From positions 108-64,107 of the forward strand of contig JAUVKT010000003.1 in NCBI GenBank assembly GCA_030596125.1: 64,000 nt of DNA. The letters run 5' to 3'. A program made the position numbers and the translations under genes. Numbering within the stretch: position 1 is the first letter of the stretch; each line of letters opens with the position of its first letter. This DNA comes from Bacteroidales bacterium (GTDB lineage: Bacteria; Bacteroidota; Bacteroidia; Bacteroidales; VadinHA17). The notes under the pieces are model-generated. The model did no database searches, was not told the origin of the DNA, and worked only from the letters and a program-made list of their open reading frames with translations. Of this stretch, positions 1-64,000 are shown piece after piece.

Positions 1-26
1 ATAGAAAATGAAAAAATAATAAACAT

Positions 27-866
27 ATGAAAACAATATTAAAAGGTAGTGAGTCTGAAGTAGTTATAAACACCGAAGGCCCTGTAGTTATAATAGGTGA
101 AAGCATAAACCCTACAAGACGAAAAAAACTGGTTTCAACTCTGTCGGAAAGAAATTTTGAAGTAGTGTACGATCTTGCAACCAGCCAGATTGAGGCAGGT
201 GCTGATGTACTTGATGTTAATGTAGGGTTTCCAGGAGTGGATGATGCAAAACTGTTACCAGAAACAGTTATGGCGATACAGGAAAAATATGATGTTCCAT
301 TATGTATTGATTCTCCAAACCCTTATGCAATTGAGGCAGCACTGAAGGTTATTAATGGTAAATGTCTGATAAATTCTGTAAACGGGGAAGAAAAATCACT
401 GGATGCCATTTTACCTCTGGCCAAAGAGCATAATGCAGTAGTTATCGGACTTGTTATGGATGATAATGGTATCACCCATGATCCGGAGCAGAGATTAAGA
501 ATTGCCGAGAAGATACTGAACAGAGCTGTAAAAATTGGTATCTGCGAAGAGGATGTGGTTATTGATCCGCTTGCCATGGCCGTAAGTGCAGTACCTGATG
601 CAGGAGCTGTTACATTGGAGACAATCAGATTGGTATCTACCCGTTTGGGTCTTAATATTACCATGGGGGCTAGCAATATATCATTCGGATTACCTATCAG
701 GGGAGTACTCAACAGTAGCTTTATGGCTATGGCAATTATGAATGGCCTTTCATGTCCGATTACAAACCCTGTTCTGGTCACTTCTGCTATACGGGCTACA
801 GATCTGCTACTTGGAAGAGATGACTATGCTATGCGGTATATAGAGCATTACAAGAGCAGATTATGA
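27..866 (+). CDS. Pterin-binding methyltransferase (methyl-H4folate:corrinoid methyltransferase family, AcsE/MtrH/MetH pterin-binding domain)
   Basis: 279-aa ORF. Motifs IGESINPTRRK, GADVLDVNVG, PLCIDSPNP and LINSVNGE fit the pterin-binding barrel. It is followed by MetVF and a corrinoid reactivase. Confidence 0.75.
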   Translation: MKTILKGSESEVVINTEGPVVIIGESINPTRRKKLVSTLSERNFEVVYDLATSQIEAGADVLDVNVGFPGVDDAKLLPETVMAIQEKYDVPLCIDSPNPYAIEAALKVINGKCLINSVNGEEKSLDAILPLAKEHNAVVIGLVMDDNGITHDPEQRLRIAEKILNRAVKIGICEEDVVIDPLAMAVSAVPDAGAVTLETIRLVSTRLGLNITMGASNISFGLPIRGVLNSSFMAMAIMNGLSCPITNPVLVTSAIRATDLLLGRDDYAMRYIEHYKSRL

Positions 867-912
867 TATTATGTTCGCAGTCTGTTTATAATTTTCACCC
901 AAATATTTTTTA

Positions 913-2352
913 ATGGCACTGTTTACTCCCGGTAGAAGGTGGCAGCCTCCATTCTATCCATTTAAGAAGGAGAAGTTTGGAAAGCGTTTGTTACGTAAAA
1001 TTGAACGTTGGGTTAAAGGACCCCTGTTTGGATGCAGGATGTGTGGGAACTGCCTCCTGCAGGAAACTGCATTTATCTGTCCGATGGAGTGCCCGAAAGG
1101 AATGAGGAATGGCCCCTGTGGAGGATCTACTCCTGAAAAGTGTTATGTTGATGAGACCCGTCCGTGTATATGGTACAGAATATATAAAAGGGCACATAAA
1201 ATGGGCAGGGAAGAGATGCTGATGGAAGTTTTGCCTCCTCTCGACTGGGATAGGGTTGGTACAGAGACATGGGGCGATGTAATAAGATCAATAAAAAAAT
1301 ACGGTACCATAAAGCTTGTCAGAAGCAGGTTTACAAGAGATAAAGTGCAAAAGGAGATTGCATGGGAATCTGTGTTCAAACCGGTAAGACAGCCCGGCTG
1401 GTGGCAGGGCGATTCCTTGTATCATCCCCCTGCTTACGATGAACCTGTATCAGAACTGGAGAGACAATTGCGTACAGGTAAATTTGTTGTTACAACAGAG
1501 GTGTCTCCACCATTAAGTACAGCAACAGGAAAGTTAAAGCGTGATATTGAGATGGTGAAGGATCATGTTACTGCAATCAATTTCACTGACAGTTCCTCAG
1601 CCAATCCGCGAATGTCAAGTATAGCCTGTAGTAAGGTTGCTGCAGAGCTGAATGCCGATCCGGTTTTTCAGATAGCGGCAAGGGATAAAACAAGAACCGG
1701 ATTGCAATCAGAGATAGTTGGAGTAAACGAAATGGGAATTCGAAATGTTCTCTGCATTACCGGTGATAATGCCCGGATTGGTCCATCGCCCACAAGTAAT
1801 ACCAATATTCTCGATATGGATGCTGTTCAGATGCTGTGGATATTGAGAAGGATAAGAGACGAAGGGAAGTATCTCGACGGACGTGAAATGAAACATCCTC
1901 CTAAACTGTTTCTGGGTGCTGCGGCTTCACCTTTCGCTTCTGAGCCTGAATACCAGGCACTCAGGGAGCATAAAAAGGTAAATGCAGGAGCACAGTTTTT
2001 TCAGACAAACATGATATTTGAGACAGACAGGCTAAATGTATGGCTAGAGCATCTCTACAAACGGGATATTCTCGATAAGGTCTATATACTTGCCGGAGTT
2101 ACACCCATAAGAAGCCATAGAATGGCTCAATATTTACATTCAACGGTCCCGGGAATCAGACTTCCTGAAAAGATTCTTAGTGAATTTGAGAAGACAGATA
2201 AGAGTGACCAGGAAAAACTTGGGATTGATATTGCACTTGGAATAATCGAATCTTTAAAGAGTATAAAGGAGATAAACGGGATACACATCATGGCAGTAGG
2301 GTGGGAATCGGTTGTTCCCGGGATTATTGCTGATAGTGGATTAGAAACATAA
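913..2352 (+). CDS. metF: Methylenetetrahydrofolate reductase, fused MetV (Cys-rich zinc-ribbon-like) and MetF domains
   Basis: 479 aa. The N-terminus has a Cys cluster (CRMCGNC..CPMECPKGMRNGPCGG..C) typical of the MTHFR-associated MetV domain. The rest is MetF-like (VTTEVSPP, NFTDSS, LCITGD, FFQTN). Confidence 0.7.
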   Translation: MALFTPGRRWQPPFYPFKKEKFGKRLLRKIERWVKGPLFGCRMCGNCLLQETAFICPMECPKGMRNGPCGGSTPEKCYVDETRPCIWYRIYKRAHKMGREEMLMEVLPPLDWDRVGTETWGDVIRSIKKYGTIKLVRSRFTRDKVQKEIAWESVFKPVRQPGWWQGDSLYHPPAYDEPVSELERQLRTGKFVVTTEVSPPLSTATGKLKRDIEMVKDHVTAINFTDSSSANPRMSSIACSKVAAELNADPVFQIAARDKTRTGLQSEIVGVNEMGIRNVLCITGDNARIGPSPTSNTNILDMDAVQMLWILRRIRDEGKYLDGREMKHPPKLFLGAAASPFASEPEYQALREHKKVNAGAQFFQTNMIFETDRLNVWLEHLYKRDILDKVYILAGVTPIRSHRMAQYLHSTVPGIRLPEKILSEFEKTDKSDQEKLGIDIALGIIESLKSIKEINGIHIMAVGWESVVPGIIADSGLET

Positions 2353-2358
2353 TAATTA

Positions 2359-3861
2359 GTGGAGTATACTGTTAACATTATCTCATCAGATAAACGGAAA
2401 GCTGTTCGATGCCAGGCCGGAGATAACTTGCAAAAACTTATTAAGTCAAATGGTTTCTGGATTTATACCCCGTGCGGAGGTAAAGGAAAATGTGGTAAAT
2501 GCAGGGTAACACTGGCAGGAAAAGGATCGGTTACCTCCTGTCTTTACAATGTAAATGAAGATATTACTGTTATTCTGCCCGATAAAAGGGAGATGAGTAT
2601 TCTTTCAGGTCAGTATGAATCATCAATTGATGTCCCTTTATCGCCCGGAGATGATTCTCTGCTTGTTCCTGACCCGTTGGGTTTTGCCATTGATATCGGA
2701 ACAACTACGGTTGTATCACACCTTACAGACCTTACAGATGGTTCTGTTATTGCAACATGGTCGCACTTGAATCCACAATCGGTTCATGGAGCTGACGTTA
2801 TATCACGGATCAATTACTGTATGGACAAGCCCGAAGCCCTGCAGGAAATGCAGACAATGATAATTCAGTCTCTGAATGAGGTTATCAGCAAGGCAGCACT
2901 GATGCCCGGAATTGATTCAGACAGGATAACTAAATTTTCAATTGCAGGAAATCCTACTATGTTGCATCTTCTGGCAGCAGTTGACCCGAAAAGCATTGCT
3001 CTGGCACCATTTAAACCTGCTTTTACAGCATGCAGGATAATTCCGGCTGCCGATCTTAACCTGAATTGTAATAAGAAGGCAAATATTCATCTTTTGCCAT
3101 CAGTAAGCGGTTATGTGGGTGCTGATATAGTAGCTGGTATAGCCTCTGTTGATGATACTGAACTTAATTCATATCTGTATATTGATATCGGAACCAATGG
3201 TGAGATAGCTCTTGTTACAAGCGATAAGATATGGGCTTGTGCAACTGCGGCCGGACCGGCATTTGAGGGTGCTAACATCTCCTGTGGTTCAGGTGCTTTT
3301 GCCGGAGCAATAAGCAGATACAGCAGGGCAGGAGTGGGTACAATTGCAGATCAGAAACCTGTATCAATCTGTGGGTCCGGACTGGTAGATATTATCAGTT
3401 ATATGGTACAGGAATCTGTAATAACTCCCAATGGAAATTTGACTCAGCCATATATCGTATCCGGGAGCAAATCCAATGGCATTGATAGTGACATTGTAAT
3501 AACCCAACAGGATGTAAGGGAGGTGCAGCTTGCCAAGGGGGCTGTTGCTGCCGGAATATCCATTCTTTTGAAAAGATCCGGTTACTCCTTCGATTCAATA
3601 GATAAGCTTTTCCTTGCAGGTGGTTTTGGTAATTACCTGGATATTGACAATGCAATGCGTATCGGACTTCTTCCGGTTGAAATGTCCGGAAAGATTATTC
3701 AGATAGGGAATGCAGCAGGAACCGGAGCACTGCTTGCTCTTAAATCACAAAAACATGCAGATAATCTGAAAAGGGTAGTTGATAAAACAGATTATATTGA
3801 ATTATCCTACGAGGAGGATTTCGCCCTTGAGTTCGCTATGAACATGAGTTTCCACGAATAG
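2359..3861 (+). CDS. Corrinoid activation/regeneration protein (RACo/AcsV-like: 2Fe-2S ferredoxin plus ASKHA ATPase, DUF4445)
   Basis: 500 aa with a GTG start. The N-terminus has a plant-type ferredoxin motif (CGGKGKCGKCRV). DIGTTT and DIGTNGE phosphate-binding motifs mark an ASKHA fold. Confidence 0.75.
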   Translation: MEYTVNIISSDKRKAVRCQAGDNLQKLIKSNGFWIYTPCGGKGKCGKCRVTLAGKGSVTSCLYNVNEDITVILPDKREMSILSGQYESSIDVPLSPGDDSLLVPDPLGFAIDIGTTTVVSHLTDLTDGSVIATWSHLNPQSVHGADVISRINYCMDKPEALQEMQTMIIQSLNEVISKAALMPGIDSDRITKFSIAGNPTMLHLLAAVDPKSIALAPFKPAFTACRIIPAADLNLNCNKKANIHLLPSVSGYVGADIVAGIASVDDTELNSYLYIDIGTNGEIALVTSDKIWACATAAGPAFEGANISCGSGAFAGAISRYSRAGVGTIADQKPVSICGSGLVDIISYMVQESVITPNGNLTQPYIVSGSKSNGIDSDIVITQQDVREVQLAKGAVAAGISILLKRSGYSFDSIDKLFLAGGFGNYLDIDNAMRIGLLPVEMSGKIIQIGNAAGTGALLALKSQKHADNLKRVVDKTDYIELSYEEDFALEFAMNMSFHE

Positions 3862-3864
3862 TAA

Positions 3865-5181
3865 TTAAATCCTGCCAAATATCAGACCCGAAATGGTTGC
3901 CATAATTACCACTAGAATGACATAAACAAGAGTTTTTTGTGTGCCAATCACACCTCTTATAACCAGCATATTAGGTAATGATAATGATGGTCCTGCAAGT
4001 AAAAGCGCCAGTGCCGGGCCTTTACCCATTCCTGCCGACATTAATCCCTGTAGGATCGGAACCTCGGTGAGAGTTGCAAAGTACATAAAAGCACCTACTA
4101 TCGAGGCAAAAAAATTGGAAAAGATCGAGTTCCCACCTACAAGTCTGGAGACCCATTCATTTGGTATTAATCCGCCGAGGCTTGTCTCATCGTGTGTAGA
4201 CCCAAGAAGAAAGCCTGCAATAAGAACACCAATAGCCAGTAGAGGAAGAATCTGTTTCGCAAATTCCCATGAGGCAATAGTCCATTCTTTGTTGTCAGGA
4301 TCCTTTTTATCAATCAGTGTAATTATTGACAGTATAATAATACCTGTTAGCACAGGAATCATTGGGGAGTTGCTTATAAAGGCCGACAGTGTTGTTAGCA
4401 TGGTTGCAACAAGAACATATTGCCATTTAATCTTCAATATGTATATCAATGAAAATACTAACAGAAACCCAAAACCGGTGGTAATGTACCATTTGTTTAA
4501 CCACAACCAGTACCATCCTCCGCTGGTAACACCCTCGGCAGGTCTTCCCCAGTTTGCAAAAACAAGGATCAGCACAAGGGTAAAGAAATGAAACGCAGTA
4601 TGCCACATCGGTCTTTTTTCAGGAATATCAGGGAAATTCAGCTGCTCCTCTTTTTTGGCTTTCTCCTCTTTACGGTAAATAAACGACACGGCAGAACCAA
4701 TTACGATAGCAAAGACAACAGCGCCAATTATACGGGCTATCCCCATTTCAAATCCTAATATCCTGGCTGTTAATATAATAGCAAGAATATTAATAGCCGG
4801 TCCGGAATAGAGAAATGCAATTGCAGGTCCTAGCCCTGCACCTCTCTTATGTATACTTGAAAACAGGGGTAATATGGTACAGCTGCATACTGCCAGGATC
4901 GTACCTGAAACCGACGCAATGGTATAGGCAACCCACTTTTTAGCTTTTGCACCAAAGTACTTCATAACAGATCCCTGGCTAACAAATACTGCTATAACAC
5001 CAGCTATATAGAAAGCAGGAAGCAGACAGAGAATCACATGCTCCTGTGCATACCATTTTGTAAGGTCAAACATAGCCACTATGGCTTCCCGAAACCTCAT
5101 CGATTCAAGCGGCATAAAATAGGCAAACAGGAATACAACGGTTATCCATAATAATATCCTGATCTCTTTTTTCCAATTCAT
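3865..5181 (-). CDS. Polytopic permease of the ArsP/YraQ (DUF318) family
   Basis: Highly hydrophobic ORF with a conserved CSC motif (LAVCSCTILPLF). Start trimmed to the ATG at 5181, 4 nt after the thioredoxin-fold gene stop. The arsR / thioredoxin-fold gene / permease operon order is typical. Confidence 0.7.
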   Translation of the reverse strand: MNWKKEIRILLWITVVFLFAYFMPLESMRFREAIVAMFDLTKWYAQEHVILCLLPAFYIAGVIAVFVSQGSVMKYFGAKAKKWVAYTIASVSGTILAVCSCTILPLFSSIHKRGAGLGPAIAFLYSGPAINILAIILTARILGFEMGIARIIGAVVFAIVIGSAVSFIYRKEEKAKKEEQLNFPDIPEKRPMWHTAFHFFTLVLILVFANWGRPAEGVTSGGWYWLWLNKWYITTGFGFLLVFSLIYILKIKWQYVLVATMLTTLSAFISNSPMIPVLTGIIILSIITLIDKKDPDNKEWTIASWEFAKQILPLLAIGVLIAGFLLGSTHDETSLGGLIPNEWVSRLVGGNSIFSNFFASIVGAFMYFATLTEVPILQGLMSAGMGKGPALALLLAGPSLSLPNMLVIRGVIGTQKTLVYVILVVIMATISGLIFGRI

Positions 5182-5185
5182 GATA

Positions 5186-5425
5186 CTACAGATTCTGGTT
5201 GATGAGTTTTTTGATTTCATCTGTAGTAGGGAGGCGTCCGCTCATTACAACCTTCTCATTTATAACGAGACCGGGTGTATGAAGTATGCCATATTCCATG
5301 ATTTTCATAATATCTTCCACCTTGGAGATTTCAGCGTCAATATCAAGTTCGGCAACCGCCTCTCTGGTTTTACGTTCGAGGGCCTTACATTTTGGGCATC
5401 CTGTACCCAGTACTTTAATATTCAT
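5186..5425 (-). CDS. Thioredoxin-fold redox-active disulfide protein 2 family
   Basis: 79 aa with N-terminal MNIKVLGTGCPKCK (CxxC). Size and context fit the small thioredoxin-like proteins that accompany ArsP-type permeases. Confidence 0.8.
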   Translation of the reverse strand: MNIKVLGTGCPKCKALERKTREAVAELDIDAEISKVEDIMKIMEYGILHTPGLVINEKVVMSGRLPTTDEIKKLINQNL

Positions 5426-5486
5426 AATATAATTCTTTAGTTTATTTCGTTATTCGCAAAACTACGAACACTATTCATAAATTTTT

Positions 5487-5792
5487 TTAAATTTTTAAAT
5501 ATTTTTTAAACAGTATCTGAGCTCTTTCCCAGTTTTTCCTGTTTATGCAGTACCTGATTTTAGGGGCTTCAATCTCACCCTGAATTAGTCCTGCATCCTT
5601 CAACTCTTTTAAATGCTGCGAGAGGGTTGATTTTGCGATAGGAAGTACTTCTGTTAGATCACCGCTATAGCAGCATGACTGATTCGCAAGAAGATCAAGG
5701 ATATAGAGCCTGATCGGGTGTCCCATGGCCTTGGCAAACCTGGATGTAGCCTCCTGGTCGGCTCCTATTATTTTCTTAAGATCGTCTCTCAT
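5487..5792 (-). CDS. ArsR/SmtB-family metalloregulator
   Basis: Winged-HTH motifs (HPIRLYILDLL, CCYSGDL, STLSQHLKELKDAGL). Start set at MRDDLKK (ATG 5792), because the longer ORF extension runs into the promoter. Confidence 0.8.
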   Translation of the reverse strand: MRDDLKKIIGADQEATSRFAKAMGHPIRLYILDLLANQSCCYSGDLTEVLPIAKSTLSQHLKELKDAGLIQGEIEAPKIRYCINRKNWERAQILFKKYLKI

Positions 5793-5793
5793 G

Positions 5794-5817
5794 TTCGTAA
5801 TTATACGAACAAATATA
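5794..5817 (-). promoter_or_regulatory. Putative arsR operator (TTCGTA-ATTA-TACGAA inverted repeat) abutting a Bacteroidetes-type -7 box
   Basis: A 6-4-6 inverted repeat at 5794-5809 lies directly upstream of the arsR ATG. CAAATATA at 5810-5817 is the reverse complement of the TAnnTTTG consensus. Confidence 0.4.
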
Positions 5818-6012
5818 TAGTACATAATCCAATAATGGAAATAATTCAATTAAAAAGTTAAAAATTTCATTGATTCCAATTGTGCAAATCAGAGGTGTAG
5901 TTCGTTGTGTTTGCCGGAATCATATCCCAAAGGAGATAGTCTTTTTGTAAAAAATGTACTTATAGTAAACATTTTGGTATTCTGATGCGTTATAGTGATG
6001 AGTTGACTATTT

Positions 6013-6378
6013 ATGTTAAAAAAATCGGGACATATCATTTTAGTACTGTTGCTGTCTGTTTCAACAGCGGGAATTACTGTATCCAAACATTTTTGTGGTG
6101 ATACCTTAAAATCTGTTACAGTTAATACCCTGCCTGAATCATGTTGTGATATGGAGGGGTGTTGCCATGATGAGACTGTTACATTTAAAATAGATTCAGA
6201 CTATTCATTAATAGATTTTATTTTTGAGACTGAGCAGATAGCTACAACTATTCCTTTTGTAATAAAGAAGCAGTCTGATGATCAGGTCTTATTAAAGATT
6301 ACCCGTGTTTTTAGTGATATACCATCACCTCCCGGGTTAAATTCCTATCTGGCAAGTATCCAAACATTTTTATTATGA
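6013..6378 (+). CDS. Small membrane-anchored Cys-rich protein (HYC_CC_PP-like family)
   Basis: 121 aa with an N-terminal TM helix, KHFCGD, CCDMEGCCHDE and a C-terminal PSPPG. It sits directly upstream of the RND pump, as this family usually does. Confidence 0.55.
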   Translation: MLKKSGHIILVLLLSVSTAGITVSKHFCGDTLKSVTVNTLPESCCDMEGCCHDETVTFKIDSDYSLIDFIFETEQIATTIPFVIKKQSDDQVLLKITRVFSDIPSPPGLNSYLASIQTFLL

Positions 6379-6472
6379 TTTAGCACTTTTTCCCTACCGG
6401 ATATCATCATCTGTATGATTATCCGGGCTTGTCTATTTATCAATTTGAATAGAAATCATAATAAATAGTTCT

Positions 6473-9400
6473 ATGCTTAATAAAATCATCAGATTCTTTC
6501 TCGAGAACAGGCTTGTAACTTTCCTGTTGCTTATTATTTTAATTATTTGGGGAATAATAAACTCCCCATTTGATTGGAACAGAGGTTTTTTGCCTAAAGA
6601 TCCGGTACCGGTTGATGCAATTCCTGATATCGGAGAGAATCAACAAATTGTATATACAGAATGGCCGGGACGCTCGGCTCAGGATATTGAAGATCAGATC
6701 TCTTATCCGCTTACAACTTCACTTCTTGGCATACCGGGTGTGAAAACAATTCGTACCAATTCAATATTCGGATTCTCCAGTATTTACATAATATTTGAAG
6801 AGGATATTGAGTTTTACTGGAGCCGTACCCGTATCCTGGAGAAATTAAATTCACTTCCTGCAGGCACCCTCCCAAATGATGTAATACCTGCACTCGGACC
6901 TGATGCTACTGCACTGGGCCAGATATACTGGTACACATTAGAGGGAAGAGATAGGGATGGAAATCCTGCCGGAGGGTGGGACCCGCATGAACTGAGGACT
7001 ATTCAGGACTATTATGTAAAGTATGCTCTGACATCCGCCAAAGGAGTGGCCGAAGTGGCATCAATTGGAGGATTTGTTAAAGAGTACCAGATAGATATAG
7101 ATCCCAATGCAATGGTAGCACAGGGTGTGAATATAGTGCAGATAGTTGCAGCGGTAAAGAACAGCAACCTCGATATAGGAGCCCGTACAATTGAAATAAA
7201 CAGGGTGGAATATATTGTCAGGGCACTTGGTTATATAAAAAGCCTTGAAGACCTTGAACAGAGTGTTGTTGCAGTTCACGATAATGTGCCGATACGCCTT
7301 AAGGATGTTGCAAAAATTAATTATGGTCCGGCTACCAGGCGTGGAGGACTTGATAAGGGTGGCGCCGAAGCCGTTGGCGGAGTCGTGGTAGCAAGATACG
7401 GAGCAAACCCGCTGGAGACAATTAATAATGTTAAGGAGAAAATAGACGAGATTGAATCAGGATTACCCTCGAAGATATTAAAAGATGGTACGGTCTCGAA
7501 GGTTACCATAGTTCCTTTTTACGATCGTACAGGACTGATAAAGGAGACATTGGGTACCCTGGAGGAAGCACTCTCCCTTGCAATACTCATAAGTATTATA
7601 GTCATAATTGTTCTGGTGCTGAATCTAAGAGCTTCGTTCCTTATATCTGTTTTATTGCCTATTGGTGTCTTAATAACCTTTATTGCGATGCGACAGTTCG
7701 GAGTTGATGCCAACATTGTAGCACTATCAGGTATTGCAATATCTATTGGTGTAATGATTGATGTAGGTGTGGTTATCACAGAGAATATAATCAGACATAT
7801 TGATCTGCCTGATAATACCGGAATTAAAGGAAAAAGACTTCTTAATGTAATTTATGAGGCAACAGCAGAAGTTTCCGGAGCAGTACTAACCGCATTATCT
7901 ACTACGATTGTCAGCTTTCTTCCTCTGTTTACAATGCAGGCGGCAGAGGGTAAACTTTTTAAGCCGCTTGCTTTTACAAAATCATTTGCAATACTTGCTG
8001 CTCTCCTGATAGGGCTTATTATAATACCAACCCTGGCCAACCTGATATTCTCGGTAAGACATGAAAGATCCACCAGGTATAGAAAGATACTGAATATTAT
8101 CCTGCTCGTATCCGGTGTTGTATTGTCAGTCTTTTCAGGAAAATATGTTGCACTGGCGATCTCCGCTTTTGGTATTACCGGACTTCTTTCAGCTACTGCG
8201 CTGTATGAAAAGAGACGTCTGATTAAATATTTGAATATTGGTATTGCCATGGTTGTGGCACTTATCTATCTTACCAGGGCCTGGTTGCCACTGGGTGCCG
8301 GAAACAGCTTTATGACCAACTTTGTATTCGTGGTCTTAATGGTTAGTACCATCATGGGCGCCCTTATGCTGGTTATCAGGTATTATACCAGGATACTTTC
8401 CTGGTGTCTTGATAACAAGTGGAAATTCCTTTCAATTCCGATCTTCCTGGTGTTTTTTGGAATCGTGACCTTACAGGGGGTTGATAAAATATTTGGTTTT
8501 ATGCCAAAGTTTATCAAAGCAACAGGAGTATATCAAAAAATAAGTGACAATATACCTGGTCTGGGGAAAGAGTTTATGCCTTCACTTGATGAGGGTTCAT
8601 TCCTTTTGATGCCTACAACAATGCCTCATTCCGGTATCGAAGAGAATCTGGATATAATACGTATTATTGATAAGCAGATTAGCTCAATTCCGGAGGTTGA
8701 AAGTGTGATAGGTAAGTGGGGAAGGGTGAATTCTGCTCTTGACCCGGCACCGACCTCTATGTTCGAGAATGTGATAAACTATAAACCTGAATATATTCTT
8801 AATGAGGCCGGTCGCAGGCTGAGGTTCATGGTCAACAGGGAAGGGGCATACATGCTTAGGGATGGGAATACCTATAACCCTGATAAAGAGGAATTCCGCC
8901 TGATTGAAAAAGAGAACCTTATACCTGACAAAATGGGAGAGTATTTTCGCCAGTGGCGGGATGAGATTCATTCTCCTGATGATATATGGCAGGAAATTCT
9001 GAAAATGTCCTCGGTTCCCGGTTTGACATCTGCCCCTAAACTACAGCCAATACAAACCCGGCTGGTAATGCTCCAGACTGGTATGCGAGCACCAATGGGT
9101 ATAAAAGTATATGGCCCCGACCTGGAGACTATAGAGAGGGTTGGTCTGGACCTGGAGAATCACCTGAAACATGTTGAAGGGGTTAAGCCAATGTCAGTAT
9201 TTGCCGACAGGGTTGTTGGGAAGCCCTACCTTGAGATAGATATTAACAGAGAAGCGATAGCCAGGTATGGCCTGTCAATAAAGAAGCTTCAGTCTGTAAT
9301 CAGTAGTGCTGTTGGAGGAATGAAGCTTACCACAACGATTGAAGGACGTGAACGCTTCCCTGTCAGGTTACGGTATGCCAGGGATTACAGGGACAATCCT

Positions 9401-10276
9401 GAAAGTCTGAAAAAGATACTTATCCCAACATCTTCCGGAAGTCAGGTATTACTCGGTGAGCTTGTAACAATAAGATATACACGAGGCCCCCAGATGATTA
9501 AGAGTGAAGATACATTTTTGGTGGGCTATGTTATTTTTGATAAACTGGATGGCTATGCTGAAGTTGATGTGGTTGAGAATGCAAGCGATTATCTGGACAA
9601 GCAAATTGAAAACGGTGAGTTTTCTCTTCCGCCGGGAGTGAGTTACATCTTTACCGGTAATTACGAAAACCAGGTAAGAGCGTCGAAAAGGCTGATACTG
9701 GTAGTTCCGGTAGCACTGTTAATTATATTCCTGATAATTTATTTTCAGTTCAGGTCTGTTATATCGACATCCCTGATCTTTACCGGTCTGTTAGTTGCTC
9801 TTTCAGGTGGTTTTATAATGCTATGGCTGTACGGACAACCCTGGTTTATGGATATAAGCCTGGCCGGTATTAATCTGAAGGACCTTTTCCAGGTTCACAC
9901 AATTAATATGAGTGTGGCAGTGTGGGTTGGATTTATAGCACTTTTTGGAATCGCGACAGATGACGGGGTTCTTATCACTACCTATATACAGCAGTTATGG
10001 GCGAAAAATGAACCACAGAATGTTAATGAGGTGAGGTCTCTTATTATTGAGGCGGGCTCAAAAAGAGTAAGACCGGCAATAATGACTACAGCTACTACGA
10101 TTATTGCACTTCTTCCTGTACTTACCTCAACAGGAAAAGGATCTGATATCATGGTTCCTATGGCAATCCCGCTGTTTGGCGGTATGACCATTGAAGTTCT
10201 CACAATGTTTGTAGTACCTGTGCTTTACAGTATGTGGCAGGAGAGAAGGGTGAGAATATCGAATAATGAATGTTGA
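6473..10276 (+). CDS. Heavy-metal efflux RND transporter, CusA/CzcA family (long form)
   Basis: 1267 aa with the typical RND start (FFLENRLVTFLL) and a conserved TM4 region (GIAISIGVMIDVGVV). About 200 extra hydrophobic residues lie mid-protein. Confidence 0.85.
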   Translation: MLNKIIRFFLENRLVTFLLLIILIIWGIINSPFDWNRGFLPKDPVPVDAIPDIGENQQIVYTEWPGRSAQDIEDQISYPLTTSLLGIPGVKTIRTNSIFGFSSIYIIFEEDIEFYWSRTRILEKLNSLPAGTLPNDVIPALGPDATALGQIYWYTLEGRDRDGNPAGGWDPHELRTIQDYYVKYALTSAKGVAEVASIGGFVKEYQIDIDPNAMVAQGVNIVQIVAAVKNSNLDIGARTIEINRVEYIVRALGYIKSLEDLEQSVVAVHDNVPIRLKDVAKINYGPATRRGGLDKGGAEAVGGVVVARYGANPLETINNVKEKIDEIESGLPSKILKDGTVSKVTIVPFYDRTGLIKETLGTLEEALSLAILISIIVIIVLVLNLRASFLISVLLPIGVLITFIAMRQFGVDANIVALSGIAISIGVMIDVGVVITENIIRHIDLPDNTGIKGKRLLNVIYEATAEVSGAVLTALSTTIVSFLPLFTMQAAEGKLFKPLAFTKSFAILAALLIGLIIIPTLANLIFSVRHERSTRYRKILNIILLVSGVVLSVFSGKYVALAISAFGITGLLSATALYEKRRLIKYLNIGIAMVVALIYLTRAWLPLGAGNSFMTNFVFVVLMVSTIMGALMLVIRYYTRILSWCLDNKWKFLSIPIFLVFFGIVTLQGVDKIFGFMPKFIKATGVYQKISDNIPGLGKEFMPSLDEGSFLLMPTTMPHSGIEENLDIIRIIDKQISSIPEVESVIGKWGRVNSALDPAPTSMFENVINYKPEYILNEAGRRLRFMVNREGAYMLRDGNTYNPDKEEFRLIEKENLIPDKMGEYFRQWRDEIHSPDDIWQEILKMSSVPGLTSAPKLQPIQTRLVMLQTGMRAPMGIKVYGPDLETIERVGLDLENHLKHVEGVKPMSVFADRVVGKPYLEIDINREAIARYGLSIKKLQSVISSAVGGMKLTTTIEGRERFPVRLRYARDYRDNPESLKKILIPTSSGSQVLLGELVTIRYTRGPQMIKSEDTFLVGYVIFDKLDGYAEVDVVENASDYLDKQIENGEFSLPPGVSYIFTGNYENQVRASKRLILVVPVALLIIFLIIYFQFRSVISTSLIFTGLLVALSGGFIMLWLYGQPWFMDISLAGINLKDLFQVHTINMSVAVWVGFIALFGIATDDGVLITTYIQQLWAKNEPQNVNEVRSLIIEAGSKRVRPAIMTTATTIIALLPVLTSTGKGSDIMVPMAIPLFGGMTIEVLTMFVVPVLYSMWQERRVRISNNEC

Positions 10277-11528
10277 ATTACGAAAAATTTATGTAATGAA
10301 GTTATATATATACATAGCAGGAATACTGGTAATGCTGGCTGCAACATCACTGTCAGCCCAGGATGACCTGGATAGTTACCTGCGTATTGCAGCTCAGAAT
10401 AATCCAGGGCTAAAAGTAAAATTCAATGAGTATATGGCGGCACTTGAGGTTATACCTCAGGTGGCAGCACTGCCCGACCCGCAGCTGGCATTTGGATACT
10501 TTATTGAGCCGGTACAAACAAGGACCGGGCCACAACAGTTTAAACTATCTGCATCACAGATGTTTCCATGGTTTGGCACTCTGAGAACCCGTGAAAATAT
10601 TGCTTCAGAACTGGCGAAGGCCAGATTTGAATCATTTGAAGAGGCTAAATCCGATCTGTTTCACCAGGTGCGGTCTGCCTGGTACAATATCTGGTTTAAC
10701 AAAAAGGCAATAAATATTACACGAGAAAACATTGAGATACTAAATTCTATTCAACAAATGGTGCTTGTTAAAGTTGAAACAGGAGTTGTATCCCCGGTTG
10801 ACGAATACAGGATCGAAATTGAGATCGGCGATCTCCGGAATCAGATAGCTCTGTTACTTGACCAACAGTATGTTCTGGAGGTTATGTTTAATAATCTTTT
10901 AGGCAGTATTAACAATGGAGCAGTTGCAATTCCTGATTCTATAACTACTTCTGATTTTCACCTGTCAAAGCAGGTTGCACTGGATTCGATTTCAGTTAAC
11001 AACCATCTGTTGCTTGGACTTGATTTGAAGTCTGAAGCCTTACGTTATAAAGCTGAGGAGGCCGGTAAGAACTCAATGCCCGGGTTCAATATTGGATTCG
11101 ATTATTCAATAATCGGTAAAGGAGAAAACAGTCTGTCTGGTTCTGATGCCTTTGTTTTTCCAAGGGTGGGAATAACGGTTCCTCTCTATCGTAAGAAGTA
11201 TAGAGCAATGGTTCAGGAAGTAATCTACCGGCAGGAAGCAAACAGGAGTGAGAAGGAAAACAGGGCTAATATGCTTGAGACACTGTTTGAGAAAGGTTGG
11301 AAAGAGTATACTGATGCCGGGCGCAGGATAGATCTTTATAAACAACAGCTTCAGCTTGCAGACAAGACTCTCGATCTGCTGGTAACAGATTATACAACCG
11401 GTAACACCAATTTTGAGGAGATCCTCAGAATGGAAAAAAAATTGCTCAATTATAATCTTGAACTGGAAAAGGCGGGGTCTGATAAGCAGGTGGCAATTTC
11501 ATTTATCAACTACCTGATGGGTAAATAA
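10266..11528 (+). CDS. TolC-family outer-membrane efflux protein
   Basis: Signal peptide ending in SAQDDL and a two-repeat coiled-coil/beta architecture. It overlaps the pump stop. The alternative start at 10296 (MKLYIY) is equally plausible. Confidence 0.75.
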   Translation: MNVELRKIYVMKLYIYIAGILVMLAATSLSAQDDLDSYLRIAAQNNPGLKVKFNEYMAALEVIPQVAALPDPQLAFGYFIEPVQTRTGPQQFKLSASQMFPWFGTLRTRENIASELAKARFESFEEAKSDLFHQVRSAWYNIWFNKKAINITRENIEILNSIQQMVLVKVETGVVSPVDEYRIEIEIGDLRNQIALLLDQQYVLEVMFNNLLGSINNGAVAIPDSITTSDFHLSKQVALDSISVNNHLLLGLDLKSEALRYKAEEAGKNSMPGFNIGFDYSIIGKGENSLSGSDAFVFPRVGITVPLYRKKYRAMVQEVIYRQEANRSEKENRANMLETLFEKGWKEYTDAGRRIDLYKQQLQLADKTLDLLVTDYTTGNTNFEEILRMEKKLLNYNLELEKAGSDKQVAISFINYLMGK

Positions 11529-11539
11529 ATCAAAGCATT

Positions 11540-12883
11540 ATGAAAAATCTAATAAATAATATTCTGAAAAACTGGATCCTGATAATTGTAGTTATGATGA
11601 CCGGGTTGTTCCTTGGATGGATACTGTTTCATTCTGCAGGTAAAAGTCCTGCACAATTTGCCGAAATTGAAGGCCATGAGGACCATGATCATGAATCAGA
11701 CGATCCACAGCTATGGACCTGTTCAATGCACCCTCAGATCAAACAGAACGAGCCGGGTCAGTGTCTTGTTTGTGCTATGGATCTTATCCCGCTTACCACA
11801 ATGTCAACCGTTGGAGATGATGTTGGTCCTGATGAGATAGTGATGACAGAGTCTGCGGTAAAACTTGCCTCAGTGCAAACTTCAGTTGTAAAAAGTGATA
11901 TTCCTGAAAAGGAGCTTTACCTCCAGGGTAAAGTTCATGTAGATGAAAGGAATATTACAGAGATAACAGCACGGTTCGGAGGCAGGATCGAAGAACTGTT
12001 TGTCAATTTTACAGGACAGAAGGTATCCATGGGCCAGAAACTTGCAACCATATTCTCACCAGATCTTATTTCTGCCCAGCGCGAATTGATTGAAGCGATA
12101 ACACTAAAAGAATCCAGGCCATCACTGTATAATGCAGCATTGGGAAAACTTCGACTCTGGGGTCTCAGCGATGATCAGATCTCTGAGATTGAGGAAAATG
12201 GAGAGCCTAAACTATACTTTGACCTGCTCTCCCCGGCTACAGGTACTGTTACCATGAGGCATATAGCAGCAGGGGACTATGTAAAGGAAGGAGATCAGCT
12301 TTTTAAAGTGATCGATCTGTCACGTTTGTGGGTATTGTTTGATGCTTATGAAAGCGATATTCCATGGATCAGTACCGGTGATAATATTGAATTTACTGTC
12401 CAGTCAATTCCTGGCAGGAAGTTCTCTTCTAAAGTAACCTTTATCGATCCCTTTATTGATGCCACGAAAAGAGTTGCAAAAGTAAGAGTAGAAATTGAAA
12501 ATCCCAGACATATACTTAAACCTGAAATGTTTGCCAGTGGTGTTATCAGATCTGGAGTAACTGCAGGAGGTGATCAGATCATTATTCCTAAATCTGCTGT
12601 TCTGTGGACCGGCAAAAGGTCAGTTGTTTATGTAAAGGTACCCGATAGGGAAGAGCCATCTTTTCTCTACAGGGAGATTGTACTTGGGCCTGATGCAGGA
12701 GATAGCTACGTTGTAGCAAGCGGACTGGAAGAAGGGGAGGAGGTTGTCACAAACGGAGTGTTCAAGGTGGATGCTGCGGCACAGTTAATTGGATTACCAT
12801 CGATGATGAATCCGGAAGGAGAACTTGTTATGACCGGGCATAATCATGAGGAAATGGCAAACGGAGGTATAAAAGATCATTAA
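11540..12883 (+). CDS. RND periplasmic adaptor (CusB-like) with N-terminal heavy-metal-binding domain
   Basis: WTCSMHPQIKQNEPGQCLVCAMDL motif, a His/Asp-rich stretch (HEDHDHESDD) and membrane-fusion-protein lipoyl/beta-barrel segments. Confidence 0.8.
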   Translation: MKNLINNILKNWILIIVVMMTGLFLGWILFHSAGKSPAQFAEIEGHEDHDHESDDPQLWTCSMHPQIKQNEPGQCLVCAMDLIPLTTMSTVGDDVGPDEIVMTESAVKLASVQTSVVKSDIPEKELYLQGKVHVDERNITEITARFGGRIEELFVNFTGQKVSMGQKLATIFSPDLISAQRELIEAITLKESRPSLYNAALGKLRLWGLSDDQISEIEENGEPKLYFDLLSPATGTVTMRHIAAGDYVKEGDQLFKVIDLSRLWVLFDAYESDIPWISTGDNIEFTVQSIPGRKFSSKVTFIDPFIDATKRVAKVRVEIENPRHILKPEMFASGVIRSGVTAGGDQIIIPKSAVLWTGKRSVVYVKVPDREEPSFLYREIVLGPDAGDSYVVASGLEEGEEVVTNGVFKVDAAAQLIGLPSMMNPEGELVMTGHNHEEMANGGIKDH

Positions 12884-12936
12884 AATAAACAACCGATAGT
12901 TTTTTATTGTAGTATTTAACTTAAAATCAATTTATT

Positions 12937-13290
12937 ATGAAAACAAGAGTATTAAGTATTGTAGTTATTATGATTTTGGGAATTACAAGTTTAATGGCCC
13001 AGGATCAGAAGGAAAATGAGTTTTTTGTAGCAGGTGAATGTGGTATGTGTAAAACCAGGATTGAAAAGGCTGCAAATACAGTTGAGGGTGTAGCAGAAGC
13101 ATCATGGGATAAAGAGACAAAGATGCTTGAAGTTGCTTTCTGTTGCACAAAGCCTGATATTAAAGCGATTCACAAGGCAATAGCAGAAGTGGGTCATGAC
13201 ACAAAGATCGTTAAAGCAGAAGATGCAGCATACGATAAGCTTCCTGCATGTTGCAAGTATGAAAGGCTTGATTATAAGAAGGTAAAATAA
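12937..13290 (+). CDS. Secreted heavy-metal-associated (HMA) domain protein
   Basis: Signal peptide, then ECGMCKTRIEKA (GMxCxxC-type) and a C-terminal CC motif. Confidence 0.75.
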   Translation: MKTRVLSIVVIMILGITSLMAQDQKENEFFVAGECGMCKTRIEKAANTVEGVAEASWDKETKMLEVAFCCTKPDIKAIHKAIAEVGHDTKIVKAEDAAYDKLPACCKYERLDYKKVK

Positions 13291-13298
13291 TTATTCTT

Positions 13299-13454
13299 TC
13301 AATAATGAAGGATGCCGGTATTATTAAGTACCGGCATTTTTTTAATGATGACACGATTTGTTATCCCTGACTCTTTGTGCATCTCTTCTGTTTTTGTGAA
13401 CCCGCATTCAGGGCAGGTTATATCAGAAATTGTTATGTAACTTAAATTTTTCAT
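13299..13454 (-). pseudogene. Possible remnant of a GDCCVxC-family small metal-binding protein
   Basis: My own translation gives a 51-codon ORF, MKNLSYITISDITCPECGFTKTEEM.... The N-terminus resembles that family, but the Cys-rich C-terminal half is absent and the ORF runs through a terminator hairpin. Confidence 0.3.
13313..13343 (+). terminator. Rho-independent terminator after the HMA gene
   Basis: Stem TGCCGGTA/TACCGGCA followed by T7. Confidence 0.7.
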
Positions 13455-13501
13455 CGCCTATAATTTATTTCTTATTATTAGTTCATATTCATATTTCTAA
13501 A

Positions 13502-15445
13502 TCATACAAGGTTAACATCTGTAATGATTTCCAGAAGTGCTGTGCCTTTATGGTTTATCACTTTTTTCATTCCCTCTTCCAGAGCATCCCGGTTTTCAGC
13601 CTTTATTCCCAGTGCACCACAACCATTTGCGAAACCGGCAAAATCAGGATTATGCATGTCGGTTGCGAAAACCTTAAAGCCTCCCGACCGTTGTTCCTTG
13701 GATATTTTGCCAAGTTCGGAGTTATTAAGAATAACCAGTTTGATATCCATTCCATATTTAACTGAAGTGGTCAGTTCAGCCATATACTGAGCAAATCCAC
13801 CATCACCAGCTACCGCAATAATCTGGCGTTTACCTCTTGTTGCGCTCCATGCACCCAGTGCGGCAGGCAAGGCGAATCCTATTGAGCCAAGGTAACCCGA
13901 TAACAGAAAGTTATGATTACGGCACTCAAAATACCTTCCCAGAGCATATGCATTATTGCCAACATCCACGCAGATTACAGCATTATCATCTGCTGTTCGG
14001 GAGAGAGTCTCCAGTACTGCAATCGCGCTCAAACCATTACCATTATCCTCAAGCAGCCTTTTCTGTTTCTCATTTCTCCAGATTTTCCAACGTTTCGCAA
14101 TCTCCGGTCGTTGATCAACTGTTTTTGCCCTGTATTTCAATCTGTCATGCATTAACGAAATTGTAACTCCTATTTCACTCCATACCGGCACGTTCAGAGC
14201 ATGAAACTTACTCAGCGCCAAAGGATCAAAATCGACCTGTATTGTTGGTTTTTTTGACGTAATACCTGTGTGGTGGCTAAAAGATGCTCCCAGTACTATT
14301 AACAGGTCACTCTCATTCATAAACCATGATGCTACAGGTGTTCCGCTGCGTCCAAGTACTCCTGCTGCCAGGGGGTGAAGATCGGATATAATACCTTTGC
14401 CCTTAAAGGTTGTTAAAACCGGAGCATTAAGCATTTCTGCAAAACCTGTAATTACTTCCATATTAAAGCGTGCACCATGACCGGCTATTATTACGGGCCT
14501 TTTGGATCTGGCAATAAGTTTAACTGATTTATCCATACTCTCAGCTGAAGGGGCAATTTTCAGATCAGCCATACGGCCTTCTGACGACTGTGCAACAGCC
14601 TCACCAGCTGGTATTGTCTGCACTTCATCCGGGAAAGTTAGATGAGAAACATCCCTTTTAAGTAAAGCATGTTTAATGGCAAGACTCATCAATTCTGAAT
14701 GCTTACTGTCTTGCTGTACCCGATGGTTAAACTGAGCCACTGATCCAAAAGCCTGAACCAGGTCTACTTCCTGAAAGTTGCCTGTACCAACTACCTGGGT
14801 GGCAACCTGACCTGTAAGTGCCAGCAGGGGTGAGCGATCGACTTTTGCATCCCATAGTCCGGTGTACATATTTGTAGCACCCGGACCTGCAATCGAGAAA
14901 CATGCTGCCGGTCGACTGGTAAGTTTTCCGTAAGCACTGGCAGCAAAGGCACCTGCGCCTTCATGCCTGATTGTGATAAACTTGATTTTTCCCTTATCTT
15001 CAAGTCTGTGCAGGGCATCTGCAAAACCCAGGTTGGAATGGCCAACCATACCGAATACTGTGTCAATTCCCCAGTTTACCATTGTTTCGGCCATAATATC
15101 CGAGACAGTTGTTTCATGAGGCTCTTCCTCAAGTACGCCAACATATATACCATCGTTACGCTCCTCTACCGGATAATCATCAACACCATCGTCAAATCCG
15201 GGTGCCTTACCACTGCAAGGATGAAAATCCCATCCATGCCATGGGCATCGTAATATTCCGTTTTCTATACTTCCTTCACCCAGCGGTCCTCTCTGGTGGG
15301 GACAATGATTATCAATTGCACAGATCTTTCCTTCAAAATGAGACAGTGCAATCTGTTTTTCTCCTGCATTTACAGTTATTACACGACCTTCGATAAGGTC
15401 ACTCTTGCTCTGAAGAACTTTGTACCATAACAGCCTGTTATCCAT
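13502..15445 (-). CDS. Rieske [2Fe-2S] domain fused to a PoxB/acetolactate-synthase-family TPP/FAD enzyme
   Basis: 647 aa. The N-terminus carries CPHQRGPL...CPWHGW (Rieske ligands). The rest aligns by eye with pyruvate oxidase-type TPP enzymes (GxGNFQE, GDGGF TPP motif). Confidence 0.75.
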   Translation of the reverse strand: MDNRLLWYKVLQSKSDLIEGRVITVNAGEKQIALSHFEGKICAIDNHCPHQRGPLGEGSIENGILRCPWHGWDFHPCSGKAPGFDDGVDDYPVEERNDGIYVGVLEEEPHETTVSDIMAETMVNWGIDTVFGMVGHSNLGFADALHRLEDKGKIKFITIRHEGAGAFAASAYGKLTSRPAACFSIAGPGATNMYTGLWDAKVDRSPLLALTGQVATQVVGTGNFQEVDLVQAFGSVAQFNHRVQQDSKHSELMSLAIKHALLKRDVSHLTFPDEVQTIPAGEAVAQSSEGRMADLKIAPSAESMDKSVKLIARSKRPVIIAGHGARFNMEVITGFAEMLNAPVLTTFKGKGIISDLHPLAAGVLGRSGTPVASWFMNESDLLIVLGASFSHHTGITSKKPTIQVDFDPLALSKFHALNVPVWSEIGVTISLMHDRLKYRAKTVDQRPEIAKRWKIWRNEKQKRLLEDNGNGLSAIAVLETLSRTADDNAVICVDVGNNAYALGRYFECRNHNFLLSGYLGSIGFALPAALGAWSATRGKRQIIAVAGDGGFAQYMAELTTSVKYGMDIKLVILNNSELGKISKEQRSGGFKVFATDMHNPDFAGFANGCGALGIKAENRDALEEGMKKVINHKGTALLEIITDVNLV

Positions 15446-15451
15446 ATGTTT

Positions 15452-16312
15452 CTATTTAACTATTTGAGTTAATATCTCTATCCCTGAGGTAAAAAATGAC
15501 ATTACTTTATCATATTGCTTTTCCGATATCTCCGTATTAACAATATCAGAATGTTTTAGTATACCGCCATTCCATCCTGAAGTGATCCATTCGCCGGCAT
15601 CCGGTGAAGGCAGTTCACTCATATTTATACTTTCATGTTCTGCCCACCAGCTTAAATAAAAGTAGGGTTCATCTACCATGTTGTCCGGAATTGCCCAACC
15701 AATGCTGATAGATTTTGAAACACTGCCTTTATTGTCGGATTTTAATGGAAAAAAAGAACCGGTATCAAAGTGGTGAGGCCATATTCCAACAGGTTCAGAT
15801 TTAGTAAACCCGCCAGCGATCTCTTTTACAATGATATCGGCATTATGCCTGGAGAGTGCATTTTCAATGAAAAAATCTTTATCAGCCAATGAAAATGCAG
15901 CACCCCTGTTCAATGCATGATATGGCATCTCATAGTGCATCTTATTCTTGAGTTTTGTAACATCAATTCCTGTTCTTGCAAGGGCATTCTTTAATTCATC
16001 AAAAACCTGTTGTTGTGTTTTTCCTTCTATGGCAATTATATATTTGCAGCTGTTTCCATTATCGATCATACAGATAAACATATCTGATAAATGCAGGGCT
16101 ACACGCAAATCGTTTGACAGTATTTTTCCGGCGAGTATATTATACCCACTAATATACTGCATATTAGTATTACTGTCGTCATCCTGTTGTGGCAACAAAT
16201 GTCGTCCTGTGAGGGCTATATACTGTGCAGCATTATGTTGAATCTGAAGAGCTTCTCTCATATCACTATCAAAATTGAGAGCGATCTTACCCCATAAATT
16301 GTTATTTGTCAT
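15452..16312 (-). CDS. Hypothetical protein
   Basis: 286-aa ORF with good coding character, tightly spaced with the Rieske-TPP gene (6 nt). No family recognised with confidence. Confidence 0.5.
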   Translation of the reverse strand: MTNNNLWGKIALNFDSDMREALQIQHNAAQYIALTGRHLLPQQDDDSNTNMQYISGYNILAGKILSNDLRVALHLSDMFICMIDNGNSCKYIIAIEGKTQQQVFDELKNALARTGIDVTKLKNKMHYEMPYHALNRGAAFSLADKDFFIENALSRHNADIIVKEIAGGFTKSEPVGIWPHHFDTGSFFPLKSDNKGSVSKSISIGWAIPDNMVDEPYFYLSWWAEHESINMSELPSPDAGEWITSGWNGGILKHSDIVNTEISEKQYDKVMSFFTSGIEILTQIVK

Positions 16313-16336
16313 TCGTATTAAATTATTGTTTGTGTT

Positions 16337-16471
16337 CTATATTGCAATGTTAAGAGGATCACCAGTTTCTACCGGATTTTCAGGGTCATTGCTCCATTCC
16401 ATCCACCCACCGTCATAGACCGATACTCTGGGCCATCCCATCAGAAACCCTCCCTGTCTGCAGTTTTTATG
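16337..16471 (-). pseudogene. C-terminal remnant of a rhodanese-type sulfurtransferase
   Basis: My own translation gives ..NCRQGGFLMGWPRVSVYDGGWMEWSNDPENPVETG*. YDGxWxEW is the hallmark rhodanese C-terminus. There are stops just upstream and no usable start. Confidence 0.45.
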
Positions 16472-16523
16472 CTAATTTCCTGCGTAGTGAGTTCAGTTAG
16501 CCTGTTATTCATACTTCCTGATT

Positions 16524-16805
16524 TTATTTTATGATATCCACACCCTTCCAGAAAGCTATATAACCCTTTATACCATCAGCAAGAGATGAAGGGGAGGGGT
16601 AATACCATGCAGCGTCCTTATTGACATTTCCATTCACTATTATATCAAAATAGGAGGCGGTTCCTTTCCAGTGACAAACTGAATGTGTTTCAGTAGTTTT
16701 AAGATATTTCTGATTTACCGATTCAGGTGGAAAATATTGATTTCCTTCAACATTGATAGTATCATCACTTTCGGCTATAGTTATTCCGTTCCATATTGCT
16801 TTCAT
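16524..16805 (-). CDS. DUF427 domain protein
   Basis: 93 aa. The pattern WNGxxIAES...VEGNxYFP...HxxCxWKGxAxYxD is typical of DUF427. Confidence 0.7.
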   Translation of the reverse strand: MKAIWNGITIAESDDTINVEGNQYFPPESVNQKYLKTTETHSVCHWKGTASYFDIIVNGNVNKDAAWYYPSPSSLADGIKGYIAFWKGVDIIK

Positions 16806-16860
16806 TTTTTTGCATTGTTAGTGTTGATTTCAGAATACCGATAATTAATTATTTAATAAG

Positions 16861-17823
16861 TCACCTCTTTACCCAGAGGGAATCAATAAAATATCCCCGG
16901 CTGTCAGTAAAGTTCTTTTCTACTTTGAAATCATGCTCCTCAGCCAGAGTGCGTATATTTTCAGTATTAAACTTTCGTGATCTCTCCATAAAGATAGGTT
17001 CCCATTTAATAAGGCGGATTACAGTTTCAAGGTATGAAAGGTGAACCACCTGGTCTGACCTCGATACCAGATAGCTTTTAACATCCCCCGACTCCGGATC
17101 ATATTCTGAGTGGTGCTCAAATTCAGAGAGGTTAAAATCTGCTCCAAGTTCCCGATTGAGCCTTCTCAACTGGTTCAGATTAAAATCACGGGTATGTCCA
17201 TGAGGGTCATTATAGGCATTCATAATTATCTCAGGTGATTTTTTAAGGTCAAAGCCTATCATAATTCTGTCTCCGGATTCAGTAATATTACCTATTTTAC
17301 TCATAAAATGATTAGTCTCCTTATCTGAAAAATTGCCAATATTTGCACCGAGGAACAGTATCACCTTTCGGTTTAAAGTCATCTCTTTCAGTTCATCAAG
17401 TACTTCGAAATAGTCTCCAATCAGGGGATGTACATTTAAAGATGGATAAATCTCATTTAGCTCCTTTTCCAGATCATCGGTCACCTGGCTGCTTATATCA
17501 ACAGGAAAGTACCTGAAGTCTGATTTGAGTTTAGCAAGATGTTCTATCAGTACCATAGACTTTGTACCGTCTCCTGAACCAAGTTCCACCAGGTCAAACG
17601 GATCATTTTTATCTCTCAGATAAGACGAGATATCATCTCTCTCAGTCATAAGTATTTCATATTCGCAGTTGGTAAGGTAATACTCCGGCATCTGCATAAT
17701 CTTCTGGAATATCCGGCTGCCCCTGTCGTCGTAGAAATACCTTGGTAAAAGATACTTGGGCGATGATGTTAACCCTTTCAGGGTATCAGAAGCAATTGCG
17801 GACATAAGTGCTGTCTGTTCCAT
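16861..17823 (-). CDS. egtD: L-histidine N-alpha-methyltransferase (ergothioneine biosynthesis)
   Basis: 320 aa. PKYLLPRYFYDDRGSRIFQKI, ELGSGDG and the C-terminal half are typical of EgtD. It lies 2 nt downstream of egtB. Confidence 0.8.
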   Translation of the reverse strand: MEQTALMSAIASDTLKGLTSSPKYLLPRYFYDDRGSRIFQKIMQMPEYYLTNCEYEILMTERDDISSYLRDKNDPFDLVELGSGDGTKSMVLIEHLAKLKSDFRYFPVDISSQVTDDLEKELNEIYPSLNVHPLIGDYFEVLDELKEMTLNRKVILFLGANIGNFSDKETNHFMSKIGNITESGDRIMIGFDLKKSPEIIMNAYNDPHGHTRDFNLNQLRRLNRELGADFNLSEFEHHSEYDPESGDVKSYLVSRSDQVVHLSYLETVIRLIKWEPIFMERSRKFNTENIRTLAEEHDFKVEKNFTDSRGYFIDSLWVKR

Positions 17824-17825
17824 TA

Positions 17826-18998
17826 CTAAATTGATTTTACAAGTCTGATACCATTGAACTGATATCCGATATGAGGATGAAAAAAGTTACGATAAGTTTT
17901 GCGGCTATGGTTTGGCGGTGTTACAACAGAAGCACCCCTTAAAACTTTCTGATTTACCATAAATTTACCGTTATATTCACCAACTGTACCTTTAGCCATT
18001 TTGTAGCCCGGGTAGGGGAGATAAGCACTTTCAGTCCATTCCCAGCGCTTTCCCCGATTAATATTATCTGCAGCAGCTTCCCATTCAAATTCCGTAGGGA
18101 GGCGCATACCCCGCCATCTTGCGTAGGCATATGCTTCGTAGTAGCTTATGTGGGTAAGTATGTTTTCGGGTTGTAATACCCTGAGACCGGCAAGTGTAAA
18201 CTGATTCCATTTCCCATCGATCAGATGCCAGTACATGGGGTGATGAACACTGTTCTCCCTTGTCCATGCAAGAGCCTCATCGTGCCAGAATTCGAATCTT
18301 TTATAACCTCCGTCTTCAATAAACTCCAGGTATTCACCATTAGTAACCAGCCTGTTACTTATTTCATATTCACCAAGGAAAACTTTATGTCTGCTCAGCT
18401 CATTATCAAAGCGGAACCCTTTTCCGCTGTGACCAATATGGCGGATGCCTTCTTTAACCCTGATAAAAGATTCATTATCGTCATTTGTGTCTTCAACAAG
18501 GGCTCTGTCAGAGTATGCCGGGAAGATGGGATTAACACTGAAAGTATACTTAATATCAGTAAAAAATAGCTCCTGGTGCTGTTGTTCGTGGTTAATTCCA
18601 ATGGTTACTATTTCAGAAACCTCCTCTGAAATTTCTTCTGACATTTCTTCTGACATAAGCTCCTTCATATGTTTGTCAACATATTCCCTGTATTGAAATA
18701 CCTCATCAACTGTAGGTCTGCTCAGGTCACCCCTTGATTGCCGGAGCGTTCTATCTCCAACCGAATTGTAATAGCTATTAAAGAGAAATCCATACCCTTT
18801 TTTAAACTCTTTGTAACCGGGTTTGAATTTCTTGAGAACCAGCTCTTCAAAAAACCATGTAGTGTGTCCAAGTACCCACCTGGGCGGACTGACAAATGGG
18901 ACTGGTTGAGGGATATAGTCCTCAATATGAAGAGGTTTAACCATATCCCTTGATGCATTCCTGGTTACAAAATACAAGTCAATAAAATTTGTTACCAT
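17826..18998 (-). CDS. egtB: Ergothioneine sulfoxide synthase EgtB (DinB-like plus FGE-sulfatase domains)
   Basis: HTTWFFE, INHEQQHQEL and a C-terminal FGE-type domain (RGASVVTP..RNFF). Start trimmed to the ATG at 18998. Confidence 0.75.
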   Translation of the reverse strand: MVTNFIDLYFVTRNASRDMVKPLHIEDYIPQPVPFVSPPRWVLGHTTWFFEELVLKKFKPGYKEFKKGYGFLFNSYYNSVGDRTLRQSRGDLSRPTVDEVFQYREYVDKHMKELMSEEMSEEISEEVSEIVTIGINHEQQHQELFFTDIKYTFSVNPIFPAYSDRALVEDTNDDNESFIRVKEGIRHIGHSGKGFRFDNELSRHKVFLGEYEISNRLVTNGEYLEFIEDGGYKRFEFWHDEALAWTRENSVHHPMYWHLIDGKWNQFTLAGLRVLQPENILTHISYYEAYAYARWRGMRLPTEFEWEAAADNINRGKRWEWTESAYLPYPGYKMAKGTVGEYNGKFMVNQKVLRGASVVTPPNHSRKTYRNFFHPHIGYQFNGIRLVKSI

Positions 18999-19139
18999 TT
19001 TAGTATTTTTAGTACGTTTCAAGTCATTTAATTTGAATAATGGTCTCAATAGGAAAACATATATTACATTATAATGTTCGGTTGTTGGAAGATCCTGACA
19101 CAAGGAATGTAATAAATATGAAACTTATCCGGGCCAAAA

Positions 19140-19409
19140 TATTCTGATTATTTTTTATTTTAATAAGTAGTCGGATAGTTTATGAAACCTGACACTCGTA
19201 AAGTGATTTATCTTACTTTTTTATATTTTTTTAAGATCGTCTCTCATATTCGTAATTATGCGAACAAGGATGATAATAATATTATAGATGGAATACTAAA
19301 ACACTGAATAAAGTAAAAAACAGTTTTCTTCACCGAAGTTATAAGGGTAATTAATAACAAGGATATATCTTCCGGATAGTCAGATTAGCACTGAATTAAT
19401 AATATGATA
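19140..19409 (+). repeat. Composite repeat copy 1 (module A ~95 bp plus module B ~175 bp)
   Basis: Near-identical by eye to 26248-26519. Module B begins with a 37 bp copy of the arsR start codon plus operator (TTAAGATCGTCTCTCAT-TTCGTAATTATGCGAACAA). Confidence 0.9.
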
Positions 19410-19554
19410 ACCTTATGTTAACATTAAGGATTACAATATTGTATATTTTTACCCTGGCTGAGAATTTGTACTGACTTAATAAGCTTAATATAAGGTAATT
19501 AGTTTCTTTTCTGTAACTTAGATTTGTGATTTTTATTAATAATTTATCTTTATT

Positions 19555-20235
19555 ATGTCTATAAGAATCCTTGTAGTTGACGATGAAACTGATCTGCAGG
19601 AAATTCTACAATTCAATCTTCGATATGAAGGTTATGATGTTGACACTGTGAGTTCTGCAGAAGAAGCATTGGATAAAGATCTTACTAAATATGACCTCTT
19701 CCTGCTTGATGTTATGATGGGAACTATTTCAGGTTTCAAGTTTGTTGATATTTTGCGCTCGGAGTTCAAGATTAATACACCGGTCATTTTCCTTACAGCT
19801 AAAGATAAGGAGAATGATATGCTTACAGGGTTTAGTTTAGGTGCAGATGACTATATCAAAAAGCCATTCTCTATTGTTGAGTTAAAAGCAAGGATTAAAG
19901 CTGTTGTTTCACGTTCTCTGAAAATTGAAAAGGATGAATATCAGACTGTTATCGGTTCTCTCCTGATAGATACGGATCGTAAGGAGGTTAAAGTAAAAAA
20001 CAAGGTTGTTGAATTAACAAAGAAAGAGTATCAGATACTTGAAACCCTCATTAATAATTCAGGACGGTATGTGACCAGGGATCAGATACTGGATAAAATA
20101 TGGAGTGATACATTAGTGTCAGAAAGAACAGTTGATGTTCATATTACAAGACTCAGGAAGAGACTGGGTAGTTTTGGCAAGAATATTAAATCCAGAACCG
20201 GATATGGGTATTACCTGGATGTTAAGGATTACTAA
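19555..20235 (+). CDS. OmpR/PhoB-family response regulator
   Basis: Receiver domain (LVVDDE, LLDVMM, TAK) plus a winged-helix domain (LTKKEYQILE, VDVHITRLRKRL). Confidence 0.85.
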   Translation: MSIRILVVDDETDLQEILQFNLRYEGYDVDTVSSAEEALDKDLTKYDLFLLDVMMGTISGFKFVDILRSEFKINTPVIFLTAKDKENDMLTGFSLGADDYIKKPFSIVELKARIKAVVSRSLKIEKDEYQTVIGSLLIDTDRKEVKVKNKVVELTKKEYQILETLINNSGRYVTRDQILDKIWSDTLVSERTVDVHITRLRKRLGSFGKNIKSRTGYGYYLDVKDY

Positions 20236-20236
20236 T

Positions 20237-21892
20237 ATGTTTGGAAATATTTTCAGAAACAGAATATTTGCATACTATTTTTTTGTATTCATAGTATTCA
20301 CTGTTGTAATAATCCTCTTTCAATACAATAGGGAAAAAGAATTCAAACAAAGTCAATTTGAATCAATTCTTGATAACGTAACCGGTACTACGGCCAGATT
20401 TTTGGAAATTAATAAGTCTACAGAACCTGTATGTTACAAGAAACTTGATTCGCTTATTTCAATAATACCGGTTACAGATATAAGGATCTCTATATTGTCT
20501 TTCGATGGTGTTGTTCTATACGATAGCTATGTTGATAACTACCGGTCCATGGAAAACCATGCTAACCGGTCAGAAATTGCAGAAGCGTTGGAAAATAATT
20601 CCGGGTCATCAATAAGAACCTCAGCTACAACAGGAAAGGAGTATTTCTATTATGCACGAATGTATGATGATATTGTAATCAGGGCTGCCGCTGAGTATAC
20701 ACTCGAAGTCAAATCCTTCTTGCGCATTGACAAGTTATTTATTGTAGTAATTCTGATCCTGTTTATCCTTGTATTGATTGTATTTTTCTATATCAATAAC
20801 AGGTTCAGGAAAACAATTGGTCAGTTGAAGTATTTTGCATCAAAAGCAAAAGAAGACCAGGAAAAGATATTCAGACACCTGCAGGTGATGGAAGTGGGAA
20901 TAGCAATATTTTCATCTGATCGGGAAATAATTCTGTCCAATAATGCTTTTATTCAAAATGCTAATTTATTGTCCAATAAAACACTGAATTCCCCGGAGGA
21001 TGTACTCAAAATAAAGGAGGTTAAGCCCGTAATTAAATTTATCAAACGTTTTACCGGTGATTCTAATCTGAATATTACAGGTAAAAGTAACTTTAAGGAG
21101 ATAATCTGTCAGAAGAAAAACAGGTACTTTATGGTCCGGTGCAATATGTTCGGGGATTCCAGCTTCGAAATTATTCTCAAGGATGTAACAAAGACTGAGA
21201 AGAACAAGGTAATGAAACAACAGCTTACAGCTAATATTGCTCATGAACTCAGGACTCCTGTAACATCAATAGTGGGCTACCTTGAAACATTATTAAGCAC
21301 GGCCAGGATTGATGAAGAGCAAAGAATGCAGTTTCTTGACAGGACAAGGGATCAGGCTCTGCGTCTTGCAGAATTGATTGATCATATATCAGTCCTTAAC
21401 AGGTTGGAGGAGGGGACCGGATTTTATAAAATTGAAAAGGTTTGCATATATGATATTATCACTGAAGTAGCTGATAGTATGCTGGTAAAGCTTCAGGGTA
21501 AAGAGATCAAAGTTGAAATTGATATTAGTAAGAGTCTGAAGTTTTCTGGCAATATGGCTTTGATATACTCTATTTTTCAGAACCTTTTTGACAATACTTT
21601 AAACTATGCCGGAGATGATATTATTAGCCGGATAACATTGCACTACGAGGACGAGAATTATTATTATTTCAGGTACTCAAATAGTGGCAGGAGCATCCCG
21701 GACGAACATCTGCCAAGATTGTTTGAAAGATTTTACCGGATTGACGAAGGAAGATCAAGAAAGAAAGGCGGTACCGGCCTGGGACTGGCAATCGTAAAAC
21801 ATGCAGTTCAATTTCACCAGGGTCAGATCACTGTGAAAAACCTTGATGATGGTGGTGTTGAATTTCTGTTCTCAATAGGCAAACGGCTTTAA
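20237..21892 (+). CDS. Sensor histidine kinase (PhoR-like architecture)
   Basis: Two TM segments, a PAS-like region, an H-box (HELRTPVTSIVGYLETLL) and an HATPase domain (GGTGLGLAIVKH). Start trimmed to the ATG 2 nt after the regulator stop. Confidence 0.8.
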   Translation: MFGNIFRNRIFAYYFFVFIVFTVVIILFQYNREKEFKQSQFESILDNVTGTTARFLEINKSTEPVCYKKLDSLISIIPVTDIRISILSFDGVVLYDSYVDNYRSMENHANRSEIAEALENNSGSSIRTSATTGKEYFYYARMYDDIVIRAAAEYTLEVKSFLRIDKLFIVVILILFILVLIVFFYINNRFRKTIGQLKYFASKAKEDQEKIFRHLQVMEVGIAIFSSDREIILSNNAFIQNANLLSNKTLNSPEDVLKIKEVKPVIKFIKRFTGDSNLNITGKSNFKEIICQKKNRYFMVRCNMFGDSSFEIILKDVTKTEKNKVMKQQLTANIAHELRTPVTSIVGYLETLLSTARIDEEQRMQFLDRTRDQALRLAELIDHISVLNRLEEGTGFYKIEKVCIYDIITEVADSMLVKLQGKEIKVEIDISKSLKFSGNMALIYSIFQNLFDNTLNYAGDDIISRITLHYEDENYYYFRYSNSGRSIPDEHLPRLFERFYRIDEGRSRKKGGTGLGLAIVKHAVQFHQGQITVKNLDDGGVEFLFSIGKRL

Positions 21893-22046
21893 CCAAAACT
21901 ACATTACTATTTCCCTGAGTGGAGATTGTTACAACTAATGTAACATAATCTTTACCATTTCTTATCCGGATGTTAACCTCAATGACATAACATCAGGTCA
22001 TTTTTGTATTGTGAATATTTTTTGGCAAATCAATCAATTCTAGAAA

Positions 22047-24821
22047 ATGGGACGAACTTTTTTACTATTTATTCTTTTATCAATCATTTATGTTGTTGCG
22101 GCGGATGGACAGAGTAACACAGGTGTGATAAGAGGTGTGATTACTGATAAAATTTCAGGTGAATCTATGCCTGGCGCTACTATTATTGTTGCTGAGACAC
22201 AGCAGGGTGTGATGGCTGATGTTGATGGTAACTTCTCACTAAAAATGATTCCTGGTGTTTATAATCTTACCTGCTCTTTCGTAGCTTATGAGGTGTTAAG
22301 TCAACAAGTTTCGGTCAGGGCCGGTGAAACAGTAACTCTTAATTTTATTATTTCTGAATCATTAATGGGAATTGATGAAGTGGTTGTTACAGCAAAAGCG
22401 AACAGGGAGGCAGAAAATATATTGTTACTGGACAGGAAAAATGCAGTTTATTCGATTGAAAGCATTGGATCCAAAGAATTATCCCGTAAGGGTGCTTCAG
22501 ATATTAAATCAGGTGTAACCAAAATGGTCGGTATTACTGCTATGGGTCCTCAACAGATATTTGTAAGAGGTCTGGGCGACAGGTATAATAATGCTACCCT
22601 TAATCAGATGCCTGTTCCTTCAGGTAATCCAATAAGAAAGGTAATAGACCTGGCAATAATCCCTTCAAAGGTTGTTCAGAGGGTTGATATAAGCAAAATC
22701 TATAGTTCAGCGGCTTATGCTGATTTCTGCGGCGCTACTATTGATATTACAACAAAGGAGTATCTGAACGAAAGTTTCTTATCGTTAGACCTTGGAGTAA
22801 ACTATAATACATTATCTATTAACAACAGGATGAAGTTTGAGGATGGCTTTGAAGGATTTAAGTCCATGACAGGATTTAATACTTCCCATTACGCACTTCC
22901 TTCCGAGATTGGTTCTGTTGGTGATCATGACCTTAATTTGTCTTCGCTTGTTTATGATCCGTTCTTTACCGATTTTTCCTATACTACTTCAACAATGCTT
23001 CCTGCGTTGAATATTGGTCTGGCAGGTGGTAAGAACTTTGACCTTGGGGGAAGAAACCTGAATGTTCTTTTTGCAGGTGGTATAAAAAATGATTTTGATT
23101 ACTTATACGGCAGTAAAATATTTCCTGAAGCGGGTGGCTCGGTAATATTTGACTTTGGTTTTGAAAAGTGGCAATATAATGCTAATTCATCGGCGCTTGC
23201 AAGTATTAATTACGAACATAACAGCAGTAACCAAATCGATTTTAGTCTGCTATTTATTAACCATACCGCTAATTCTATCGAAGAGAATGAAGGATATCAC
23301 AGTACAAACGATGGCATAATAAAAGCAAGGCGTTATGAGTATGTTAATAACCGGGTACTAAATACTGTGTTTGGGGGTGAGCATAACTCATTTAACGGTA
23401 ATGACAGGCTGGAACTTGACTGGAAATTGTCTTATAGCTATTCAACTAACAATACACCTGACAGGCGGGATCTTACATGGAATTATGATGAAAATACTGA
23501 ACTGTACTATTTACGGCGCGAGAATATTGCCAATTATCGTACATATATGAAAATGGTTGAACACGAGGTAGCCGGAAGACTGGATTTTAAAGTAAAACTG
23601 GGTCAAACCGGTGACGGGATTGAAAAGGGATCTGTTACTTCCGGATTGCAGTGTAAGATGAAGACCAGGGATTTTCTGGCCAGGGATTTTTTTTATGAAA
23701 CCAGATATCTTCCAGGTGTTCATGATCCTGATAACCCGAGCGAATACCTGAGCGACGAAGCTTTTAGAGACGGATTACTCTCTTTAAGTGAAGGTACTGC
23801 ATTGTCAAATTACTATCTGGTTTATCAGTATGTTTATGCAGCATTTGTTGAACTTAATTATAATATCACCTCCAGGTTTTTGCTTAATGTCGGACTTCGG
23901 GGTGAGTATGACGATCAATCGCTTTATTACAGAAAATCACCTGAAAGAACAACCTTTAGCGACCCATGGATAATTCAAAACAAAACCTCCACGGGTCTCT
24001 ATCCGGCGCTAAACCTTAGGTATTCCCTGAGAGAGAATACAAATCTAAGGCTGGCAGCCAGTCGTACGGTTTCACGACCACTGTTTATTGAGTTAGGTCC
24101 TTTTGTTAACAGGGGAATGTATGGTGAGCATAATACATTTGGTAATCCTGAACTAACAAATTCATATAACTATAATCTGGATCTGAAATATGAAGTGTTT
24201 CCAAATCCGGGTGACCTCTTCAGCTTCACGGTTTACGGAAAATATATTGTAAATCCTATTGAGAAATATTATAAGGCAAGCTCTTCCCGCCTGGTATCAT
24301 GGATGAATACCAAAGATGCCAAACTATCAGGTTTTGAAGTCGAATTCAGAAAAAAGATCGCTAATTTGATGACTTCCGAAAATTTCATCTCACCTCTACA
24401 ACTGGGCATCAACTTTGCTTACCTGTATTCGCGGATTGATCTGGGTGATGAGGTTGGTATAAATACTAATGCAGTACGACCACTTCAGGGAGCTTCGCCT
24501 TATCTTTTAAATGCAGATATTACCTATCCGGTAATTTTCGAAAATGGAAATATTGTCTTTTCAGTATTATATAACCTGTTTGGTAAGCGTATCTACGCTG
24601 TTGGCACAGATGGTAAGGATGATATTTATGAATTACCGATCAATACCCTGGATGCTCTTATATCTTCTTCAATAGGTGAAAGATTAACTATTAAGGCGAA
24701 CTTCAAGAATATACTGAACCCAAATTTTGTTAAGAATCTGACAATAGGCGAAGAAGAAATGATTGTTGATGAATACAGGATTGGTATGTCTTTCGGACTT
24801 GGACTCAGCTATAAATTTTAA
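22047..24821 (+). CDS. TonB-dependent receptor with N-terminal carboxypeptidase-regulatory-like domain
   Basis: 924 aa with a signal peptide, GVIRGVITDK..PGATI, a plug region and a C-terminal beta-barrel ending in YKF. Confidence 0.8.
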   Translation: MGRTFLLFILLSIIYVVAADGQSNTGVIRGVITDKISGESMPGATIIVAETQQGVMADVDGNFSLKMIPGVYNLTCSFVAYEVLSQQVSVRAGETVTLNFIISESLMGIDEVVVTAKANREAENILLLDRKNAVYSIESIGSKELSRKGASDIKSGVTKMVGITAMGPQQIFVRGLGDRYNNATLNQMPVPSGNPIRKVIDLAIIPSKVVQRVDISKIYSSAAYADFCGATIDITTKEYLNESFLSLDLGVNYNTLSINNRMKFEDGFEGFKSMTGFNTSHYALPSEIGSVGDHDLNLSSLVYDPFFTDFSYTTSTMLPALNIGLAGGKNFDLGGRNLNVLFAGGIKNDFDYLYGSKIFPEAGGSVIFDFGFEKWQYNANSSALASINYEHNSSNQIDFSLLFINHTANSIEENEGYHSTNDGIIKARRYEYVNNRVLNTVFGGEHNSFNGNDRLELDWKLSYSYSTNNTPDRRDLTWNYDENTELYYLRRENIANYRTYMKMVEHEVAGRLDFKVKLGQTGDGIEKGSVTSGLQCKMKTRDFLARDFFYETRYLPGVHDPDNPSEYLSDEAFRDGLLSLSEGTALSNYYLVYQYVYAAFVELNYNITSRFLLNVGLRGEYDDQSLYYRKSPERTTFSDPWIIQNKTSTGLYPALNLRYSLRENTNLRLAASRTVSRPLFIELGPFVNRGMYGEHNTFGNPELTNSYNYNLDLKYEVFPNPGDLFSFTVYGKYIVNPIEKYYKASSSRLVSWMNTKDAKLSGFEVEFRKKIANLMTSENFISPLQLGINFAYLYSRIDLGDEVGINTNAVRPLQGASPYLLNADITYPVIFENGNIVFSVLYNLFGKRIYAVGTDGKDDIYELPINTLDALISSSIGERLTIKANFKNILNPNFVKNLTIGEEEMIVDEYRIGMSFGLGLSYKF

Positions 24822-24868
24822 TAATTAACAAACATTTATTAATCAAAATTGCTAATAATCTGAAACTA

Positions 24869-26140
24869 ATGAAAACAATTAAAGCTTTATCGACATTCGT
24901 AACACTAATCTTTGTGTTATCAATAATTATGAACTCCTGTAAACCTGAGGAAATAATTGATCCTGCTGACAAGGGAGTAAATGTTCGTGATGGTGGAGCA
25001 TTGCTTTTGGGAAGCTATGCAGAGAATATTACACTGACAAGTGATGTTACTTATCTGCTTTCGGGTGGTGTTCATTTTGAATCAGGAACGATCCTTACAA
25101 TCCAACCCGGAACAATTATTGAATCTGATCCAACCATTACTGCTGCTCCATATTGCTACCTTATGATTGAAAAAGGTGCAACGATTAACGCACAGGGAAC
25201 AACAAACGCACCAATAGTTTTTACTTCCGGAGTTGCAACACCGTCTCCGGGCGATTGGGGTGGTCTTATTATTAATGGTAATGCACCTGTAAATTTGGGT
25301 GTTGATGTCGATTCTGAAATCGCAGGCTATCCATATGGCGGAACGAATGCAACAGATAATTCAGGCATTATTAAATATGTGGTTGTAGAATACGGTGGAG
25401 CAAAAATTGATCCTGATACTGAGCATAACGGATTTACTTTCAATGGTGTAGGTAATGGAACAACAGTAGAGTATATCGAAGCTATTAATGGAACAGACGA
25501 TGGGATTGAGATGTTTGGAGGAACTGTTAATTTGAAATATGTTGTAAGCTGGAGTAATACTGATGATGGTTTTGACTGGACTTATGGATGGAGAGGAAAT
25601 GTTCAGCATATGGTTATTAAGACCGGAAACTTTGGTGACCGTGGAATTGAAGGTGATAATAATAGTGGTAATTATGCAGCTGAACCTTTCTCTGAGCCAA
25701 TACTTTCGAATGTTACAATAATATCATCAGGAACCCAGAACGAAGATAGTAAAGATCCCCAGGGTATTGAGATGAGAAGAGGAACCAAAGGGAAATATTA
25801 TAATATGATTATAACCGGTTTTTTGGGAAGTAGTGTCAGGGTAAGTGATGAACAGACTCATAACAATGTTGAGAACGGCTCACTTGAATTCGACTATGGT
25901 TATATGGACGGAGCCCCTGAATATAAGGTTTCAGGAATCATAACCTCAGGGAATGAGTTTGAAGCGAGCACTAATGTTATGATTAACCAGACCATAACTC
26001 TTTCAGGCACTAACGGTTATATCGGAACCTTTTCCGGTGGATTTGACGTTAGCACAATAAACAGTTGGTTTGATTCAACTGATTATATCGGAGCAGTAAA
26101 GTCTGACGCAACATGGCTTGATGGCTGGACGGATTTTTAA
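24869..26140 (+). CDS. Lipoprotein of unknown function, probably beta-helix-like, partner of the TonB receptor
   Basis: Lipobox (IIMNSC). Repetitive G/N/D-rich segments (NGTDDGIEMFGG, NTDDGFDW, GDRGIEGDNN). Confidence 0.5.
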   Translation: MKTIKALSTFVTLIFVLSIIMNSCKPEEIIDPADKGVNVRDGGALLLGSYAENITLTSDVTYLLSGGVHFESGTILTIQPGTIIESDPTITAAPYCYLMIEKGATINAQGTTNAPIVFTSGVATPSPGDWGGLIINGNAPVNLGVDVDSEIAGYPYGGTNATDNSGIIKYVVVEYGGAKIDPDTEHNGFTFNGVGNGTTVEYIEAINGTDDGIEMFGGTVNLKYVVSWSNTDDGFDWTYGWRGNVQHMVIKTGNFGDRGIEGDNNSGNYAAEPFSEPILSNVTIISSGTQNEDSKDPQGIEMRRGTKGKYYNMIITGFLGSSVRVSDEQTHNNVENGSLEFDYGYMDGAPEYKVSGIITSGNEFEASTNVMINQTITLSGTNGYIGTFSGGFDVSTINSWFDSTDYIGAVKSDATWLDGWTDF

Positions 26141-26191
26141 CTTCAAAATAAAATTGATTTGCCAAAATCAATAAAGGGTTTTCTCCATCCG

Positions 26192-26222
26192 AAACCCTGG
26201 AAAAGGCGCACTTTTATTAGCG
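26192..26222 (+). terminator. Rho-independent terminator
   Basis: Stem AAGGCGC/GCGCCTT followed by a T-run. Confidence 0.65.
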
Positions 26223-26247
26223 CCTTTTTTTTATATTATAAAACGGG

Positions 26248-26519
26248 ATATTCTTATTATTGTTTACTTGGATAAGTAGTAGGGTAGTTTATGAAACATA
26301 CCACTCGTAAAGTGATTTATTTTGCTTTTATATTTTTTTTTTAAGATCGTCTCTCATGTTCGTAATTATGCGAACAAAGATGATAATAATATTATAGATG
26401 GAATACTAAAACACTGAATAAAGTAAAAAACAGTTTTCTTCACCGAAGTTATAAGGGTAATTAATAACAAAGATATTTCTTCTGTATAGCTAGATTAGCA
26501 GTGATTTAATAATATGATA
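26248..26519 (+). repeat. Composite repeat copy 2 (modules A plus B)
   Basis: Direct repeat of 19140-19409 with scattered substitutions and small indels. Confidence 0.9.
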
Positions 26520-26524
26520 GTACG

Positions 26525-26551
26525 TGGCTTGATGGCTGGACGGATTTTTAA
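26525..26551 (+). repeat. 27 bp duplicate of the 3' end (with stop codon) of the 24869-26140 gene
   Basis: TGGCTTGATGGCTGGACGGATTTTTAA occurs at 26114-26140 and again here. Confidence 0.9.
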
Positions 26552-26555
26552 AAAT

Positions 26556-26590
26556 AAAGACGCAATAAAGTTACTCTATTGCGTCTTTAA
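26556..26590. terminator. Hairpin between convergent genes (possible bidirectional terminator)
   Basis: Stem AAGACGCAATA/TATTGCGTCTT with A/T-rich flanks. Confidence 0.55.
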
Positions 26591-26610
26591 GTATATCAAT
26601 TTTTATCTTA

Positions 26611-28032
26611 TTATTGATCTAATGTATAATAAATTGTTAATCTTGGTCTCATATAGTCAACAGTATAATCGCTTGATGCAAAACGAAAACCCGGAAACAT
26701 CTCGGTAGGGTAGAGTTTAAATAGCATACCGTAACCAGAGACTGCAGAAGTACTAACTGAAGGTACAAACAGGCGTGTTACATCTACATCGATAAAATTA
26801 ACATTTCTTATAAAGGGTGAAATATAGATCTGGTTTTCAGCAATCGATAAGGGTGAGTTATTCCATGTAACTTTCTCCTCCTCCCATGGCTCAACAACCT
26901 TTTGTAATACAGCACCATACCATATAATATTCGTACTGGAAAGAGCGGGATCGGTAATAAACAAAGTTGTATCCCATGGTACAGGAAGGTCATAAGAAAG
27001 TCTTAGAAAAACTCGTTTTATTATAGCTGACTTTGGTAATTGGTTCTTGTCAAACCATATCAGACTTCTGTTTGAACGCATAACGGTAAGTGGTGATTCA
27101 GACAGAAAAGTAGCTTCGAAATACTTATGATCTCCAAAGTTTGTATCCGGCTCCAGGTTGGAAATCATAGCATCTTTCCCGTCTTCAGGCCCAGGCTGAA
27201 GAACAAGTCTCTTATATTCGTTGCTACTCCATGGTATTTTCAAAACCAGGGGATTTTCCGGGGAGGTAGCTTTTAGTTGACGAGCAGTAAATTGCATTCT
27301 TTGAGGCAAAAATCCCTCCTTCTCCAGAACAAAGTAGTAAATATCTGATCCTCCCCTGATAACCAGATGATTTACTCTGGCTTCGAGTTTAAAGGAGTAA
27401 TGCCAGTTATTATCGGCATATACCGTTAGTTTTGCCTGTGTGAGACGGGTAGGAGTCATCAACAATGGATTATCCAGGATACAGATCGCATAAAAATGTA
27501 ACGGTTCAATAACCTGTATTCCAAAATTAACATACCCGAACTGATCGGGAGTATAGCTATTTACCGGCAAAACTTCAGGTTTGATACTGGTGACCTGATC
27601 AGCATTTATTTTGAAGTGTAATGGCAGAGGTTTGTCTACCAGGTAGGTAAGAGGAGAACCAACCAGTGGGGCGGCATAAATGACTCTGCCAGATGGATTT
27701 ATGACCATAAATTTAGTCAGTTTGAATTCACCGGTCCTTAATTCTATATTCTCGCTTACAAAACTGGTTCCAAATTGATAAATCGGTATTAATTCATCAT
27801 TTAGAACCTGATTCCCATTCATATCCTCAACAGATACTAACAGGTGATAAGAAGCTACTTCGGTACTGTCACCGATAGCTGATTTGGTCTGCCCCGGATC
27901 ATCGGGTAAATTGAGTATAAATTCGGCCTCACCGACACCTGTGTTTTCGCCATTTCTCTCCTCACATGAAGAAACACCGACTACAGCCAGTACGATCAGG
28001 GTAAATTGAATTGATCTGAATAAAGTTTTCAT
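26611..28032 (-). CDS. Lipoprotein with C-terminal DNRLRE-like domain
   Basis: Lipobox (GVSSC). The C-terminal third (DAMISNLEPDTNFG, MRSNRSLIWFD, AIIKRVFLRLSY) resembles the DNRLRE domain. Confidence 0.5.
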   Translation of the reverse strand: MKTLFRSIQFTLIVLAVVGVSSCEERNGENTGVGEAEFILNLPDDPGQTKSAIGDSTEVASYHLLVSVEDMNGNQVLNDELIPIYQFGTSFVSENIELRTGEFKLTKFMVINPSGRVIYAAPLVGSPLTYLVDKPLPLHFKINADQVTSIKPEVLPVNSYTPDQFGYVNFGIQVIEPLHFYAICILDNPLLMTPTRLTQAKLTVYADNNWHYSFKLEARVNHLVIRGGSDIYYFVLEKEGFLPQRMQFTARQLKATSPENPLVLKIPWSSNEYKRLVLQPGPEDGKDAMISNLEPDTNFGDHKYFEATFLSESPLTVMRSNRSLIWFDKNQLPKSAIIKRVFLRLSYDLPVPWDTTLFITDPALSSTNIIWYGAVLQKVVEPWEEEKVTWNNSPLSIAENQIYISPFIRNVNFIDVDVTRLFVPSVSTSAVSGYGMLFKLYPTEMFPGFRFASSDYTVDYMRPRLTIYYTLDQ

Positions 28033-28176
28033 TTTTTACTGTTTTAGTTAAACCATAAACAGACTCCTCTTTTCACAATGTCAAAGAATAGAGAGCCATA
28101 TAAAGAGAGTTACTTCAAATTAAATGCCACAATTGTCAAAACTGAAAACTCAATGATGATTTCCGGAAGTGCTGTT

Positions 28177-28270
28177 ATATTCTGATTATTGTTTATTTGA
28201 ATAAGTAGTAGGGTAGTTTATGAAACATAACACCCGTAAAGTGATTTATCTTGCTTTTTTATATTTTTTT
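28177..28270 (+). repeat. Repeat module A, third copy (no module B)
   Basis: Matches 19140-19235 and 26248-26340 by eye. It diverges exactly where module B starts in the other copies. Confidence 0.85.
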
Positions 28271-28405
28271 ATTATGTTTACTCTAGGTTCTGTTTTTTTG
28301 TTCTTATTTAACGATTCCAGCTTTGAGAACGAAAATATTTTTACAGGCAGAATTTGATATAAGAGTTCTTATTATTCTAGTGAACCAACTATATTAAGAG
28401 ATATT

Positions 28406-28948
28406 ATGCAGACCCAAAAATGTAAGCATCAATGGGAAATGGTTAATACCAACCCTGGTTTTATTCTCACAGAAGCATGTCATAAGTGTAGCCAGGTATC
28501 AACATATTTCTCCCGGGAGGATAATCCACCGTTTGAAGAATACAGAGATGGTGAACATTTCTGGAACGTGATGGCAAGTGCTCAGTCTGTCAGGTTTGAC
28601 CTGAAATGTAAATTATGCAACACTCTTGTTACATTTGACGAGCTATCCAGTTTATTGCTTTGCACAGGATGCAAAAAAGATTGCGATGTGTACAGACTGA
28701 TGGAGAAATATTCAGGTAAACGCATATGGTTTTATGTTGCTTTTGGGTTTAAACCGTATGCAGATAAATTAATGTTGAGCGATGAAAAGATAAAGATCCT
28801 GGAGGATTATTATAATCAAAGGCGGGATTCAACCAACTCCTCCATTAAAATTGTGTCATTTGAAATGATAGATGATCCTGACTCATGTGCCGGGGAGTTC
28901 ATAATAGACAGCAGTATGTTACTGCTTGCACCCCCTGAGAAAAAGTAA
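28406..28948 (+). CDS. Cys-rich hypothetical protein (putative zinc ribbons)
   Basis: 180 aa with three CxxC pairs (CHKC, CKLC, CTGC). No family recognised. Confidence 0.45.
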   Translation: MQTQKCKHQWEMVNTNPGFILTEACHKCSQVSTYFSREDNPPFEEYRDGEHFWNVMASAQSVRFDLKCKLCNTLVTFDELSSLLLCTGCKKDCDVYRLMEKYSGKRIWFYVAFGFKPYADKLMLSDEKIKILEDYYNQRRDSTNSSIKIVSFEMIDDPDSCAGEFIIDSSMLLLAPPEKK

Positions 28949-28980
28949 ACTGTTAATAAACTCTCATATAAAACGTTATT

Positions 28981-29310
28981 ATGAAATTAAATGAGATTAT
29001 TGAGAAATTATCCCTTAAGGTACTAACCAATCTGGAAGACAAGGATATAACAGGTGTGTATATATCCGATATGCTTTCGGATGTAATGAGCAAAGCCGGA
29101 GCCGGTAATATTTGGGTTACCATTCAGTCCCATAAGAATATTATAGCTGCTGCCAACCTGATAGATATTGCAGCAATAATAATATCGCAGGGAACAGATA
29201 TTCCTGAGGAGACCATTGAACTGGCTAATCGTTATAATGTTGTTCTTCTGGGTTCTGATGATTCAACCTTTGTGTTAGGAGGTAAACTTTATCAGATTGG
29301 AATAGCATAA
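28981..29310 (+). CDS. DRTGG domain protein
   Basis: 109 aa. The pattern (ITGVYISDMLSDVM, WVTIQSH, NLIDIAAIII) is typical of the small DRTGG proteins found in hydrogenase-type operons. Confidence 0.65.
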   Translation: MKLNEIIEKLSLKVLTNLEDKDITGVYISDMLSDVMSKAGAGNIWVTIQSHKNIIAAANLIDIAAIIISQGTDIPEETIELANRYNVVLLGSDDSTFVLGGKLYQIGIA

Positions 29311-30147
29311 GTGATATCCCGGTCTATGAAGGAATCAATCCCTAATATAGTCGATATAAAGCGTATTCAGGAAACTCTTAAGGCAAAGCTCTGGGTGAAG
29401 AATACCGCTGAAGGTGAATATATAACAGGTATTTATGCCTCTGACCTGATGAGCGATGTTCTTGCGTATGGTAATTCAGGATCAGTGCTTCTGACCGGAC
29501 TGAACTCAGTTCAGGCAGTAATCTCTGCTTATATGGCAGAATTTAAAGGCATCATATTTATCAGGGGTAAAGTGCCGGAAAAGGAAACTCTGAATTTTGC
29601 TAAAGAAAAGGGCTTATTCATATTCTCAACAGAGGATGATATGTTTGAAGCCTGTGTCAAAATTGCGAATATCGAAGGAAAGGCTCCTGAAATAATTGAT
29701 GAGACTAAAACAGAAAAAAAAGCCTGGAATATCATTACTCATACCTTTTATATTGATGGTCAGGATTTTGCGAGTGCAGGGATGGTGTCAACACAAGTGA
29801 AGGCTATATTGAAATCAATTGGATATGACCCGTTATTGATCAGAAGGGCAGCTATCTCCACCTACGAAGCCGAAATGAATGTAGTGATGCATGCCAGGAA
29901 AGCTGAAGTAACTCTGACAGCAAGCGATAAAGAGATATATATAATAATCATTGATGAAGGAAAAGGTATCAAAGATATCGACCAGGCGATGCAGGTAGGA
30001 TACTCGACAGCCACAGAGGAGCAAAGAGCACTGGGTTTTGGAGCTGGTATGGGTTTGCCGAATATAAAAAAGAATGCTGATGTCCTGGAAATTGATAGCG
30101 TAGTGGATACCGGGACGAGGATGGAAATAGTTTTTTATGTAAAATGA
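29311..30147 (+). CDS. DRTGG domain plus HATPase_c (anti-sigma-factor-like Ser/Thr kinase) protein
   Basis: The N-terminal half parallels the preceding ORF. The C-terminal half has EAEMNVVMHA, DEGKGI and GFGAGMGLPN (N, G1 and G2 boxes). GTG start; the alternative ATG is at 29326. Confidence 0.65.
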   Translation: MISRSMKESIPNIVDIKRIQETLKAKLWVKNTAEGEYITGIYASDLMSDVLAYGNSGSVLLTGLNSVQAVISAYMAEFKGIIFIRGKVPEKETLNFAKEKGLFIFSTEDDMFEACVKIANIEGKAPEIIDETKTEKKAWNIITHTFYIDGQDFASAGMVSTQVKAILKSIGYDPLLIRRAAISTYEAEMNVVMHARKAEVTLTASDKEIYIIIIDEGKGIKDIDQAMQVGYSTATEEQRALGFGAGMGLPNIKKNADVLEIDSVVDTGTRMEIVFYVK

Positions 30148-31403
30148 GATATTATCATTCACATGTAATAATCCAGGAAAAGTGCACTGGCAGGCTGACA
30201 TGTATAAGAACCTGTCCAACCCAGGCTCTGCGTTATCGAAACAATTCGATCATATTCCATGATGACCTCTGTGTTGACTGCGGTGCATGTATAAATGCGT
30301 GCGAGGAGGGTGTGTTTGTTCCTATTATTGACGAGATAGCCGATTTTGAGAAATTTGAATTCAAAATTGTCATCCCATCCCATACTCTTTATACTCAGTT
30401 TGGGCTGAATGTCCATCCCGGACTGATTCATCGCGCACTGTTAAACATTGGTTTTGATGCAGTGCACGAGATTTCAAAACATGCCTATGAATTGAGTTAT
30501 GTTGTTTCGGAAAGTCTTAAATCAAACATACAGCGCAAACCAATAATAAGTAACTTCTGTCCATCACTTATAAGATTGGTACAAGTCAGTTATCCGAATC
30601 TGATTGATTTGATCTCTCCGTTTGATGTTTCGCGTGAACTGGCAGCAAAAGAGGCCAAGGTAAAATATTCCCGTGAACTCGGTCTGTCACAGGATAAAAT
30701 AGGGGTCATCTTTATCAGTCCCTGTCCGGCCATGGTGGTTTCGATAAAACAACCGGCTGAAAAAGATAAATCATGGATCGATGGTGCTATCTCAATCAAT
30801 GATATTTATAACAGCATACTCCCGGAAATCCTAAGAATCCAGGAGGAATCTTCAGAAGAGGCAGAGAATGACTTTTTCTATTATGGTAAGAGCTGGGGTG
30901 TACTTGGTTCAATTCAAAAGCATCATGATCCGGAACATACTATATCAGTGGCCGGTATAGATAATATTAAGATGATATTGGATGACATTGAAGATTCCAG
31001 ACTTCAGAATGTAGATTATATTGAAGCATTTACCTGTCCTCAGGGATGTATCAGTGGGGCTTATTGTGTGGAAAATCCTTATATCTCCAGAAACACAGCT
31101 ATTATGTTTGAAAAAAGATATGGAGATCCTCCTGAAATTGATAATAAAGAAATTCATCTCAGGATGGATAAGAATTATTATAAGTTAGACAAGAAGGTAA
31201 TACCAAGGATTACACGGTCAATGAGCGGGGACATAACCATCTCGATAAAAAGAATGAATCAAAAACAAAAGATTCTGAGGAAGCTTCCTAATAAAAACTG
31301 TGGCTTATGTGGAGCTCCGACATGCGAAACTTTTGCACAGGATTGTGCCTGGGGTGATGCTGAACTGACCGATTGTATTTTTCTGAAATCAAATTCCCAT
31401 TGA
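30144..31403 (+). CDS. [FeFe]-hydrogenase-like protein (two 4Fe-4S motifs, Fe_hyd_lg_C-like core, C-terminal putative Fe-S domain)
   Basis: CxxCxxCxxxC motif, H-cluster-like motifs FCPS / SPCPAM / FTCPQGCISG and a C-terminal CGLCGAPTCETFAQDC. ATGA overlap with the upstream gene. Confidence 0.65.
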   Translation: MRYYHSHVIIQEKCTGRLTCIRTCPTQALRYRNNSIIFHDDLCVDCGACINACEEGVFVPIIDEIADFEKFEFKIVIPSHTLYTQFGLNVHPGLIHRALLNIGFDAVHEISKHAYELSYVVSESLKSNIQRKPIISNFCPSLIRLVQVSYPNLIDLISPFDVSRELAAKEAKVKYSRELGLSQDKIGVIFISPCPAMVVSIKQPAEKDKSWIDGAISINDIYNSILPEILRIQEESSEEAENDFFYYGKSWGVLGSIQKHHDPEHTISVAGIDNIKMILDDIEDSRLQNVDYIEAFTCPQGCISGAYCVENPYISRNTAIMFEKRYGDPPEIDNKEIHLRMDKNYYKLDKKVIPRITRSMSGDITISIKRMNQKQKILRKLPNKNCGLCGAPTCETFAQDCAWGDAELTDCIFLKSNSH

Positions 31404-31415
31404 AACCAGTATTTT

Positions 31416-31874
31416 ATGAACCAACTGAACTCATCATTCACTGAAACTCTGAACAACCATTTGGTTGAAGAAGGCAGCCTGATACCACTTCTGCAAAAAG
31501 CTCAGGAACAGGATGGATACATCTCACCGGAAAAAGTCGCACAAATTTCAGAGTATCTGAAAATGACCGAAAGCCAGGTCTATGGTGTAGCCTCTTTTTA
31601 TTCTCAGTTCCGGTTTACTCCACCAGGCGAACATTCAATAAGTGTTTGTCTTGGAACAGCATGCCATGTAAACGGAGGCGAAACCTTGCTTAATACCATA
31701 GGAAGAGATCTGGATGTAAGACCGGGAGAATCAACTTCTGACAAGAAGTTTGATCTGAAAAGGGTTGCCTGTCTGGGATGCTGTGCCCTGGCTCCGGTTG
31801 TAAAGATCGATGATGATATTTACAGCAAGGTGAATGTCGTTAAACTTAAAGAGATTATAAGCAATTATGAGTAA
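31416..31874 (+). CDS. NuoE/HydC-like [2Fe-2S] subunit
   Basis: 152 aa with CLGTACHV...CLGCCALAP, the thioredoxin-like ferredoxin motif. Confidence 0.85.
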   Translation: MNQLNSSFTETLNNHLVEEGSLIPLLQKAQEQDGYISPEKVAQISEYLKMTESQVYGVASFYSQFRFTPPGEHSISVCLGTACHVNGGETLLNTIGRDLDVRPGESTSDKKFDLKRVACLGCCALAPVVKIDDDIYSKVNVVKLKEIISNYE

Positions 31875-33741
31875 TATAGATACTATCCGGAAGAAAAGTG
31901 TCGCTGAATGGAAGGATCTAAACCAACCTGAAGAGCCCGTTATATTTCTCGGTATGGCCTCCTGTGGTAAAGCTGCCGGTGCTGATAAGGTTAAAAAGGC
32001 AATACAGGAAGCACTTAAGAAGCATAAGATAAAAGCCAGGTTGATCGAGGTCGGATGTATTGGGACCTGTTACCTTGAACCAATTGTCGATATTGTTGCT
32101 TACGGGCAACCACGAATCTCTTATGGTAACGTTGACGAAAAAAGAGCCGAATTTATAGTACGGAAGCATCTTGTGGAAAAAGACCTCTCCAAAACACATC
32201 CACTTGGTCATCTGGGCGTGGAATCATTTAATGGAATTCCTCACCTATTTGAGCATCCAATGCTTAAATCGCAGGTCAGGATTGTTACAAAGAATTGCGG
32301 ACTAATAGATCCGGGTAGTATTAATCATTACCTGGCCAATGATGGGTATTCCGGATTTTCAAAAGCCTTGAAGAAAAGACCTGAGGAAGTGATCGAAGAG
32401 ATCAGCCATGCAGGATTAAGGGGGAGGGGAGGTGCTGGATTTCTCACTGGTCGCAAGTGGAAGACATGTCATGATACTAAGTCAGATGTAAAATACCTGG
32501 TATGCAATGCCGATGAAGGTGATCCCGGAGCATTTATGAACCGGCTTCTAATCGAGAGCGATCCCCATGCCCTGCTTGAAGGTATGCTTATCGCTGCCTA
32601 CGCAATAGGTGCTACACTGGGATATATTTACATACGTGCTGAATATCCGCTTGCAATATTAAGATTGCAGAATGCGCTGAAACAGGTAACAGATATTGGT
32701 TTGCTTGGAAAAAAGATATTGGGATCAGAGTTTTCATTCTCAATTAAGATTAAAGAGGGTGCCGGTGCCTTTGTTTGCGGGGAAGAAACGGCATTGATAC
32801 ATTCAATTGAAGGTAAGAGGGGGATGCCAAGAACCAGGCCTCCCTTCCCGGCTCAGAAGGGATTATATCAGAAACCAACTGTGATAAATAACGTTGAAAC
32901 CCTGGGTACTGTGCCTCATATACTTAGAAATGGTTCTGAGTGGTACCGTCAGTTTGGGGTGGAAGGGAACTTTGGCACAAAAACATTCTCTCTTGTCGGG
33001 AAAATAAGAAGATCAGGATTAATTGAAGTTCCTCTTGGGACTCCATTACGAAAGATCATATTCGATATAGGAGGAGGTACACAGAAACCATTTAAAGCAG
33101 TACAGACGGGGGGACCATCCGGCGGTTGTATCCCTTTGGAATTGCTTGATACACCTGTGACTTACGAAACTCTGGCAAATATTGGGTCAATAATGGGCTC
33201 AGGCGGATTGATCGTTTTGGATGATGATACCTGTGTTGTTGATCTTGCAAGATATTTCCTCGATTTCATACAGCAGGAATCATGTGGAAAGTGTACGCCA
33301 TGTCGTGTAGGTACCCGCCACATGGTTGAAATGCTTGAGACGATCTGTCATGGTGAAGCTTCACCGGATATACTGGACAAACTGGAGTCGATGGCAAAGC
33401 TCGTGCAATCCACATCATTATGTGGTTTGGGCCAGACGGCGCCTAATTCAGTACTTACAACCTTAAAGTACTTCCGTCCTGAATATGTTAAGCATGTAAA
33501 TGAATACTATTGTCCTGCTCTTGTATGTAGCGATTTGATTGAATATTCGATTGTTGAGGAAAATTGTACCGGGTGTCAGCGCTGTGTGAGTGTTTGTCCT
33601 ACCGGAGCTATTACAGGACCAAGGTCAGAGCCTCATAATCTTGATATTTCCAAATGTATCAAATGCCGTGCTTGTTATGATGTATGTCGTTTTGATGCTA
33701 TTGCAGGTAATGCTATTGTAATTACATCGGGAAAAGAATAA
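31867..33741 (+). CDS. NuoF/HydB-like flavoprotein subunit (NADH/FMN binding, several Fe-S clusters)
   Basis: GRGGAGFLTGRKWK, ESCGKCTPCRVG, two C-terminal 4Fe-4S ferredoxin motifs and an N-terminal thioredoxin-like domain. It overlaps nuoE-like by 8 nt. Confidence 0.85.
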   Translation: MSNIDTIRKKSVAEWKDLNQPEEPVIFLGMASCGKAAGADKVKKAIQEALKKHKIKARLIEVGCIGTCYLEPIVDIVAYGQPRISYGNVDEKRAEFIVRKHLVEKDLSKTHPLGHLGVESFNGIPHLFEHPMLKSQVRIVTKNCGLIDPGSINHYLANDGYSGFSKALKKRPEEVIEEISHAGLRGRGGAGFLTGRKWKTCHDTKSDVKYLVCNADEGDPGAFMNRLLIESDPHALLEGMLIAAYAIGATLGYIYIRAEYPLAILRLQNALKQVTDIGLLGKKILGSEFSFSIKIKEGAGAFVCGEETALIHSIEGKRGMPRTRPPFPAQKGLYQKPTVINNVETLGTVPHILRNGSEWYRQFGVEGNFGTKTFSLVGKIRRSGLIEVPLGTPLRKIIFDIGGGTQKPFKAVQTGGPSGGCIPLELLDTPVTYETLANIGSIMGSGGLIVLDDDTCVVDLARYFLDFIQQESCGKCTPCRVGTRHMVEMLETICHGEASPDILDKLESMAKLVQSTSLCGLGQTAPNSVLTTLKYFRPEYVKHVNEYYCPALVCSDLIEYSIVEENCTGCQRCVSVCPTGAITGPRSEPHNLDISKCIKCRACYDVCRFDAIAGNAIVITSGKE

Positions 33742-36068
33742 TGGAGATAATAATAAACAATAAGACCATCGAGGTCAACAGAGAATTGACAGTTCTTGAG
33801 GCTGCAGAAGAAAATGGGATATACATCCCAAAAATGTGTGCCCATCCTGAACTTGTCCCATATGGAGGTTGTCGTCTCTGCATAGTGGAAATTGAAGGAA
33901 GAAAAGGATATCCAACTTCATGTACAACCCTTGTTGAGGATGGGATGATAGTTCGTACTGACTCAAATATCCTTCAGGAGATGCGTATCAATCTGGTACA
34001 GTTGATTCTAAGTGAACATCCTTCTGCATGCCTGTTATGTGAGGATATTGACGGATGCTCGCTATTCCAGGAAACAATACGTAAGGTTGGAGTTACAACA
34101 GGTTGCAGGTGGTGTCCGAAAGATAAGGATTGTGAGTTGCAGAGAGTGGTGGAGTCCTTCGGTATCAGTGAGCTTTCTCTCCCCGGATTATACAGGGATC
34201 TTCCTGTTGAAAAATATGACCCATTCTTTGATAGGGACTACAATCTGTGCATATACTGTGGACGCTGTGTGCGAATTTGCGATGAATATCGTAAAAGCTC
34301 CGTTCTTGCTCTGAGGCAGAGAGGAAAACATACTACCATAGGGCCATCCTTTGATGACAATCATACTGACGCCGGTTGTGAATATTGCGGTGCATGTGTC
34401 TCAGTATGCCCTACCGGAGCAATGTCAGAGAAGAGCAGAAAATGGTGGGGGAATCCTGATACCTATACTTCATCTGTTTGTCCGCTGTGCAGCATAAATT
34501 GCGAGATACAGGTACTTAGCCTGCACAATAAGATAGTTGGTACTATTCCACCTGGAAATCCTCATGAGACAGCTGGAGAGTTATGTGTTAAAGGACGGTT
34601 TTGCCTGAGTGAGATAGTAAACCGTACTGAGAGAATACTTGAACCACAGTTCCGCTATCCTGAAGGCTATGGAATTGTTCAATGGGATGAAGCTATTGCA
34701 AAGGGAAGTGAACTGCTTAATGCCACTCTTCCAGGGAGGTCTGCAGTTTTTCTTTCACCTGATCTTTCATTGGAGGAGTATCAGGCTGCTAAGATTTTTT
34801 CAGAAAAAGTACTGAAAACGGATGAAATTACATCATCCCGTTTAGACAGTAAACAGATCGCCTGTACAAAGCTGGCTTTTGACTCAGTTCCTCTCGAAAA
34901 GGTCAAAAAGGCTGACCTGATTATCTCCTTTTTCCTCAATGGTAATTACAATTATGGCCCCTTGACTATGGCTGTTAAAGAGGCTGCTTCATCAAATATA
35001 CCATATTATCAGATTGGTTGGATAAAAGACACAACATCAAGATTTGCCAGACATAATATCATTCCGGCGCCGGGAGATGAAGTGAAGATTCTTGACAAGA
35101 TTATTGAATGTCTTGAAAATGGGACCTGTGATAATGATGTGATCAGGGAACTGTCAGATCAATTAAGGGAAATTGGCAATACGGTGTTAATAGTTGGACC
35201 GTGGATACTCTCATTAACCAATTTTACCATAATTCTTGACAGGATCAGGAAGATAATAAGCATTACAGGGTCAAAGCTGTATATGCCTGATCCTTATGGA
35301 AATCTCAAAGGTATGCTGGCATCTGTTGCTCTGAAACCGCTTGAGTCAGTTATTGAAAAGATCAACAGGGGTGAAATAGATCTGATGTATCTTATTGGAG
35401 ATATTCCGATTTCAGCAAGAAAAAAGGTTAAACATGTTTTTTACCAGAGTGCTTTCCCTGCACCGGAAGACCTTATTCCGGATGTGATCCTCCCATCAAC
35501 TCTATGGGGCGAAAGAGGTGGTACATGGGCTGGTAAAAATGGCAGCACTGTTATGCTAAAGCAGGTCGCAAAAGCGCATGATTATGCACTTTCTCATATA
35601 GAAATATTTACCCGTTTTGCTTCTGCATCTAAGGTGAAAGGTGCCAATGCTGCTATTAAAAGTAAATCAGGAAAAGTCCCGGTAAAATTGAAACCAAAAA
35701 TGCCCGATGAGTTTGCATTAGCTTCAGTCCGGACTACCCTGGTGTCTCCCGGAAAAAAATTACCATTTGTAATAGTACAGGAAAAGTCACCGCATGTCTA
35801 TATGAATCTGGATTTAAGTATTGGGATAGATGGTTTTAGTGAACTGGTTAAGCCTGGTCATGTGCAGATAAATGTATCAGATGCAAAAGAGATGGAAATA
35901 AAAGATGGTGATTCTGTTCATATCTCGAATGCCAGAACAGAAAAGACTTACCAGGTGGTGGCAAGAAAGAACATTCACAGGGGTGTAGCCTACCTTACCA
36001 TCCTGAATGAGCGGAGTGATTTCAAATGTAATCCATGTTACGTAAATATAAGGAGAGCTGATGTTTAA
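33741..36068 (+). CDS. NuoG/FdhA-like subunit (2Fe-2S, His-ligated 4Fe-4S, 2x4Fe-4S, short molybdopterin-oxidoreductase-like domain)
   Basis: N-terminal CRLC..C ferredoxin, HPSACLLCEDIDGC, two CxxCxxCxxxCP motifs, the MopB cluster motif CPLCSINC...CVKGRF and a C-terminal beta-barrel-like tail. The start overlaps the upstream stop (TAATG). Confidence 0.7.
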   Translation: MEIIINNKTIEVNRELTVLEAAEENGIYIPKMCAHPELVPYGGCRLCIVEIEGRKGYPTSCTTLVEDGMIVRTDSNILQEMRINLVQLILSEHPSACLLCEDIDGCSLFQETIRKVGVTTGCRWCPKDKDCELQRVVESFGISELSLPGLYRDLPVEKYDPFFDRDYNLCIYCGRCVRICDEYRKSSVLALRQRGKHTTIGPSFDDNHTDAGCEYCGACVSVCPTGAMSEKSRKWWGNPDTYTSSVCPLCSINCEIQVLSLHNKIVGTIPPGNPHETAGELCVKGRFCLSEIVNRTERILEPQFRYPEGYGIVQWDEAIAKGSELLNATLPGRSAVFLSPDLSLEEYQAAKIFSEKVLKTDEITSSRLDSKQIACTKLAFDSVPLEKVKKADLIISFFLNGNYNYGPLTMAVKEAASSNIPYYQIGWIKDTTSRFARHNIIPAPGDEVKILDKIIECLENGTCDNDVIRELSDQLREIGNTVLIVGPWILSLTNFTIILDRIRKIISITGSKLYMPDPYGNLKGMLASVALKPLESVIEKINRGEIDLMYLIGDIPISARKKVKHVFYQSAFPAPEDLIPDVILPSTLWGERGGTWAGKNGSTVMLKQVAKAHDYALSHIEIFTRFASASKVKGANAAIKSKSGKVPVKLKPKMPDEFALASVRTTLVSPGKKLPFVIVQEKSPHVYMNLDLSIGIDGFSELVKPGHVQINVSDAKEMEIKDGDSVHISNARTEKTYQVVARKNIHRGVAYLTILNERSDFKCNPCYVNIRRADV

Positions 36069-36891
36069 AATAATCGAAAGAAAATCGATAGTCCCCAACC
36101 TCCATCTGCTGGTGGTTCACGCCCCCGACGTAGTTGAAACGATACAACCGGGTCAGTTTGTAATTATTCATTGCGGTGAAGGATCGGAACGGATACCACT
36201 CACAGCAGCTGACTGGGACAGGGAAGAAGGGACCCTGTCAATTGTATTCATGGAGGTAGGAACCTCAACAGGAAAGCTGGCTATGTTGCAGCCAGGTGAT
36301 GAAATCCCGACAGTTGTAGGTCCGCTTGGAGTGCCTATAGAGATTGAAAAATTTGGTGTGGTTGTTTGTATTGGTGGTTGCTTTGGACTGGGTTCAATCT
36401 TTCCGGTTGTGAGGGCTTTGAAAGAAAAGGGGAATGAAGTGATAACTATGCTGGAAGGCAGAAGTAAAAATCTTTTATACTGGGAGGAAAAACTGTCAAA
36501 GTACAGTGATAAGGTAATAAAACTTACACGGGACGGCAGTTATGGCTATAAGGGTCATGTAAAAAAAGGATCTGAGTTACTGCGGGAACTGGGAATAAAA
36601 CCCGACAGGGTGATAGCTAACGGGTGTACTACACTTTCATACCTCGCTTCAAGGGACTATGCACACTTCGATGTACCTGTGATTGTTACCCTCAATACTA
36701 TTATGATTGATGGAACAGGCATGTGCGGTGTTTGTCGTTGTACTGTTGATGGCAAGATGAAATTTGCCTGCGTCGATGGTCCAAGCTTCGATGGCAGGCT
36801 TGTCGATTGGGAAGAGCTGGCTGCAAGAAGAAAACAGTACATATCAGAAGAAGCATTTCTTGTTCACCATTCAGGATGTGGAGGATTTTAA
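36061..36891 (+). CDS. NfnA-like subunit (PyrK/sulfide dehydrogenase beta family, FAD/NAD-binding, C-terminal 2Fe-2S)
   Basis: 276 aa with a ferredoxin-reductase fold and CGVCRCTVDGKMKFACVDGP. It overlaps the upstream gene by 8 nt. Confidence 0.75.
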   Translation: MFKIIERKSIVPNLHLLVVHAPDVVETIQPGQFVIIHCGEGSERIPLTAADWDREEGTLSIVFMEVGTSTGKLAMLQPGDEIPTVVGPLGVPIEIEKFGVVVCIGGCFGLGSIFPVVRALKEKGNEVITMLEGRSKNLLYWEEKLSKYSDKVIKLTRDGSYGYKGHVKKGSELLRELGIKPDRVIANGCTTLSYLASRDYAHFDVPVIVTLNTIMIDGTGMCGVCRCTVDGKMKFACVDGPSFDGRLVDWEELAARRKQYISEEAFLVHHSGCGGF

Positions 36892-36892
36892 A

Positions 36893-38296
36893 ATGGCAGG
36901 AAAGAAAAAACTCAACCTAAACAGGGTGGATATGCCCAAGCAGGCAGATTTCATCCGTAAACGTAATTTTAAAGAGGTCGCCCTTGGATACAGTGCTGAA
37001 GATGCAATTGAGGAGGCGGGCAGGTGTCTTGACTGTAAAAAACCTTTTTGTGTTGATGGATGCCCGGTTGAAATAGATATCCCGGGTTTTATCAGAGCAA
37101 TAGCAGAAGAGGATTTTGCCCTTGCAATAAAAATATTAAAAGAAAAGAATTGTCTTCCAGCAGTCTGCGGGAGGGTTTGTCCCCAGGAAGAGCAATGTGA
37201 AATAAAATGTATTCTTGAAAAGAAAGGTGCTCCGATAGCCATTGGACGTCTCGAACGGTTTGCTGCAGAGTGGGAATCACAACAGGACAGTATTGAAATG
37301 CCTGTGATTGATGATAAAACAGGCAAAAAAGTTGCTGTTATTGGTTCTGGACCTGCCGGGATAACTGTGGCAGGGGATCTGATATTACAGGGACATGATG
37401 TAACAATGTATGAAGCCCTTCATGAGCCCGGTGGTGTACTTACTTATGGGATACCTGAATTCCGTTTACCGGCAAGTGTGGTTACACGGGAAATAGAATA
37501 CCTGCAAAAATTGGGGGTCAAACTTATATGCAATTTTGTTGTAGGTAAAACAAGATCATTAAAGAAGATACTTGATGAGTACGATGCAGTTTTTGTTGGC
37601 ACCGGAGCCGGACTCCCATGGTTTATGAATATACCGGGAGAAAACTTGAATGGAGTATATTCTGCCAATGAGTATCTGACACGTGTTAACCTTATGCGTG
37701 GTTTTCAGTATCCAAAAACCTATACCCCCGTTGTAAGACATAAAAAAGTGGCTGTAGTTGGCGGTGGTAATGTGGCAATGGATTGCGCCAGAACGGCTCT
37801 CAGGCTTGGTGCAGAAGAGGCTGTAATTGTTTATCGCAGATCAGAGACCGAACTTCCTGCTCGTGAAGAGGAGTACGAGAATGCTGATGAGGAAGGAGTT
37901 AAATTCAGTTTCTTAACACTGCCTGAAAAACTTTACGGGGATAAAAATGGTTGGCTTAAAGAGATAGAATGTTCAAAGATGGAACTGGGTGAACCTGACG
38001 CATCAGGAAGACGGAGACCAATAAGAATTGATGGTTCAGAATTCAGGATGAAGATGGATGCCTGTATTGTTGCCATTGGAAACAGTCCAAACCCGATTAT
38101 CCCTCAGACTACCCCTGAACTTGCGGTATCAAAATGGGGAACTATTGAGGTGGATGAGGAGTCCTTTAAGACGACTATCGATAGGGTATGGGCAGGTGGT
38201 GATATTGTATCGGGAGCTGCAACTGTGATCCTGGCTATGGGAGCTGGCCGGAAAGCTGCACGGTCTATGCATGAATATCTTAGCAGCCTGACTTAA
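36893..38296 (+). CDS. NfnB-like subunit (GltD/SudA family NADPH-dependent oxidoreductase)
   Basis: CLDCKKPFCVDGCP, CGRVCPQEEQCE, IGSGPAGITVAG and VVGGGNVAMDCA. Start trimmed to MAGKKK, 2 nt after the nfnA-like stop. Confidence 0.8.
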   Translation: MAGKKKLNLNRVDMPKQADFIRKRNFKEVALGYSAEDAIEEAGRCLDCKKPFCVDGCPVEIDIPGFIRAIAEEDFALAIKILKEKNCLPAVCGRVCPQEEQCEIKCILEKKGAPIAIGRLERFAAEWESQQDSIEMPVIDDKTGKKVAVIGSGPAGITVAGDLILQGHDVTMYEALHEPGGVLTYGIPEFRLPASVVTREIEYLQKLGVKLICNFVVGKTRSLKKILDEYDAVFVGTGAGLPWFMNIPGENLNGVYSANEYLTRVNLMRGFQYPKTYTPVVRHKKVAVVGGGNVAMDCARTALRLGAEEAVIVYRRSETELPAREEEYENADEEGVKFSFLTLPEKLYGDKNGWLKEIECSKMELGEPDASGRRRPIRIDGSEFRMKMDACIVAIGNSPNPIIPQTTPELAVSKWGTIEVDEESFKTTIDRVWAGGDIVSGAATVILAMGAGRKAARSMHEYLSSLT

Positions 38297-38549
38297 GCCT
38301 TTTTGCAATTTTTTGTTTAAGATCATCTAAAGAATCATCCAACTGAATCTCCTTAAATCCACGGGCTATCCCTTTATCCAGTATTACAGACTGCTTTTCA
38401 TAGCGCTGGCAGGCATCACACATTAATTTATGTACTTTTAGCTGGAGCTTCTCCTTAAATGAGAGCCTGAAATGAAGTCTCTTCTCAATCATTTCGGTAG
38501 CTTTCAGACAGGAAAGAAACAGTATATGCATTATTTTTTCCATTTGCAC
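38280..38549 (-). CDS. Small anti-sigma factor (zf-HC2 type)
   Basis: HKLMCDAC matches HxxxCxxC. It lies immediately downstream of the ECF sigma gene. Start is GTG 38549 or ATG 38543. The 3' end overlaps the convergent nfnB-like gene by 17 nt. Confidence 0.55.
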   Translation of the reverse strand: MQMEKIMHILFLSCLKATEMIEKRLHFRLSFKEKLQLKVHKLMCDACQRYEKQSVILDKGIARGFKEIQLDDSLDDLKQKIAKRLKSGC

Positions 38550-38550
38550 T

Positions 38551-39108
38551 TCAGTCTTGAAACCAATTCACCTCGACACACTCCCTTAGTTGCAACTTTG
38601 CCCTGTGAATTATCTGCCAGTAATTAGTAGGGGCAAGTTCGAGTTCCTGACAAATATCTTCACCCTTCTTATTCATCAGGTATTTCAATTTTACGCACAT
38701 GATCCACTGTTCGGGCAGGGCATCAAGGCACTCTTTTAATATCTTCTGAAACTCGTCATCATCAAGAAGATTCTTCTCTTCATGGTGCCAATCAGCAGGC
38801 TTTTTGCTATGATACCATGTCCCGTTTACATCAAAGAAGTTTGAAAGCGTTTGATCATCCTTTTCAACAGGGTTGTTAACCTTTTTTCTATAAACATCAA
38901 TGATCTTATAGTTAAGTATTGATATGAGCCACGTTTTAGGAGAGCTGTCTCCTTTGAAAGAAGTCAGCTTCTCGGCTGCGGCCAGAAATGTATCTTGCAC
39001 AAGATCTTTTGCAAGTTCAGGGTCAGTAACTTTATGGATTGCCCACGAATAGAGGTCATTTGTATATTTCCCAACCCATTCGCCGAGATTATGCTTTTTT
39101 TCAGTCAT
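38551..39108 (-). CDS. ECF-type RNA polymerase sigma-70 family factor
   Basis: 185 aa with region 2 (DLVQDTFL) and region 4 (LPEQWIMCVKLKY...CQELELAPTNYWQIIHRAKLQLRE). Confidence 0.8.
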   Translation of the reverse strand: MTEKKHNLGEWVGKYTNDLYSWAIHKVTDPELAKDLVQDTFLAAAEKLTSFKGDSSPKTWLISILNYKIIDVYRKKVNNPVEKDDQTLSNFFDVNGTWYHSKKPADWHHEEKNLLDDDEFQKILKECLDALPEQWIMCVKLKYLMNKKGEDICQELELAPTNYWQIIHRAKLQLRECVEVNWFQD

Positions 39109-39297
39109 AAAAATCGTTATGTGCCATAAATGTAAGAATATATCCCGATACTGAAAATCATAGGAGGGTTAATAGTGGGTATAAATCTGGTTGAGAAAAT
39201 GGTTGAATCGTGGAGTTTTGTAATCGTGTAATCGTTGAAATATTTTTAGGACGAGTCAATAAATGAAACAAACGATTTACCTTGCCATTTATATTTT

Positions 39298-39374
39298 GTC
39301 CCCGCCGAAGCGGGATCTTCGCTTCGCTTCGACTTTTGTCGTTTCCTGGTACCCGGCACCCGGTACCCGGTACC
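39298..39374. repeat. Short tandem repeat patch (CTTCGCT-type units, TTGTCGT, and GGTACCC/GGCACCC x4)
   Basis: Read directly: ...cttcgcttcgcttcgacttttgtcgtttcctggtacccggcacccggtacccggtacc. Confidence 0.85.
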
Positions 39375-39460
39375 TTTTCACTCCTGGTCCGTTAATTAAA
39401 CCCGATCTATCATGATTTTGAACAATAAATACTTTAACTTTATTGGAAAGTCATAAACAT

Positions 39461-40510
39461 ATGAATACAAAGATCAATCTTCTTCTGATCGAAGATTCTC
39501 CTGATGATGCAGAACTAATTCTGGATGAAATTAAGGGAGGGGGATTTGATCCGGTATGGACAAGGATCTGTACTGCTGAGGAGCTTAAGGAGATCTTGCC
39601 GGACCGTGAATGGGATATGGTTCTTTGTGATTACGTTTTGCCGGGTTTTTCAGGCCTTGAAGCCATAAAGATCATTAAGAGATCAAACCCTTTGGTTCCG
39701 GTAATTTTAGTTTCCGGACATGTGGGTGAAGATAAGGCAGTTGAAGCGATGCAATCAGGGGCATCCGATTATATACTTAAAGATAATCTTATCAGATTGG
39801 TACCTGCAATACAGAGGGAGATTTCCGAATACAAATCCCGGAAAATCGCATTTGACAGGGCTCAGAATCTGTCGAGACGCCTTGAGACGATAAGGGAGGA
39901 TGAGCGAAAAGAGATTGCAAAAAATCTTCATGATGATCTTGGACAAATTTTAACAGCCATAAAGATGGATCTTAGCTGGTTGGAGAAGAGAATTATTGTT
40001 AGTGATCCCCGGTTGAAAGATAAAATGACATCAATAAAGGAGCTTGTTGATCATTCTATTCAAACTGTTCAGAGATTGTCTTCAGACTTGCGACCCAGCA
40101 TACTGGATGACCTTGGCTTATTAGAGGCATTCAAATGGCAACTCGGTCAGTTTAGTGAACGTACAGGCCTTTCCCTGAAACTTGATCTCCCGGATAATGA
40201 TCCGGATCTGTTACCTGAACAGGCAGTTTCTGTCTTCAGAATTGTGCAGGAGGCACTGACCAATATTGCCAGGCATGCAGATGCCACTGAAGTTCAGGTA
40301 ACTATTCAAAAAAACAGAGAGGAATTTACGATCCTGATCAAAGATAATGGAAAAGGAATCTCAGACGAGCAGATCAATTCACCGGAATCATTAGGGATAA
40401 TGAGTATGAAAGAACGGGTGTTTCATTGGAACGGTAGAATCGTAATTTCAGGAAAAAAGGATAAAGGAACCAGCATTCAGATAAGATTTATGCTCCAAAA
40501 CAAAAGATAA
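39461..40510 (+). CDS. Receiver-domain-containing histidine kinase (REC plus HisKA_3 plus HATPase)
   Basis: LLIEDSPDD..LCDYVLPG receiver, H-box NLHDDLGQILTAIK and HATPase (NIARHA, DNGKGI). Confidence 0.8.
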   Translation: MNTKINLLLIEDSPDDAELILDEIKGGGFDPVWTRICTAEELKEILPDREWDMVLCDYVLPGFSGLEAIKIIKRSNPLVPVILVSGHVGEDKAVEAMQSGASDYILKDNLIRLVPAIQREISEYKSRKIAFDRAQNLSRRLETIREDERKEIAKNLHDDLGQILTAIKMDLSWLEKRIIVSDPRLKDKMTSIKELVDHSIQTVQRLSSDLRPSILDDLGLLEAFKWQLGQFSERTGLSLKLDLPDNDPDLLPEQAVSVFRIVQEALTNIARHADATEVQVTIQKNREEFTILIKDNGKGISDEQINSPESLGIMSMKERVFHWNGRIVISGKKDKGTSIQIRFMLQNKR

Positions 40511-40626
40511 AGCAAATATGTCAAAGGTCAGATGTCAAATGTCAAATGTGAAGAGCAAATATGTCAAAGGTCAGATGTCAAATGTCAAATGTGAAGAGTA
40601 AATATGTCAAATGTAGAATGTTGAGA
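40511..40626. repeat. Heptamer-based tandem array (ATGTCAA family), 43 bp super-unit x about 2.6
   Basis: The super-unit gcaaatatgtcaaaggtcagatgtcaaatgtcaaatgtgaaga recurs at 40512, 40555 and 40598. Confidence 0.9.
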
Positions 40627-40648
40627 GAAAAATTGTAGATTTAAGTGT

Positions 40649-41011
40649 ATGAAAAAACTAATAACAGAGAGATTTTTAGAGTTTGCAGCCATAATTGTTA
40701 AAATTGGAAAAAAACTTAACAAAACTTTTGAAGGCAGACATGTTTATGGTCAACTGTTTCGTTCCGGCACCTCTTCAGGTGCTAATTATGAAGAATCACA
40801 TTCTGCACAAAGTCCTCGGGATTTTATTCATAAAAGAGAAGTTGCATTAAAAGAACTTCGTGAATCTTTATTCTGGTTACGATTAATTGAGAAAGTAAAG
40901 TTTATACCTGAAAAAGACCCGGATTTAGTTTTTCTGTTAAAAGAAAATCAGGAGTTAATTAATATTATCGCAAAAGCAATTTCAACAATGAAGAAAAAAA
41001 ATAACATTTGA
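40649..41011 (+). CDS. Four-helix-bundle protein (23S rRNA intervening-sequence protein / Avd-like family)
   Basis: 120 aa. QLFRSGTSSGANYEESHSAQSPRDFIHKREVALKELRESLFWLRLI matches the family signature. Confidence 0.75.
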   Translation: MKKLITERFLEFAAIIVKIGKKLNKTFEGRHVYGQLFRSGTSSGANYEESHSAQSPRDFIHKREVALKELRESLFWLRLIEKVKFIPEKDPDLVFLLKENQELINIIAKAISTMKKKNNI

Positions 41012-41175
41012 CCTTTAACATTTGCCATCATACATTTGCCATTTGACATCATACATTTGCCATTTGCCATTTGCCATCATACATTTGACCTTTGACTTTT
41101 GACATCATACATTTGCCATTTGACCTTTGACATCATACATTTGCCATTTGCCATTTGACATCATACATTTGCCAT
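41005..41175. repeat. Heptamer tandem array (CATTTGC/CATTTGA/CCTTTGA/CATCATA), inverted relative to 40511-40626
   Basis: About 24 consecutive heptamers, read directly. The array starts inside the last codons of the four-helix-bundle ORF and ends 6 nt before the response regulator ATG. Confidence 0.9.
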
Positions 41176-41180
41176 ATATA

Positions 41181-41807
41181 ATGACTCGCTTTCTTATCAT
41201 AGACGATCATCCCATTGTGCGGAAAGGCCTTCGGCAGACACTCGAAGAACTACCCGGTGTAATTAAAATTACTGAAGCAGGTGATTCTCATGAAGGACTC
41301 AGGGTATTTCGGGATTGTGATTTTGATGTGGTATTGCTTGACATCAATCTTCCGGGAAAGAGCGGATTTGAAATACTTGCTGATATGAAATCAATGAAAC
41401 CGGACATACCGATATTGATCATCAGCATGTATCCTGAAGAGCAATATGCAATCAGGGCATTGAAGTCCGGAGCATCGGGTTACCTGACAAAAGCAATGGC
41501 AGCAGATGAGTTGCCTGTTGCAATACGAAAATTGACTTCAGGAGGCAAATATATCACCCCTTCTATTGCAGAAAAGATAGTTAATGGTTTTGATTCGCCA
41601 GGTCCAAAACATGATTTGCTTTCAAACAGGGAATTTGAGGTAATGATCTGTATTGCAAAAGGAAAGCCAATTAAGGAGATAGCATCCATGCTCTCAGTAA
41701 GTGAAAAGACAGTAAGCACTTATCGCAGCCGGATACTTGAAAAAATGGATATGCAATCAAATGCCGATATTGTTAAATATATGATCCGGGAGAATTTGAT
41801 CGATTGA
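41181..41807 (+). CDS. NarL/LuxR-family response regulator
   Basis: Receiver (LIIDDHPIVR, LLDINLPG) plus LuxR HTH (LSNREFEVMICIAKGKPIKEIASMLSVSEKTVSTYRSRI). Start trimmed out of the repeat array. Confidence 0.85.
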   Translation: MTRFLIIDDHPIVRKGLRQTLEELPGVIKITEAGDSHEGLRVFRDCDFDVVLLDINLPGKSGFEILADMKSMKPDIPILIISMYPEEQYAIRALKSGASGYLTKAMAADELPVAIRKLTSGGKYITPSIAEKIVNGFDSPGPKHDLLSNREFEVMICIAKGKPIKEIASMLSVSEKTVSTYRSRILEKMDMQSNADIVKYMIRENLID

Positions 41808-41827
41808 GTACTACCTGATTCGACCAC

Positions 41828-41896
41828 AACCTGTAAACCTGTAACCTGTAACCTGCAACTTGCAACTTGCAACTTGCAACTTGCAACTTGCAACTT
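41828..41896. repeat. Heptamer tandem array (CCTGTAA x3 then CTTGCAA x6)
   Basis: Read directly: aacctgtaaacctgtaacctgtaacctgcaacttgcaacttgcaacttgcaacttgcaacttgcaac. Confidence 0.9.
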
Positions 41897-42056
41897 TCTT
41901 CTTCTTCCTACTCCATACTTGTCAGGATTTCCCTACACCAAAATCAGGCTTCCCCGACAACCTATAGCACTCAATTCTTACATCCCGATTAAAAGGTATG
42001 GCATATCTTGCATAAGAAATTATTTCTCTGCAACAGAGTAGCGTAAACAATATTAT

Positions 42057-43991
42057 ATGAAACAGATGAAAAAACTAGTTAATATTTTAATGATTGAAGA
42101 TTTTCAGGATGATGCAGAACTGATAAGCTTTGAACTTGACAGGGGAAAAATTGATCATAAGATCACCAGGATCTGGGAAATTGATAAACTGGAAGATGAG
42201 CTTCAAAAACTGGTTTGGGACCTGGTCCTTTGTGACTATTACCTTCCGGGATTTAACGGGGCTGATGCGATAAGAATTATTCGGAAAAAAAGGCCCGATT
42301 TACCAATCATCCTTGTATCTGGAATGGTAGGGGACGAAAAGGCCGTTGAAGTTATGAAACTGGGAGCCAGGGATTATATTCTTAAAGACAATCTAAATCG
42401 TCTGATCCCTGCTGTTAAAAGAGAAGTTTATGATTTTAAACTACGGCAAACTCACTTAAATACAGAGAAAGCACTTGAGATACAGACTTCCCTTTCCCAG
42501 GTTTTCATTGATCATATTCCTGCCAGTGCCAGGCTTGTTGAGAAGAAAACTTATAGGGTATTATCAGCAAACAATTATGCACTGAAACATGGCACTATTC
42601 CGGGAAAGAAGTGCTATGAGTACAATCCTGGACAGAAAGAGCCATGCCCCAATTGTAAACTACATGATTTAGGAGAGGGGAACCGACACATTAATGCTGA
42701 GTCAAAAGAAAATGGAGATACCTATGATGAACATTGGGTAAATATAGATGAAAACCTGGCCCTTCATTACACCTTTAATATTACTGAAAGGAAACAATCT
42801 GAAAAAGAACTCATACAGGCGAAAGAGGAGGCAGAGGAGTCTGATCGCCTGAAATCAGCATTTCTTTCAAATATGTCACATGAGATCAGAACTCCAATGA
42901 ATGCTATTATTGGGTTTACCCAGATACTGAAAGATAATACGATAACAGATGATGAGCGGAATTCTTATATTGAGATTATTGAGCAGAGCGGAAACAACAT
43001 GCTGAATCTTCTTACAGATATTATAGAGTTTTCGCGTTTAGAGTCCGGAGACTATAAATTGAATAATGAAGAATTCCAGGTTGAAAAGTATATTGAGGAC
43101 CTGTTTGACCGGTTTAATAATGAATTGAAATTGAAAAACGAAAAGGATCTGCAACTCAGTCTTTCAAAACCTGAAGGCGATCAAATGGTTGTACTGAATC
43201 AGGATAAGAGTTGCCTTACCCAGATTTTGAACAGCCTGTTTCAAAACGCAAAGAAATTCACAAACCGGGGATCTATTGAGATTGGTTTCGAACTAATTGA
43301 AAAAGAGATTCGTTTTTATGTTAAGGACACCGGAATTGGTATTGAAAAGGAAAAACAGGAGATAATTTTTCAGCGATTCCGTCAGGTTGAAGAAGAAAAA
43401 ACAAGAACTTATAGTGGGGCAGGCCTTGGCCTGGCAATATCAAATAATATATTAGAGATCATGGGGAGTAAAATCTGGGTAGAATCTGAGTATGGAACCG
43501 GATCAACATTCTATTTTACACTTCCGGTTTACCGGATTGATAAAACTTCACATCCGGAGCATGCTGAATCTTCCGGAGAAGATCATGGTCAGGATACCCC
43601 TTTAATGTTAACCGGTAAAATAATCCTGATTGTTGAAGACGAAATTACAAATTACCTGGTTTTGGAAAATTTCCTGCAGAAATATAACCCCGAAATTCTT
43701 TGGGCCAAAAATGGTGAAACTGCCATAGATATTGTACATAGCAGGAAAGATATAGATCTGATTCTGATGGATATCCGGCTTCCTGGCATTGATGGAATGC
43801 AGGCCACCCGGACTATTCGCCAATTCAATACTAATATTCCTATAATTGCCCAGACAGCTTATGCATTACAGGAAGATATTGACAGAGCTTTCGAGTCTGG
43901 GTGTGATGATTTGATTACAAAGCCAATCAACTTTGAATTATTGATTGAAAAGATGCAAGTTTTTCTTTGCGTCTCTGCGTCTTTGCGGTAA
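42057..43991 (+). CDS. Hybrid sensor histidine kinase (REC, Cys-containing sensor region, HisKA, HATPase, REC)
   Basis: The N-terminal receiver is paralogous to that of 39461-40510. H-box SHEIRTPMNAIIGF, then GAGLGLAI and a C-terminal receiver (LIVEDE, LMDIRLPG). The last 9 codons lie in an octamer repeat. Confidence 0.8.
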   Translation: MKQMKKLVNILMIEDFQDDAELISFELDRGKIDHKITRIWEIDKLEDELQKLVWDLVLCDYYLPGFNGADAIRIIRKKRPDLPIILVSGMVGDEKAVEVMKLGARDYILKDNLNRLIPAVKREVYDFKLRQTHLNTEKALEIQTSLSQVFIDHIPASARLVEKKTYRVLSANNYALKHGTIPGKKCYEYNPGQKEPCPNCKLHDLGEGNRHINAESKENGDTYDEHWVNIDENLALHYTFNITERKQSEKELIQAKEEAEESDRLKSAFLSNMSHEIRTPMNAIIGFTQILKDNTITDDERNSYIEIIEQSGNNMLNLLTDIIEFSRLESGDYKLNNEEFQVEKYIEDLFDRFNNELKLKNEKDLQLSLSKPEGDQMVVLNQDKSCLTQILNSLFQNAKKFTNRGSIEIGFELIEKEIRFYVKDTGIGIEKEKQEIIFQRFRQVEEEKTRTYSGAGLGLAISNNILEIMGSKIWVESEYGTGSTFYFTLPVYRIDKTSHPEHAESSGEDHGQDTPLMLTGKIILIVEDEITNYLVLENFLQKYNPEILWAKNGETAIDIVHSRKDIDLILMDIRLPGIDGMQATRTIRQFNTNIPIIAQTAYALQEDIDRAFESGCDDLITKPINFELLIEKMQVFLCVSASLR

Positions 43992-44005
43992 AAAATTATA
44001 GACAT

Positions 44006-44683
44006 ATGAAAAATGCAGCAAAAACCAGGGAACAGCTTTTACACGAGTTAGAGAAATCAAATAATAGAATTGCTGAACTGGAAAAATCTGAAACCGGGCG
44101 CAAGCAGATGGAGAAAACGCTACAGGAAAGCGAACAAAGATTCCGAAAACTTTTAGAGAATGTGCCTACAGTTGCAGTGCAGGGATACAATTCCGATGGA
44201 GATATTCATTATTGGAATAAAGCAAATGAATCTATATATGGTTATACGGCAGATGAAGCTATCGGGAAAAATCTCATTGATCTGATCATTCCACCTGAAA
44301 TGAAGGAAGATGTGAAGAAAATAATCAGGAACGGTGCAAAAATTGGGGAAATGCCACCTGCTGCTGAAATAACCTTAATGCGCAAAGATGGAAAACCGGT
44401 CACTGTATTCACGAGTCATGCAATAGTACAACAATCCGGGAAAGAACCGGAATTGTTTTGTATTGATGTGGATTTGACCGAGCGCAAACAGGCGGAAGAA
44501 GAACTTGCACAATACCGTGAGCATCTTGAAGAACTTGTACTGGAACGAACTTCAGAACTGGAAGATAGAAATAAAAAACTTGAAAAATTCAATAAACTTT
44601 TTGTAGACAGGGAATTCAGGATTAAAGAGCTTAGGGACAGGGTTAAGGAACTGGAGAAAGCAGTAGGCAGTCCCGGAAAATAG
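44006..44683 (+). CDS. Stand-alone PAS sensor with conserved coiled-coil N- and C-caps (array member A)
   Basis: N-cap KTREQLLHELEKSNNRIAELEK, one PAS domain and C-cap ERKQAEEELAQYREHLEELVLERTSELEDRNKKLEKFNKLFVDREFRIKELRD. No output domain seen. Confidence 0.7.
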   Translation: MKNAAKTREQLLHELEKSNNRIAELEKSETGRKQMEKTLQESEQRFRKLLENVPTVAVQGYNSDGDIHYWNKANESIYGYTADEAIGKNLIDLIIPPEMKEDVKKIIRNGAKIGEMPPAAEITLMRKDGKPVTVFTSHAIVQQSGKEPELFCIDVDLTERKQAEEELAQYREHLEELVLERTSELEDRNKKLEKFNKLFVDREFRIKELRDRVKELEKAVGSPGK

Positions 44684-44753
44684 AAATCTCCGATTTCATA
44701 TTTTTCCGAGGATCCTCGAAAATTAATGCAAATCACAGATTTGCTAATTTTCG

Positions 44754-44796
44754 GGATAGGCAGTAGGCAGTAGGATAGGCATAAGCGATAAGCGCT
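44754..44796. repeat. Heptamer patch (GGCAGTA / GATAAGC units)
   Basis: Read directly: gataggcagtaggcagtaggataggcataagcgataagcgc. Confidence 0.8.
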
Positions 44797-44830
44797 TGAT
44801 TATAACATGAAAAGTATTGTTAGAAAAATA

Positions 44831-44937
44831 CATTTGCCATTTGCCATTTGCCATTTGACTTCATACATTTGACTTTTGACATCATACATTTGACATAAAA
44901 TTTGACCTTTGCCATTTGACATCATACATTTGACATA
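44831..44937. repeat. Heptamer tandem array (CATTTGC/CATTTGA/CATCATA family), third locus
   Basis: Same unit family and orientation as 41005-41175. Confidence 0.9.
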
Positions 44938-44957
44938 AAGAGCCTAAAGTTATTATA

Positions 44958-46370
44958 ATGGAAAACAGAGATAAAACCAAAACCAGGGAACAGCTTTTAA
45001 ACGATACAGTTCTTTTAAATGCTAAAATAGCCAGGCTGGAAAAAGATAAAGAGATATTTCAGGTAATTGCAGAAAACACAAGTGATAATATTGCAATTAC
45101 AAGTTTTGATCTGAAAGCTGAATATCTTTATGTTAGTCCTTCTGTAAAACATGTTCTTGACTATGATCCAAAGGATCTGGTTGGTAAATCATTTTTTGAT
45201 TTTATTCATCCTGATGATAAGAAAGTTCTGTTTCCATTATTAAAAAAGTATGTTAATCATAAAATAAAAAAGCTCCTATCCGGGAAAAATATTCCGGTTA
45301 GTAAAACAGTTGATTTTCGCTTTAGAAAGAAAAACGGAGACTGGTGTTTTATGCAAAGTGCTATAAATATAGTGGGAAATCAATTTATTTCAGTTACGAG
45401 AGACATCACCGAGCGTAAACGAGCGGAGAAAGCACTGAAGGAAAGTGAGAAACAGTTGCAAACTTTGATTGATGCTATGCCGGATTTTGTTTGTTTTAAG
45501 GATGGAGATGGATGCTGGCTCAAGGCTAATAATGCCTGCATCCGGATTTTCCAACTTGAGGATATAGACTATCGGGGAAAAACTGACTCTGAACTAGCTG
45601 AACTCAATAGCAATCTTCGGGGTACATTCCTTACGTGCAAAGAAACCGATACAAGAGCCTGGGAAGGGGAGGGTGTTTTTCACGGAGAAGAGACGGTTCC
45701 TGATCCAGATGGTTCAGTCCGGATTTACGATATGACCAAATTGGCTGTTCTTCAACCGGATGGTGAGCGTATTGGTCTTGTTGTTCTGGGACATGACATC
45801 ACCGAACGCAAACAGGCGGAGGAGATGCTGCAGGAAAGCGAGGATAGATTAAGACAAATTATTGATATTGTGCCACATATGATCTTCGCAAAAGACAGGA
45901 ACGGGCGTTTCATTATTGCAAATAAAGCCGTAGCTGACGGATGTGGAATAACTCCGGAAAAAATGGTTGGAAAGACACATCCGGAATTATTGGGAGCTAC
46001 TCCTGAACAATATGAGTCTTACCTGACAGATGACCGTGAAGTTATAGATAGTGGAAAATTGAAATTTATTCCCGAAGAAAATTATACTTTTCCTGATGGT
46101 CATAAGGTAATTATGGAAACAACCAAAATCCCGTTTACTTCCGCAGGAATACCTACTGTTCTGGGCGTATCAATCGATATCACCGACCGCAAACAGGCTG
46201 CAGAAGAACTTGCAAAACACCGTGAGAACCTGGAAGAACTTGTTCAGGAACGAACAAAAGAACTGGAAGATAAAAACATAAAACTTGAAAAATTCAATAA
46301 GCTTTTCGTTGACAGGGAATTCAGGATTAAGGAGCTTAGGGATAAGTTGAAGAAACTGGAGGGAAAGTAA
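44958..46370 (+). CDS. Stand-alone multi-PAS sensor with conserved caps (array member B)
   Basis: N-cap MENRDKTKTREQLL, three PAS-type segments each ending in DITERK, then the C-cap. No output domain. Confidence 0.7.
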   Translation: MENRDKTKTREQLLNDTVLLNAKIARLEKDKEIFQVIAENTSDNIAITSFDLKAEYLYVSPSVKHVLDYDPKDLVGKSFFDFIHPDDKKVLFPLLKKYVNHKIKKLLSGKNIPVSKTVDFRFRKKNGDWCFMQSAINIVGNQFISVTRDITERKRAEKALKESEKQLQTLIDAMPDFVCFKDGDGCWLKANNACIRIFQLEDIDYRGKTDSELAELNSNLRGTFLTCKETDTRAWEGEGVFHGEETVPDPDGSVRIYDMTKLAVLQPDGERIGLVVLGHDITERKQAEEMLQESEDRLRQIIDIVPHMIFAKDRNGRFIIANKAVADGCGITPEKMVGKTHPELLGATPEQYESYLTDDREVIDSGKLKFIPEENYTFPDGHKVIMETTKIPFTSAGIPTVLGVSIDITDRKQAAEELAKHRENLEELVQERTKELEDKNIKLEKFNKLFVDREFRIKELRDKLKKLEGK

Positions 46371-46424
46371 GAAGAAGTATGTAGTAGTAGGAAAGGCAAA
46401 AGGCATAGGGCGTAGGGGAAAAGG
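46371..46424. repeat. Degenerate heptamer patch after the C-cap
   Basis: Read directly: gaagaagtatgtagtagtaggaaaggcaaaaggcatagggcgtagggg. Confidence 0.7.
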
Positions 46425-46456
46425 AAGTGTCCCGGGTAAAATAGATAGATTAAAAA

Positions 46457-47107
46457 ATGATGGAAAACAGAGACAAGACCAAAACCAGGGAACAGCTCTT
46501 AAAAGAGTTGGAGAAAGCAGACAAAAGAATTGTCGAACTGGAAAAATTCAAAACCGAACGGCTGTTTACTGAACAGGCAGGCAAGCAGGTAGAGGAGGAA
46601 ATCCGAAAATTATCTAAAGTGGTGGAGACTACTTCGGAAGCAGTTGTGATAACAGATATGCAGGGAATGATAGAATATGTAAACCAGGGACTTCTTACGC
46701 TTGGCAGTTATGAAGATGATAGCTTAATAATTGGGAAATCGGTCTTTATGTTCAGCACTGCAGAAGGCGAAAATCAATTAAAAGAAAAAATTATTCCAAC
46801 AATATTGGCTAAAGGAAAATGGAGAGGAGAGGTTCCTGTTAAACGAAAAGATGGTTCTATCTTTCCTGCGGAGATGATTTGTTCGCATATATTGGATGAA
46901 GAAGGTAAACCAAAATCTTTATTATCTCAATATCAAGATATCACAAAGAGAAAGAAAGCAGAAGAAGAACTCCGGGAAAAAATGAATGAACTTGAAGCTT
47001 TTTATCGTGCTACTCTGGGTCGGGAGGGTCGTGTTATTGAGCTAAAACAAGAGGTAGATGGGTTGTTGGAACAACTTGGTGAAAATAAGAAATATACAAA
47101 TATTTAA
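46457..47107 (+). CDS. Stand-alone PAS sensor with N-cap and diverged C-cap (array member C)
   Basis: MENRDKTKTREQLLKELEKADKRIVELEK, one PAS domain and the tail ELEAFYRATLGREGRVIELKQEVDGLL. Confidence 0.7.
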   Translation: MMENRDKTKTREQLLKELEKADKRIVELEKFKTERLFTEQAGKQVEEEIRKLSKVVETTSEAVVITDMQGMIEYVNQGLLTLGSYEDDSLIIGKSVFMFSTAEGENQLKEKIIPTILAKGKWRGEVPVKRKDGSIFPAEMICSHILDEEGKPKSLLSQYQDITKRKKAEEELREKMNELEAFYRATLGREGRVIELKQEVDGLLEQLGENKKYTNI

Positions 47108-47120
47108 TAGAGGGGAGATC

Positions 47121-48242
47121 ATGTTTCAAAAAATAGAATTTTTTGATGGGCAGAAGCCGGAAGGATGGCAACCATTTCTGAAGGAGTTGAGTAAAGACAA
47201 TGCTAAAGGCATTCTCCTTTTTGTTGGGGAAGAGACACCGTTTGATTACAAACAGCTGCAACCTCTGCTAAAAAAGATGGATATTAAAGTAATTGGAGCC
47301 GTTTTCCCTGAAGTGATCTATAACGGTTCGTTATATAAACAGGGAGTAGTGGGTTGCGCTTTCCGGTCCCCGGTATTTTTTGAAGTGATTAAAGATCTGA
47401 GCAAATTTAAAGCCAGTTTTTCAGAAGATTTTATTTCAGAAAATACCCGCACACTTATGATCTTTACTGATGCATATACAGATAATATTCCGCTGTTTAT
47501 CGAAACTTTATATGAAAAGAATTTAAAAGAAACAGCGTTTATCGGAGGTGTTGCAGGCAGTATAAAAAGTATTAATCAACTATCTTTGTTTACTTGCGAT
47601 GACTTATTCGCAGGAGGGGCTATCATCGCTGCTGTTGAGGACTATATGTCGGTGGGAATAAATCATGGTTTGCAACCTGTTTCTGAACCGGCTATTGCCA
47701 GTAGTGTGGATAGAAATATATTAAAATCAATTAATTGGGAACCGTCTTTTGATTATTATAAAAGGATCGTTGAGAAAGATGATGGTATCAGGTTAACAAC
47801 AGATAGTTTACTTGAAGTTGCTAAATCGTATCCTCTTGGAATGCTGAAATATGATGGTGAGATCATTTTGCGTGTTCCTGTAAGTGTTGGCGAAGAAAGA
47901 AGTCTTTTATTTGCCAGTGAAATACCTGAAAACTCTGTATTGGTGGTTACAAAAGCCTACCATGACAAATTAATAGTAGCCGCAGGTATAGCCACAGACC
48001 AGGCTAGAATTGCTTTTGAGAGCAAAAAGAATATATCCCCTGGCAAAGTTTTAATCGTAGACTGTCTTGCCAGAGCAATGTTTTTAGAAGACAGATTGAA
48101 TGATGAGTTAAAGATAATTGCAGACAAAGCAGGAGGTGACGTTTTAACATTTGGATTTTTAAGTTTAGGAGAAATTGCTTCTACCGGGGATAAATATATT
48201 GAACTGTACAATAAGACCATAGTTGTTGGTATGGGGGAATAA
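47121..48242 (+). CDS. FIST-domain sensory protein (FIST_N plus FIST_C)
   Basis: 374 aa. The C-terminus FGFLSLGEIASTGDKYIELYNKTIVVG is typical of FIST_C. Start trimmed to MFQKIEFF, 13 nt after the preceding stop. Confidence 0.65.
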   Translation: MFQKIEFFDGQKPEGWQPFLKELSKDNAKGILLFVGEETPFDYKQLQPLLKKMDIKVIGAVFPEVIYNGSLYKQGVVGCAFRSPVFFEVIKDLSKFKASFSEDFISENTRTLMIFTDAYTDNIPLFIETLYEKNLKETAFIGGVAGSIKSINQLSLFTCDDLFAGGAIIAAVEDYMSVGINHGLQPVSEPAIASSVDRNILKSINWEPSFDYYKRIVEKDDGIRLTTDSLLEVAKSYPLGMLKYDGEIILRVPVSVGEERSLLFASEIPENSVLVVTKAYHDKLIVAAGIATDQARIAFESKKNISPGKVLIVDCLARAMFLEDRLNDELKIIADKAGGDVLTFGFLSLGEIASTGDKYIELYNKTIVVGMGE

Positions 48243-48281
48243 ATTATAAACCGGACTGACCATTAAAAAAATATATTGAAC

Positions 48282-49493
48282 ATGAAACAAATGAGATCTT
48301 CTCTTCAGAACCTCAGTATTTCTTACGAGATTGCGCTTGCAATTGGTAACAGTTTGAACCTGTCAGAAATGCTTCATGATGTTATTCACAAGATGGTGCA
48401 TAAAACGAATGCCTATCATGGAATTATCTGGGTCAACAATGGAGAGAAACTCCAACCGGTAGCAAGTGCGGGAATTAATATAAAAGATGTGCAGGCACAA
48501 GGTGAAAGAATTGGTTGCCGGGATGTTTTCAATCAAATAATAAAAAGAGAGCAATTTGTACTTAGATGCAAAGATGACAAAGATTTTTTGCAGTACTGTA
48601 CTGTCCTGTCAGAAAAAGAAGAATCAGTATTGATTGTGCCTGTAGCCAATGTGGCGATTATTTATCTGGTCTATTCCCGCAGGGATATCGCAGATAAACC
48701 TTTAGCAAATATGATTACCGGTCTTTCTAAGAAGTTAGGCATTGCTATAGAAGCTTGTATGGATCATAAGAACATTATTAATGAAGTGCAGGTGAGAGTG
48801 AAAGCAGAAAAGGAACTAACGAAGAAAACAGAGCAACTGATTTCCGGAGAGAAGGAACTTCAAAGGCTTTATGGAGAATCTGAACAAGCCAGAAAATCAC
48901 TGCTTAGCATCCTGGAAGATGTTGAGCAAAAAGAGGAGGCTCTGCGGGAAAAAGAGATCTATACCAGGGCGATTATTGAACAGTCTCCAATCAGTATCCA
49001 GATTTTCAATAAGAATGGTTTAACTATAGATACAAACAGTGCCTGGGGAGAATTGTGGCAGCTTCCATCTGACGAATTGATCGGGAAATATAATGTTCTC
49101 GAGGATGAATATGCACGGGAGATTGGGGCGTTAGATAATATTGAGAAAGCCTTTAAAGGCGAGACTTCTTTTCCATTCGAGATAGAATACGATCCTGTAA
49201 AAAGTAGAAATCCTGGTCGAAAGCGATATATAAAATGTGTTGTTTTTCCTATAAAAAATAAAAATGGAGAAATGAACAGAGTCGTATTAATGCATGAAGA
49301 TATCACCGAACGTAAACAGGCTGCAGAAGAACTTGCAAAACACCGTGAGAACCTGGAAGAACTTGTGCAGGAACGAACAAAAGAACTGGAAGATAAAAAC
49401 AAGAAACTTGAAAAATTTAATAAGCTTTTCGTTGACAGGGAGTTCAGGATTAAGGAGCTTAGGGATAAGCTGAAGGAGGTGGAGGGAAAGTAA
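48282..49493 (+). CDS. GAF-like plus PAS sensor with conserved C-cap, no N-cap (array member E)
   Basis: N-terminal GAF-like region, coiled coil with SLLSILEDVEQKEEAL, one PAS domain, then a C-cap nearly identical to that of member B. Confidence 0.7.
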   Translation: MKQMRSSLQNLSISYEIALAIGNSLNLSEMLHDVIHKMVHKTNAYHGIIWVNNGEKLQPVASAGINIKDVQAQGERIGCRDVFNQIIKREQFVLRCKDDKDFLQYCTVLSEKEESVLIVPVANVAIIYLVYSRRDIADKPLANMITGLSKKLGIAIEACMDHKNIINEVQVRVKAEKELTKKTEQLISGEKELQRLYGESEQARKSLLSILEDVEQKEEALREKEIYTRAIIEQSPISIQIFNKNGLTIDTNSAWGELWQLPSDELIGKYNVLEDEYAREIGALDNIEKAFKGETSFPFEIEYDPVKSRNPGRKRYIKCVVFPIKNKNGEMNRVVLMHEDITERKQAAEELAKHRENLEELVQERTKELEDKNKKLEKFNKLFVDREFRIKELRDKLKEVEGK

Positions 49494-49537
49494 GAGGAAG
49501 TATGTAGTATGTAGTATGTAGTATGTAGTAGGAAGCC
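49494..49537. repeat. Heptamer tandem array (AGTATGT x4)
   Basis: Read directly: gaggaagtatgtagtatgtagtatgtagtatgtagtaggaagcc. Confidence 0.9.
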
Positions 49538-49570
49538 AAATGTCCGGGTAAATAGTTAGACTAAAAAAAG

Positions 49571-52078
49571 ATGGAAAACAGAGACAAGACCAAAACCAGG
49601 GAACAGCTCTTAAAAGAGTTAGAGAAAGCAAATAAAAGAGTTGCTGAACTGGAAAAATTTGAAAACGAGAGTAAGCAAGCGGAGGTGGCGTTGAAGGAGA
49701 GCGAGGAGAAATACAGAACTCTCGTCGAGTATTCCTCTGATTTAATCTTTCAAATTGATAATAATGGGATTGTTTTATCAGTAAACCAGGCCGCGGCTGG
49801 AGTCCTGGGTAGAAAACCTAAGGAGATATCGGGGAAAAATATTTCTGAATTATTTCCAGAGGAAATTAACAAGAGCTATAAGCGGGACTTGAAGAAAGTT
49901 TTTGAAACAGGTGAAGAATCAATCAAAGAAGGGACCATACCTGTCGGAGAACATACAATGTGGATCAGTACATCCCTTAATCCAAAAAGAGACAGTGCCG
50001 GTAAAATAATGTGGGTATTTGGCGTAAGCAGGGACATCACTGAACGCAAGCGGGCAGAGGAAGCTTTAGAAGAAAGTAATGAAAATTTTCGACAGGTTGT
50101 GTCTAGTATTACAACTATTATTTGGAAAGCCGAGGTTGGAAAGAACGGAGCTTTTGAAAACACTTATATTTCACCCGTTGTAGATGAATTGCTGGAATTA
50201 CCACCAGGAACAATAAAAAATGACTGGGAAATATTTTTCAGCTATATAAAACCCGAATATCTGGAACAGGTAAATAATGCTTTCAGAGAAGCAATTAAAT
50301 CGCCGGGTAAAGTAATTAATTGCGAATACGAAGTATTAAAAGAAAATGGACGAACAGCCTGGTTTCATTCAAAAGGCAGAATTTTTAGAAAAAATGAGAA
50401 ATTGTATGTTTTCGGCTCTACGAATGATATCACCGAGCGAAAAGTAGCAGAGGTGGCGCTTCAGGAAAGTGAGAAAAAATATAGAGACCTGTTTGAAAAA
50501 TCAGAAGATGCTTCTTTAGTAATTCATAATGGGAAATTTATTGATTGTAATCAGGCTACAATTAATATGCTGGGTTATAATAGTAAAGATGAGCTTTTAA
50601 TGATGCACCCTTCAGAATTGTCACCGGAAAAACAGGCGGACGGAAAATTATCATTTACGAAAGCAAATGAAATGATGAAAATAGCTTTTAGAAATGGCAG
50701 TCATCGCTTCGAATGGATTCATAAGAGATTTAATGGAGATGGTTTCCCTGTGGAGGTGTTGTTAACCGCTATTTCTACTGATGAAGAAAATCAGATTATT
50801 CACGCGGTTCTGCGGGATATCACTAAACGCAATCAGACTGAGGAATTGCTTCAGAAAAGCGAAGAAAAATATAGATTATTAGCAGATAATTCAATGGATG
50901 CGATCTGGCAGATGGATAAGAAATTAGTCTTTACATATATTAGTCCGTCCGTAAATAATATTTTGGGATACACAGTTGATGAGTGGGTTGGAACCAGATT
51001 ATCTCAACATACCAGTACAAAAGAATTTTTTAAAATGTCAAGAAAAGCATTATACGCAATTAAAAATTTTAAGAAATTTAAACACCTCACCTTTGAAGCT
51101 GTGATGTTAAAAAAAGATGGAAATGAAGTTCCTATTGAAATCACCGGAAGATTGTTATTGAATAAGAAAGGGTTGCCAATTGGATTACAGGGAACTACCC
51201 GTGATATTACTGAACGCAAGAAGGCTGATAAGGAACTTAAAAAGCACCGTCAACATCTGGAAGAAACTGTAAAACAGAGAACAGGAGAGATTGAAAACAA
51301 ATCAAAAAAACTGGAAGAATCACAAAACGCACTAACTTTTTTGCTTGAGGATGTGAATGATGCAAGATTTGAACTTGAGAAAACAAATCTTCAGTTGCAA
51401 ATAGCCAATAAGGAGATGGAGTCTTTTACATACTCCGTATCCCATGACCTGAGAGCTCCTCTCAGAGCCATCCTGGGTTTTTCAAATAAATTTACAGAGA
51501 TCTATGGAGGAAAAGTGGACGAAGAGGGAACACGCCTGTTAAATGTGATAAATGCGAACACAAAAAAAATGGGTATGCTTATTGATGATCTGCTTGCTTT
51601 TTCAAGGATGGGAAGATCTGATATGCGCAAGGTAAAAGTTGACATCAAAGGATTAGCACATGAAACCTGGAACGAGCAGAAAGATCAGTATGCAGGCAGA
51701 AATATTAAACTGACTATCAAGGATATGCCTGTTGCAAAAGGTGACCGGAATATGCTCAGGCAGGTCCTGTTCAACCTGCTGTATAATGCAGCAAAATTTT
51801 CAAAATACAAGGAAGTATCAATAATTGAAGTGGGAGCCAAAACTAGAGATTCGGAAACCATTTATTATGTAAAAGATAATGGAGCAGGCTTTGATATGAG
51901 ATATAAGGATAAGTTATTCCAGGTATTTCAGCGTTTGCATAGCGACCGTGAGTTTGAGGGAACCGGTGTTGGACTGGCCATTGTAAAGAAAGTTATTGAT
52001 ATGCACGGCGGAAAGGTCCGGGCAGAATCAGAACCTGACAAAGAGACAACTATTTACTTCTCGCTTCCTATAGCCTGA
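49571..52078 (+). CDS. Multi-PAS sensor histidine kinase with the same N-cap (array member F)
   Basis: N-cap MENRDKTKTREQLLKELEKANKRVAELEK, four to five PAS segments, signalling helix (HRQHLEETVKQRTGEIE...LTFLLEDVNDA), H-box SHDLRAPLRAILGF and HATPase (GTGVGLAIVKK). Confidence 0.85.
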   Translation: MENRDKTKTREQLLKELEKANKRVAELEKFENESKQAEVALKESEEKYRTLVEYSSDLIFQIDNNGIVLSVNQAAAGVLGRKPKEISGKNISELFPEEINKSYKRDLKKVFETGEESIKEGTIPVGEHTMWISTSLNPKRDSAGKIMWVFGVSRDITERKRAEEALEESNENFRQVVSSITTIIWKAEVGKNGAFENTYISPVVDELLELPPGTIKNDWEIFFSYIKPEYLEQVNNAFREAIKSPGKVINCEYEVLKENGRTAWFHSKGRIFRKNEKLYVFGSTNDITERKVAEVALQESEKKYRDLFEKSEDASLVIHNGKFIDCNQATINMLGYNSKDELLMMHPSELSPEKQADGKLSFTKANEMMKIAFRNGSHRFEWIHKRFNGDGFPVEVLLTAISTDEENQIIHAVLRDITKRNQTEELLQKSEEKYRLLADNSMDAIWQMDKKLVFTYISPSVNNILGYTVDEWVGTRLSQHTSTKEFFKMSRKALYAIKNFKKFKHLTFEAVMLKKDGNEVPIEITGRLLLNKKGLPIGLQGTTRDITERKKADKELKKHRQHLEETVKQRTGEIENKSKKLEESQNALTFLLEDVNDARFELEKTNLQLQIANKEMESFTYSVSHDLRAPLRAILGFSNKFTEIYGGKVDEEGTRLLNVINANTKKMGMLIDDLLAFSRMGRSDMRKVKVDIKGLAHETWNEQKDQYAGRNIKLTIKDMPVAKGDRNMLRQVLFNLLYNAAKFSKYKEVSIIEVGAKTRDSETIYYVKDNGAGFDMRYKDKLFQVFQRLHSDREFEGTGVGLAIVKKVIDMHGGKVRAESEPDKETTIYFSLPIA

Positions 52079-52250
52079 TTAATTCATAAGTTTTTCGTCA
52101 TGAGAAGTCAAAGTACACAGAATAAAGGGAAGCGCAGATTTGAGACTCACAGATATAGCCATAGCTATATTGAGAATCAAAAATCGAGCATTGCCTTTAG
52201 TCACAGTAATTTGACTTCACAATAGATCAATTTGTGAATTATTCAGGCTA
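52074..52250 (+). mobile_element. MITE-like palindromic element, copy 1 (~177 bp)
   Basis: Terminal inverted repeats CCTGATTAATTCATAAGTT / AATTTGTGAATTATTCAGG match at 16 of 19 positions. The whole element is an imperfect palindrome. A near-identical copy lies at 59471-59668. Confidence 0.6.
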
Positions 52251-52263
52251 AGAATCTCACAAA

Positions 52264-53565
52264 ATGAAAAGACTTCCAGCCATAATAATTATTATTTCTC
52301 TAACATTTTCAGCAATAGCACAGGAAGAAAATATTAAAACCGGATGGAACTTCGGTGCCCTGCCTGCAGTTTCTTATAATACTGACCTTGGATTTCAATA
52401 CGGAGCCTTTATGAATCTTTATCATTACGGCGATGGAGCAAATTATCCGGCCTATAACCACTCTTTATACTTTGAGGTTTCAATGTACACAAAGGGTAGC
52501 AGCATTTACAGGTTTATGTATGATTCTGATGTGCTTATACCGGGTATCAGTCTCACAACGGATCTCAGTTATCTTACCGACCAGGCATTTGACTTCTATG
52601 GATTTAATGGCTATAAGGCAGTTTATAATAAAACCTTCGAGGATGATAGTACAAGGATGTTTTACAAACATAACCGGAAACTTTTCAGATTTAAAAATGA
52701 TATAAAAGGGAAACTTGCAGGTGAGCATTTTTTTTGGAATGCAGGACTTACTGTAAAGAGTTTCAGTATAGGTTCTGTTGATATCGACAAACTCAATAAA
52801 GGTAAAGAAGATGACCTTTTGCCAGATGCCGACGGACTGTATGACAAATATACAAACTGGGACGTAATTGACCCGGAAGAGGCAGACGGAGGATTAATAA
52901 CAACGCTTAAAGCCGGATTATCATACGATAGCAGGGACGTAAAGGCCAATGCAATGAAAGGCATCTGGTTTGAAACAGGGATTGAAGCTTCCCCATCGTT
53001 CCTTAGTGAAGAGGGATTTGCCAGATTTTATGCTATCCACAGGCAATATTTCACAATAATACCTGAAGATCTGAATTTCGCCTACCGGATCGGGTACCAG
53101 ACAACAATTGGAGGTAATGTTCCATTTTATTACCAGAATCAGATTATTACCTCTGTCCTTAAAGGAACTGTTTCTGAAGGATTAGGCGGATCCAAAACTG
53201 TAAGGGGAGTTCTCAGAAACAGGATTATAGGAGATGGTTTGCTTTACGGTAATCTTGAGTTACGATGGAAAGCTATTCGTTTCAATTTCATCAACCAGAA
53301 TTTTTATATTGGAATAATTGGATTCGGGGATTTTGGTATGGTCACAAAAGAGTACGAATTTACTTTGCCTGATGACGAAACAATGGCAGGTGAACCGGCA
53401 GATAGTTATTTTAACCCGGATAAAGATTCGATGCACCTTAGTGCAGGTGCCGGATTAAGGGTTGTTATGAACGAAAATTTTATTATTGCAATTGATTACG
53501 GTAAAGCATTCAATGATCAGGATGGCGATTCAGGATTTTACATCGGCCTAAATTACCTGTTTTAG
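52264..53565 (+). CDS. Outer-membrane beta-barrel protein (Omp85/surface-antigen-like, no POTRA recognised)
   Basis: Signal peptide (SAIAQEE), alternating beta-strand pattern and a C-terminal ...GLNYLF. Confidence 0.55.
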   Translation: MKRLPAIIIIISLTFSAIAQEENIKTGWNFGALPAVSYNTDLGFQYGAFMNLYHYGDGANYPAYNHSLYFEVSMYTKGSSIYRFMYDSDVLIPGISLTTDLSYLTDQAFDFYGFNGYKAVYNKTFEDDSTRMFYKHNRKLFRFKNDIKGKLAGEHFFWNAGLTVKSFSIGSVDIDKLNKGKEDDLLPDADGLYDKYTNWDVIDPEEADGGLITTLKAGLSYDSRDVKANAMKGIWFETGIEASPSFLSEEGFARFYAIHRQYFTIIPEDLNFAYRIGYQTTIGGNVPFYYQNQIITSVLKGTVSEGLGGSKTVRGVLRNRIIGDGLLYGNLELRWKAIRFNFINQNFYIGIIGFGDFGMVTKEYEFTLPDDETMAGEPADSYFNPDKDSMHLSAGAGLRVVMNENFIIAIDYGKAFNDQDGDSGFYIGLNYLF

Positions 53566-54383
53566 TCAAAGCTCTTGCTATATTGTTCAATTGCCCTGTT
53601 ACTCATACCCATACTACTAAAACCACCATCATGGTAAAGGTTCTGCATGGTAACCTTCCGGGTAAGATCAGAGAAGAGGAGAACGATAAAGTCGGCTGCC
53701 TCTTCGGCCGTTGCATTTCCAAGTGGAGACATACGTTCAGAGAAATCAAGCAGCGTATCTATACCTTTTACCCCGCTACCGGCCGTGGTTGGTGTAGGTG
53801 ATTGTGATACAGTATTAACCCTTACTTTTTTGTCGCGTCCGTACACATATCCAAAGCTTCGCCCGATAGATTCGAGCAGGGCTTTTGCATCACCCATATC
53901 ATTATACCCCGAGAGGGTTTTCTGGGCAGCAACATATGATAGTGCAACTATTGAGCCCCATTCTTTTAAAGCATCCATATGATAGGATGTTTGCATTATC
54001 TTATGAAAACTCAGAGCAGAAATATCCAGGGTTTTGCTGAAATTTGGATAGTTAATATCAGTATATGGAATTCCCTTTCTTACATTAGGAGACATCCCTA
54101 TAGAGTGAAGAATAAAGTCAATCTTTCCACCAAAGATTTCCATAGTCTGTTCAAAAAGATTATTAAGGTCATCAGTACTGGTTGCATCGGCAGCAATTAC
54201 AGTACTACCCGTCTTATCAGCCAGTTGGTCAATAGTTCCCATCCTGATTGATACAGGAGTATTGGAAAGCACAAAACCGGCTCGCTGTTCATGAGCCCTT
54301 TCAGCAACTTTCCATGCAATCGACTTATCATTCAGAGCTCCGAATATTATCCCGTTTTTTCCTTTTAGTAAATCTTTTACCAT
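53562..54383 (-). CDS. fabI: Enoyl-[acyl-carrier-protein] reductase (NADH), SDR family
   Basis: 273 aa with GIIFGALNDKSIAW, HSIGMSP, the YVAAQK..AKAALES catalytic Tyr/Lys spacing and HDGGF. Confidence 0.7.
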   Translation of the reverse strand: MVKDLLKGKNGIIFGALNDKSIAWKVAERAHEQRAGFVLSNTPVSIRMGTIDQLADKTGSTVIAADATSTDDLNNLFEQTMEIFGGKIDFILHSIGMSPNVRKGIPYTDINYPNFSKTLDISALSFHKIMQTSYHMDALKEWGSIVALSYVAAQKTLSGYNDMGDAKALLESIGRSFGYVYGRDKKVRVNTVSQSPTPTTAGSGVKGIDTLLDFSERMSPLGNATAEEAADFIVLLFSDLTRKVTMQNLYHDGGFSSMGMSNRAIEQYSKSFD

Positions 54384-54449
54384 TTGATTAGTTTTTTGTC
54401 ATTCAACAAATTTTGCTGATATCCTTAAAGAATAATGAATGTTATGCTA

Positions 54450-56105
54450 TCAGGCTCCTTTAATAAGCTCTTTTGCATTTTCGATTGATGCCCTTGTTAT
54501 TTCATTTCCACTGAGCAGTCTGGCGATCTCATTCAACCGTTCCTCTTCATCTAACAACTTAATATGGGTAATGGTTGAATCCGAATCATCTTCTTTATAA
54601 ACATAGTAGTGCATCTGCCCAAGTGCTGCCACCTGTGGAAGATGAGTAATATTTATTACCTGCATCTTTTCTCCCATGGAAGCCAGTATTTGTCCGACTC
54701 TTGTTGCTACCTCTCCTGATACTCCTGCATCAATCTCGTCGAAAAAAATTGTTGGAAGACTCATATTGTCTGTTAAAAGAGATTTCAGGCTAAGCATGAC
54801 CCTTGAAAGCTCACCTCCTGATGCTACCTTCCCCAGGTTCTCAGGTTCAATCTGCTTGTTTGCTGAAAAAAGAAAATCAGCATGATCCTTTCCTGTTATC
54901 CTGAAATCATTCAGCAGGCTTATCCTGACCCTGAATTTTCCATTGGGCATTCCAAGCGCTAAAAGCAGGTCACACATCCTCTCTTCAACATCAGATGCTA
55001 CCTGCCCGCGGTTTTCAGACATCTCATTAGCCAGTTCTGTCAGTCTTGAACGATGTGTGTCAAGCAATCTTTCCAGTTCCCGGAGTTTGTCATCAGCCGA
55101 AATGATCGTGTCAATTTTGTGTCTGAATTCTTCCCTTAAAGATATCAGATCCCCGGTATCCTGCTGATGATGCTTCTGCATTAATGAGAAGAGAATATCC
55201 AGTCTCGTCGTAATTTTCTCAAGCCTTAAGGGGTCAGATTCTATATTGCCAGCCTTAACTTCAAGCTCGTTTCCAAGATCATTAAGTTCTATTATTACAC
55301 TCTTAAGACGCTCAACTATTTTATCACTTTCCGGCATGAACCGTGAAATACGCTCAATGTGCCGCCTTGCCTCATATAACCTGTTCAGAACAGAATGATC
55401 ACTCCCGCTGATAATTGTTCCGGCACCTTCGAGGGACTCATGTACTTCCCCTGCATTCTCAAGAAGTTCTCTCTCCTTTTCAAGTTCTTTCTCCTCTCCT
55501 TCAACAAGGCCGGCCTCATCAAGTTGCTCAAGCTGATGGGTAAAATATTCAAAATCAGCATTGTCCTGATCAGATATTTCCCTCAAATCATTAAATTCCT
55601 TTTCGATCTCCCTAAACTGCCTGTAAGTAACAGCGTATTGTTCAATCAACTCACTATGATCAGCAAATGAATCTACTACTCCAAGCTGAAACGAATTATC
55701 TCCAAGCATCAGGGCCTGGTGTTGCGAATGAATATCGATCAGAAGTGATCCCAATTCCTTCATAAGCTCCAGGGTAACCGGTGTATCATTAATAAAAGCT
55801 CTCGACCTGCCGTTAACGGTTATCTCCCTGCGCATTTTAGTAACCGGCTGAAAATCCAAATCATTCAATTCAAAGAATTGAGTCATTTTATCCCTGACAG
55901 CAAAAGATCCTTCAACAATACATTTTTCACTTTTATTAAAAAGAGCTGCAGAGTCAGCCCTGTTTCCAAGAATAAGACCTAAAGCTCCCAGAATAATAGA
56001 TTTGCCCGCTCCGGTTTCACCGGTAATGATTGTCAGGCCCCTGTCAAAATCAAGTTTAAGTTCTTTGATCAGGGCATAATTACGGACATATAATCTGTTC
56101 AGCAT
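54450..56105 (-). CDS. recN: DNA repair protein RecN
   Basis: 551 aa with Walker A (GETGAGKSI), a long coiled-coil centre, the signature ASGGELSRVMLSLK and Walker B (IFFDEIDAGVSG). Confidence 0.9.
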   Translation of the reverse strand: MLNRLYVRNYALIKELKLDFDRGLTIITGETGAGKSIILGALGLILGNRADSAALFNKSEKCIVEGSFAVRDKMTQFFELNDLDFQPVTKMRREITVNGRSRAFINDTPVTLELMKELGSLLIDIHSQHQALMLGDNSFQLGVVDSFADHSELIEQYAVTYRQFREIEKEFNDLREISDQDNADFEYFTHQLEQLDEAGLVEGEEKELEKERELLENAGEVHESLEGAGTIISGSDHSVLNRLYEARRHIERISRFMPESDKIVERLKSVIIELNDLGNELEVKAGNIESDPLRLEKITTRLDILFSLMQKHHQQDTGDLISLREEFRHKIDTIISADDKLRELERLLDTHRSRLTELANEMSENRGQVASDVEERMCDLLLALGMPNGKFRVRISLLNDFRITGKDHADFLFSANKQIEPENLGKVASGGELSRVMLSLKSLLTDNMSLPTIFFDEIDAGVSGEVATRVGQILASMGEKMQVINITHLPQVAALGQMHYYVYKEDDSDSTITHIKLLDEEERLNEIARLLSGNEITRASIENAKELIKGA

Positions 56106-56126
56106 CGGATAAATAGACGGTTAGGA

Positions 56127-57053
56127 TCAATTATTTTGCATTATTTTTTCATAATTCGATTTGTTGGCAGGATCAATCTCAGTCATTATCTCAACTACCC
56201 TGCTTCTCTCCTCCGGAAAGGCATCTGAAAAGACATTTATTATCTCATCTGATTTAGCTTCCATCACAATTAAAAGGTAATACATAAACGGATCGGGACG
56301 ACGTCTGTGCACGCTCTGAAGTAACCTTAATGTCTCTATCATACCGGTCCTCGACTCTGTAATGTTTGACTCAAGTTTATCAAGCCCTTTTACATGATAG
56401 TCATATACAAATTGTCTGACATTTGAGTATTCCCGGTCAAGAATATTTTTAACTAACCAGTACCTGTTTCTGTTTCGTGATCCATCATAAGGTTTCCAGC
56501 CTGGGACAGGGGCATTCTGTGCATTATTTACTATCCTCTCAGCCATTTTAAAGTATTCGGTTCCTCCCATCGGCGAAAACGAGTCATAGTCAAAACCTAA
56601 AATAATATAGGCATAATAGGCAAGAACCGAAATAAGGTTTGACCTGTGTATTGATGGATCAAACTCGAGAGATACATACTCAACATATCTGAACTGGAAA
56701 CTGTTATCCACAAAGTTCAGCATTGTTGTATTATAGGTAGTATTATAAACCGGCCGGCGGGCATTGATCTGTATCGTGCCCCTGAATTCGTCAGCCGAAA
56801 GTTGTTCCGTTAAATTAATCAGGATATTACAGTCAATGCGCTCACTATAGCTGTAAACACTATTGGTCCAGACAGTGTTATTCATAAACTCGTAAAGTTC
56901 CTTCTGCATTGTCTGAAACACTTCCCTGTTAGATCCCTGAATTCTTTGTCCGGATACCTGCACGCTACAATTCAGTTCCTGTGCGTTACCAATAATGGCC
57001 GTTAAAAACAGAAAAAAAATAAATAGTATAAGATGGTTCCTGAGTAGATTCAT
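56127..57053 (-). CDS. DUF4835-family protein (PorD-like)
   Basis: Signal peptide, QELNCSVQVSGQRIQGSNREVFQTM and the conserved Bacteroidota position between coaBC and recN. Confidence 0.6.
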   Translation of the reverse strand: MNLLRNHLILFIFFLFLTAIIGNAQELNCSVQVSGQRIQGSNREVFQTMQKELYEFMNNTVWTNSVYSYSERIDCNILINLTEQLSADEFRGTIQINARRPVYNTTYNTTMLNFVDNSFQFRYVEYVSLEFDPSIHRSNLISVLAYYAYIILGFDYDSFSPMGGTEYFKMAERIVNNAQNAPVPGWKPYDGSRNRNRYWLVKNILDREYSNVRQFVYDYHVKGLDKLESNITESRTGMIETLRLLQSVHRRRPDPFMYYLLIVMEAKSDEIINVFSDAFPEERSRVVEIMTEIDPANKSNYEKIMQNN

Positions 57054-57065
57054 ATTAACTAATTA

Positions 57066-58268
57066 CTAAAGCAGCCCTTCAATCTTATTGAAAATATCAG
57101 AGGCCACTTCTCCTTTTGATTTTAACTCAAATTTATCAATATTATTGCTACTGTCAATAATTGTAATCTTATTTGTGTCAAAACCAAATCCTGCTCCACT
57201 ATCCTGTAACGAATTAAGAACTATCATATCCAGATTCTTACCGGAGATCTTGGATATCGCATTCTCCTCCTCATTATCTGTCTCAAGTGCAAATCCAACC
57301 ACCAATTGCCTTTCTGTTTTTATCTTACCAAGAGTTGCTGCTATATCGGTTGTAGGAACAAACTCAATAAACAGGTTGTTCTTACCACTTTTGATCTTGG
57401 ATTTACTACTTTTCTTTGGAGCGAAGTCGGAAACTGCTGCCGATAGTATTGTAATATCAGCTTCAGGGAAACACGATATGGTTTGCGAGGCCATTTCAGA
57501 GGCTGAAACGACATTAATAATTTTAACTTCAGCGCTTATTGGTGTACAGGAAGAGGGACCAAGAACTAGAGTAACCTTTGCCCCGCGAACAACAGCTTCA
57601 TCTGCCAGTGCAATAGCCATCTTACCGGTTGAAAAATTACCAATAAACCTAACCGGGTCAATCATCTCGTAGGTAGGACCACCATTAATGAGTATCTTTT
57701 TACCCTTCAGGTCAGATCTTTTTTTTTTTGAAAAGAACCTGTTAATCTCTTTTATGATATCTTCCGGCTCAGCCATCCTTCCCTTACCTTCCAATCCGCT
57801 TGCAAGTTCGCCTGTAGCAGAATCAATTATCCGTACCCCTCTGGTAGCCAGTATATCAATATTTGCTTTCGTTGCCGGGTGATTATACATATCAAGATCC
57901 ATTGCAGGGGCAATAAAAACCTGCGATCGTGCTGAAAGATATGTTGTTAACAGTAGATTATCGGCAATGCCGTGGGCCATTTTGGCAAGAGTGTTAGCCG
58001 TTGCAGGTGCAATAATAAAAGCATCAGCCCACAAGCCCAGGTCAATATGACTGTTCCAATCTCCATTTTCAGGATCAAAAAAGTCAATCAGTACTCTGTT
58101 TTTGGAAAGGGTCGCCAGTGTAAGAGGGGTAATAAATTCTTTAGCCAGCGGAGTCATAACCACCTTTACATCAGCCCCCCCCTTAACAAGTAACCGGATG
58201 ATAATTGCAGCTTTATAAGCGGCAATTCCCCCGGTCACACCAAGAATTATATTTTTCCCTTTAAGCAT
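57066..58268 (-). CDS. coaBC: Bifunctional phosphopantothenoylcysteine decarboxylase / phosphopantothenate-cysteine ligase
   Basis: 400 aa with GVTGGIAAYK, PAMDLDMY and GNFSTGKM. Confidence 0.9.
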   Translation of the reverse strand: MLKGKNIILGVTGGIAAYKAAIIIRLLVKGGADVKVVMTPLAKEFITPLTLATLSKNRVLIDFFDPENGDWNSHIDLGLWADAFIIAPATANTLAKMAHGIADNLLLTTYLSARSQVFIAPAMDLDMYNHPATKANIDILATRGVRIIDSATGELASGLEGKGRMAEPEDIIKEINRFFSKKKRSDLKGKKILINGGPTYEMIDPVRFIGNFSTGKMAIALADEAVVRGAKVTLVLGPSSCTPISAEVKIINVVSASEMASQTISCFPEADITILSAAVSDFAPKKSSKSKIKSGKNNLFIEFVPTTDIAATLGKIKTERQLVVGFALETDNEEENAISKISGKNLDMIVLNSLQDSGAGFGFDTNKITIIDSSNNIDKFELKSKGEVASDIFNKIEGLL

Positions 58269-58281
58269 ACAGACTATTTAC

Positions 58282-58611
58282 TCAAACATCTGTTTCCTGT
58301 TCTGGCCGACGATAATAAATATTGTCTTCCTCATACTCCTTGATTGCTATCAGGGTTGGTTTGGGAAGTCTCTCATAAAATTTGGATATCTCAATCTGTT
58401 CCCTGTTTTCGAAAACCTCCTCCAGATTATCGGAATAAGAAGCAAACTCCTCAAGTTTCTGGCTTAATTCCTGCTTAATCTCAACACTGATCTGGTTTGA
58501 CCTTCTGGCACAGATCATAACCGCCTCATAAATATTAGCTGCATCTCTCTGTAATTCCTGAGTATCACGAGTGATGGTCGTAAGGGCCGCATTTGTTTTC
58601 TTGTAATCCAT
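58282..58611 (-). CDS. rpoZ: DNA-directed RNA polymerase subunit omega (Bacteroidota long form)
   Basis: 109 aa with NIYEAVMICARRSNQI and a conserved position between bamD and coaBC. Confidence 0.65.
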   Translation of the reverse strand: MDYKKTNAALTTITRDTQELQRDAANIYEAVMICARRSNQISVEIKQELSQKLEEFASYSDNLEEVFENREQIEISKFYERLPKPTLIAIKEYEEDNIYYRRPEQETDV

Positions 58612-58635
58612 ATTATTAAAGATAAAATATTCGTG

Positions 58636-59424
58636 TTAAATATTTAAATAGTCTGCCGTGGTCTTATAAATCTTCTCTACTTCCCTGGCAAACTCTGATT
58701 CCGGAAATTCTTCTATAAATGAATAATACTCATCAAGAGTATTCTGATAACGTTCCTTTTGTTTCTGACTTATACTCTTTTCAGCATAACGATACGTTGA
58801 TTCAAGCTTCAGAAAAAGCAATTCTTCCCTGAAATTAGTTTCAGGATACTCCTTCAGACTGTTACTTAAAGCTACCATTGCAGCCTTGTACTGCTTGCTA
58901 TCATAATACAATCTTGCGCTTATATAAGACTTCTCAACAAGTTTATCTTCAAGCTCTTTGATAAGTTGTCTGCTCTCTTCAACCTTTGGGCTGTCAGGAA
59001 ACCTCCTCTGAAAGTAGACAAAACTCTCTATTGCTGCAAGTGTATGAGATTGGTCAAGTGAAGGCCGGGGTGACATCATATAGTCACAGTAAGCAGTCAT
59101 AAATGTCGCCTCCTCGGCATTTTCACTATAAGCATAGCTATCCGCAAAATTCTTAAATGAAGCGCTTGCTGTCATATAATCCCGCATGTTATAATAGCAT
59201 TTGGAACTAATCCATATAAGATTCTCTGCTTCGCCCGTTGCACGATACCTTGGCAATATCTGGATTAAAAGTTCATTTGCCCTTACATATCTTTCTTCTT
59301 CGTAATACTGAAGCGCCATTGTCTTCTTTAATTCATAATCAGAGCTTTTAAGAAGTTTTTCGTACTCCCCGCATCCGGATACTAACAGGACAATAATCAG
59401 TATTATAAATGGCTTTATTCTCAT
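58636..59424 (-). CDS. bamD: Outer membrane protein assembly factor BamD (TPR lipoprotein)
   Basis: Lipobox (LVSGCG), TPR-like repeats, synteny. Confidence 0.75.
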   Translation of the reverse strand: MRIKPFIILIIVLLVSGCGEYEKLLKSSDYELKKTMALQYYEEERYVRANELLIQILPRYRATGEAENLIWISSKCYYNMRDYMTASASFKNFADSYAYSENAEEATFMTAYCDYMMSPRPSLDQSHTLAAIESFVYFQRRFPDSPKVEESRQLIKELEDKLVEKSYISARLYYDSKQYKAAMVALSNSLKEYPETNFREELLFLKLESTYRYAEKSISQKQKERYQNTLDEYYSFIEEFPESEFAREVEKIYKTTADYLNI

Positions 59425-59470
59425 ATCTGAAAATGTTCGGCAAAAGTAGTTAATTATTTCGATTTTCTAA

Positions 59471-59668
59471 CCTGATTAATTCATAAGTTTTTCGTCATGA
59501 GAAGTCAAAGTACACAGAATAAAGGTAAGCGCAGATTTGAGACTCACAAATATAGCCGTAGTTATATTGAGAATCAAAAATCGAGCATTGCCTTTAGTCA
59601 CAGTAATTTGACTTCGTAATACCTGCCTGCCGGCGAGGCAGGGATCAATTTGTGAACTATTCAGGTTA
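59471..59668 (+). mobile_element. MITE-like palindromic element, copy 2 (~198 bp, with a 21 bp GC-rich hairpin insertion)
   Basis: Same sequence and orientation as 52074-52250. The extra CCTGCCTGCCGGCGAGGCAGG lies near the right end. Confidence 0.6.
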
Positions 59669-59825
59669 ATTGAATAAACGTATAATCTGTTTAAATATTT
59701 TTGTTTTTCATCAAATATTTTCTTCTATTATCTCTCTTTATTTTTCAGAAATAGGTATAAATAGGTATTTAATTTACCAGCTTATTGCTATTTTTGTGCA
59801 AAAATTAAACCAAATCATTACAAAA

Positions 59826-61070
59826 GTGGATATTTTTGAGAAGATCAGAACAAACAGGGGTGCATTAGGAATGTACCAGAAAGAGAGTCACGGATACTTT
59901 ACCTTTCCGAAACTGGTTGGTGATATTAGCCCCAGAATGAAATTTATGGGTCGGGAAGTCCTAACATGGAGTCTTAACAATTACCTTGGACTTGCAAGTC
60001 ATCCTGAAGTAATCAAGGCAGACAGTGAAGCAGCCAAAAAATACGGTATGGCTTATCCTATGGGTGCCAGAATGATGTCGGGCCAGACAGAAATGCATGA
60101 AAAATTTGAACGGATGGCAGCCGAATTTGTAAGCAAAGAAGATGCTTACCTGTTAAACTATGGCTATCAGGGTATGGTATCAATTATAGATGCTCTGGTT
60201 GACAGAAGAGATATTATTGTTTATGATTCAGAATCACACGCCTGCATTATGGATGGTTTGCGTCTCCATATGGGTAAACGCTATGTCTTTCCTCATAATG
60301 ATATGGAGAATTTTGAAAAACAGTTACAGAGAGCAACCAAACTGACTGAAAAGACCGGAGGAGGAATTCTGGTTATTACCGAGGGTGTATTCGGTATGGC
60401 AGGAGACCTTGGAAGCCTTGACAAGATCACAGCTCTTAAAAAGAAATATAGTTTCAGATTGCTGGTTGATGATGCTCACGGGTTTGGAACCATGGGAGTA
60501 ACAGGTGCCGGAACAGGTGAACATTTTGGAGTTCAGGATGAGATTGATGTTTACTTCGCAACCTTCGCCAAGTCAATGGCAGGTATTGGTGGATTTGTTG
60601 CCAGCACACAAGATGTGGTTAACTTCCTGCGATATAACCTGAGATCTCAGATCTATGCTAAGTCTCTGCCAATGGCTATGACAATAGGTGCCATAAAAAG
60701 GCTGGAGATGCTTAAGTCGATGCCCGAACTGAAGGAGAAACTGTGGACTATTGTAAATGCTCTTCAATCCGGATTAAGGGAAGCCGGTATTAACCTTGGA
60801 AATACCGAATCTCCGGTTACACCTGTTTTTCTTAAAGGCGGTATACCGGAAGCATCACAGGTAACTCATGACCTCAGGAAAAATTACAATATCTTCTGTT
60901 CGATAGTGGTCTACCCGGTAGTACCAAGAGATGTAATTATGCTCAGGCTTATCCCAACAACAATGCATTCACTTGAGGATGTAGAGTATACTGTTAAAGC
61001 ATTTAAGGAGATAAAAGAGAAACTCGATGCCGGATTCTATCCCAAAGAGATAGCAGATTTTACCAAATAA
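59826..61070 (+). CDS. PLP-dependent alpha-oxoamine synthase family enzyme (KBL / AONS / serine palmitoyltransferase-like)
   Basis: WSLNNYLGLASHPEV, DDAHGFG and the PLP-lysine motif TFAKSMAGIGGF. The start is uncertain (GTG 59826 or ATG 59871). The longer ORF starts with TTG inside the MITE. A TATTTTTG -7-like box lies at 59789-59796. Confidence 0.75.
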   Translation: MDIFEKIRTNRGALGMYQKESHGYFTFPKLVGDISPRMKFMGREVLTWSLNNYLGLASHPEVIKADSEAAKKYGMAYPMGARMMSGQTEMHEKFERMAAEFVSKEDAYLLNYGYQGMVSIIDALVDRRDIIVYDSESHACIMDGLRLHMGKRYVFPHNDMENFEKQLQRATKLTEKTGGGILVITEGVFGMAGDLGSLDKITALKKKYSFRLLVDDAHGFGTMGVTGAGTGEHFGVQDEIDVYFATFAKSMAGIGGFVASTQDVVNFLRYNLRSQIYAKSLPMAMTIGAIKRLEMLKSMPELKEKLWTIVNALQSGLREAGINLGNTESPVTPVFLKGGIPEASQVTHDLRKNYNIFCSIVVYPVVPRDVIMLRLIPTTMHSLEDVEYTVKAFKEIKEKLDAGFYPKEIADFTK

Positions 61071-61076
61071 TTCTCA

Positions 61077-61105
61077 GGCCGCCTCGTTAAGGCGGCTTTT
61101 TTTTT
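61077..61105 (+). terminator. Rho-independent terminator
   Basis: Stem GGCCGCC/GGCGGC followed by T9. Confidence 0.75.
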
Positions 61106-61235
61106 GCTTTTATCCCGGCTCATATCTTCATATTTTAAACATTCTTTTGTTCTCCGCTGTTATATCTATATTCCTGGGGATTCTGTCCAAACTGATTCAC
61201 AGGTTTATAATACTATCTTTTACCAATACAAGTGT

Positions 61236-61877
61236 ATGATAAAATTTGATGTGGATAATGATAACATTCTGAAAGGATACAGTATGTTGTTATATTTTGC
61301 CGGCAGCTTGATATTAAATGAGCCACAGGAGGATTGCATCAATGATCTCGCTTCATCAAATATGTTCTGGAAAATGCCTCTTAAAAGCAATAATCCTGAT
61401 TACATTATCGCCACATCGTTTTTACATCATATTAACGACACCATGGAGATTGATTATCATGAGATTAAAAATGATTATCTCACTCTTTTCGGTGAAAAAG
61501 ACAAACCTCTGGCACCACCATATAAATCGGTTTACCTCTCTGATGAACACCTGACAAACCATAAACAAGCAGCCACATTAAAACACATATATAAGACTTA
61601 TGGATGGCACTCACCTGCATGTGGCAAAATCCATGAAGACCATCTTGGAATTGAGCTGCTATTCCTTAACCTTCTTATCGAAAAGTATTTCGACATGGAT
61701 GATGGTATTTGCAAAAAGGAGATTAAAACGGATATAAAGAAATTTATCAAAAATCATCTTGCAAGCTGGGTCTCAGACTGGAACAGGGATATTCAAAAGA
61801 ATGCCTCCAGCAATCTTTACAGAGGCATCGGTTATCTGGTAACTGCATGCATTGCGGATGTGTATAACCTGTTTTAG
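61236..61877 (+). CDS. TorD/DmsD-like cytoplasmic chaperone family protein
   Basis: YLTLFGEKDKPLAPPYKSVY and EDHLGIELLFLNLL resemble the TorD-family signature. Start trimmed to MIKFDV. Confidence 0.45.
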   Translation: MIKFDVDNDNILKGYSMLLYFAGSLILNEPQEDCINDLASSNMFWKMPLKSNNPDYIIATSFLHHINDTMEIDYHEIKNDYLTLFGEKDKPLAPPYKSVYLSDEHLTNHKQAATLKHIYKTYGWHSPACGKIHEDHLGIELLFLNLLIEKYFDMDDGICKKEIKTDIKKFIKNHLASWVSDWNRDIQKNASSNLYRGIGYLVTACIADVYNLF

Positions 61878-61928
61878 AGAATAGCCCTCCTTCGCTCTCC
61901 ACTTCGTTTCAAGCTTCGGAAGGGCAAA

Positions 61929-61998
61929 GCAGTCGGCAGTCGGCAGTCGGCAGTCGGCAGTCGGCAGTCGGCAGTCGGCAGTCGGCAGTCAGCAGTCC
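61929..61998. repeat. Heptamer tandem array (GCAGTCG x8 plus 2 variant units)
   Basis: Read directly. Confidence 0.95.
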
Positions 61999-62010
61999 TC
62001 AATCTGATAA

Positions 62011-62397
62011 TCAAAAATTTGGATTAAAAAATCGCTGAATAGCTCCCATTATATACTCACGCCATCCTTCTGAAATATTCGCAAAATCCTTATCCGGGAT
62101 ATTTGAATGTTCCACAGTAACCTGGGTAGAACCGAAATCTCTTAGCAGGTATATTGTTACAACAGACTTCTCCTCCTGTTCTCCAAAATACCACTCCTGT
62201 ACCAGTTTTTTATTCTCTACTGCCTCAATTATATTACCGGTAATATCACCATCCCACATAGAAAATTCCGATCCTGCATCTGTAGTCATTACAGCCGGAG
62301 AACCCGACCAGAGTTCTATTGTAACAGGGTTTGTCAGTGCAGAATATATATCAGTTATATCAGCATTAATAATGAATGTCTTTTTAAATGTTTTCAT
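62011..62397 (-). CDS. SRPBCC-superfamily protein (AHSA1/START-like)
   Basis: About 128 aa with FIINADITDIYSALTNP..ELWSG and VTVEHSNIP..EGWREYI. Start at the ATG at 62397. Confidence 0.6.
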   Translation of the reverse strand: MKTFKKTFIINADITDIYSALTNPVTIELWSGSPAVMTTDAGSEFSMWDGDITGNIIEAVENKKLVQEWYFGEQEEKSVVTIYLLRDFGSTQVTVEHSNIPDKDFANISEGWREYIMGAIQRFFNPNF

Positions 62398-62425
62398 CTT
62401 ATAATGATTTAGCAATTATCCACCC

Positions 62426-62472
62426 TCTTTAGTGCTTAGTCTTTACCCTTAGCCTTTTGTCGTTTGTCGTTT
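62426..62472. repeat. Degenerate heptamer patch (TTAGTGC.., TTGTCGT x2)
   Basis: Read directly: ctttagtgcttagtctttacccttagccttttgtcgtttgtcgtttta. Confidence 0.75.
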
Positions 62473-62687
62473 TATTTACACAGGATATTTCATCCTAATA
62501 TATAAAAGAAAGTGATTATATTATACTCTTCCGAAATAATTTTATAAACCATTGATAGCATGAGAATAAAACTTTACGTAGGTTTGTAAGAAAGGTGGTG
62601 GTATAGAATTTTCATAGATATTTATCCGCTTACCGGCACACTGTATCTGTATTACAGACTTATAATTATAAATTATATTTTTTTGAA

Positions 62688-63689
62688 ATGAAGATATTAT
62701 TAATTCTCACATACCTGTTTATAAGTATATCATCAGCATGGTCACAATCCGGCAGAACAGAAACAGTTTCAGTGGTATTCTTAAATACAGATAATCTTTT
62801 TGATGTTACAGATGACCCTGGTATTTATGATAATGCTTATACTCCGGCAGGCGCACACTTCTGGGGACCGGAACGTTACGATGAAAAAGTTAAATTAATC
62901 TCTGAACTTATTGGTTCGGTTACTGATAAAGGCTCGCCCGACATCATTGCTCTGGCTGGAGTGGAAAACCGTTCTGTAATTAAAGATCTGTTGTTATGTA
63001 AAGGTTTGAAAAAGGGAAAGTACAATATTATAATGGAAGACAATGAAGGCCAGAGTGATGTTGCCCTGCTCTATAAAACCGGATCACTAAAAATATTGGA
63101 ACATAAATTACTTGAGGCTGAACCTGCCCTGGAAACAGCAGATAACGCTTCAATATTGTATTTAAGAGGTGAACTCTCAGATGGACAGATATACCATTTC
63201 TTCATAAACCAATGGCCATACCGTAACAGTGGTATGGCTGGCTCTGAACAAAAAAGATTTATATGTGCCGTTACTGTAAGAAAAGAAGTTGACAGGATCC
63301 TCAATTTTGAAAGGGAGGCCAGGATCATAATATTAGGCTCCTTTAATGATGAGCCAACGAATCGCAGTCTGCTCAGTATGCTTAATGCGACAAATAAAAG
63401 AAAGAACCTCAATGTACGAGACCTTTATAATCTCTTTTACGACATTCACAATTTTGATAACAGGGGATCAATTGTTATAAATGGTGTCTGGCAAATGTAC
63501 GACCAGATAATTGTTTCACCGGTTTTGCTGAAAGTGAATGAAAATTTCCATACTTCTTTCAAAGGTGGGGAGATATATAATCCCGATAGCAAGTATCCTG
63601 TTCCTACTTTTACAGGTGCCAATTATACGGCAGGACCAGGCCGCAACCATCCGGTTTACTTTCTCCTTACCAGGACCAGAAAGCGGTAA
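62688..63689 (+). CDS. Secreted endonuclease/exonuclease/phosphatase (EEP) family protein
   Basis: Signal peptide, then [22 protein letters not shown] and LGSFNDEP. Confidence 0.6.
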
Positions 63690-64000
63690 TGAAGTTTAAG
63701 CTTATATCTGACTTCAAACCGACAGGCGATCAGCCTCAGGCCATTAATCAACTTTTAGAAGGACTTCGGTCAGATATACCGTTTCAGACCCTTCTTGGTG
63801 TGACCGGATCAGGAAAAACATTTACAATAGCAAATGTAATTGAACAGATTCAGCGGCCTGTTTTAGTTCTAAGTCATAATAAAACTCTGGCGGCTCAGCT
63901 TTACGGCGAATTCAGAAATTTCTTCCCGGATAATGCAGTGGAGTATTTTGTCTCCTATTACGATTATTATCAGCCCGAAGCTTATCTTCCGGTAACTGAT
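63689..64000 (+). CDS. uvrB: Excinuclease ABC subunit B, 5' part (runs off the window)
   Basis: My own translation gives [26 protein letters not shown]...[16 protein letters not shown]...[41 protein letters not shown] overlap with the upstream stop. Confidence 0.9.

What the first reader, a model, noticed from the sequence alone, without database searches (positions are those of the whole stretch)
44006..52078. Array of PAS sensor genes with dissimilar sensor cores between constant coiled-coil caps; only the last gene has an output domain
Five same-strand genes are interrupted only by a FIST gene: 44006-44683, 44958-46370, 46457-47107, 48282-49493 and 49571-52078.
- Four of the five begin with almost the same N-cap, M(E)NRDKTKTREQLLKELEK..(R/K)(I/V)AELEK.
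- Three end with a near-identical C-cap, ITERKQA(A/E)EELA(K/Q)(H/Y)RE(N/H)LEELV..ERT.ELED.N.KLEKFNKLFVDREFRIKELRD. A fourth has a diverged version, LEAFYRATLGREGRVIELKQEV.
- The PAS/GAF cores between the caps look unrelated to each other.
- Only the last gene continues into HisKA plus HATPase. The other four have no kinase, cyclase, phosphodiesterase or DNA-binding module that I can see.

This looks like a cassette system of interchangeable sensor modules with constant dimerisation ends. They could dock onto the terminal kinase, which carries the same N-cap, or onto each other.
Basis: partly seen in the sequence, partly recalled or inferred. Interest (0 to 1): 0.8.

Follow-up and report, generated by a model that had tools for sequence, protein, structure and literature searches.

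The report
Output-less PAS sensors feeding one kinase
Four sensor proteins with no enzyme or DNA-binding part all end in the same strictly conserved helical tail and sit just upstream of a particular type of histidine kinase; this arrangement recurs in many anaerobic bacteria and probably lets several separate sensors control one kinase.

Summary
Five same-strand genes (44006-52078), interrupted only by a FIST gene, share an N-terminal helix (four of five) and a C-terminal cap. Three caps are 82-94% identical in DNA; the fourth is a distinct subtype. Only the last gene has HisKA+HATPase.

The caps are not local oddities or kinase wreckage. The C-cap is a classic S-helix (ERT signature) joined in unbroken heptad register to an unannotated ~30-residue tail (FNxLFVGREFRIKELRDKVKELE). 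In 357 distinct proteins from about ten phyla the stop codon follows the tail within 2-37 residues, and the tail is never internal. It follows only input domains (PAS, REC, GAF, PocR, periplasmic sensors).

Tail genes form same-strand tandem arrays in 20 of 75 genome loci. They lie directly upstream of one kinase subtype, HK*, which carries SQxALxxLLEDVNE exactly 34 residues before the phospho-His. The window's kinase is an HK*. Starting from HK*, 21 of 29 loci have a tail gene immediately upstream.

The best reading is that these are trans-acting sensor modules whose tail couples them to the HK* coiled-coil stalk. That coupling is inferred, not shown. The shared N-cap is not the general docking element. 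This is an undescribed variant of accessory-sensor control of kinases.

The parts
42057..43991 (+). Hybrid histidine kinase (REC - unassigned middle - HisKA - HATPase_c - REC, 644 aa), 14 nt upstream of g1. It is a full-length homologue of the ~650-aa hybrid kinases found at the downstream end of the same operon type elsewhere.
   Evidence: Pfam. blastp gives 36-37% identity over the whole length to L004_8, L088_2, L091_4, L093_7, L010_4 and L074_6.
44006..44683 (+). g1: N-cap helix + one PAS + type-A C-cap (225 aa). The C-cap is 44471-44683: S-helix ERT at 44543-44560, tail FNKLFVDREFRIKELRD at 44588-44638.
   Evidence: AlphaFold2 (pLDDT 95.5) gives helix 2-51, PAS 56-156 and one unbroken helix 158-219.
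44830..44936 (+). Period-7 tandem array (ACATTTG, about 15 copies) in the 274-nt g1-g2 spacer, ending 22 nt before the g2 start. The same array lies upstream of the LuxR-type regulator gene (41004-41175). It may be a shared regulatory region; its function is unknown.
   Evidence: (20 matches against 0.06 expected).
44958..46370 (+). g2: N-cap + three PAS + type-A C-cap (470 aa). The C-cap is 46176-46370, with the tail at 46293-46343.
46457..47107 (+). g3: N-cap + one PAS + type-B tail (216 aa). The tail FYRATLGREGRVIELKQEV..LGENKKY is at 47000-47107. It has no ERT S-helix.
   Evidence: Type-B tails in other loci are always C-terminal; close tail orthologues are in L004_4 and L086_0.
47121..48242 (+). 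Stand-alone FIST sensor protein (FIST_N + FIST_C; 373 aa from the ATG at 47121, or 394 aa from 47058). It has no cap.
   Evidence: Pfam; alternative start. FIST genes also lie next to tail genes in L006 and L041.
48282..49493 (+). g4: unassigned (weakly GAF-like) N-terminal 215 aa + one PAS + type-A C-cap (403 aa), with no N-cap. The C-cap is 49299-49493, with the tail at 49416-49466.
   Evidence: P0057 is a homologue of the N-terminal region.
49571..52078 (+). g5: N-cap + four PAS + S-helix (ERT at 51275-51292) + invariant pre-DHp segment SQNALTFLLEDVN (51320-51358) + H-box SHDLRAP (51440-51460) + HATPase_c. It is the HK*-type kinase.
   Evidence: AlphaFold2 on a single sequence predicts one continuous ~100-residue helix from the PAS end through His625 (moderate confidence).
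46176..46549 (+). Junction repeat copy 1: g2 C-cap + spacer + g3 N-cap.
   Evidence: Against copy 2: C-cap 94.4%, spacer 65.6%, N-cap 92.2%, flanks 45-50%.
49299..49660 (+). Junction repeat copy 2: g4 C-cap + spacer (with an AGTATGT x4.6 microsatellite) + g5 N-cap.

Best explanation
**What the genes are.** g1, g2, g4 (type A) and g3 (type B) belong to a widespread, unannotated family of effector-less sensors. Their only 'output' is a conserved C-terminal coiled-coil module.
- In type A the module is a canonical S-helix (HLEELVKERTxELE) continued, without a heptad break, by the tail FNxLFVGREFRIKELRDKVKELE.
- The stop codon comes about 12-14 residues after the tail.
- Each sensor is most likely a parallel dimer: N-terminal helix, PAS core, then a 60-residue C-terminal helix.

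**What they probably do.**
- The sensors act in trans on the co-transcribed HK*-type kinase, g5 in this window.
- A signal sensed in a PAS core (or, in relatives, by a phosphorylated REC domain) is passed down the S-helix to the tail.
- The tail contacts the kinase's long coiled-coil stalk. The best candidate site is the invariant SQxALxxLLEDVNE segment, which sits a fixed 34 residues before the phospho-accepting His. This contact would raise or lower autophosphorylation.
- Several different sensors can thus converge on one kinase.

**Shown versus inferred.**
- Shown: family membership, strictly terminal position, input-only architectures, heptad continuity, tandem arrays, and reciprocal synteny with HK*.
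- Inferred: the physical contact, its site, and its sign.
For: 1. **Terminal module.** A profile search of 1.84 billion representatives gave 4809 hits at E<=1e-10. About 135 of the top 150 carry the whole cap at the extreme C-terminus of proteins of 100-1500 aa. The tail motif is never internal in 357 distinct proteins.
2. **Input-only architectures.** Of 93 complete representatives, 91 have PAS, 12 REC, 7 GAF, 3 PocR and 2 SBP_bac_3. MEDS, 4HB_MCP and CHASE8 also occur. No catalytic or DNA-binding family is among the 25 commonest. REC + tail proteins of about 230 aa also exist.
3. **Strong constraint, including exposed positions.**
   - 301 of 353 tails have the ERT Arg exactly 21 residues before the tail Arg.
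   - N24, L26, F27 and K35 are 93-98% conserved, and F32 91%.
   - Hydrophobic residues occupy the non-core g, b and f positions.
4. **Synteny from the tail side.**
   - 75 genome loci from Bacteroidota, Cloacimonadota, Spirochaetota, Delongbacteria, Marinimicrobia, Chlorobiota, Acidobacteriota, Desulfobacterota and Calditrichota were examined.
   - 20 of them have same-strand tandem tail genes.
   - All 26 HK* genes in these loci lie within two genes downstream of a tail-gene run, against 10 of 59 other kinases.
   - Gaps are often -14 to +30 nt.
5. **Synteny from the kinase side.** Of 29 HK*-anchored metagenome loci, 21 have a tail gene directly upstream and 25 within three genes.
6. **HK* is a rigid module.** LLED-to-His is 34 residues in 56 of 57. 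ERT-to-SQ is 7, 14 or 21 residues. Extra hydrophobics sit at the c, e and g positions.
7. **Shared helix.** Sensor and kinase share the PAS end + S-helix (52 columns, 52% identity, hhalign probability 99%) and diverge exactly where the tail begins.
8. **Structure predictions.** The g1 cap is a single 62-residue helix, and the g5 stalk is a single ~100-residue helix.
Against: - No interaction was tested, and no multimer model could be run.
- About a third of tail genes in genome loci have no kinase nearby. They must act in trans at a distance or on something else.
- The S-helix-to-SQ spacing in HK* varies by whole heptads. A simple in-register sensor:kinase heterodimer therefore does not fit all pairs.
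- Mutual information between tail position 29 and linker positions 14-17 exceeds all shuffles, but it tracks one clade and is not matched by the window's own pair.
- Shared ancestry of the sensor and kinase S-helices could explain part of the adjacency.
- The window lacks the small Rcp1-like REC that follows HK* in 21 of 24 other loci.
Confidence: 0.5

Rival explanations
1. Autonomous sensors with no dedicated partner. The tail would be only a strong dimerisation or termination clamp that replaces the missing DHp domain. The proteins would act through their PAS domains (ligand buffering, PAS-PAS contacts) or not at all. Adjacency to the kinase would reflect origin by tandem duplication of the kinase's sensor half plus co-regulation.
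For: - The sensor and kinase share a homologous PAS end + S-helix.
- The heptad runs on unbroken and the tail is rich in i/i+4 salt-bridge pairs.
- Many tail genes are orphans.
- Short LOV proteins show that effector-less PAS dimers with coiled-coil ends are common (PMC4589677; structural matches).
Against: - A mere clamp does not need near-invariant residues at exposed e, f, g and b positions across about ten phyla.
- The adjacency is specific to one kinase subtype and is kept in distant phyla, often with overlapping or near-overlapping genes.
- REC + tail proteins make sense only if the tail transmits something.
Confidence: 0.2
2. The tail docks on a different conserved partner, not HK*. Candidates are the Rcp1-like single-domain receiver, the ~650-aa hybrid kinase (REC-x-HisKA-HATPase-REC) of the same operons, or an unlinked protein.
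For: - HK* is followed by a small REC in 21 of 24 loci, and often by a ~650-aa hybrid kinase.
- The window keeps the hybrid kinase (42057-43991) right before g1.
- REC domains are known to bind an S-helix region in RsbK (PMC4574943).
Against: - The window has no Rcp1-like REC.
- Several loci have tail gene + HK* without the hybrid kinase.
- HK* is the only neighbour common to nearly all loci.
Confidence: 0.15
3. A DNA-level cassette system. The repeated [C-cap - spacer - N-cap] junctions would serve mainly as recombination substrates that shuffle, duplicate or delete sensor cores, and the conserved protein ends would be a by-product.
For: - The junction repeats are 92-94% identical with sharp edges, and lie 3.1 kb apart in direct orientation.
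- Tandem arrays of 2-3 tail genes with different cores are common.
Against: - The tail is conserved at the protein level between phyla, where DNA identity is lost.
- g1 differs from g4 by 16 synonymous and 11 non-synonymous codon changes in the cap, so it is old and under constraint.
- Recombination can explain local homogenisation (g2/g4) but not the family.
Confidence: 0.1
4. The short genes are decayed or truncated histidine kinases, with the C-cap being the stump of a DHp domain.
For: - The cap begins with the same S-helix that precedes DHp in g5.
- By eye, NKELERFNKLFVGREFR resembles NKELEAFSYSVSHDLR.
- One related locus (L001) really is fragmented.
Against: - hhalign finds no alignment of the tail to the H-box or DHp region.
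- The stop position is conserved in 357 distinct proteins.
- The spacers are only 86-274 nt, which leaves no kinase remnant.
- No H-box occurs in 136 family members.
- The tail is under strong purifying selection.
Confidence: 0.03

Closest known systems
Signaling helix (S-helix) of Anantharaman, Balaji and Aravind 2006 (PMC1592074)
   Same: The first half of the type-A cap is a textbook S-helix. It is a heptad coiled coil with the ERT signature, with Arg at a d position, placed right after a PAS domain.
   Different: The S-helix is described as almost always lying between two signalling domains. Here it ends the protein, followed only by a conserved 30-residue tail that puts a second Arg at a d position exactly three heptads later.
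Short LOV / short PAS proteins (PpSB1-LOV, PpSB2-LOV, W619_1, PF5-LOV)
   Same: A PAS core flanked by an N-terminal A'alpha helix and a C-terminal Jalpha coiled coil, with no fused effector (PMC4589677). They appear among the structural matches to the g1 model.
   Different: - There is no LOV flavin-cysteine motif.
- The C-terminal helix is about three times longer.
- It carries the ERT S-helix plus an invariant tail.
- The genes lie in arrays next to a specific kinase.
Methyl-accepting chemoreceptors controlling CheA
   Same: The logic is the same: many sensors with different input domains, no enzymatic output, and a conserved coiled-coil end, converging on one kinase. Some related loci also carry a CheR-type methyltransferase.
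   Different: - There is no MCPsignal domain.
- The coil is a parallel helix rather than a hairpin.
- The kinase is a classical HisKA kinase, not CheA.
- No CheW is present.
- This is a resemblance in logic only.
RetS-GacS and other multikinase or accessory-protein control of histidine kinases
   Same: One signalling protein modulates another kinase by direct helix-helix contact. RetS replaces the GacS homodimer interface (PMC8498467).
   Different: RetS is itself a full kinase and binds through its DHp domain. The proteins here have no DHp or CA domain, and the proposed contact is upstream of DHp.
RsbK-RsbM-RsbY module of Bacillus cereus
   Same: In related loci a CheR-like methyltransferase and an RsbK-like hybrid kinase (sensor-HAMP/GAF-HisKA-HATPase-REC) precede a REC protein. 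RsbM methylates the S-helix of RsbK (PMC4574943).
   Different: The REC protein's output is PAS + tail instead of a PP2C phosphatase. This module is absent from the window itself.

Membership tests
S-helix (PMC1592074) | Heptad coiled coil of about 40 residues with a conserved ERT signature at the c, d, e positions | tested here: met
   g1, g2, g4 and g5 carry LEELV.ERT.EL. 301 of 353 family tails have ERT in register, and the a/d positions are hydrophobic throughout. g3 (type B) lacks it.
S-helix (PMC1592074) | Lies between two signalling domains | tested here: not met
   In g1, g2 and g4 and in 357 relatives, nothing but a ~30-residue tail and 2-37 further residues follow. It is met in g5.
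Histidine kinase (HisKA + HATPase_c) | H-box-containing DHp domain and a GHKL ATPase domain | tested here: not met
   g1-g4 have no HisKA or HATPase hit. No H-box occurs in 136 family members. hhalign does not align the tail to DHp. g5 meets both features.
Decayed kinase / pseudogene | Disrupted reading frame with kinase-coding remnants downstream, and no conservation of the truncated end | tested here: not met
   The spacers are 86-274 nt. The stop position and tail are conserved across phyla.
Type-A tail family (defined here) | ERT Arg, 21 residues, then F-N-x-L-F-V-[GDN]-R-E-F-R-I-K-E-L-[RK], with the stop codon within about 40 residues | tested here: met
   g1, g2 and g4.
Type-B tail family (defined here) | PAS end, a short linker without ERT, then [GDN]RE..[MVI][IV]ELK.E[VI][ND].LL...G...KY and the stop codon | tested here: met
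   g3 ends in GREGRVIELKQEVDGLLEQLGENKKYTNI. There are 14 cases in the fetched loci and 760 database hits, and all that were inspected are terminal.
HK* kinase subtype (defined here) | SQxALxxLLEDVN segment 34 residues before the phospho-His, an H-box of the type FSYSVSHDLRAPLR, and an S-helix a whole number of heptads upstream | tested here: met
   g5 has SQNALTFLLEDVN at aa 584-596 and His625. ERT-to-SQ is 14 residues.
Short LOV photoreceptors | Flavin-binding LOV core with the GxNCRFLQ cysteine motif | tested here: not met
   No NCRFL-like motif occurs in g1-g5.
Short LOV photoreceptors | PAS core with N- and C-terminal helices and no effector | tested here: met
   AlphaFold2 model of g1 and Foldseek matches to PpSB2-LOV, PF5-LOV and W619_1.
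Methyl-accepting chemotaxis proteins | MCPsignal domain (an antiparallel hairpin with a conserved tip) | tested here: not met
   No Pfam MCPsignal hit, and the cap is a single unbroken helix.
FIST sensor proteins | FIST_N and FIST_C domains | tested here: met
   The 47058-48242 product matches PF08495 at 7.6e-16 and PF10442 at 1.7e-21.

The most novel reading that the evidence does not exclude
The tail is the kinase-control tip of a chemoreceptor-like signalling layer for classical two-component kinases.
- Arrays of soluble and membrane sensors, including phosphorylatable REC-tail proteins, would dock through their conserved coiled-coil ends on the stalk of one HK* dimer.
- They would sum their signals there.
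- In some lineages CheR-type methylation of the glutamate-rich S-helix would provide adaptation.

This would be a new, modular many-sensors-to-one-kinase architecture with a portable ~60-residue coupling module.
Probability: 0.25. Interest if true: 0.85.

Novelty: new variant of a known kind. Interest (0 to 1): 0.66.

Why it matters
Effector-less PAS proteins are common in genomes and are usually left as 'PAS domain S-box protein' with no idea of how they signal.

This work yields four concrete things:
- A short sequence signature, not modelled in Pfam or NCBIfam, that marks thousands of such proteins.
- A specific candidate partner, the HK* kinases with the SQxALxxLLEDVNE stalk.
- A conserved operon grammar: tail genes, then HK*, then a small REC, then a hybrid kinase.
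- Response regulators whose only output is this tail.

If the tail does couple sensors to the kinase in trans, three things follow:
- It would explain how bacteria add or swap inputs to a kinase without rebuilding it.
- It would extend the role of the S-helix from an intramolecular link to an intermolecular one.
- It would offer a compact part for engineering multi-input kinases.

The prediction can be tested with purified proteins from this locus, or in a cultured carrier such as Ancylomarina sp. (locus L074).

Tried and rejected
1. **Tail as a degenerate DHp helix 1 with His replaced by Arg.** It looked plausible by eye. hhalign aligned only the PAS end + S-helix and gave no alignment of the tail to the H-box. 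Rejected as unsupported.
2. **Known family for the caps.** Pfam, NCBIfam and PDB sequence searches gave only chance coiled-coil hits: SAS-6, TBK1 and the natriuretic peptide receptor S-helix at E 0.003-1.
3. **N-cap as the docking partner of the C-cap.** An N-cap occurs in only about 7% of genes after a tail gene.
4. **In-register sensor:kinase heterodimer.** It is weakened because the ERT-to-SQ spacing in HK* is 7, 14 or 21 residues.
5. **Covariation between tail and kinase stalk.** There is a signal, but it is confounded by one clade.
6. **The first short-query homologue search.** It returned only 14 short fragments. The database index favours short proteins for short queries, so positions were taken from the exhaustive profile search instead.
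7. **Exact look-up of the g5 product in public assemblies.** Nothing was found.
8. **Literature search for the motif strings and for effector-less PAS kinase partners.** No description of this family was found.
9. **Heme or LOV cofactor guesses for g1.** The structural neighbours are FixL and DosP at about 25% identity, there is no LOV motif, and no cofactor can be assigned.

Full report
**1. What is in the window**

Six same-strand ORFs fill 44006-52078.

| Gene | Coordinates | Size | Domains (Pfam) |
|---|---|---|---|
| g1 | 44006-44683 | 225 aa | 1 PAS |
| g2 | 44958-46370 | 470 aa | 3 PAS |
| g3 | 46457-47107 | 216 aa | 1 PAS |
| FIST gene | 47058 or 47121-48242 | 394 or 373 aa | FIST_N + FIST_C |
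| g4 | 48282-49493 | 403 aa | unassigned 215-aa N-terminus + 1 PAS |
| g5 | 49571-52078 | 835 aa | 4 PAS + HisKA + HATPase_c |

- Spacers between the genes are 274, 86, 13, 39 and 77 nt.
- The N-cap (M(E)NRDKTKTREQLLKELEK..R(I/V)AELEK) is present in g1, g2, g3 and g5. It forms a 66-nt repeat at 73-91% identity.
- The C-cap is a 211-nt direct repeat in g1, g2 and g4.
- g2 and g4 are 94.4% identical across the cap-coding part. Their downstream spacers are 65.6% identical, and the N-caps of the following genes (g3, g5) are 92.2% identical. The PAS-coding DNA on either side falls to 45-50%. The repeated unit is therefore the junction [C-cap - spacer - N-cap], with sharp edges.
- The PAS cores are only 23-37% identical to each other. 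They are distant paralogues, not unrelated folds.
- The caps occur nowhere else in the 64 kb.

**2. What the caps are**

- Neither cap matches any Pfam or NCBIfam model. A profile of the C-cap finds only chance coiled coils among PDB sequences.
- AlphaFold2 on g1 with 56 homologues (pLDDT 95.5) gives an N-terminal helix (2-51), a PAS core (56-156) and one unbroken C-terminal helix (158-219).
- The first half of the C-cap, HLEELV.ERT.ELE.KN, is the S-helix of Anantharaman et al. Its ERT signature has Arg at a heptad d position (PMC1592074).
- Counting heptads across 353 distinct family tails, the a/d pattern runs on without a break into the tail F-N-x-L-F-V-[GDN]-R-E-F-R-I-K-E-L-[RK]-D-K-V-K-E-L-E.
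- In 301 of the 353 tails, the ERT Arg lies exactly 21 residues (three heptads) before the tail Arg, which also falls on a d position.
- Positions my search pattern did not fix are nearly invariant: N24 98%, L26 93%, F27 98%, F32 91%, K35 96%.
- Hydrophobic residues occupy the g, b and f positions as well as a and d. That is more surface than a two-stranded coil needs.

**3. The cap is a family-wide C-terminal module, not kinase wreckage**

- A profile of the cap was searched against 1.84 billion representative proteins. It gave 41,986 hits at E<=0.001 and 4,809 at E<=1e-10.
- About 135 of the best 150 carry the full cap at the very end of proteins of 100-1500 aa.
- In 357 distinct proteins the tail motif is followed by 2-37 residues (mode 12-14) and is never internal.
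- None of 136 members has an H-box.
- Pfam on 93 complete representatives finds only input modules. These are PAS (91), Response_reg (12), GAF (7), PocR (3), SBP_bac_3 (2), and MEDS, TPR, 4HB_MCP and CHASE8 (one each). No catalytic or DNA-binding family is among the 25 commonest.
- REC + tail proteins of about 230 aa with nothing else also exist. In domain-architecture terms, the tail therefore sits where an output domain would sit.
- The window's spacers leave no room for a lost DHp+CA.
- hhalign aligns sensor and kinase only through the PAS end and S-helix (52 columns, 52% identity, probability 99%). It does not align the tail with the H-box.

**4. g3 belongs to a second tail subtype**

- g3 ends in ...LEAFYRATLGREGRVIELKQEVDGLLEQLGENKKYTNI, with no ERT S-helix.
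- The same pattern ([GDN]RE..MIELK.EVN.LL...G...KY) occurs 14 times in the loci I fetched, always 10-22 residues from the stop. It often sits in the same arrays as type-A genes.
- A profile search returned 760 hits. The 96 listed proteins that match the type-B motif pattern end 11-32 residues after it, typically ...KYRIVE.
- Types A and B share the core [GDN]-R-E-x-x-x-x-E-L-K.

**5. Distribution and gene neighbourhood**

*Distribution.* One strict peptide pattern found 427 confirmed copies in one-genome-per-species contigs. The best 75 loci come from these groups:
- Bacteroidales: Prolixibacteraceae, Marinilabiliales-like, Lentimicrobiaceae
- Cloacimonadota, Delongbacteria, Spirochaetota, Neomarinimicrobiota, Chlorobiota
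- Victivallaceae, Aminicenantes, Acidobacteriota, Desulfobacterota and Calditrichota

Nearly all are MAGs. One is a cultured Ancylomarina sp.

*From the tail side.* I called ORFs myself and tagged REC, kinase and FIST domains with phmmer.
- 20 of 75 loci have two or three tail genes in same-strand tandem.
- REC + tail fusions are frequent.
- The gene after a tail-gene run is very often a histidine kinase of one subtype, which I call HK*.

*The HK* signature.* HK* has an S-helix, then SQxALxxLLEDVNExRxEL...NKELEAFSYSVSHDLRAPLR. The window's g5 (ESQNALTFLLEDVNDARFELEKTN...MESFTYSVSHDLRAPL) is one.
- The first Leu of LLED is 34 residues before the His in 56 of 57 HK*.
- The ERT Arg is 7, 14 or 21 residues before the Ser of SQ.
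- Conserved hydrophobics sit at the c, e and g positions.
- A single-sequence AlphaFold2 run on g5 aa 545-721 predicts one continuous ~100-residue helix through this region and His625 (moderate confidence).

*Specificity.* All 26 HK* genes in the 75 loci lie within two genes downstream of a tail-gene run. Only 10 of 59 other kinases do.

*From the kinase side.* I sampled loci by the HK* motif alone in metagenome contigs.
- Of 29 with a visible upstream gene, 21 have a tail gene directly upstream and 25 within three genes. Run lengths are 1 (13 loci), 2 (5) and 3 (3).
- HK* is followed by a small REC in 21 of 24. That REC is Rcp1-like (…LGLYWLLLNE).
- A ~650-aa hybrid kinase often comes next.

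*The window's version.* The hybrid kinase at 42057-43991 is a full-length homologue (36-37% identity) of those ~650-aa hybrids. The window therefore has the same parts in a different order, but no Rcp1-like REC. FIST genes also sit beside tail genes in L006 and L041.

**6. Mechanism**

What is shown:
- an input-only family with a strictly terminal, strongly constrained coiled-coil module;
- tandem arrays of such genes;
- reciprocal, subtype-specific and cross-phylum adjacency to HK*, often with overlapping or near-overlapping genes;
- a shared S-helix, with divergence exactly at the tail.

What I infer (confidence about 0.5):
- The sensors are parallel dimers.
- Their tails contact the HK* stalk, most plausibly the invariant SQ/LLEDVNE segment next to DHp.
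- That contact tunes autophosphorylation, so several sensors feed one kinase.
- REC + tail proteins would then be response regulators that pass a signal from one kinase to the next.

Weak points:
- About a third of tail genes have no kinase nearby.
- A strict in-register heterodimer does not fit the variable ERT-to-SQ spacing.
- The covariation I found is confounded by phylogeny.
- No multimer prediction or experiment was possible.
- The N-cap cannot be the general docking site. It occurs in about 7% of genes after a tail gene, against about 1% of unrelated neighbours. Most partner HK* begin with membrane or periplasmic sensors.

**7. Rivals**

| Rival | Main evidence for | Main evidence against | Confidence |
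|---|---|---|---|
| Tail is only a dimer clamp and synteny reflects ancestry | Shared S-helix; orphan genes; the short LOV precedent | Conserved exposed residues; REC + tail proteins; subtype-specific synteny | 0.2 |
| Partner is the small REC or the hybrid kinase | Operon grammar; REC binds the S-helix region in RsbK (PMC4574943) | The window lacks the REC, and some loci lack the hybrid kinase | 0.15 |
| Junction repeats act mainly as recombination cassettes | 92-94% identical direct repeats | Protein-level conservation across phyla | 0.1; complementary rather than exclusive |
| Decayed kinases | Cap begins with the S-helix that precedes DHp; one related locus (L001) is truly fragmented | Section 3 above | 0.03 |

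**8. Comparison with known systems**

- The cap contains a true S-helix, but it breaks the rule that an S-helix lies between two domains (PMC1592074).
- The overall shape is that of short LOV proteins (PMC4589677). The differences are no LOV motif, a three-fold longer helix and an invariant tail.
- The logic resembles chemoreceptor arrays on CheA, and RetS acting on GacS by helix-helix contact (PMC8498467). The defining domains of those systems are absent, however.
- No paper in the searchable library contains the motif strings or describes the family.
- Public annotations call these proteins only 'PAS domain S-box protein'.

**9. Verdict**

- The finding is real.
The ends are constant, the cores vary, and the link to the kinase is well supported.
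- The constant ends are members of two widespread terminal-tail families.
- The likely docking target is the kinase's stalk, not its N-cap.
- I rate it a new variant of a known kind (accessory sensors that control a histidine kinase), with interest 0.66.

Noticed in passing
window 40518-40614 (- strand sense), 41004-41175, 44830-44936; also 41827-41896 and 49499-49530: Every intergenic spacer of this two-component cluster holds a period-7 tandem array.
- ACATTTG occurs about 22 times just before the LuxR-type regulator gene (ATG at 41181) and about 15 times before g2.
- Its reverse complement lies before the 23S_rRNA_IVP gene.
- AACCTGT/AACTTGC occurs about 11 times after the regulator gene.
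- AGTATGT occurs 4.6 times between g4 and g5.

The unit contains TACATTTG, which fits the Bacteroidetes -7 box TAnnTTTG (from my own knowledge). The arrays could be shared regulator-binding sites or slippage-prone promoter spacers. This is unexplained.
   Followed up: partly
window 44930-44959: A perfect sigma-70 consensus (TTGACA, 18 nt, TATAAT; 12 of 12) whose -10 box overlaps the g2 start codon. It may be chance or a leaderless start. It is probably irrelevant if the host is a Bacteroidota member.
   Followed up: no
window 44694-44744: Two hairpins lie just after the g1 stop: the palindrome CCGAGGATCCTCGAAAA and GCAAATCACAGATTTGC followed by TAATTTT. This suggests g1 may be transcribed with the upstream hybrid kinase and terminated there, with g2-g5 forming a separate unit.
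   Followed up: no
window 29311-38296: Upstream gene set typical of an electron-bifurcating hydrogenase or formate-dehydrogenase complex:
- DRTGG + HATPase regulator
- [FeFe]-hydrogenase-like protein with a C-terminal Fe-S motif
- NuoF-like subunit
- NuoG/molybdopterin subunit
- GltD-like subunit

An ECF sigma factor follows on the opposite strand (38551-39108). This points to an anaerobic host.
   Followed up: partly
window 40649-41011: A 23S rRNA-intervening-sequence protein (four-helix bundle) gene sits inside the two-component cluster, flanked on both sides by the heptamer arrays.
   Followed up: no
L131 5134-10675; L133 4184-11065: In related loci a CheR-type methyltransferase and an RsbK-like hybrid kinase (4HB_MCP or dCache-HAMP, GAF, HisKA, HATPase, REC) directly precede a REC + tail gene. 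RsbM methylates the S-helix of RsbK in Bacillus cereus, so the glutamate-rich S-helix of this family might be methylated too.
   Followed up: partly
L001 4289-8177 (Spirochaetia MAG): This is a truly decayed version of the cluster.
- The kinase is split into HisKA and HATPase pieces.
- A REC-PAS gene stops in mid S-helix.
- A 58-aa ORF holds only the tail, after a truncated SBP-TM-PAS gene.

It shows what real decay of these genes looks like, in contrast to the window.
   Followed up: yes
L011 gene 7 (888-aa kinase): An HK* with two tandem copies of the SQxSLxxLL(E/K)DVNE stalk segment before the H-box.
   Followed up: no
window 42057-43991, residues about 130-260: The hybrid kinase has an unassigned middle region with a Cys-rich stretch (KKCYEYNPGQKEPCPNCKLHD) between its first REC and HisKA. 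This could be a metal- or redox-sensing insert. The region is conserved in length in the ~650-aa homologues.
   Followed up: no
protein P0349: A type-B tail fragment is annotated as coming from a Heimdallarchaeaceae MAG. If this is not contamination, the tail family reaches into Archaea.
   Followed up: no

What the first reader, a model, noticed from the sequence alone, without database searches (positions are those of the whole stretch)
46177..49668. A ~375 bp gene-junction repeat (C-cap, heptamer spacer, N-cap) present twice at about 90 percent identity
Segments 46177-46555 and 49301-49668 are near-identical at the nucleotide level by eye. Each spans the last ~190 nt of one gene, the stop codon, a heptamer patch, the shared motif GTCCCGGGTAAAATAG / GTCCGGGTAAATAG, a ribosome-binding region and the first ~100 nt of the next gene.

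A third, more diverged junction lies at 44466-44690. There the heptamer patch is largely gone and GTCCCGGAAAATAG has been brought into frame as the C-terminus (..AVGSPGK*).

Conservation of silent positions and of the non-coding spacer argues for recent unequal crossing-over or gene conversion. That process would shuffle sensor cores between constant junctions.
Basis: seen in the sequence. Interest (0 to 1): 0.65.

Follow-up and report, generated by a model that had tools for sequence, protein, structure and literature searches.

The report
Duplicated gene junction in sensor array
A 380-base "gene junction" (end of one sensor gene, spacer, start of the next) really is present twice in a cluster of bacterial PAS sensor genes, and close relatives show that one copy sits where a single kinase gene elsewhere is split in two, so it is a footprint of the recombination that reshuffles these sensors.

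Summary
Window 46176-46557 (J2) and 49299-49668 (J3) align over 383 columns at 86.7% identity. The coding caps are 92-94% identical. The sensor domains on all four sides share no DNA similarity and are at most 30% identical as protein. Each copy holds a C-terminal coiled-coil tail, the stop codon, a heptamer patch, about 35 conserved upstream bases and an N-terminal coiled coil.

Synonymous divergence between J2 and J3 is about 0.19. Other cap pairs, within or between genomes, give 0.31-1.0. The junction was therefore copied as one DNA piece into a new context, but not very recently.

J2 and J3 are direct repeats around a conserved PAS-FIST-GAF block. In a relative 90-93% identical in DNA, the PAS domain left of J3 and the kinase right of it form one open reading frame. 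The window carries 1127 extra bases there, bounded by DITERK linker codons. A second relative shows another in-frame fusion. Seven FIST loci keep an intact enzyme at this position.

The best reading is ectopic recombination or conversion at conserved linker and cap DNA, which splits and re-joins modular sensor kinases. Continuing homogenisation and unequal crossing-over are not shown. Cap function, possibly docking, is inferred. Interest is moderate.

The parts
44006..44683 (+). PAS_A: N-cap copy 0, one PAS domain, C-cap copy J1. No output domain.
   Evidence: ORF and Pfam. AF2 model with pLDDT 95: helix 8-51, PAS core, helix 158-221.
44021..44096 (+). N-cap copy 0 (KTREQLLHELEKSNNRIAELEKSE). 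83-91% nt identity to the N-caps of J2 and J3.
   Evidence: (family D4).
44471..44656 (+). C-cap copy J1. 85% and 83% nt identity to J2 and J3; pS 0.31 and 0.49.
44672..44756 (.). Element of about 85 nt with inverted ends (CCCGGAAAAT / ATTTTCGGG), set between two GCAGTAGGCAGT repeats of the heptamer array. It supplies the last codons (SPGK*) of PAS_A. Dispersed in the metagenomes and absent from an X6 relative.
   Evidence: joint 44671->44796; depth 100-240 with many different flanks.
44958..46370 (+). PAS_B: N-cap copy 1 (first 50 nt 90% identical to J2/J3, then diverged), three PAS domains, C-cap of J2.
46176..46557 (+). Junction repeat J2. C-cap coding 46176-46370 (stop 46368-70). Spacer 46371-46459, holding the heptamer patch 46377-46428 and motif 46429-46444. 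N-cap coding 46460-46557.
   Evidence: Unitig support.
46460..47107 (+). PAS_C: N-cap copy 2, one PAS domain, short GRE-type tail (..FYRATLGREGRVIELKQEVDGLLEQLGENKKY). The tail is orthologous to the gene upstream of FIST in relatives.
47121..48242 (+). FIST-domain gene, the anchor of the conserved block between J2 and J3.
   Evidence: Pfam. 88 homologues at 27-85% identity, most of them 373 aa.
48276..49493 (+). PAS_D: conserved GAF-like 'head' plus coiled coil (aa 1-220), one PAS domain, C-cap of J3. Relatives carry a kinase or HD-GYP output in its place.
49299..49668 (+). Junction repeat J3. C-cap coding 49299-49493. Spacer 49494-49570, holding (AGTATGT)x4.6 at 49499-49530 and motif 49542-49555. 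N-cap coding 49571-49668.
   Evidence: Unitig support.
49335..50461 (+). 1127-nt segment (C-cap tail, spacer, N-cap, PAS1, PAS2) present in the window and absent from relative L085. Bounded by DITERK-linker codons at 49299-49334 and 50426-50461.
   Evidence: blastn of L085 on the window. P0090 is one ORF. Linker sequences.
48938..50454 (+). 1517-nt segment skipped, in frame, in a 225-nt contig of run X6. The GAF head is fused directly to PAS3.
   Evidence: (record 19, sides 107 and 118 nt, no letters between).
49571..52078 (+). HK_E: N-cap copy 3, four PAS domains, HisKA and HATPase_c. The only kinase among the capped PAS genes (44006-52078).

Best explanation
Setting. The window holds an array of modular cytoplasmic sensor genes in a probable Bacteroidales MAG from cold-seep sediment. 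Each kinase-less PAS protein ends in a 64-residue helical 'C-cap': a signalling-helix-like stretch followed by ..LEKFNKLFVDREFRIKELRDK.KELE. Most genes of the array start with a ~30-residue helical 'N-cap' (..KTREQLLKELEK..R.AELEK).

Shown:
- J2 and J3 are two copies of one gene junction (C-cap, stop, heptamer microsatellite, ~35-nt upstream region, N-cap). It was copied as a single ~380-nt DNA tract into a second, unrelated context about 0.2 synonymous substitutions per site ago.
- J2 and J3 now lie as direct repeats around the conserved block: PAS_C core, FIST gene, GAF head and PAS domain of PAS_D.
- At J3 the copy coincides with a gene split. In close relatives the sensor part left of J3 and the kinase part right of it are one polypeptide.

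Inferred:
- The mechanism is ectopic recombination or gene conversion. It is nucleated by the conserved DNA that encodes PAS-PAS linkers (DIT[ED]RKQAEEEL...) and the caps. This is the same process that gives the FIST-adjacent head a different tail in every relative.
- Whether the window gained the 1127-nt segment or the relative lost it is not resolved.
- Functionally, the caps are probably coiled-coil dimerisation or docking helices. They would let kinase-less sensors stay coupled to the N-capped kinase encoded next to them.
For: Extent, identity and silent-site conservation of J2 and J3:
- Measured.
- The four flanks are unrelated.
- J2/J3 are much the closest pair among 10 C-caps from 6 genomes.

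Split versus fused gene:
- L085 is 92.7% and 89.9% identical in DNA. It aligns to 48964-49334 and to 50426-52068 with a 36-nt overlap in the linker, and it is one ORF.
- An X6 contig joins 48937 to 50455 in frame.

FIST loci:
- All seven (L081-L084, L096-L098) have FIST followed 3-4 nt later by a 672-1245-aa protein.
- That protein has the same 195-270-aa head (52-78% identical to PAS_D over 192-365 aligned residues) plus a kinase or HD-GYP output, with different middle modules.

Age of the junction type:
- A related MAG (L086) has C-cap, GTA/purine heptamers, the conserved TAGAC.AA.A..AAAGATG stretch and N-cap.

The caps as protein modules:
- 610 clusters at 50% identity match the C-cap at E<=1e-10.
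- About 146 of the best 150 match full-length and end within ~12 residues of the protein's C-terminus.
- The C-cap is attached to PAS, REC, GAF, HAMP and membrane domains.
- AF2 models both caps as single long helices with pLDDT above 90.
- Foldseek finds FixL PAS dimers and short LOV proteins with N- and C-terminal helices.

Assembly:
- Both junctions are tiled by exact unitigs in three runs.
Against: - The direction of the J3 event is open. pS between the window and L085 (0.18 left, 0.26 right) equals pS between J2 and J3 (0.19), so the clock cannot order the events.
- N-capped multi-PAS kinases resembling HK_E exist as intact genes elsewhere (L004, P0099, P0102). The fused L085 form could therefore be a deletion.
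- No donor locus for PAS1-PAS2 was found.
- The linker repeats at the L085 breakpoint share only about 11 exact bases. Classical RecA recombination there is doubtful, and a microhomology or template-switch route is equally possible.
- No recombinant or excised form between J2 and J3 was seen. The data could not have shown one: k=31 unitigs break inside the 53-nt identical run, and no long-read run was found.
- Cap-cap docking rests on architecture and adjacency only. About 5 of 10 C-cap genes in my loci are followed by an N-cap gene.
Confidence: 0.6

Rival explanations
1. Ongoing concerted evolution. The caps and spacer of all junctions in the array are repeatedly homogenised by gene conversion, or the array expands and contracts by unequal crossing-over.
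For: - J2 and J3 are far closer to each other than any other cap pair.
- J1 is closer to J2 (pS 0.31) than to J3 (0.49) although J2 and J3 are sisters.
- N-cap 1 is mosaic: 90% identical to J2/J3 for 50 nt, then unrelated.
- One site that distinguishes J2 from J3 (49367) carries the J2 base in a J3 unitig of run X1.
- Exact runs of 53, 51 and 34 nt are long enough for homologous recombination today.
Against: - pS of 0.19 is not 'recent', and the differences are evenly spread with no long identical tract beyond expectation.
- J1 and N-cap 0 resemble the caps of another genome (L086a and the L086 N-cap) about as much as they resemble their own paralogues. Caps therefore evolve mostly vertically.
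- The two L086 C-caps are at pS 0.46.
- The J1-J2 versus J1-J3 asymmetry is explained by about 6 derived changes on the J3 branch.
- The 49367 variant can be a k=31 graph switch inside the 34-nt identical run.
- Unequal crossing-over would duplicate the cores, and these are all different.
Confidence: 0.2
2. Cassette mobility through the junction. The block between J2 and J3 (PAS_C core, FIST, PAS_D core, plus one junction) entered as, or can leave as, a circle by homologous recombination within the junction. Junctions would then act like attachment sites for sensor cassettes.
For: - J2 and J3 are direct repeats that exactly bracket a block whose inner part (46982-48940) is conserved at 90% or more in many organisms of the same samples.
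- That inner part also has other flanks there: depth is 150-900 against 5-30 for neighbouring sequence, with loose ends at 46982 and 48939-48949.
- The repeats keep 51-53-nt exact runs.
Against: - No circular or deleted form was observed.
- The widely shared part of the block ends inside the genes (46982, 48940), not at the junctions.
- In seven relatives the FIST block sits in other contexts without J-type junctions.
- No recombinase gene lies in the array.
Confidence: 0.1
3. No special DNA history. The two junctions look alike only because the cap proteins and the translation-start region are under strong purifying selection, or because of an assembly error.
For: - The caps are strongly conserved protein modules across phyla.
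- dN/dS between J2 and J3 is about 0.15.
Against: - Silent sites are conserved far more between J2 and J3 than between any other caps of equal protein similarity.
- Non-coding spacer ends align.
- Independent unitigs reproduce both junctions.
- The longest shared exact run (53 nt) is shorter than the k-mers and reads that assemblers resolve.
Confidence: 0.05

Closest known systems
Domain shuffling during lineage-specific expansion of histidine kinases (Alm, Huang and Arkin 2006, PMC1630713)
   Same: Paralogous sensor kinases in one genome carry new combinations of upstream PAS/GAF modules. No transposon is involved. That paper notes that the mechanism is unknown.
   Different: Here the exchanged unit and its borders are visible at nucleotide level. 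A 380-nt gene junction was copied between unrelated contexts. A 1127-nt indel is bounded by linker codons in a relative 90-93% identical. The result is a split gene pair rather than a new single kinase.
Ectopic (interlocus) gene conversion between paralogues in bacteria
   Same: A short tract (~380 nt) of high identity with sharp borders lies between otherwise dissimilar genes, and silent sites are conserved.
   Different: The tract spans a stop codon, an intergenic spacer and the next start codon, so it transfers a gene boundary. There is no evidence that it is recurrent or ongoing.
Signalling helix (S-helix) of sensor proteins (Anantharaman, Balaji and Aravind 2006; cited from memory)
   Same: The first ~35 residues of the C-cap (..HRE.LEELV.ERT.ELE..) look like the coiled-coil linker with the ERT signature that joins PAS or HAMP domains to DHp. 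There are weak NCBIfam matches to that region of TorS, NarX and NarQ.
   Different: An S-helix connects two domains. Here it is followed only by a 25-residue conserved helix (F..LF..REFRIKELRD.VKELE) and the stop codon. No Pfam, NCBIfam or PDB entry covers that part.
Short LOV / stand-alone PAS proteins with N-terminal A'alpha and C-terminal Jalpha helices (PpSB1-LOV, W619_1, PF5-LOV, MrLOVe)
   Same: A PAS core flanked by an N-terminal and a C-terminal helix with no effector domain. These are Foldseek matches to the PAS_A model.
   Different: They are sequence-conserved families of their own, sit on many non-PAS inputs (REC, GAF, HAMP), and lie at gene junctions in arrays.
STRR-type heptanucleotide tandem repeats of filamentous cyanobacteria (from memory)
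   Same: Intergenic tandem arrays with a 7-nt period. J3 has 4.6 perfect AGTATGT units.
   Different: A different phylum and different unit sequences. Here they are a fast-changing filler inside an otherwise conserved junction.

Membership tests
Gene-conversion / ectopic recombination tract | Paralogous segment with identity far above that of its flanks, and sharp borders | tested here: met
   Identity of 0.9-1.0 inside against 0.3-0.45 alignment background outside. The change occurs within about 10 nt at 46176 and about 46555. The flanks give no blastn hit.
Gene-conversion / ectopic recombination tract | Silent-site and non-coding similarity, i.e. not explained by protein constraint | tested here: met
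   pS of 0.19 against 0.31-1.0 for all other cap pairs. The spacer ends align.
Gene-conversion / ectopic recombination tract | Paralogues within a genome closer than positional orthologues between genomes | tested here: inconclusive
   No sister genome with both junctions was found. L085 lacks J3 altogether. L086 junctions are at pS 0.45-0.62 from the window's.
Gene-conversion / ectopic recombination tract | Recurrent or ongoing exchange (patchwork tracts, polymorphic recombinants) | tested here: not met
   Differences are evenly spread and the longest exact run is 53 nt. There are no joints between J2 and J3 in the Logan contigs, although these could not resolve them. No long-read run was found.
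Gene fission (split histidine kinase) | The two adjacent genes correspond to one ORF in close relatives | tested here: met
   P0090/L085..VVLMHEDITERKQAVEKLRESEKKYRDLF.. is continuous. X6 fusion. Seven FIST loci have head and output in one protein.
Gene fission (split histidine kinase) | The two products still work together | not testable with these tools
   This needs an interaction or phosphorylation assay. Only adjacency and the helical caps are known.
Unequal crossing-over / tandem duplication | The repeated unit includes the genes between the repeats (duplicated cores) | tested here: not met
   The cores on all four sides are at most 30% identical as protein and unalignable as DNA.
S-helix signalling linker | ~40-residue coiled coil with an ERT-type signature after a sensor domain | tested here: met
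   The sequence ..HRENLEELVQERTKELE.. is present. AF2 models one continuous helix over residues 158-221 of PAS_A. Weak matches to the TorS, NarQ and NarX linker.
S-helix signalling linker | Connects the sensor to a downstream output domain in the same protein | tested here: not met
   The stop codon follows 6-21 residues after the GRE/DRE motif in every locus examined and in about 146 of 150 representatives.
Integron-like or site-specific cassette array | Recombinase gene and short attachment sites at cassette borders | tested here: not met
   The eight proteins of 41127-52078 carry only REC, GerE, HisKA, HATPase, PAS and FIST domains. The borders are 380-nt coding repeats, not att-like sites. 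The rest of the genome was not searchable.
Heptamer tandem repeats (STRR-like) | Tandem 7-nt units in intergenic DNA | tested here: met
   TRF finds 49499-49530 with period 7, 4.6 copies and 100% matches. Many other arrays occur in 39-45 kb.

The most novel reading that the evidence does not exclude
The C-cap/stop/spacer/start/N-cap unit may be a natural 'split-and-zip' device. Recombination at linker and cap DNA could cut a multi-PAS sensor kinase into a kinase-less sensor subunit and a kinase subunit, or fuse them again. The two subunits would re-associate through their complementary coiled-coil caps. The array would then behave as one non-covalent, re-configurable sensor whose composition differs between strains. 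The direct repeats J2 and J3 would also allow the FIST block to be lost or gained as a cassette.
Probability: 0.2. Interest if true: 0.75.

Novelty: new variant of a known kind. Interest (0 to 1): 0.5.

Why it matters
Domain shuffling is recognised as the main source of new bacterial sensor kinases, but how it happens at the DNA level is poorly documented (PMC1630713 leaves the mechanism open).

This locus catches the process between close relatives. The same sensor and kinase parts occur as one gene, as another fusion, and as two genes separated by a copied junction. Breakpoints fall on the conserved linker codons.

The locus also draws attention to a large C-terminal helical module with no family annotation. 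At least 610 clusters at 50% identity carry it, on PAS, REC, GAF and HAMP inputs. It ends 'output-less' sensors.

If the caps mediate docking, these arrays would be natural split kinases. That would be useful both for understanding signal integration and for engineering modular sensors.

Tried and rejected
- Exact-protein look-up of PAS_B in other assemblies: nothing on record.
- Metagenome scan with PAS_C: only distant relatives at 27-42% identity.
- Read-level search for J2 x J3 recombinants: all runs are held as k=31 Logan contigs, which break in the 53-nt identical run. The many short 'joints' (sides of 20-30 nt) come from other organisms' PAS linkers and were discarded. Only the 225-nt X6 contig (sides 107 and 118 nt) was kept.
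- Nanopore runs: none found.
- Apparent 'swapped spacers' in X6 (loose ends at 44958 and 49571): rejected as cross-mapping between N-caps that are 92-95% identical.
- The 49367 G/T variant: possibly a conversion-type polymorphism, but it can also be a graph switch within the 34-nt identical run. Left open.
- Molecular-clock ordering of the J3 event against the L085 split: inconclusive.
- Pfam, NCBIfam, PDB-sequence and full-text motif searches for the caps: no family and no paper.
- Sigma-70 and terminator scan: only a weak terminator-like hairpin in the J1 spacer and none in J2 or J3. It is of limited value for a probable Bacteroidales genome.

Full report
**What is in the sequence**

Between 41 and 52 kb the window carries a signalling island on the + strand:
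- A LuxR-type response regulator (ORF 41127-41807).
- A hybrid histidine kinase (42057-43991).
- PAS_A (44006-44683; one PAS domain).
- PAS_B (44958-46370; three PAS domains).
- PAS_C (46460-47107; one PAS domain).
- A FIST-domain gene (47121-48242).
- PAS_D (48276-49493; GAF-like head, coiled coil, one PAS domain).
- HK_E (49571-52078; four PAS domains, HisKA, HATPase_c).

PAS_A, PAS_B and PAS_D have no output domain. They end in the same 64-residue 'C-cap': DIT(E/D)RKQA.EELA.(H/Y)RE.LEELV.ERT.ELED.N.KLEKFNKLFVDREFRIKELRD... PAS_A, PAS_B, PAS_C and HK_E begin with an 'N-cap' (..KTREQLL.ELEK...R.AELEK). PAS_C ends in a shorter relative of the C-cap (..FYRATLGREGRVIELKQEVDGLLEQLGENKKY). The window is 39.5% G+C. 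It recurs in cold-seep and marine-sediment metagenomes. Sources label its nearest protein homologues 'Bacteroidales bacterium'.

**Check of the observation**

The repeat is real and sharply bounded.
- blastn aligns 46176-46557 (J2) with 49299-49668 (J3) over 383 columns at 86.7% identity, E 2e-130.
- The sliding profile jumps from alignment background (0.3-0.45) to 0.9-1.0 at the DIT(E/D)RK codons. It dips over the heptamer patch, recovers for the last ~35 nt of the spacer and the N-cap, and falls back after ..ELEKF.
- The C-cap is 94% identical in DNA (pS 0.18, pN 0.03). The N-cap is 92% identical (pS 0.21). Together pS is 0.19 with a 95% interval of 0.11-0.31.
- The 120 codons on each of the four sides are at most 30% identical as protein and give no DNA match.
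- The spacer is as described. J3 holds 4.6 perfect AGTATGT units, and J2 holds a degenerate patch. Both then have GTCC(C)GGGTAAA(A)TAG and an A-rich stretch before the ATG.
- The third junction keeps only the C-cap (83-85% identity) and the first 50 nt of the next N-cap. PAS_A ends ..AVGSPGK* through GTCCCGGAAAATAG.
- Logan unitigs from three runs reproduce both junctions exactly, with single unitigs running from cap through spacer into cap. The longest exact run shared by J2 and J3 is 53 nt. A mis-assembly is therefore unlikely.

**Is it DNA-level kinship or protein constraint?**

I compared ten C-caps from six genomes.
- J2-J3 is by far the closest pair (pS 0.18).
- J1 against J2 and J3 gives 0.31 and 0.49.
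- The window against the related MAG L086 gives 0.45-0.62.
- The two L086 caps give 0.46 against each other.
- Cloacimonadota, Victivallaceae and Mariniphaga copies give 0.63-1.0 (0.53 for the two Cloacimonadota copies against each other), although the proteins are 72-83% identical.

Silent sites and the ends of the spacer are therefore conserved specifically between J2 and J3. Because all four flanks are unrelated, a plain duplication cannot explain this: it would have copied the flanks too. A ~380-nt tract that includes a stop codon, an intergenic spacer and a start codon must have been copied non-reciprocally into a second context.

It does not support 'very recent'. A dS of about 0.22 is a substantial age. 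The differences are evenly spread, and nothing indicates continuing homogenisation.

**What the repeats bracket**

J2 and J3 are direct repeats around PAS_C core, FIST and PAS_D core.
- The FIST protein has many homologues, most of them 373 aa.
- In all seven loci fetched (L081-L084, L096-L098), FIST is followed 3-4 nt later by a 672-1245-aa protein. Its first 195-270 residues are the PAS_D head (52-78% identical over 192-365 aligned residues). It then continues into different PAS or GAF modules and a kinase, or in L096 an HD-GYP output.
- In three of these loci (L081, L083, L096) the sequence upstream of FIST encodes the PAS_C-type GRE tail.
- PAS tail, FIST and head-plus-enzyme therefore form a conserved trio. 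The window is the only case in which the third member is cut short by a C-cap.
- In the metagenomes the inner part of the block (about 46982-48940) has 10-100 times the depth of its surroundings and many alternative continuations. This fits a conserved core joined to variable modules.

**The split at J3**

The closest homologue of the kinase half of HK_E is P0090, 87% identical as protein. It starts with the PAS domain of PAS_D and runs through a single linker (..VVLMHEDITERKQAVEKLRESEKKYRDLF..) into PAS3, PAS4 and the kinase.
- Its contig, L085, aligns to 48964-49334 at 92.7% identity and to 50426-52068 at 89.9%, with a 36-nt overlap in the DITERK linker.
- Relative to L085 the window has 1127 extra nucleotides: the C-cap tail, spacer, N-cap, PAS1 and PAS2. 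They are bounded by two DITERK-linker codon stretches that share only about 11 exact bases.
- A 225-nt contig of run X6, 91-95% identical, joins 48937 to 50455 with no intervening letters and in frame (..EDVEQKEEAL|QESEKKYRDLF..). It fuses the head directly to PAS3.
- Three structural alleles of one kinase locus therefore exist among relatives about 90% or more identical. The left border of J3 coincides with one of the breakpoints.
- Direction is open. Silent divergence between the window and L085 (0.18 and 0.26) equals that between J2 and J3. N-capped multi-PAS kinases like HK_E exist intact elsewhere. The FIST outgroups favour 'head plus enzyme in one protein' as the ancestral state.

**The junction type is older than this genome**

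L086 (another MAG whose proteins sources label Bacteroidales) has an array with these members:
- An N-capped PAS kinase.
- A REC-PAS-C-cap protein.
- A dCache-PAS protein with a GRE tail.
- An N-cap-multiPAS/GAF-C-cap protein.
- After a 217-nt spacer, an N-capped PAS kinase.

Its spacer begins with the same GAAGAAGTA(A/T)GTAGTA heptamers and ends with TAGAC.AA.A..AAAGATG, as in J3. A Cloacimonadota contig (L004) shows the same order of C-capped sensors followed by an N-capped kinase. In my loci about half of the C-cap genes are followed by an N-cap gene.

**What the caps are**

- The C-cap matches 3266 cluster representatives at E<=1e-3 and 610 at E<=1e-10. About 146 of the best 150 match full-length and end within about 12 residues of the protein's C-terminus.
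- It follows PAS, REC (about 230-aa proteins), GAF, HAMP/DUF3365-like and membrane domains.
- In every locus examined the stop codon comes 6-21 residues after the GRE/DRE motif.
- No Pfam, NCBIfam or PDB sequence covers its second half or the N-cap, and no paper contains the motif. Its first half resembles the signalling helix of TorS, NarX and NarQ.
- AF2 on a 52-sequence alignment models PAS_A with pLDDT 95.2 and pTM 0.72, as helix 8-51, PAS core, helix 158-221. The best structural matches are FixL PAS dimers and short LOV proteins with N- and C-terminal helices.
It was not tested.

**Most likely mechanism**

Shown:
- One junction tract was copied between unrelated contexts.
- The locus is structurally polymorphic among close relatives, with breakpoints in linker codons.
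- The FIST head carries different tails in every relative.

Inferred:
- The conserved DNA that encodes PAS-PAS linkers and caps acts as short homology for ectopic recombination, conversion or template switching. There are ten DIT.R(K/N) linkers in five genes and a 58-nt repeat family at 66-78% identity.
- This moves modules and can move a whole gene boundary, converting one kinase into a sensor-only protein plus a kinase, or the reverse.
- With exact runs of 51-53 nt, J2 and J3 should still be able to recombine and delete the FIST block. That prediction needs long reads.

**Comparison with what is known, and verdict**

Domain shuffling during kinase family expansion is established, and its mechanism was left open (PMC1630713). 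Interlocus gene conversion is also well known. New here are three things: the nucleotide-level view of a transferred gene junction, the split/fused polymorphism at that junction, and the link to two cap families with no family annotation. I class it as a new variant of a known kind, with moderate interest (0.5).

**Limits**

- All sequencing runs were available only as k=31 contigs.
- No sister genome with both junctions was found.

Noticed in passing
window 44672-44756 (flanked by GCAGTAGGCAGT at 44660-71 and 44760-71): An ~85-nt element with inverted ends CCCGGAAAAT/ATTTTCGGG and an internal 12-nt palindrome CGAGGATCCTCG sits inside the heptamer array. It provides the last codons (SPGK*) of PAS_A. 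In the metagenomes it has 5-10 times the local depth with many different flanks, i.e. it is a dispersed MITE-like repeat. An X6 relative lacks it. Its left end is the 'shared motif' of J2 and J3.
   Followed up: partly
window 46982-48940; loci L081-L084, L096-L098: A conserved trio: a gene ending in the ..FYRATLGREGRVIELKQEVNELLEQLGKNKKY tail, then FIST, then a ~220-aa GAF-like head with coiled coil. The head is fused to a different output in every relative (HisKA kinases of two types, multi-GAF HD-GYP, extra REC domains). All tails diverge at the same point (..EDV.QKEEAL | .ESEEKYR..).
   Followed up: partly
window 49299-49490; proteins: The C-cap is a large C-terminal module with no family annotation. 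610 clusters at 50% identity match it at E<=1e-10. They include ~230-aa receiver-domain proteins whose only other part is this helix (e.g. P0282, P0283, P0297).
   Followed up: partly
window 44830-44859 and other CATTTG(C/A) arrays (40990-41192, 44816-44940): The CCATTTG heptamer array reaches summed depths of 1000-2400 in the sediment metagenomes, against about 20 for neighbouring unique sequence. The same array sequence must therefore occur at very many loci or in many organisms. Two such arrays create perfect TTGACA-N16/18-TATAAT matches directly upstream of the regulator and PAS_B starts.
   Followed up: no
window 49367: A G/T difference that distinguishes J3 from J2 appears as the J2 base (T) in a 307-nt J3 unitig of run X1. 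It is either a conversion-type polymorphism or a de Bruijn graph switch inside the 34-nt identical run.
   Followed up: partly
L086 4600-5000 and 9760-9980: In a related MAG (proteins labelled Bacteroidales by sources) the stop codons of both C-cap genes are followed by 200-400 nt of purine-rich, heptamer-like repeats (GAAGTAA, GTAGTAA, GAGATGA ...). These place stop codons in all three frames.
   Followed up: no
window 48243-48285: The FIST stop and the PAS_D start are about 33-40 nt apart here, against 3-4 nt in all seven relatives. Contigs in X1 and X6 skip 48248-48284 and have 4 other letters there instead. The window therefore carries a small insertion between the two genes.
   Followed up: no
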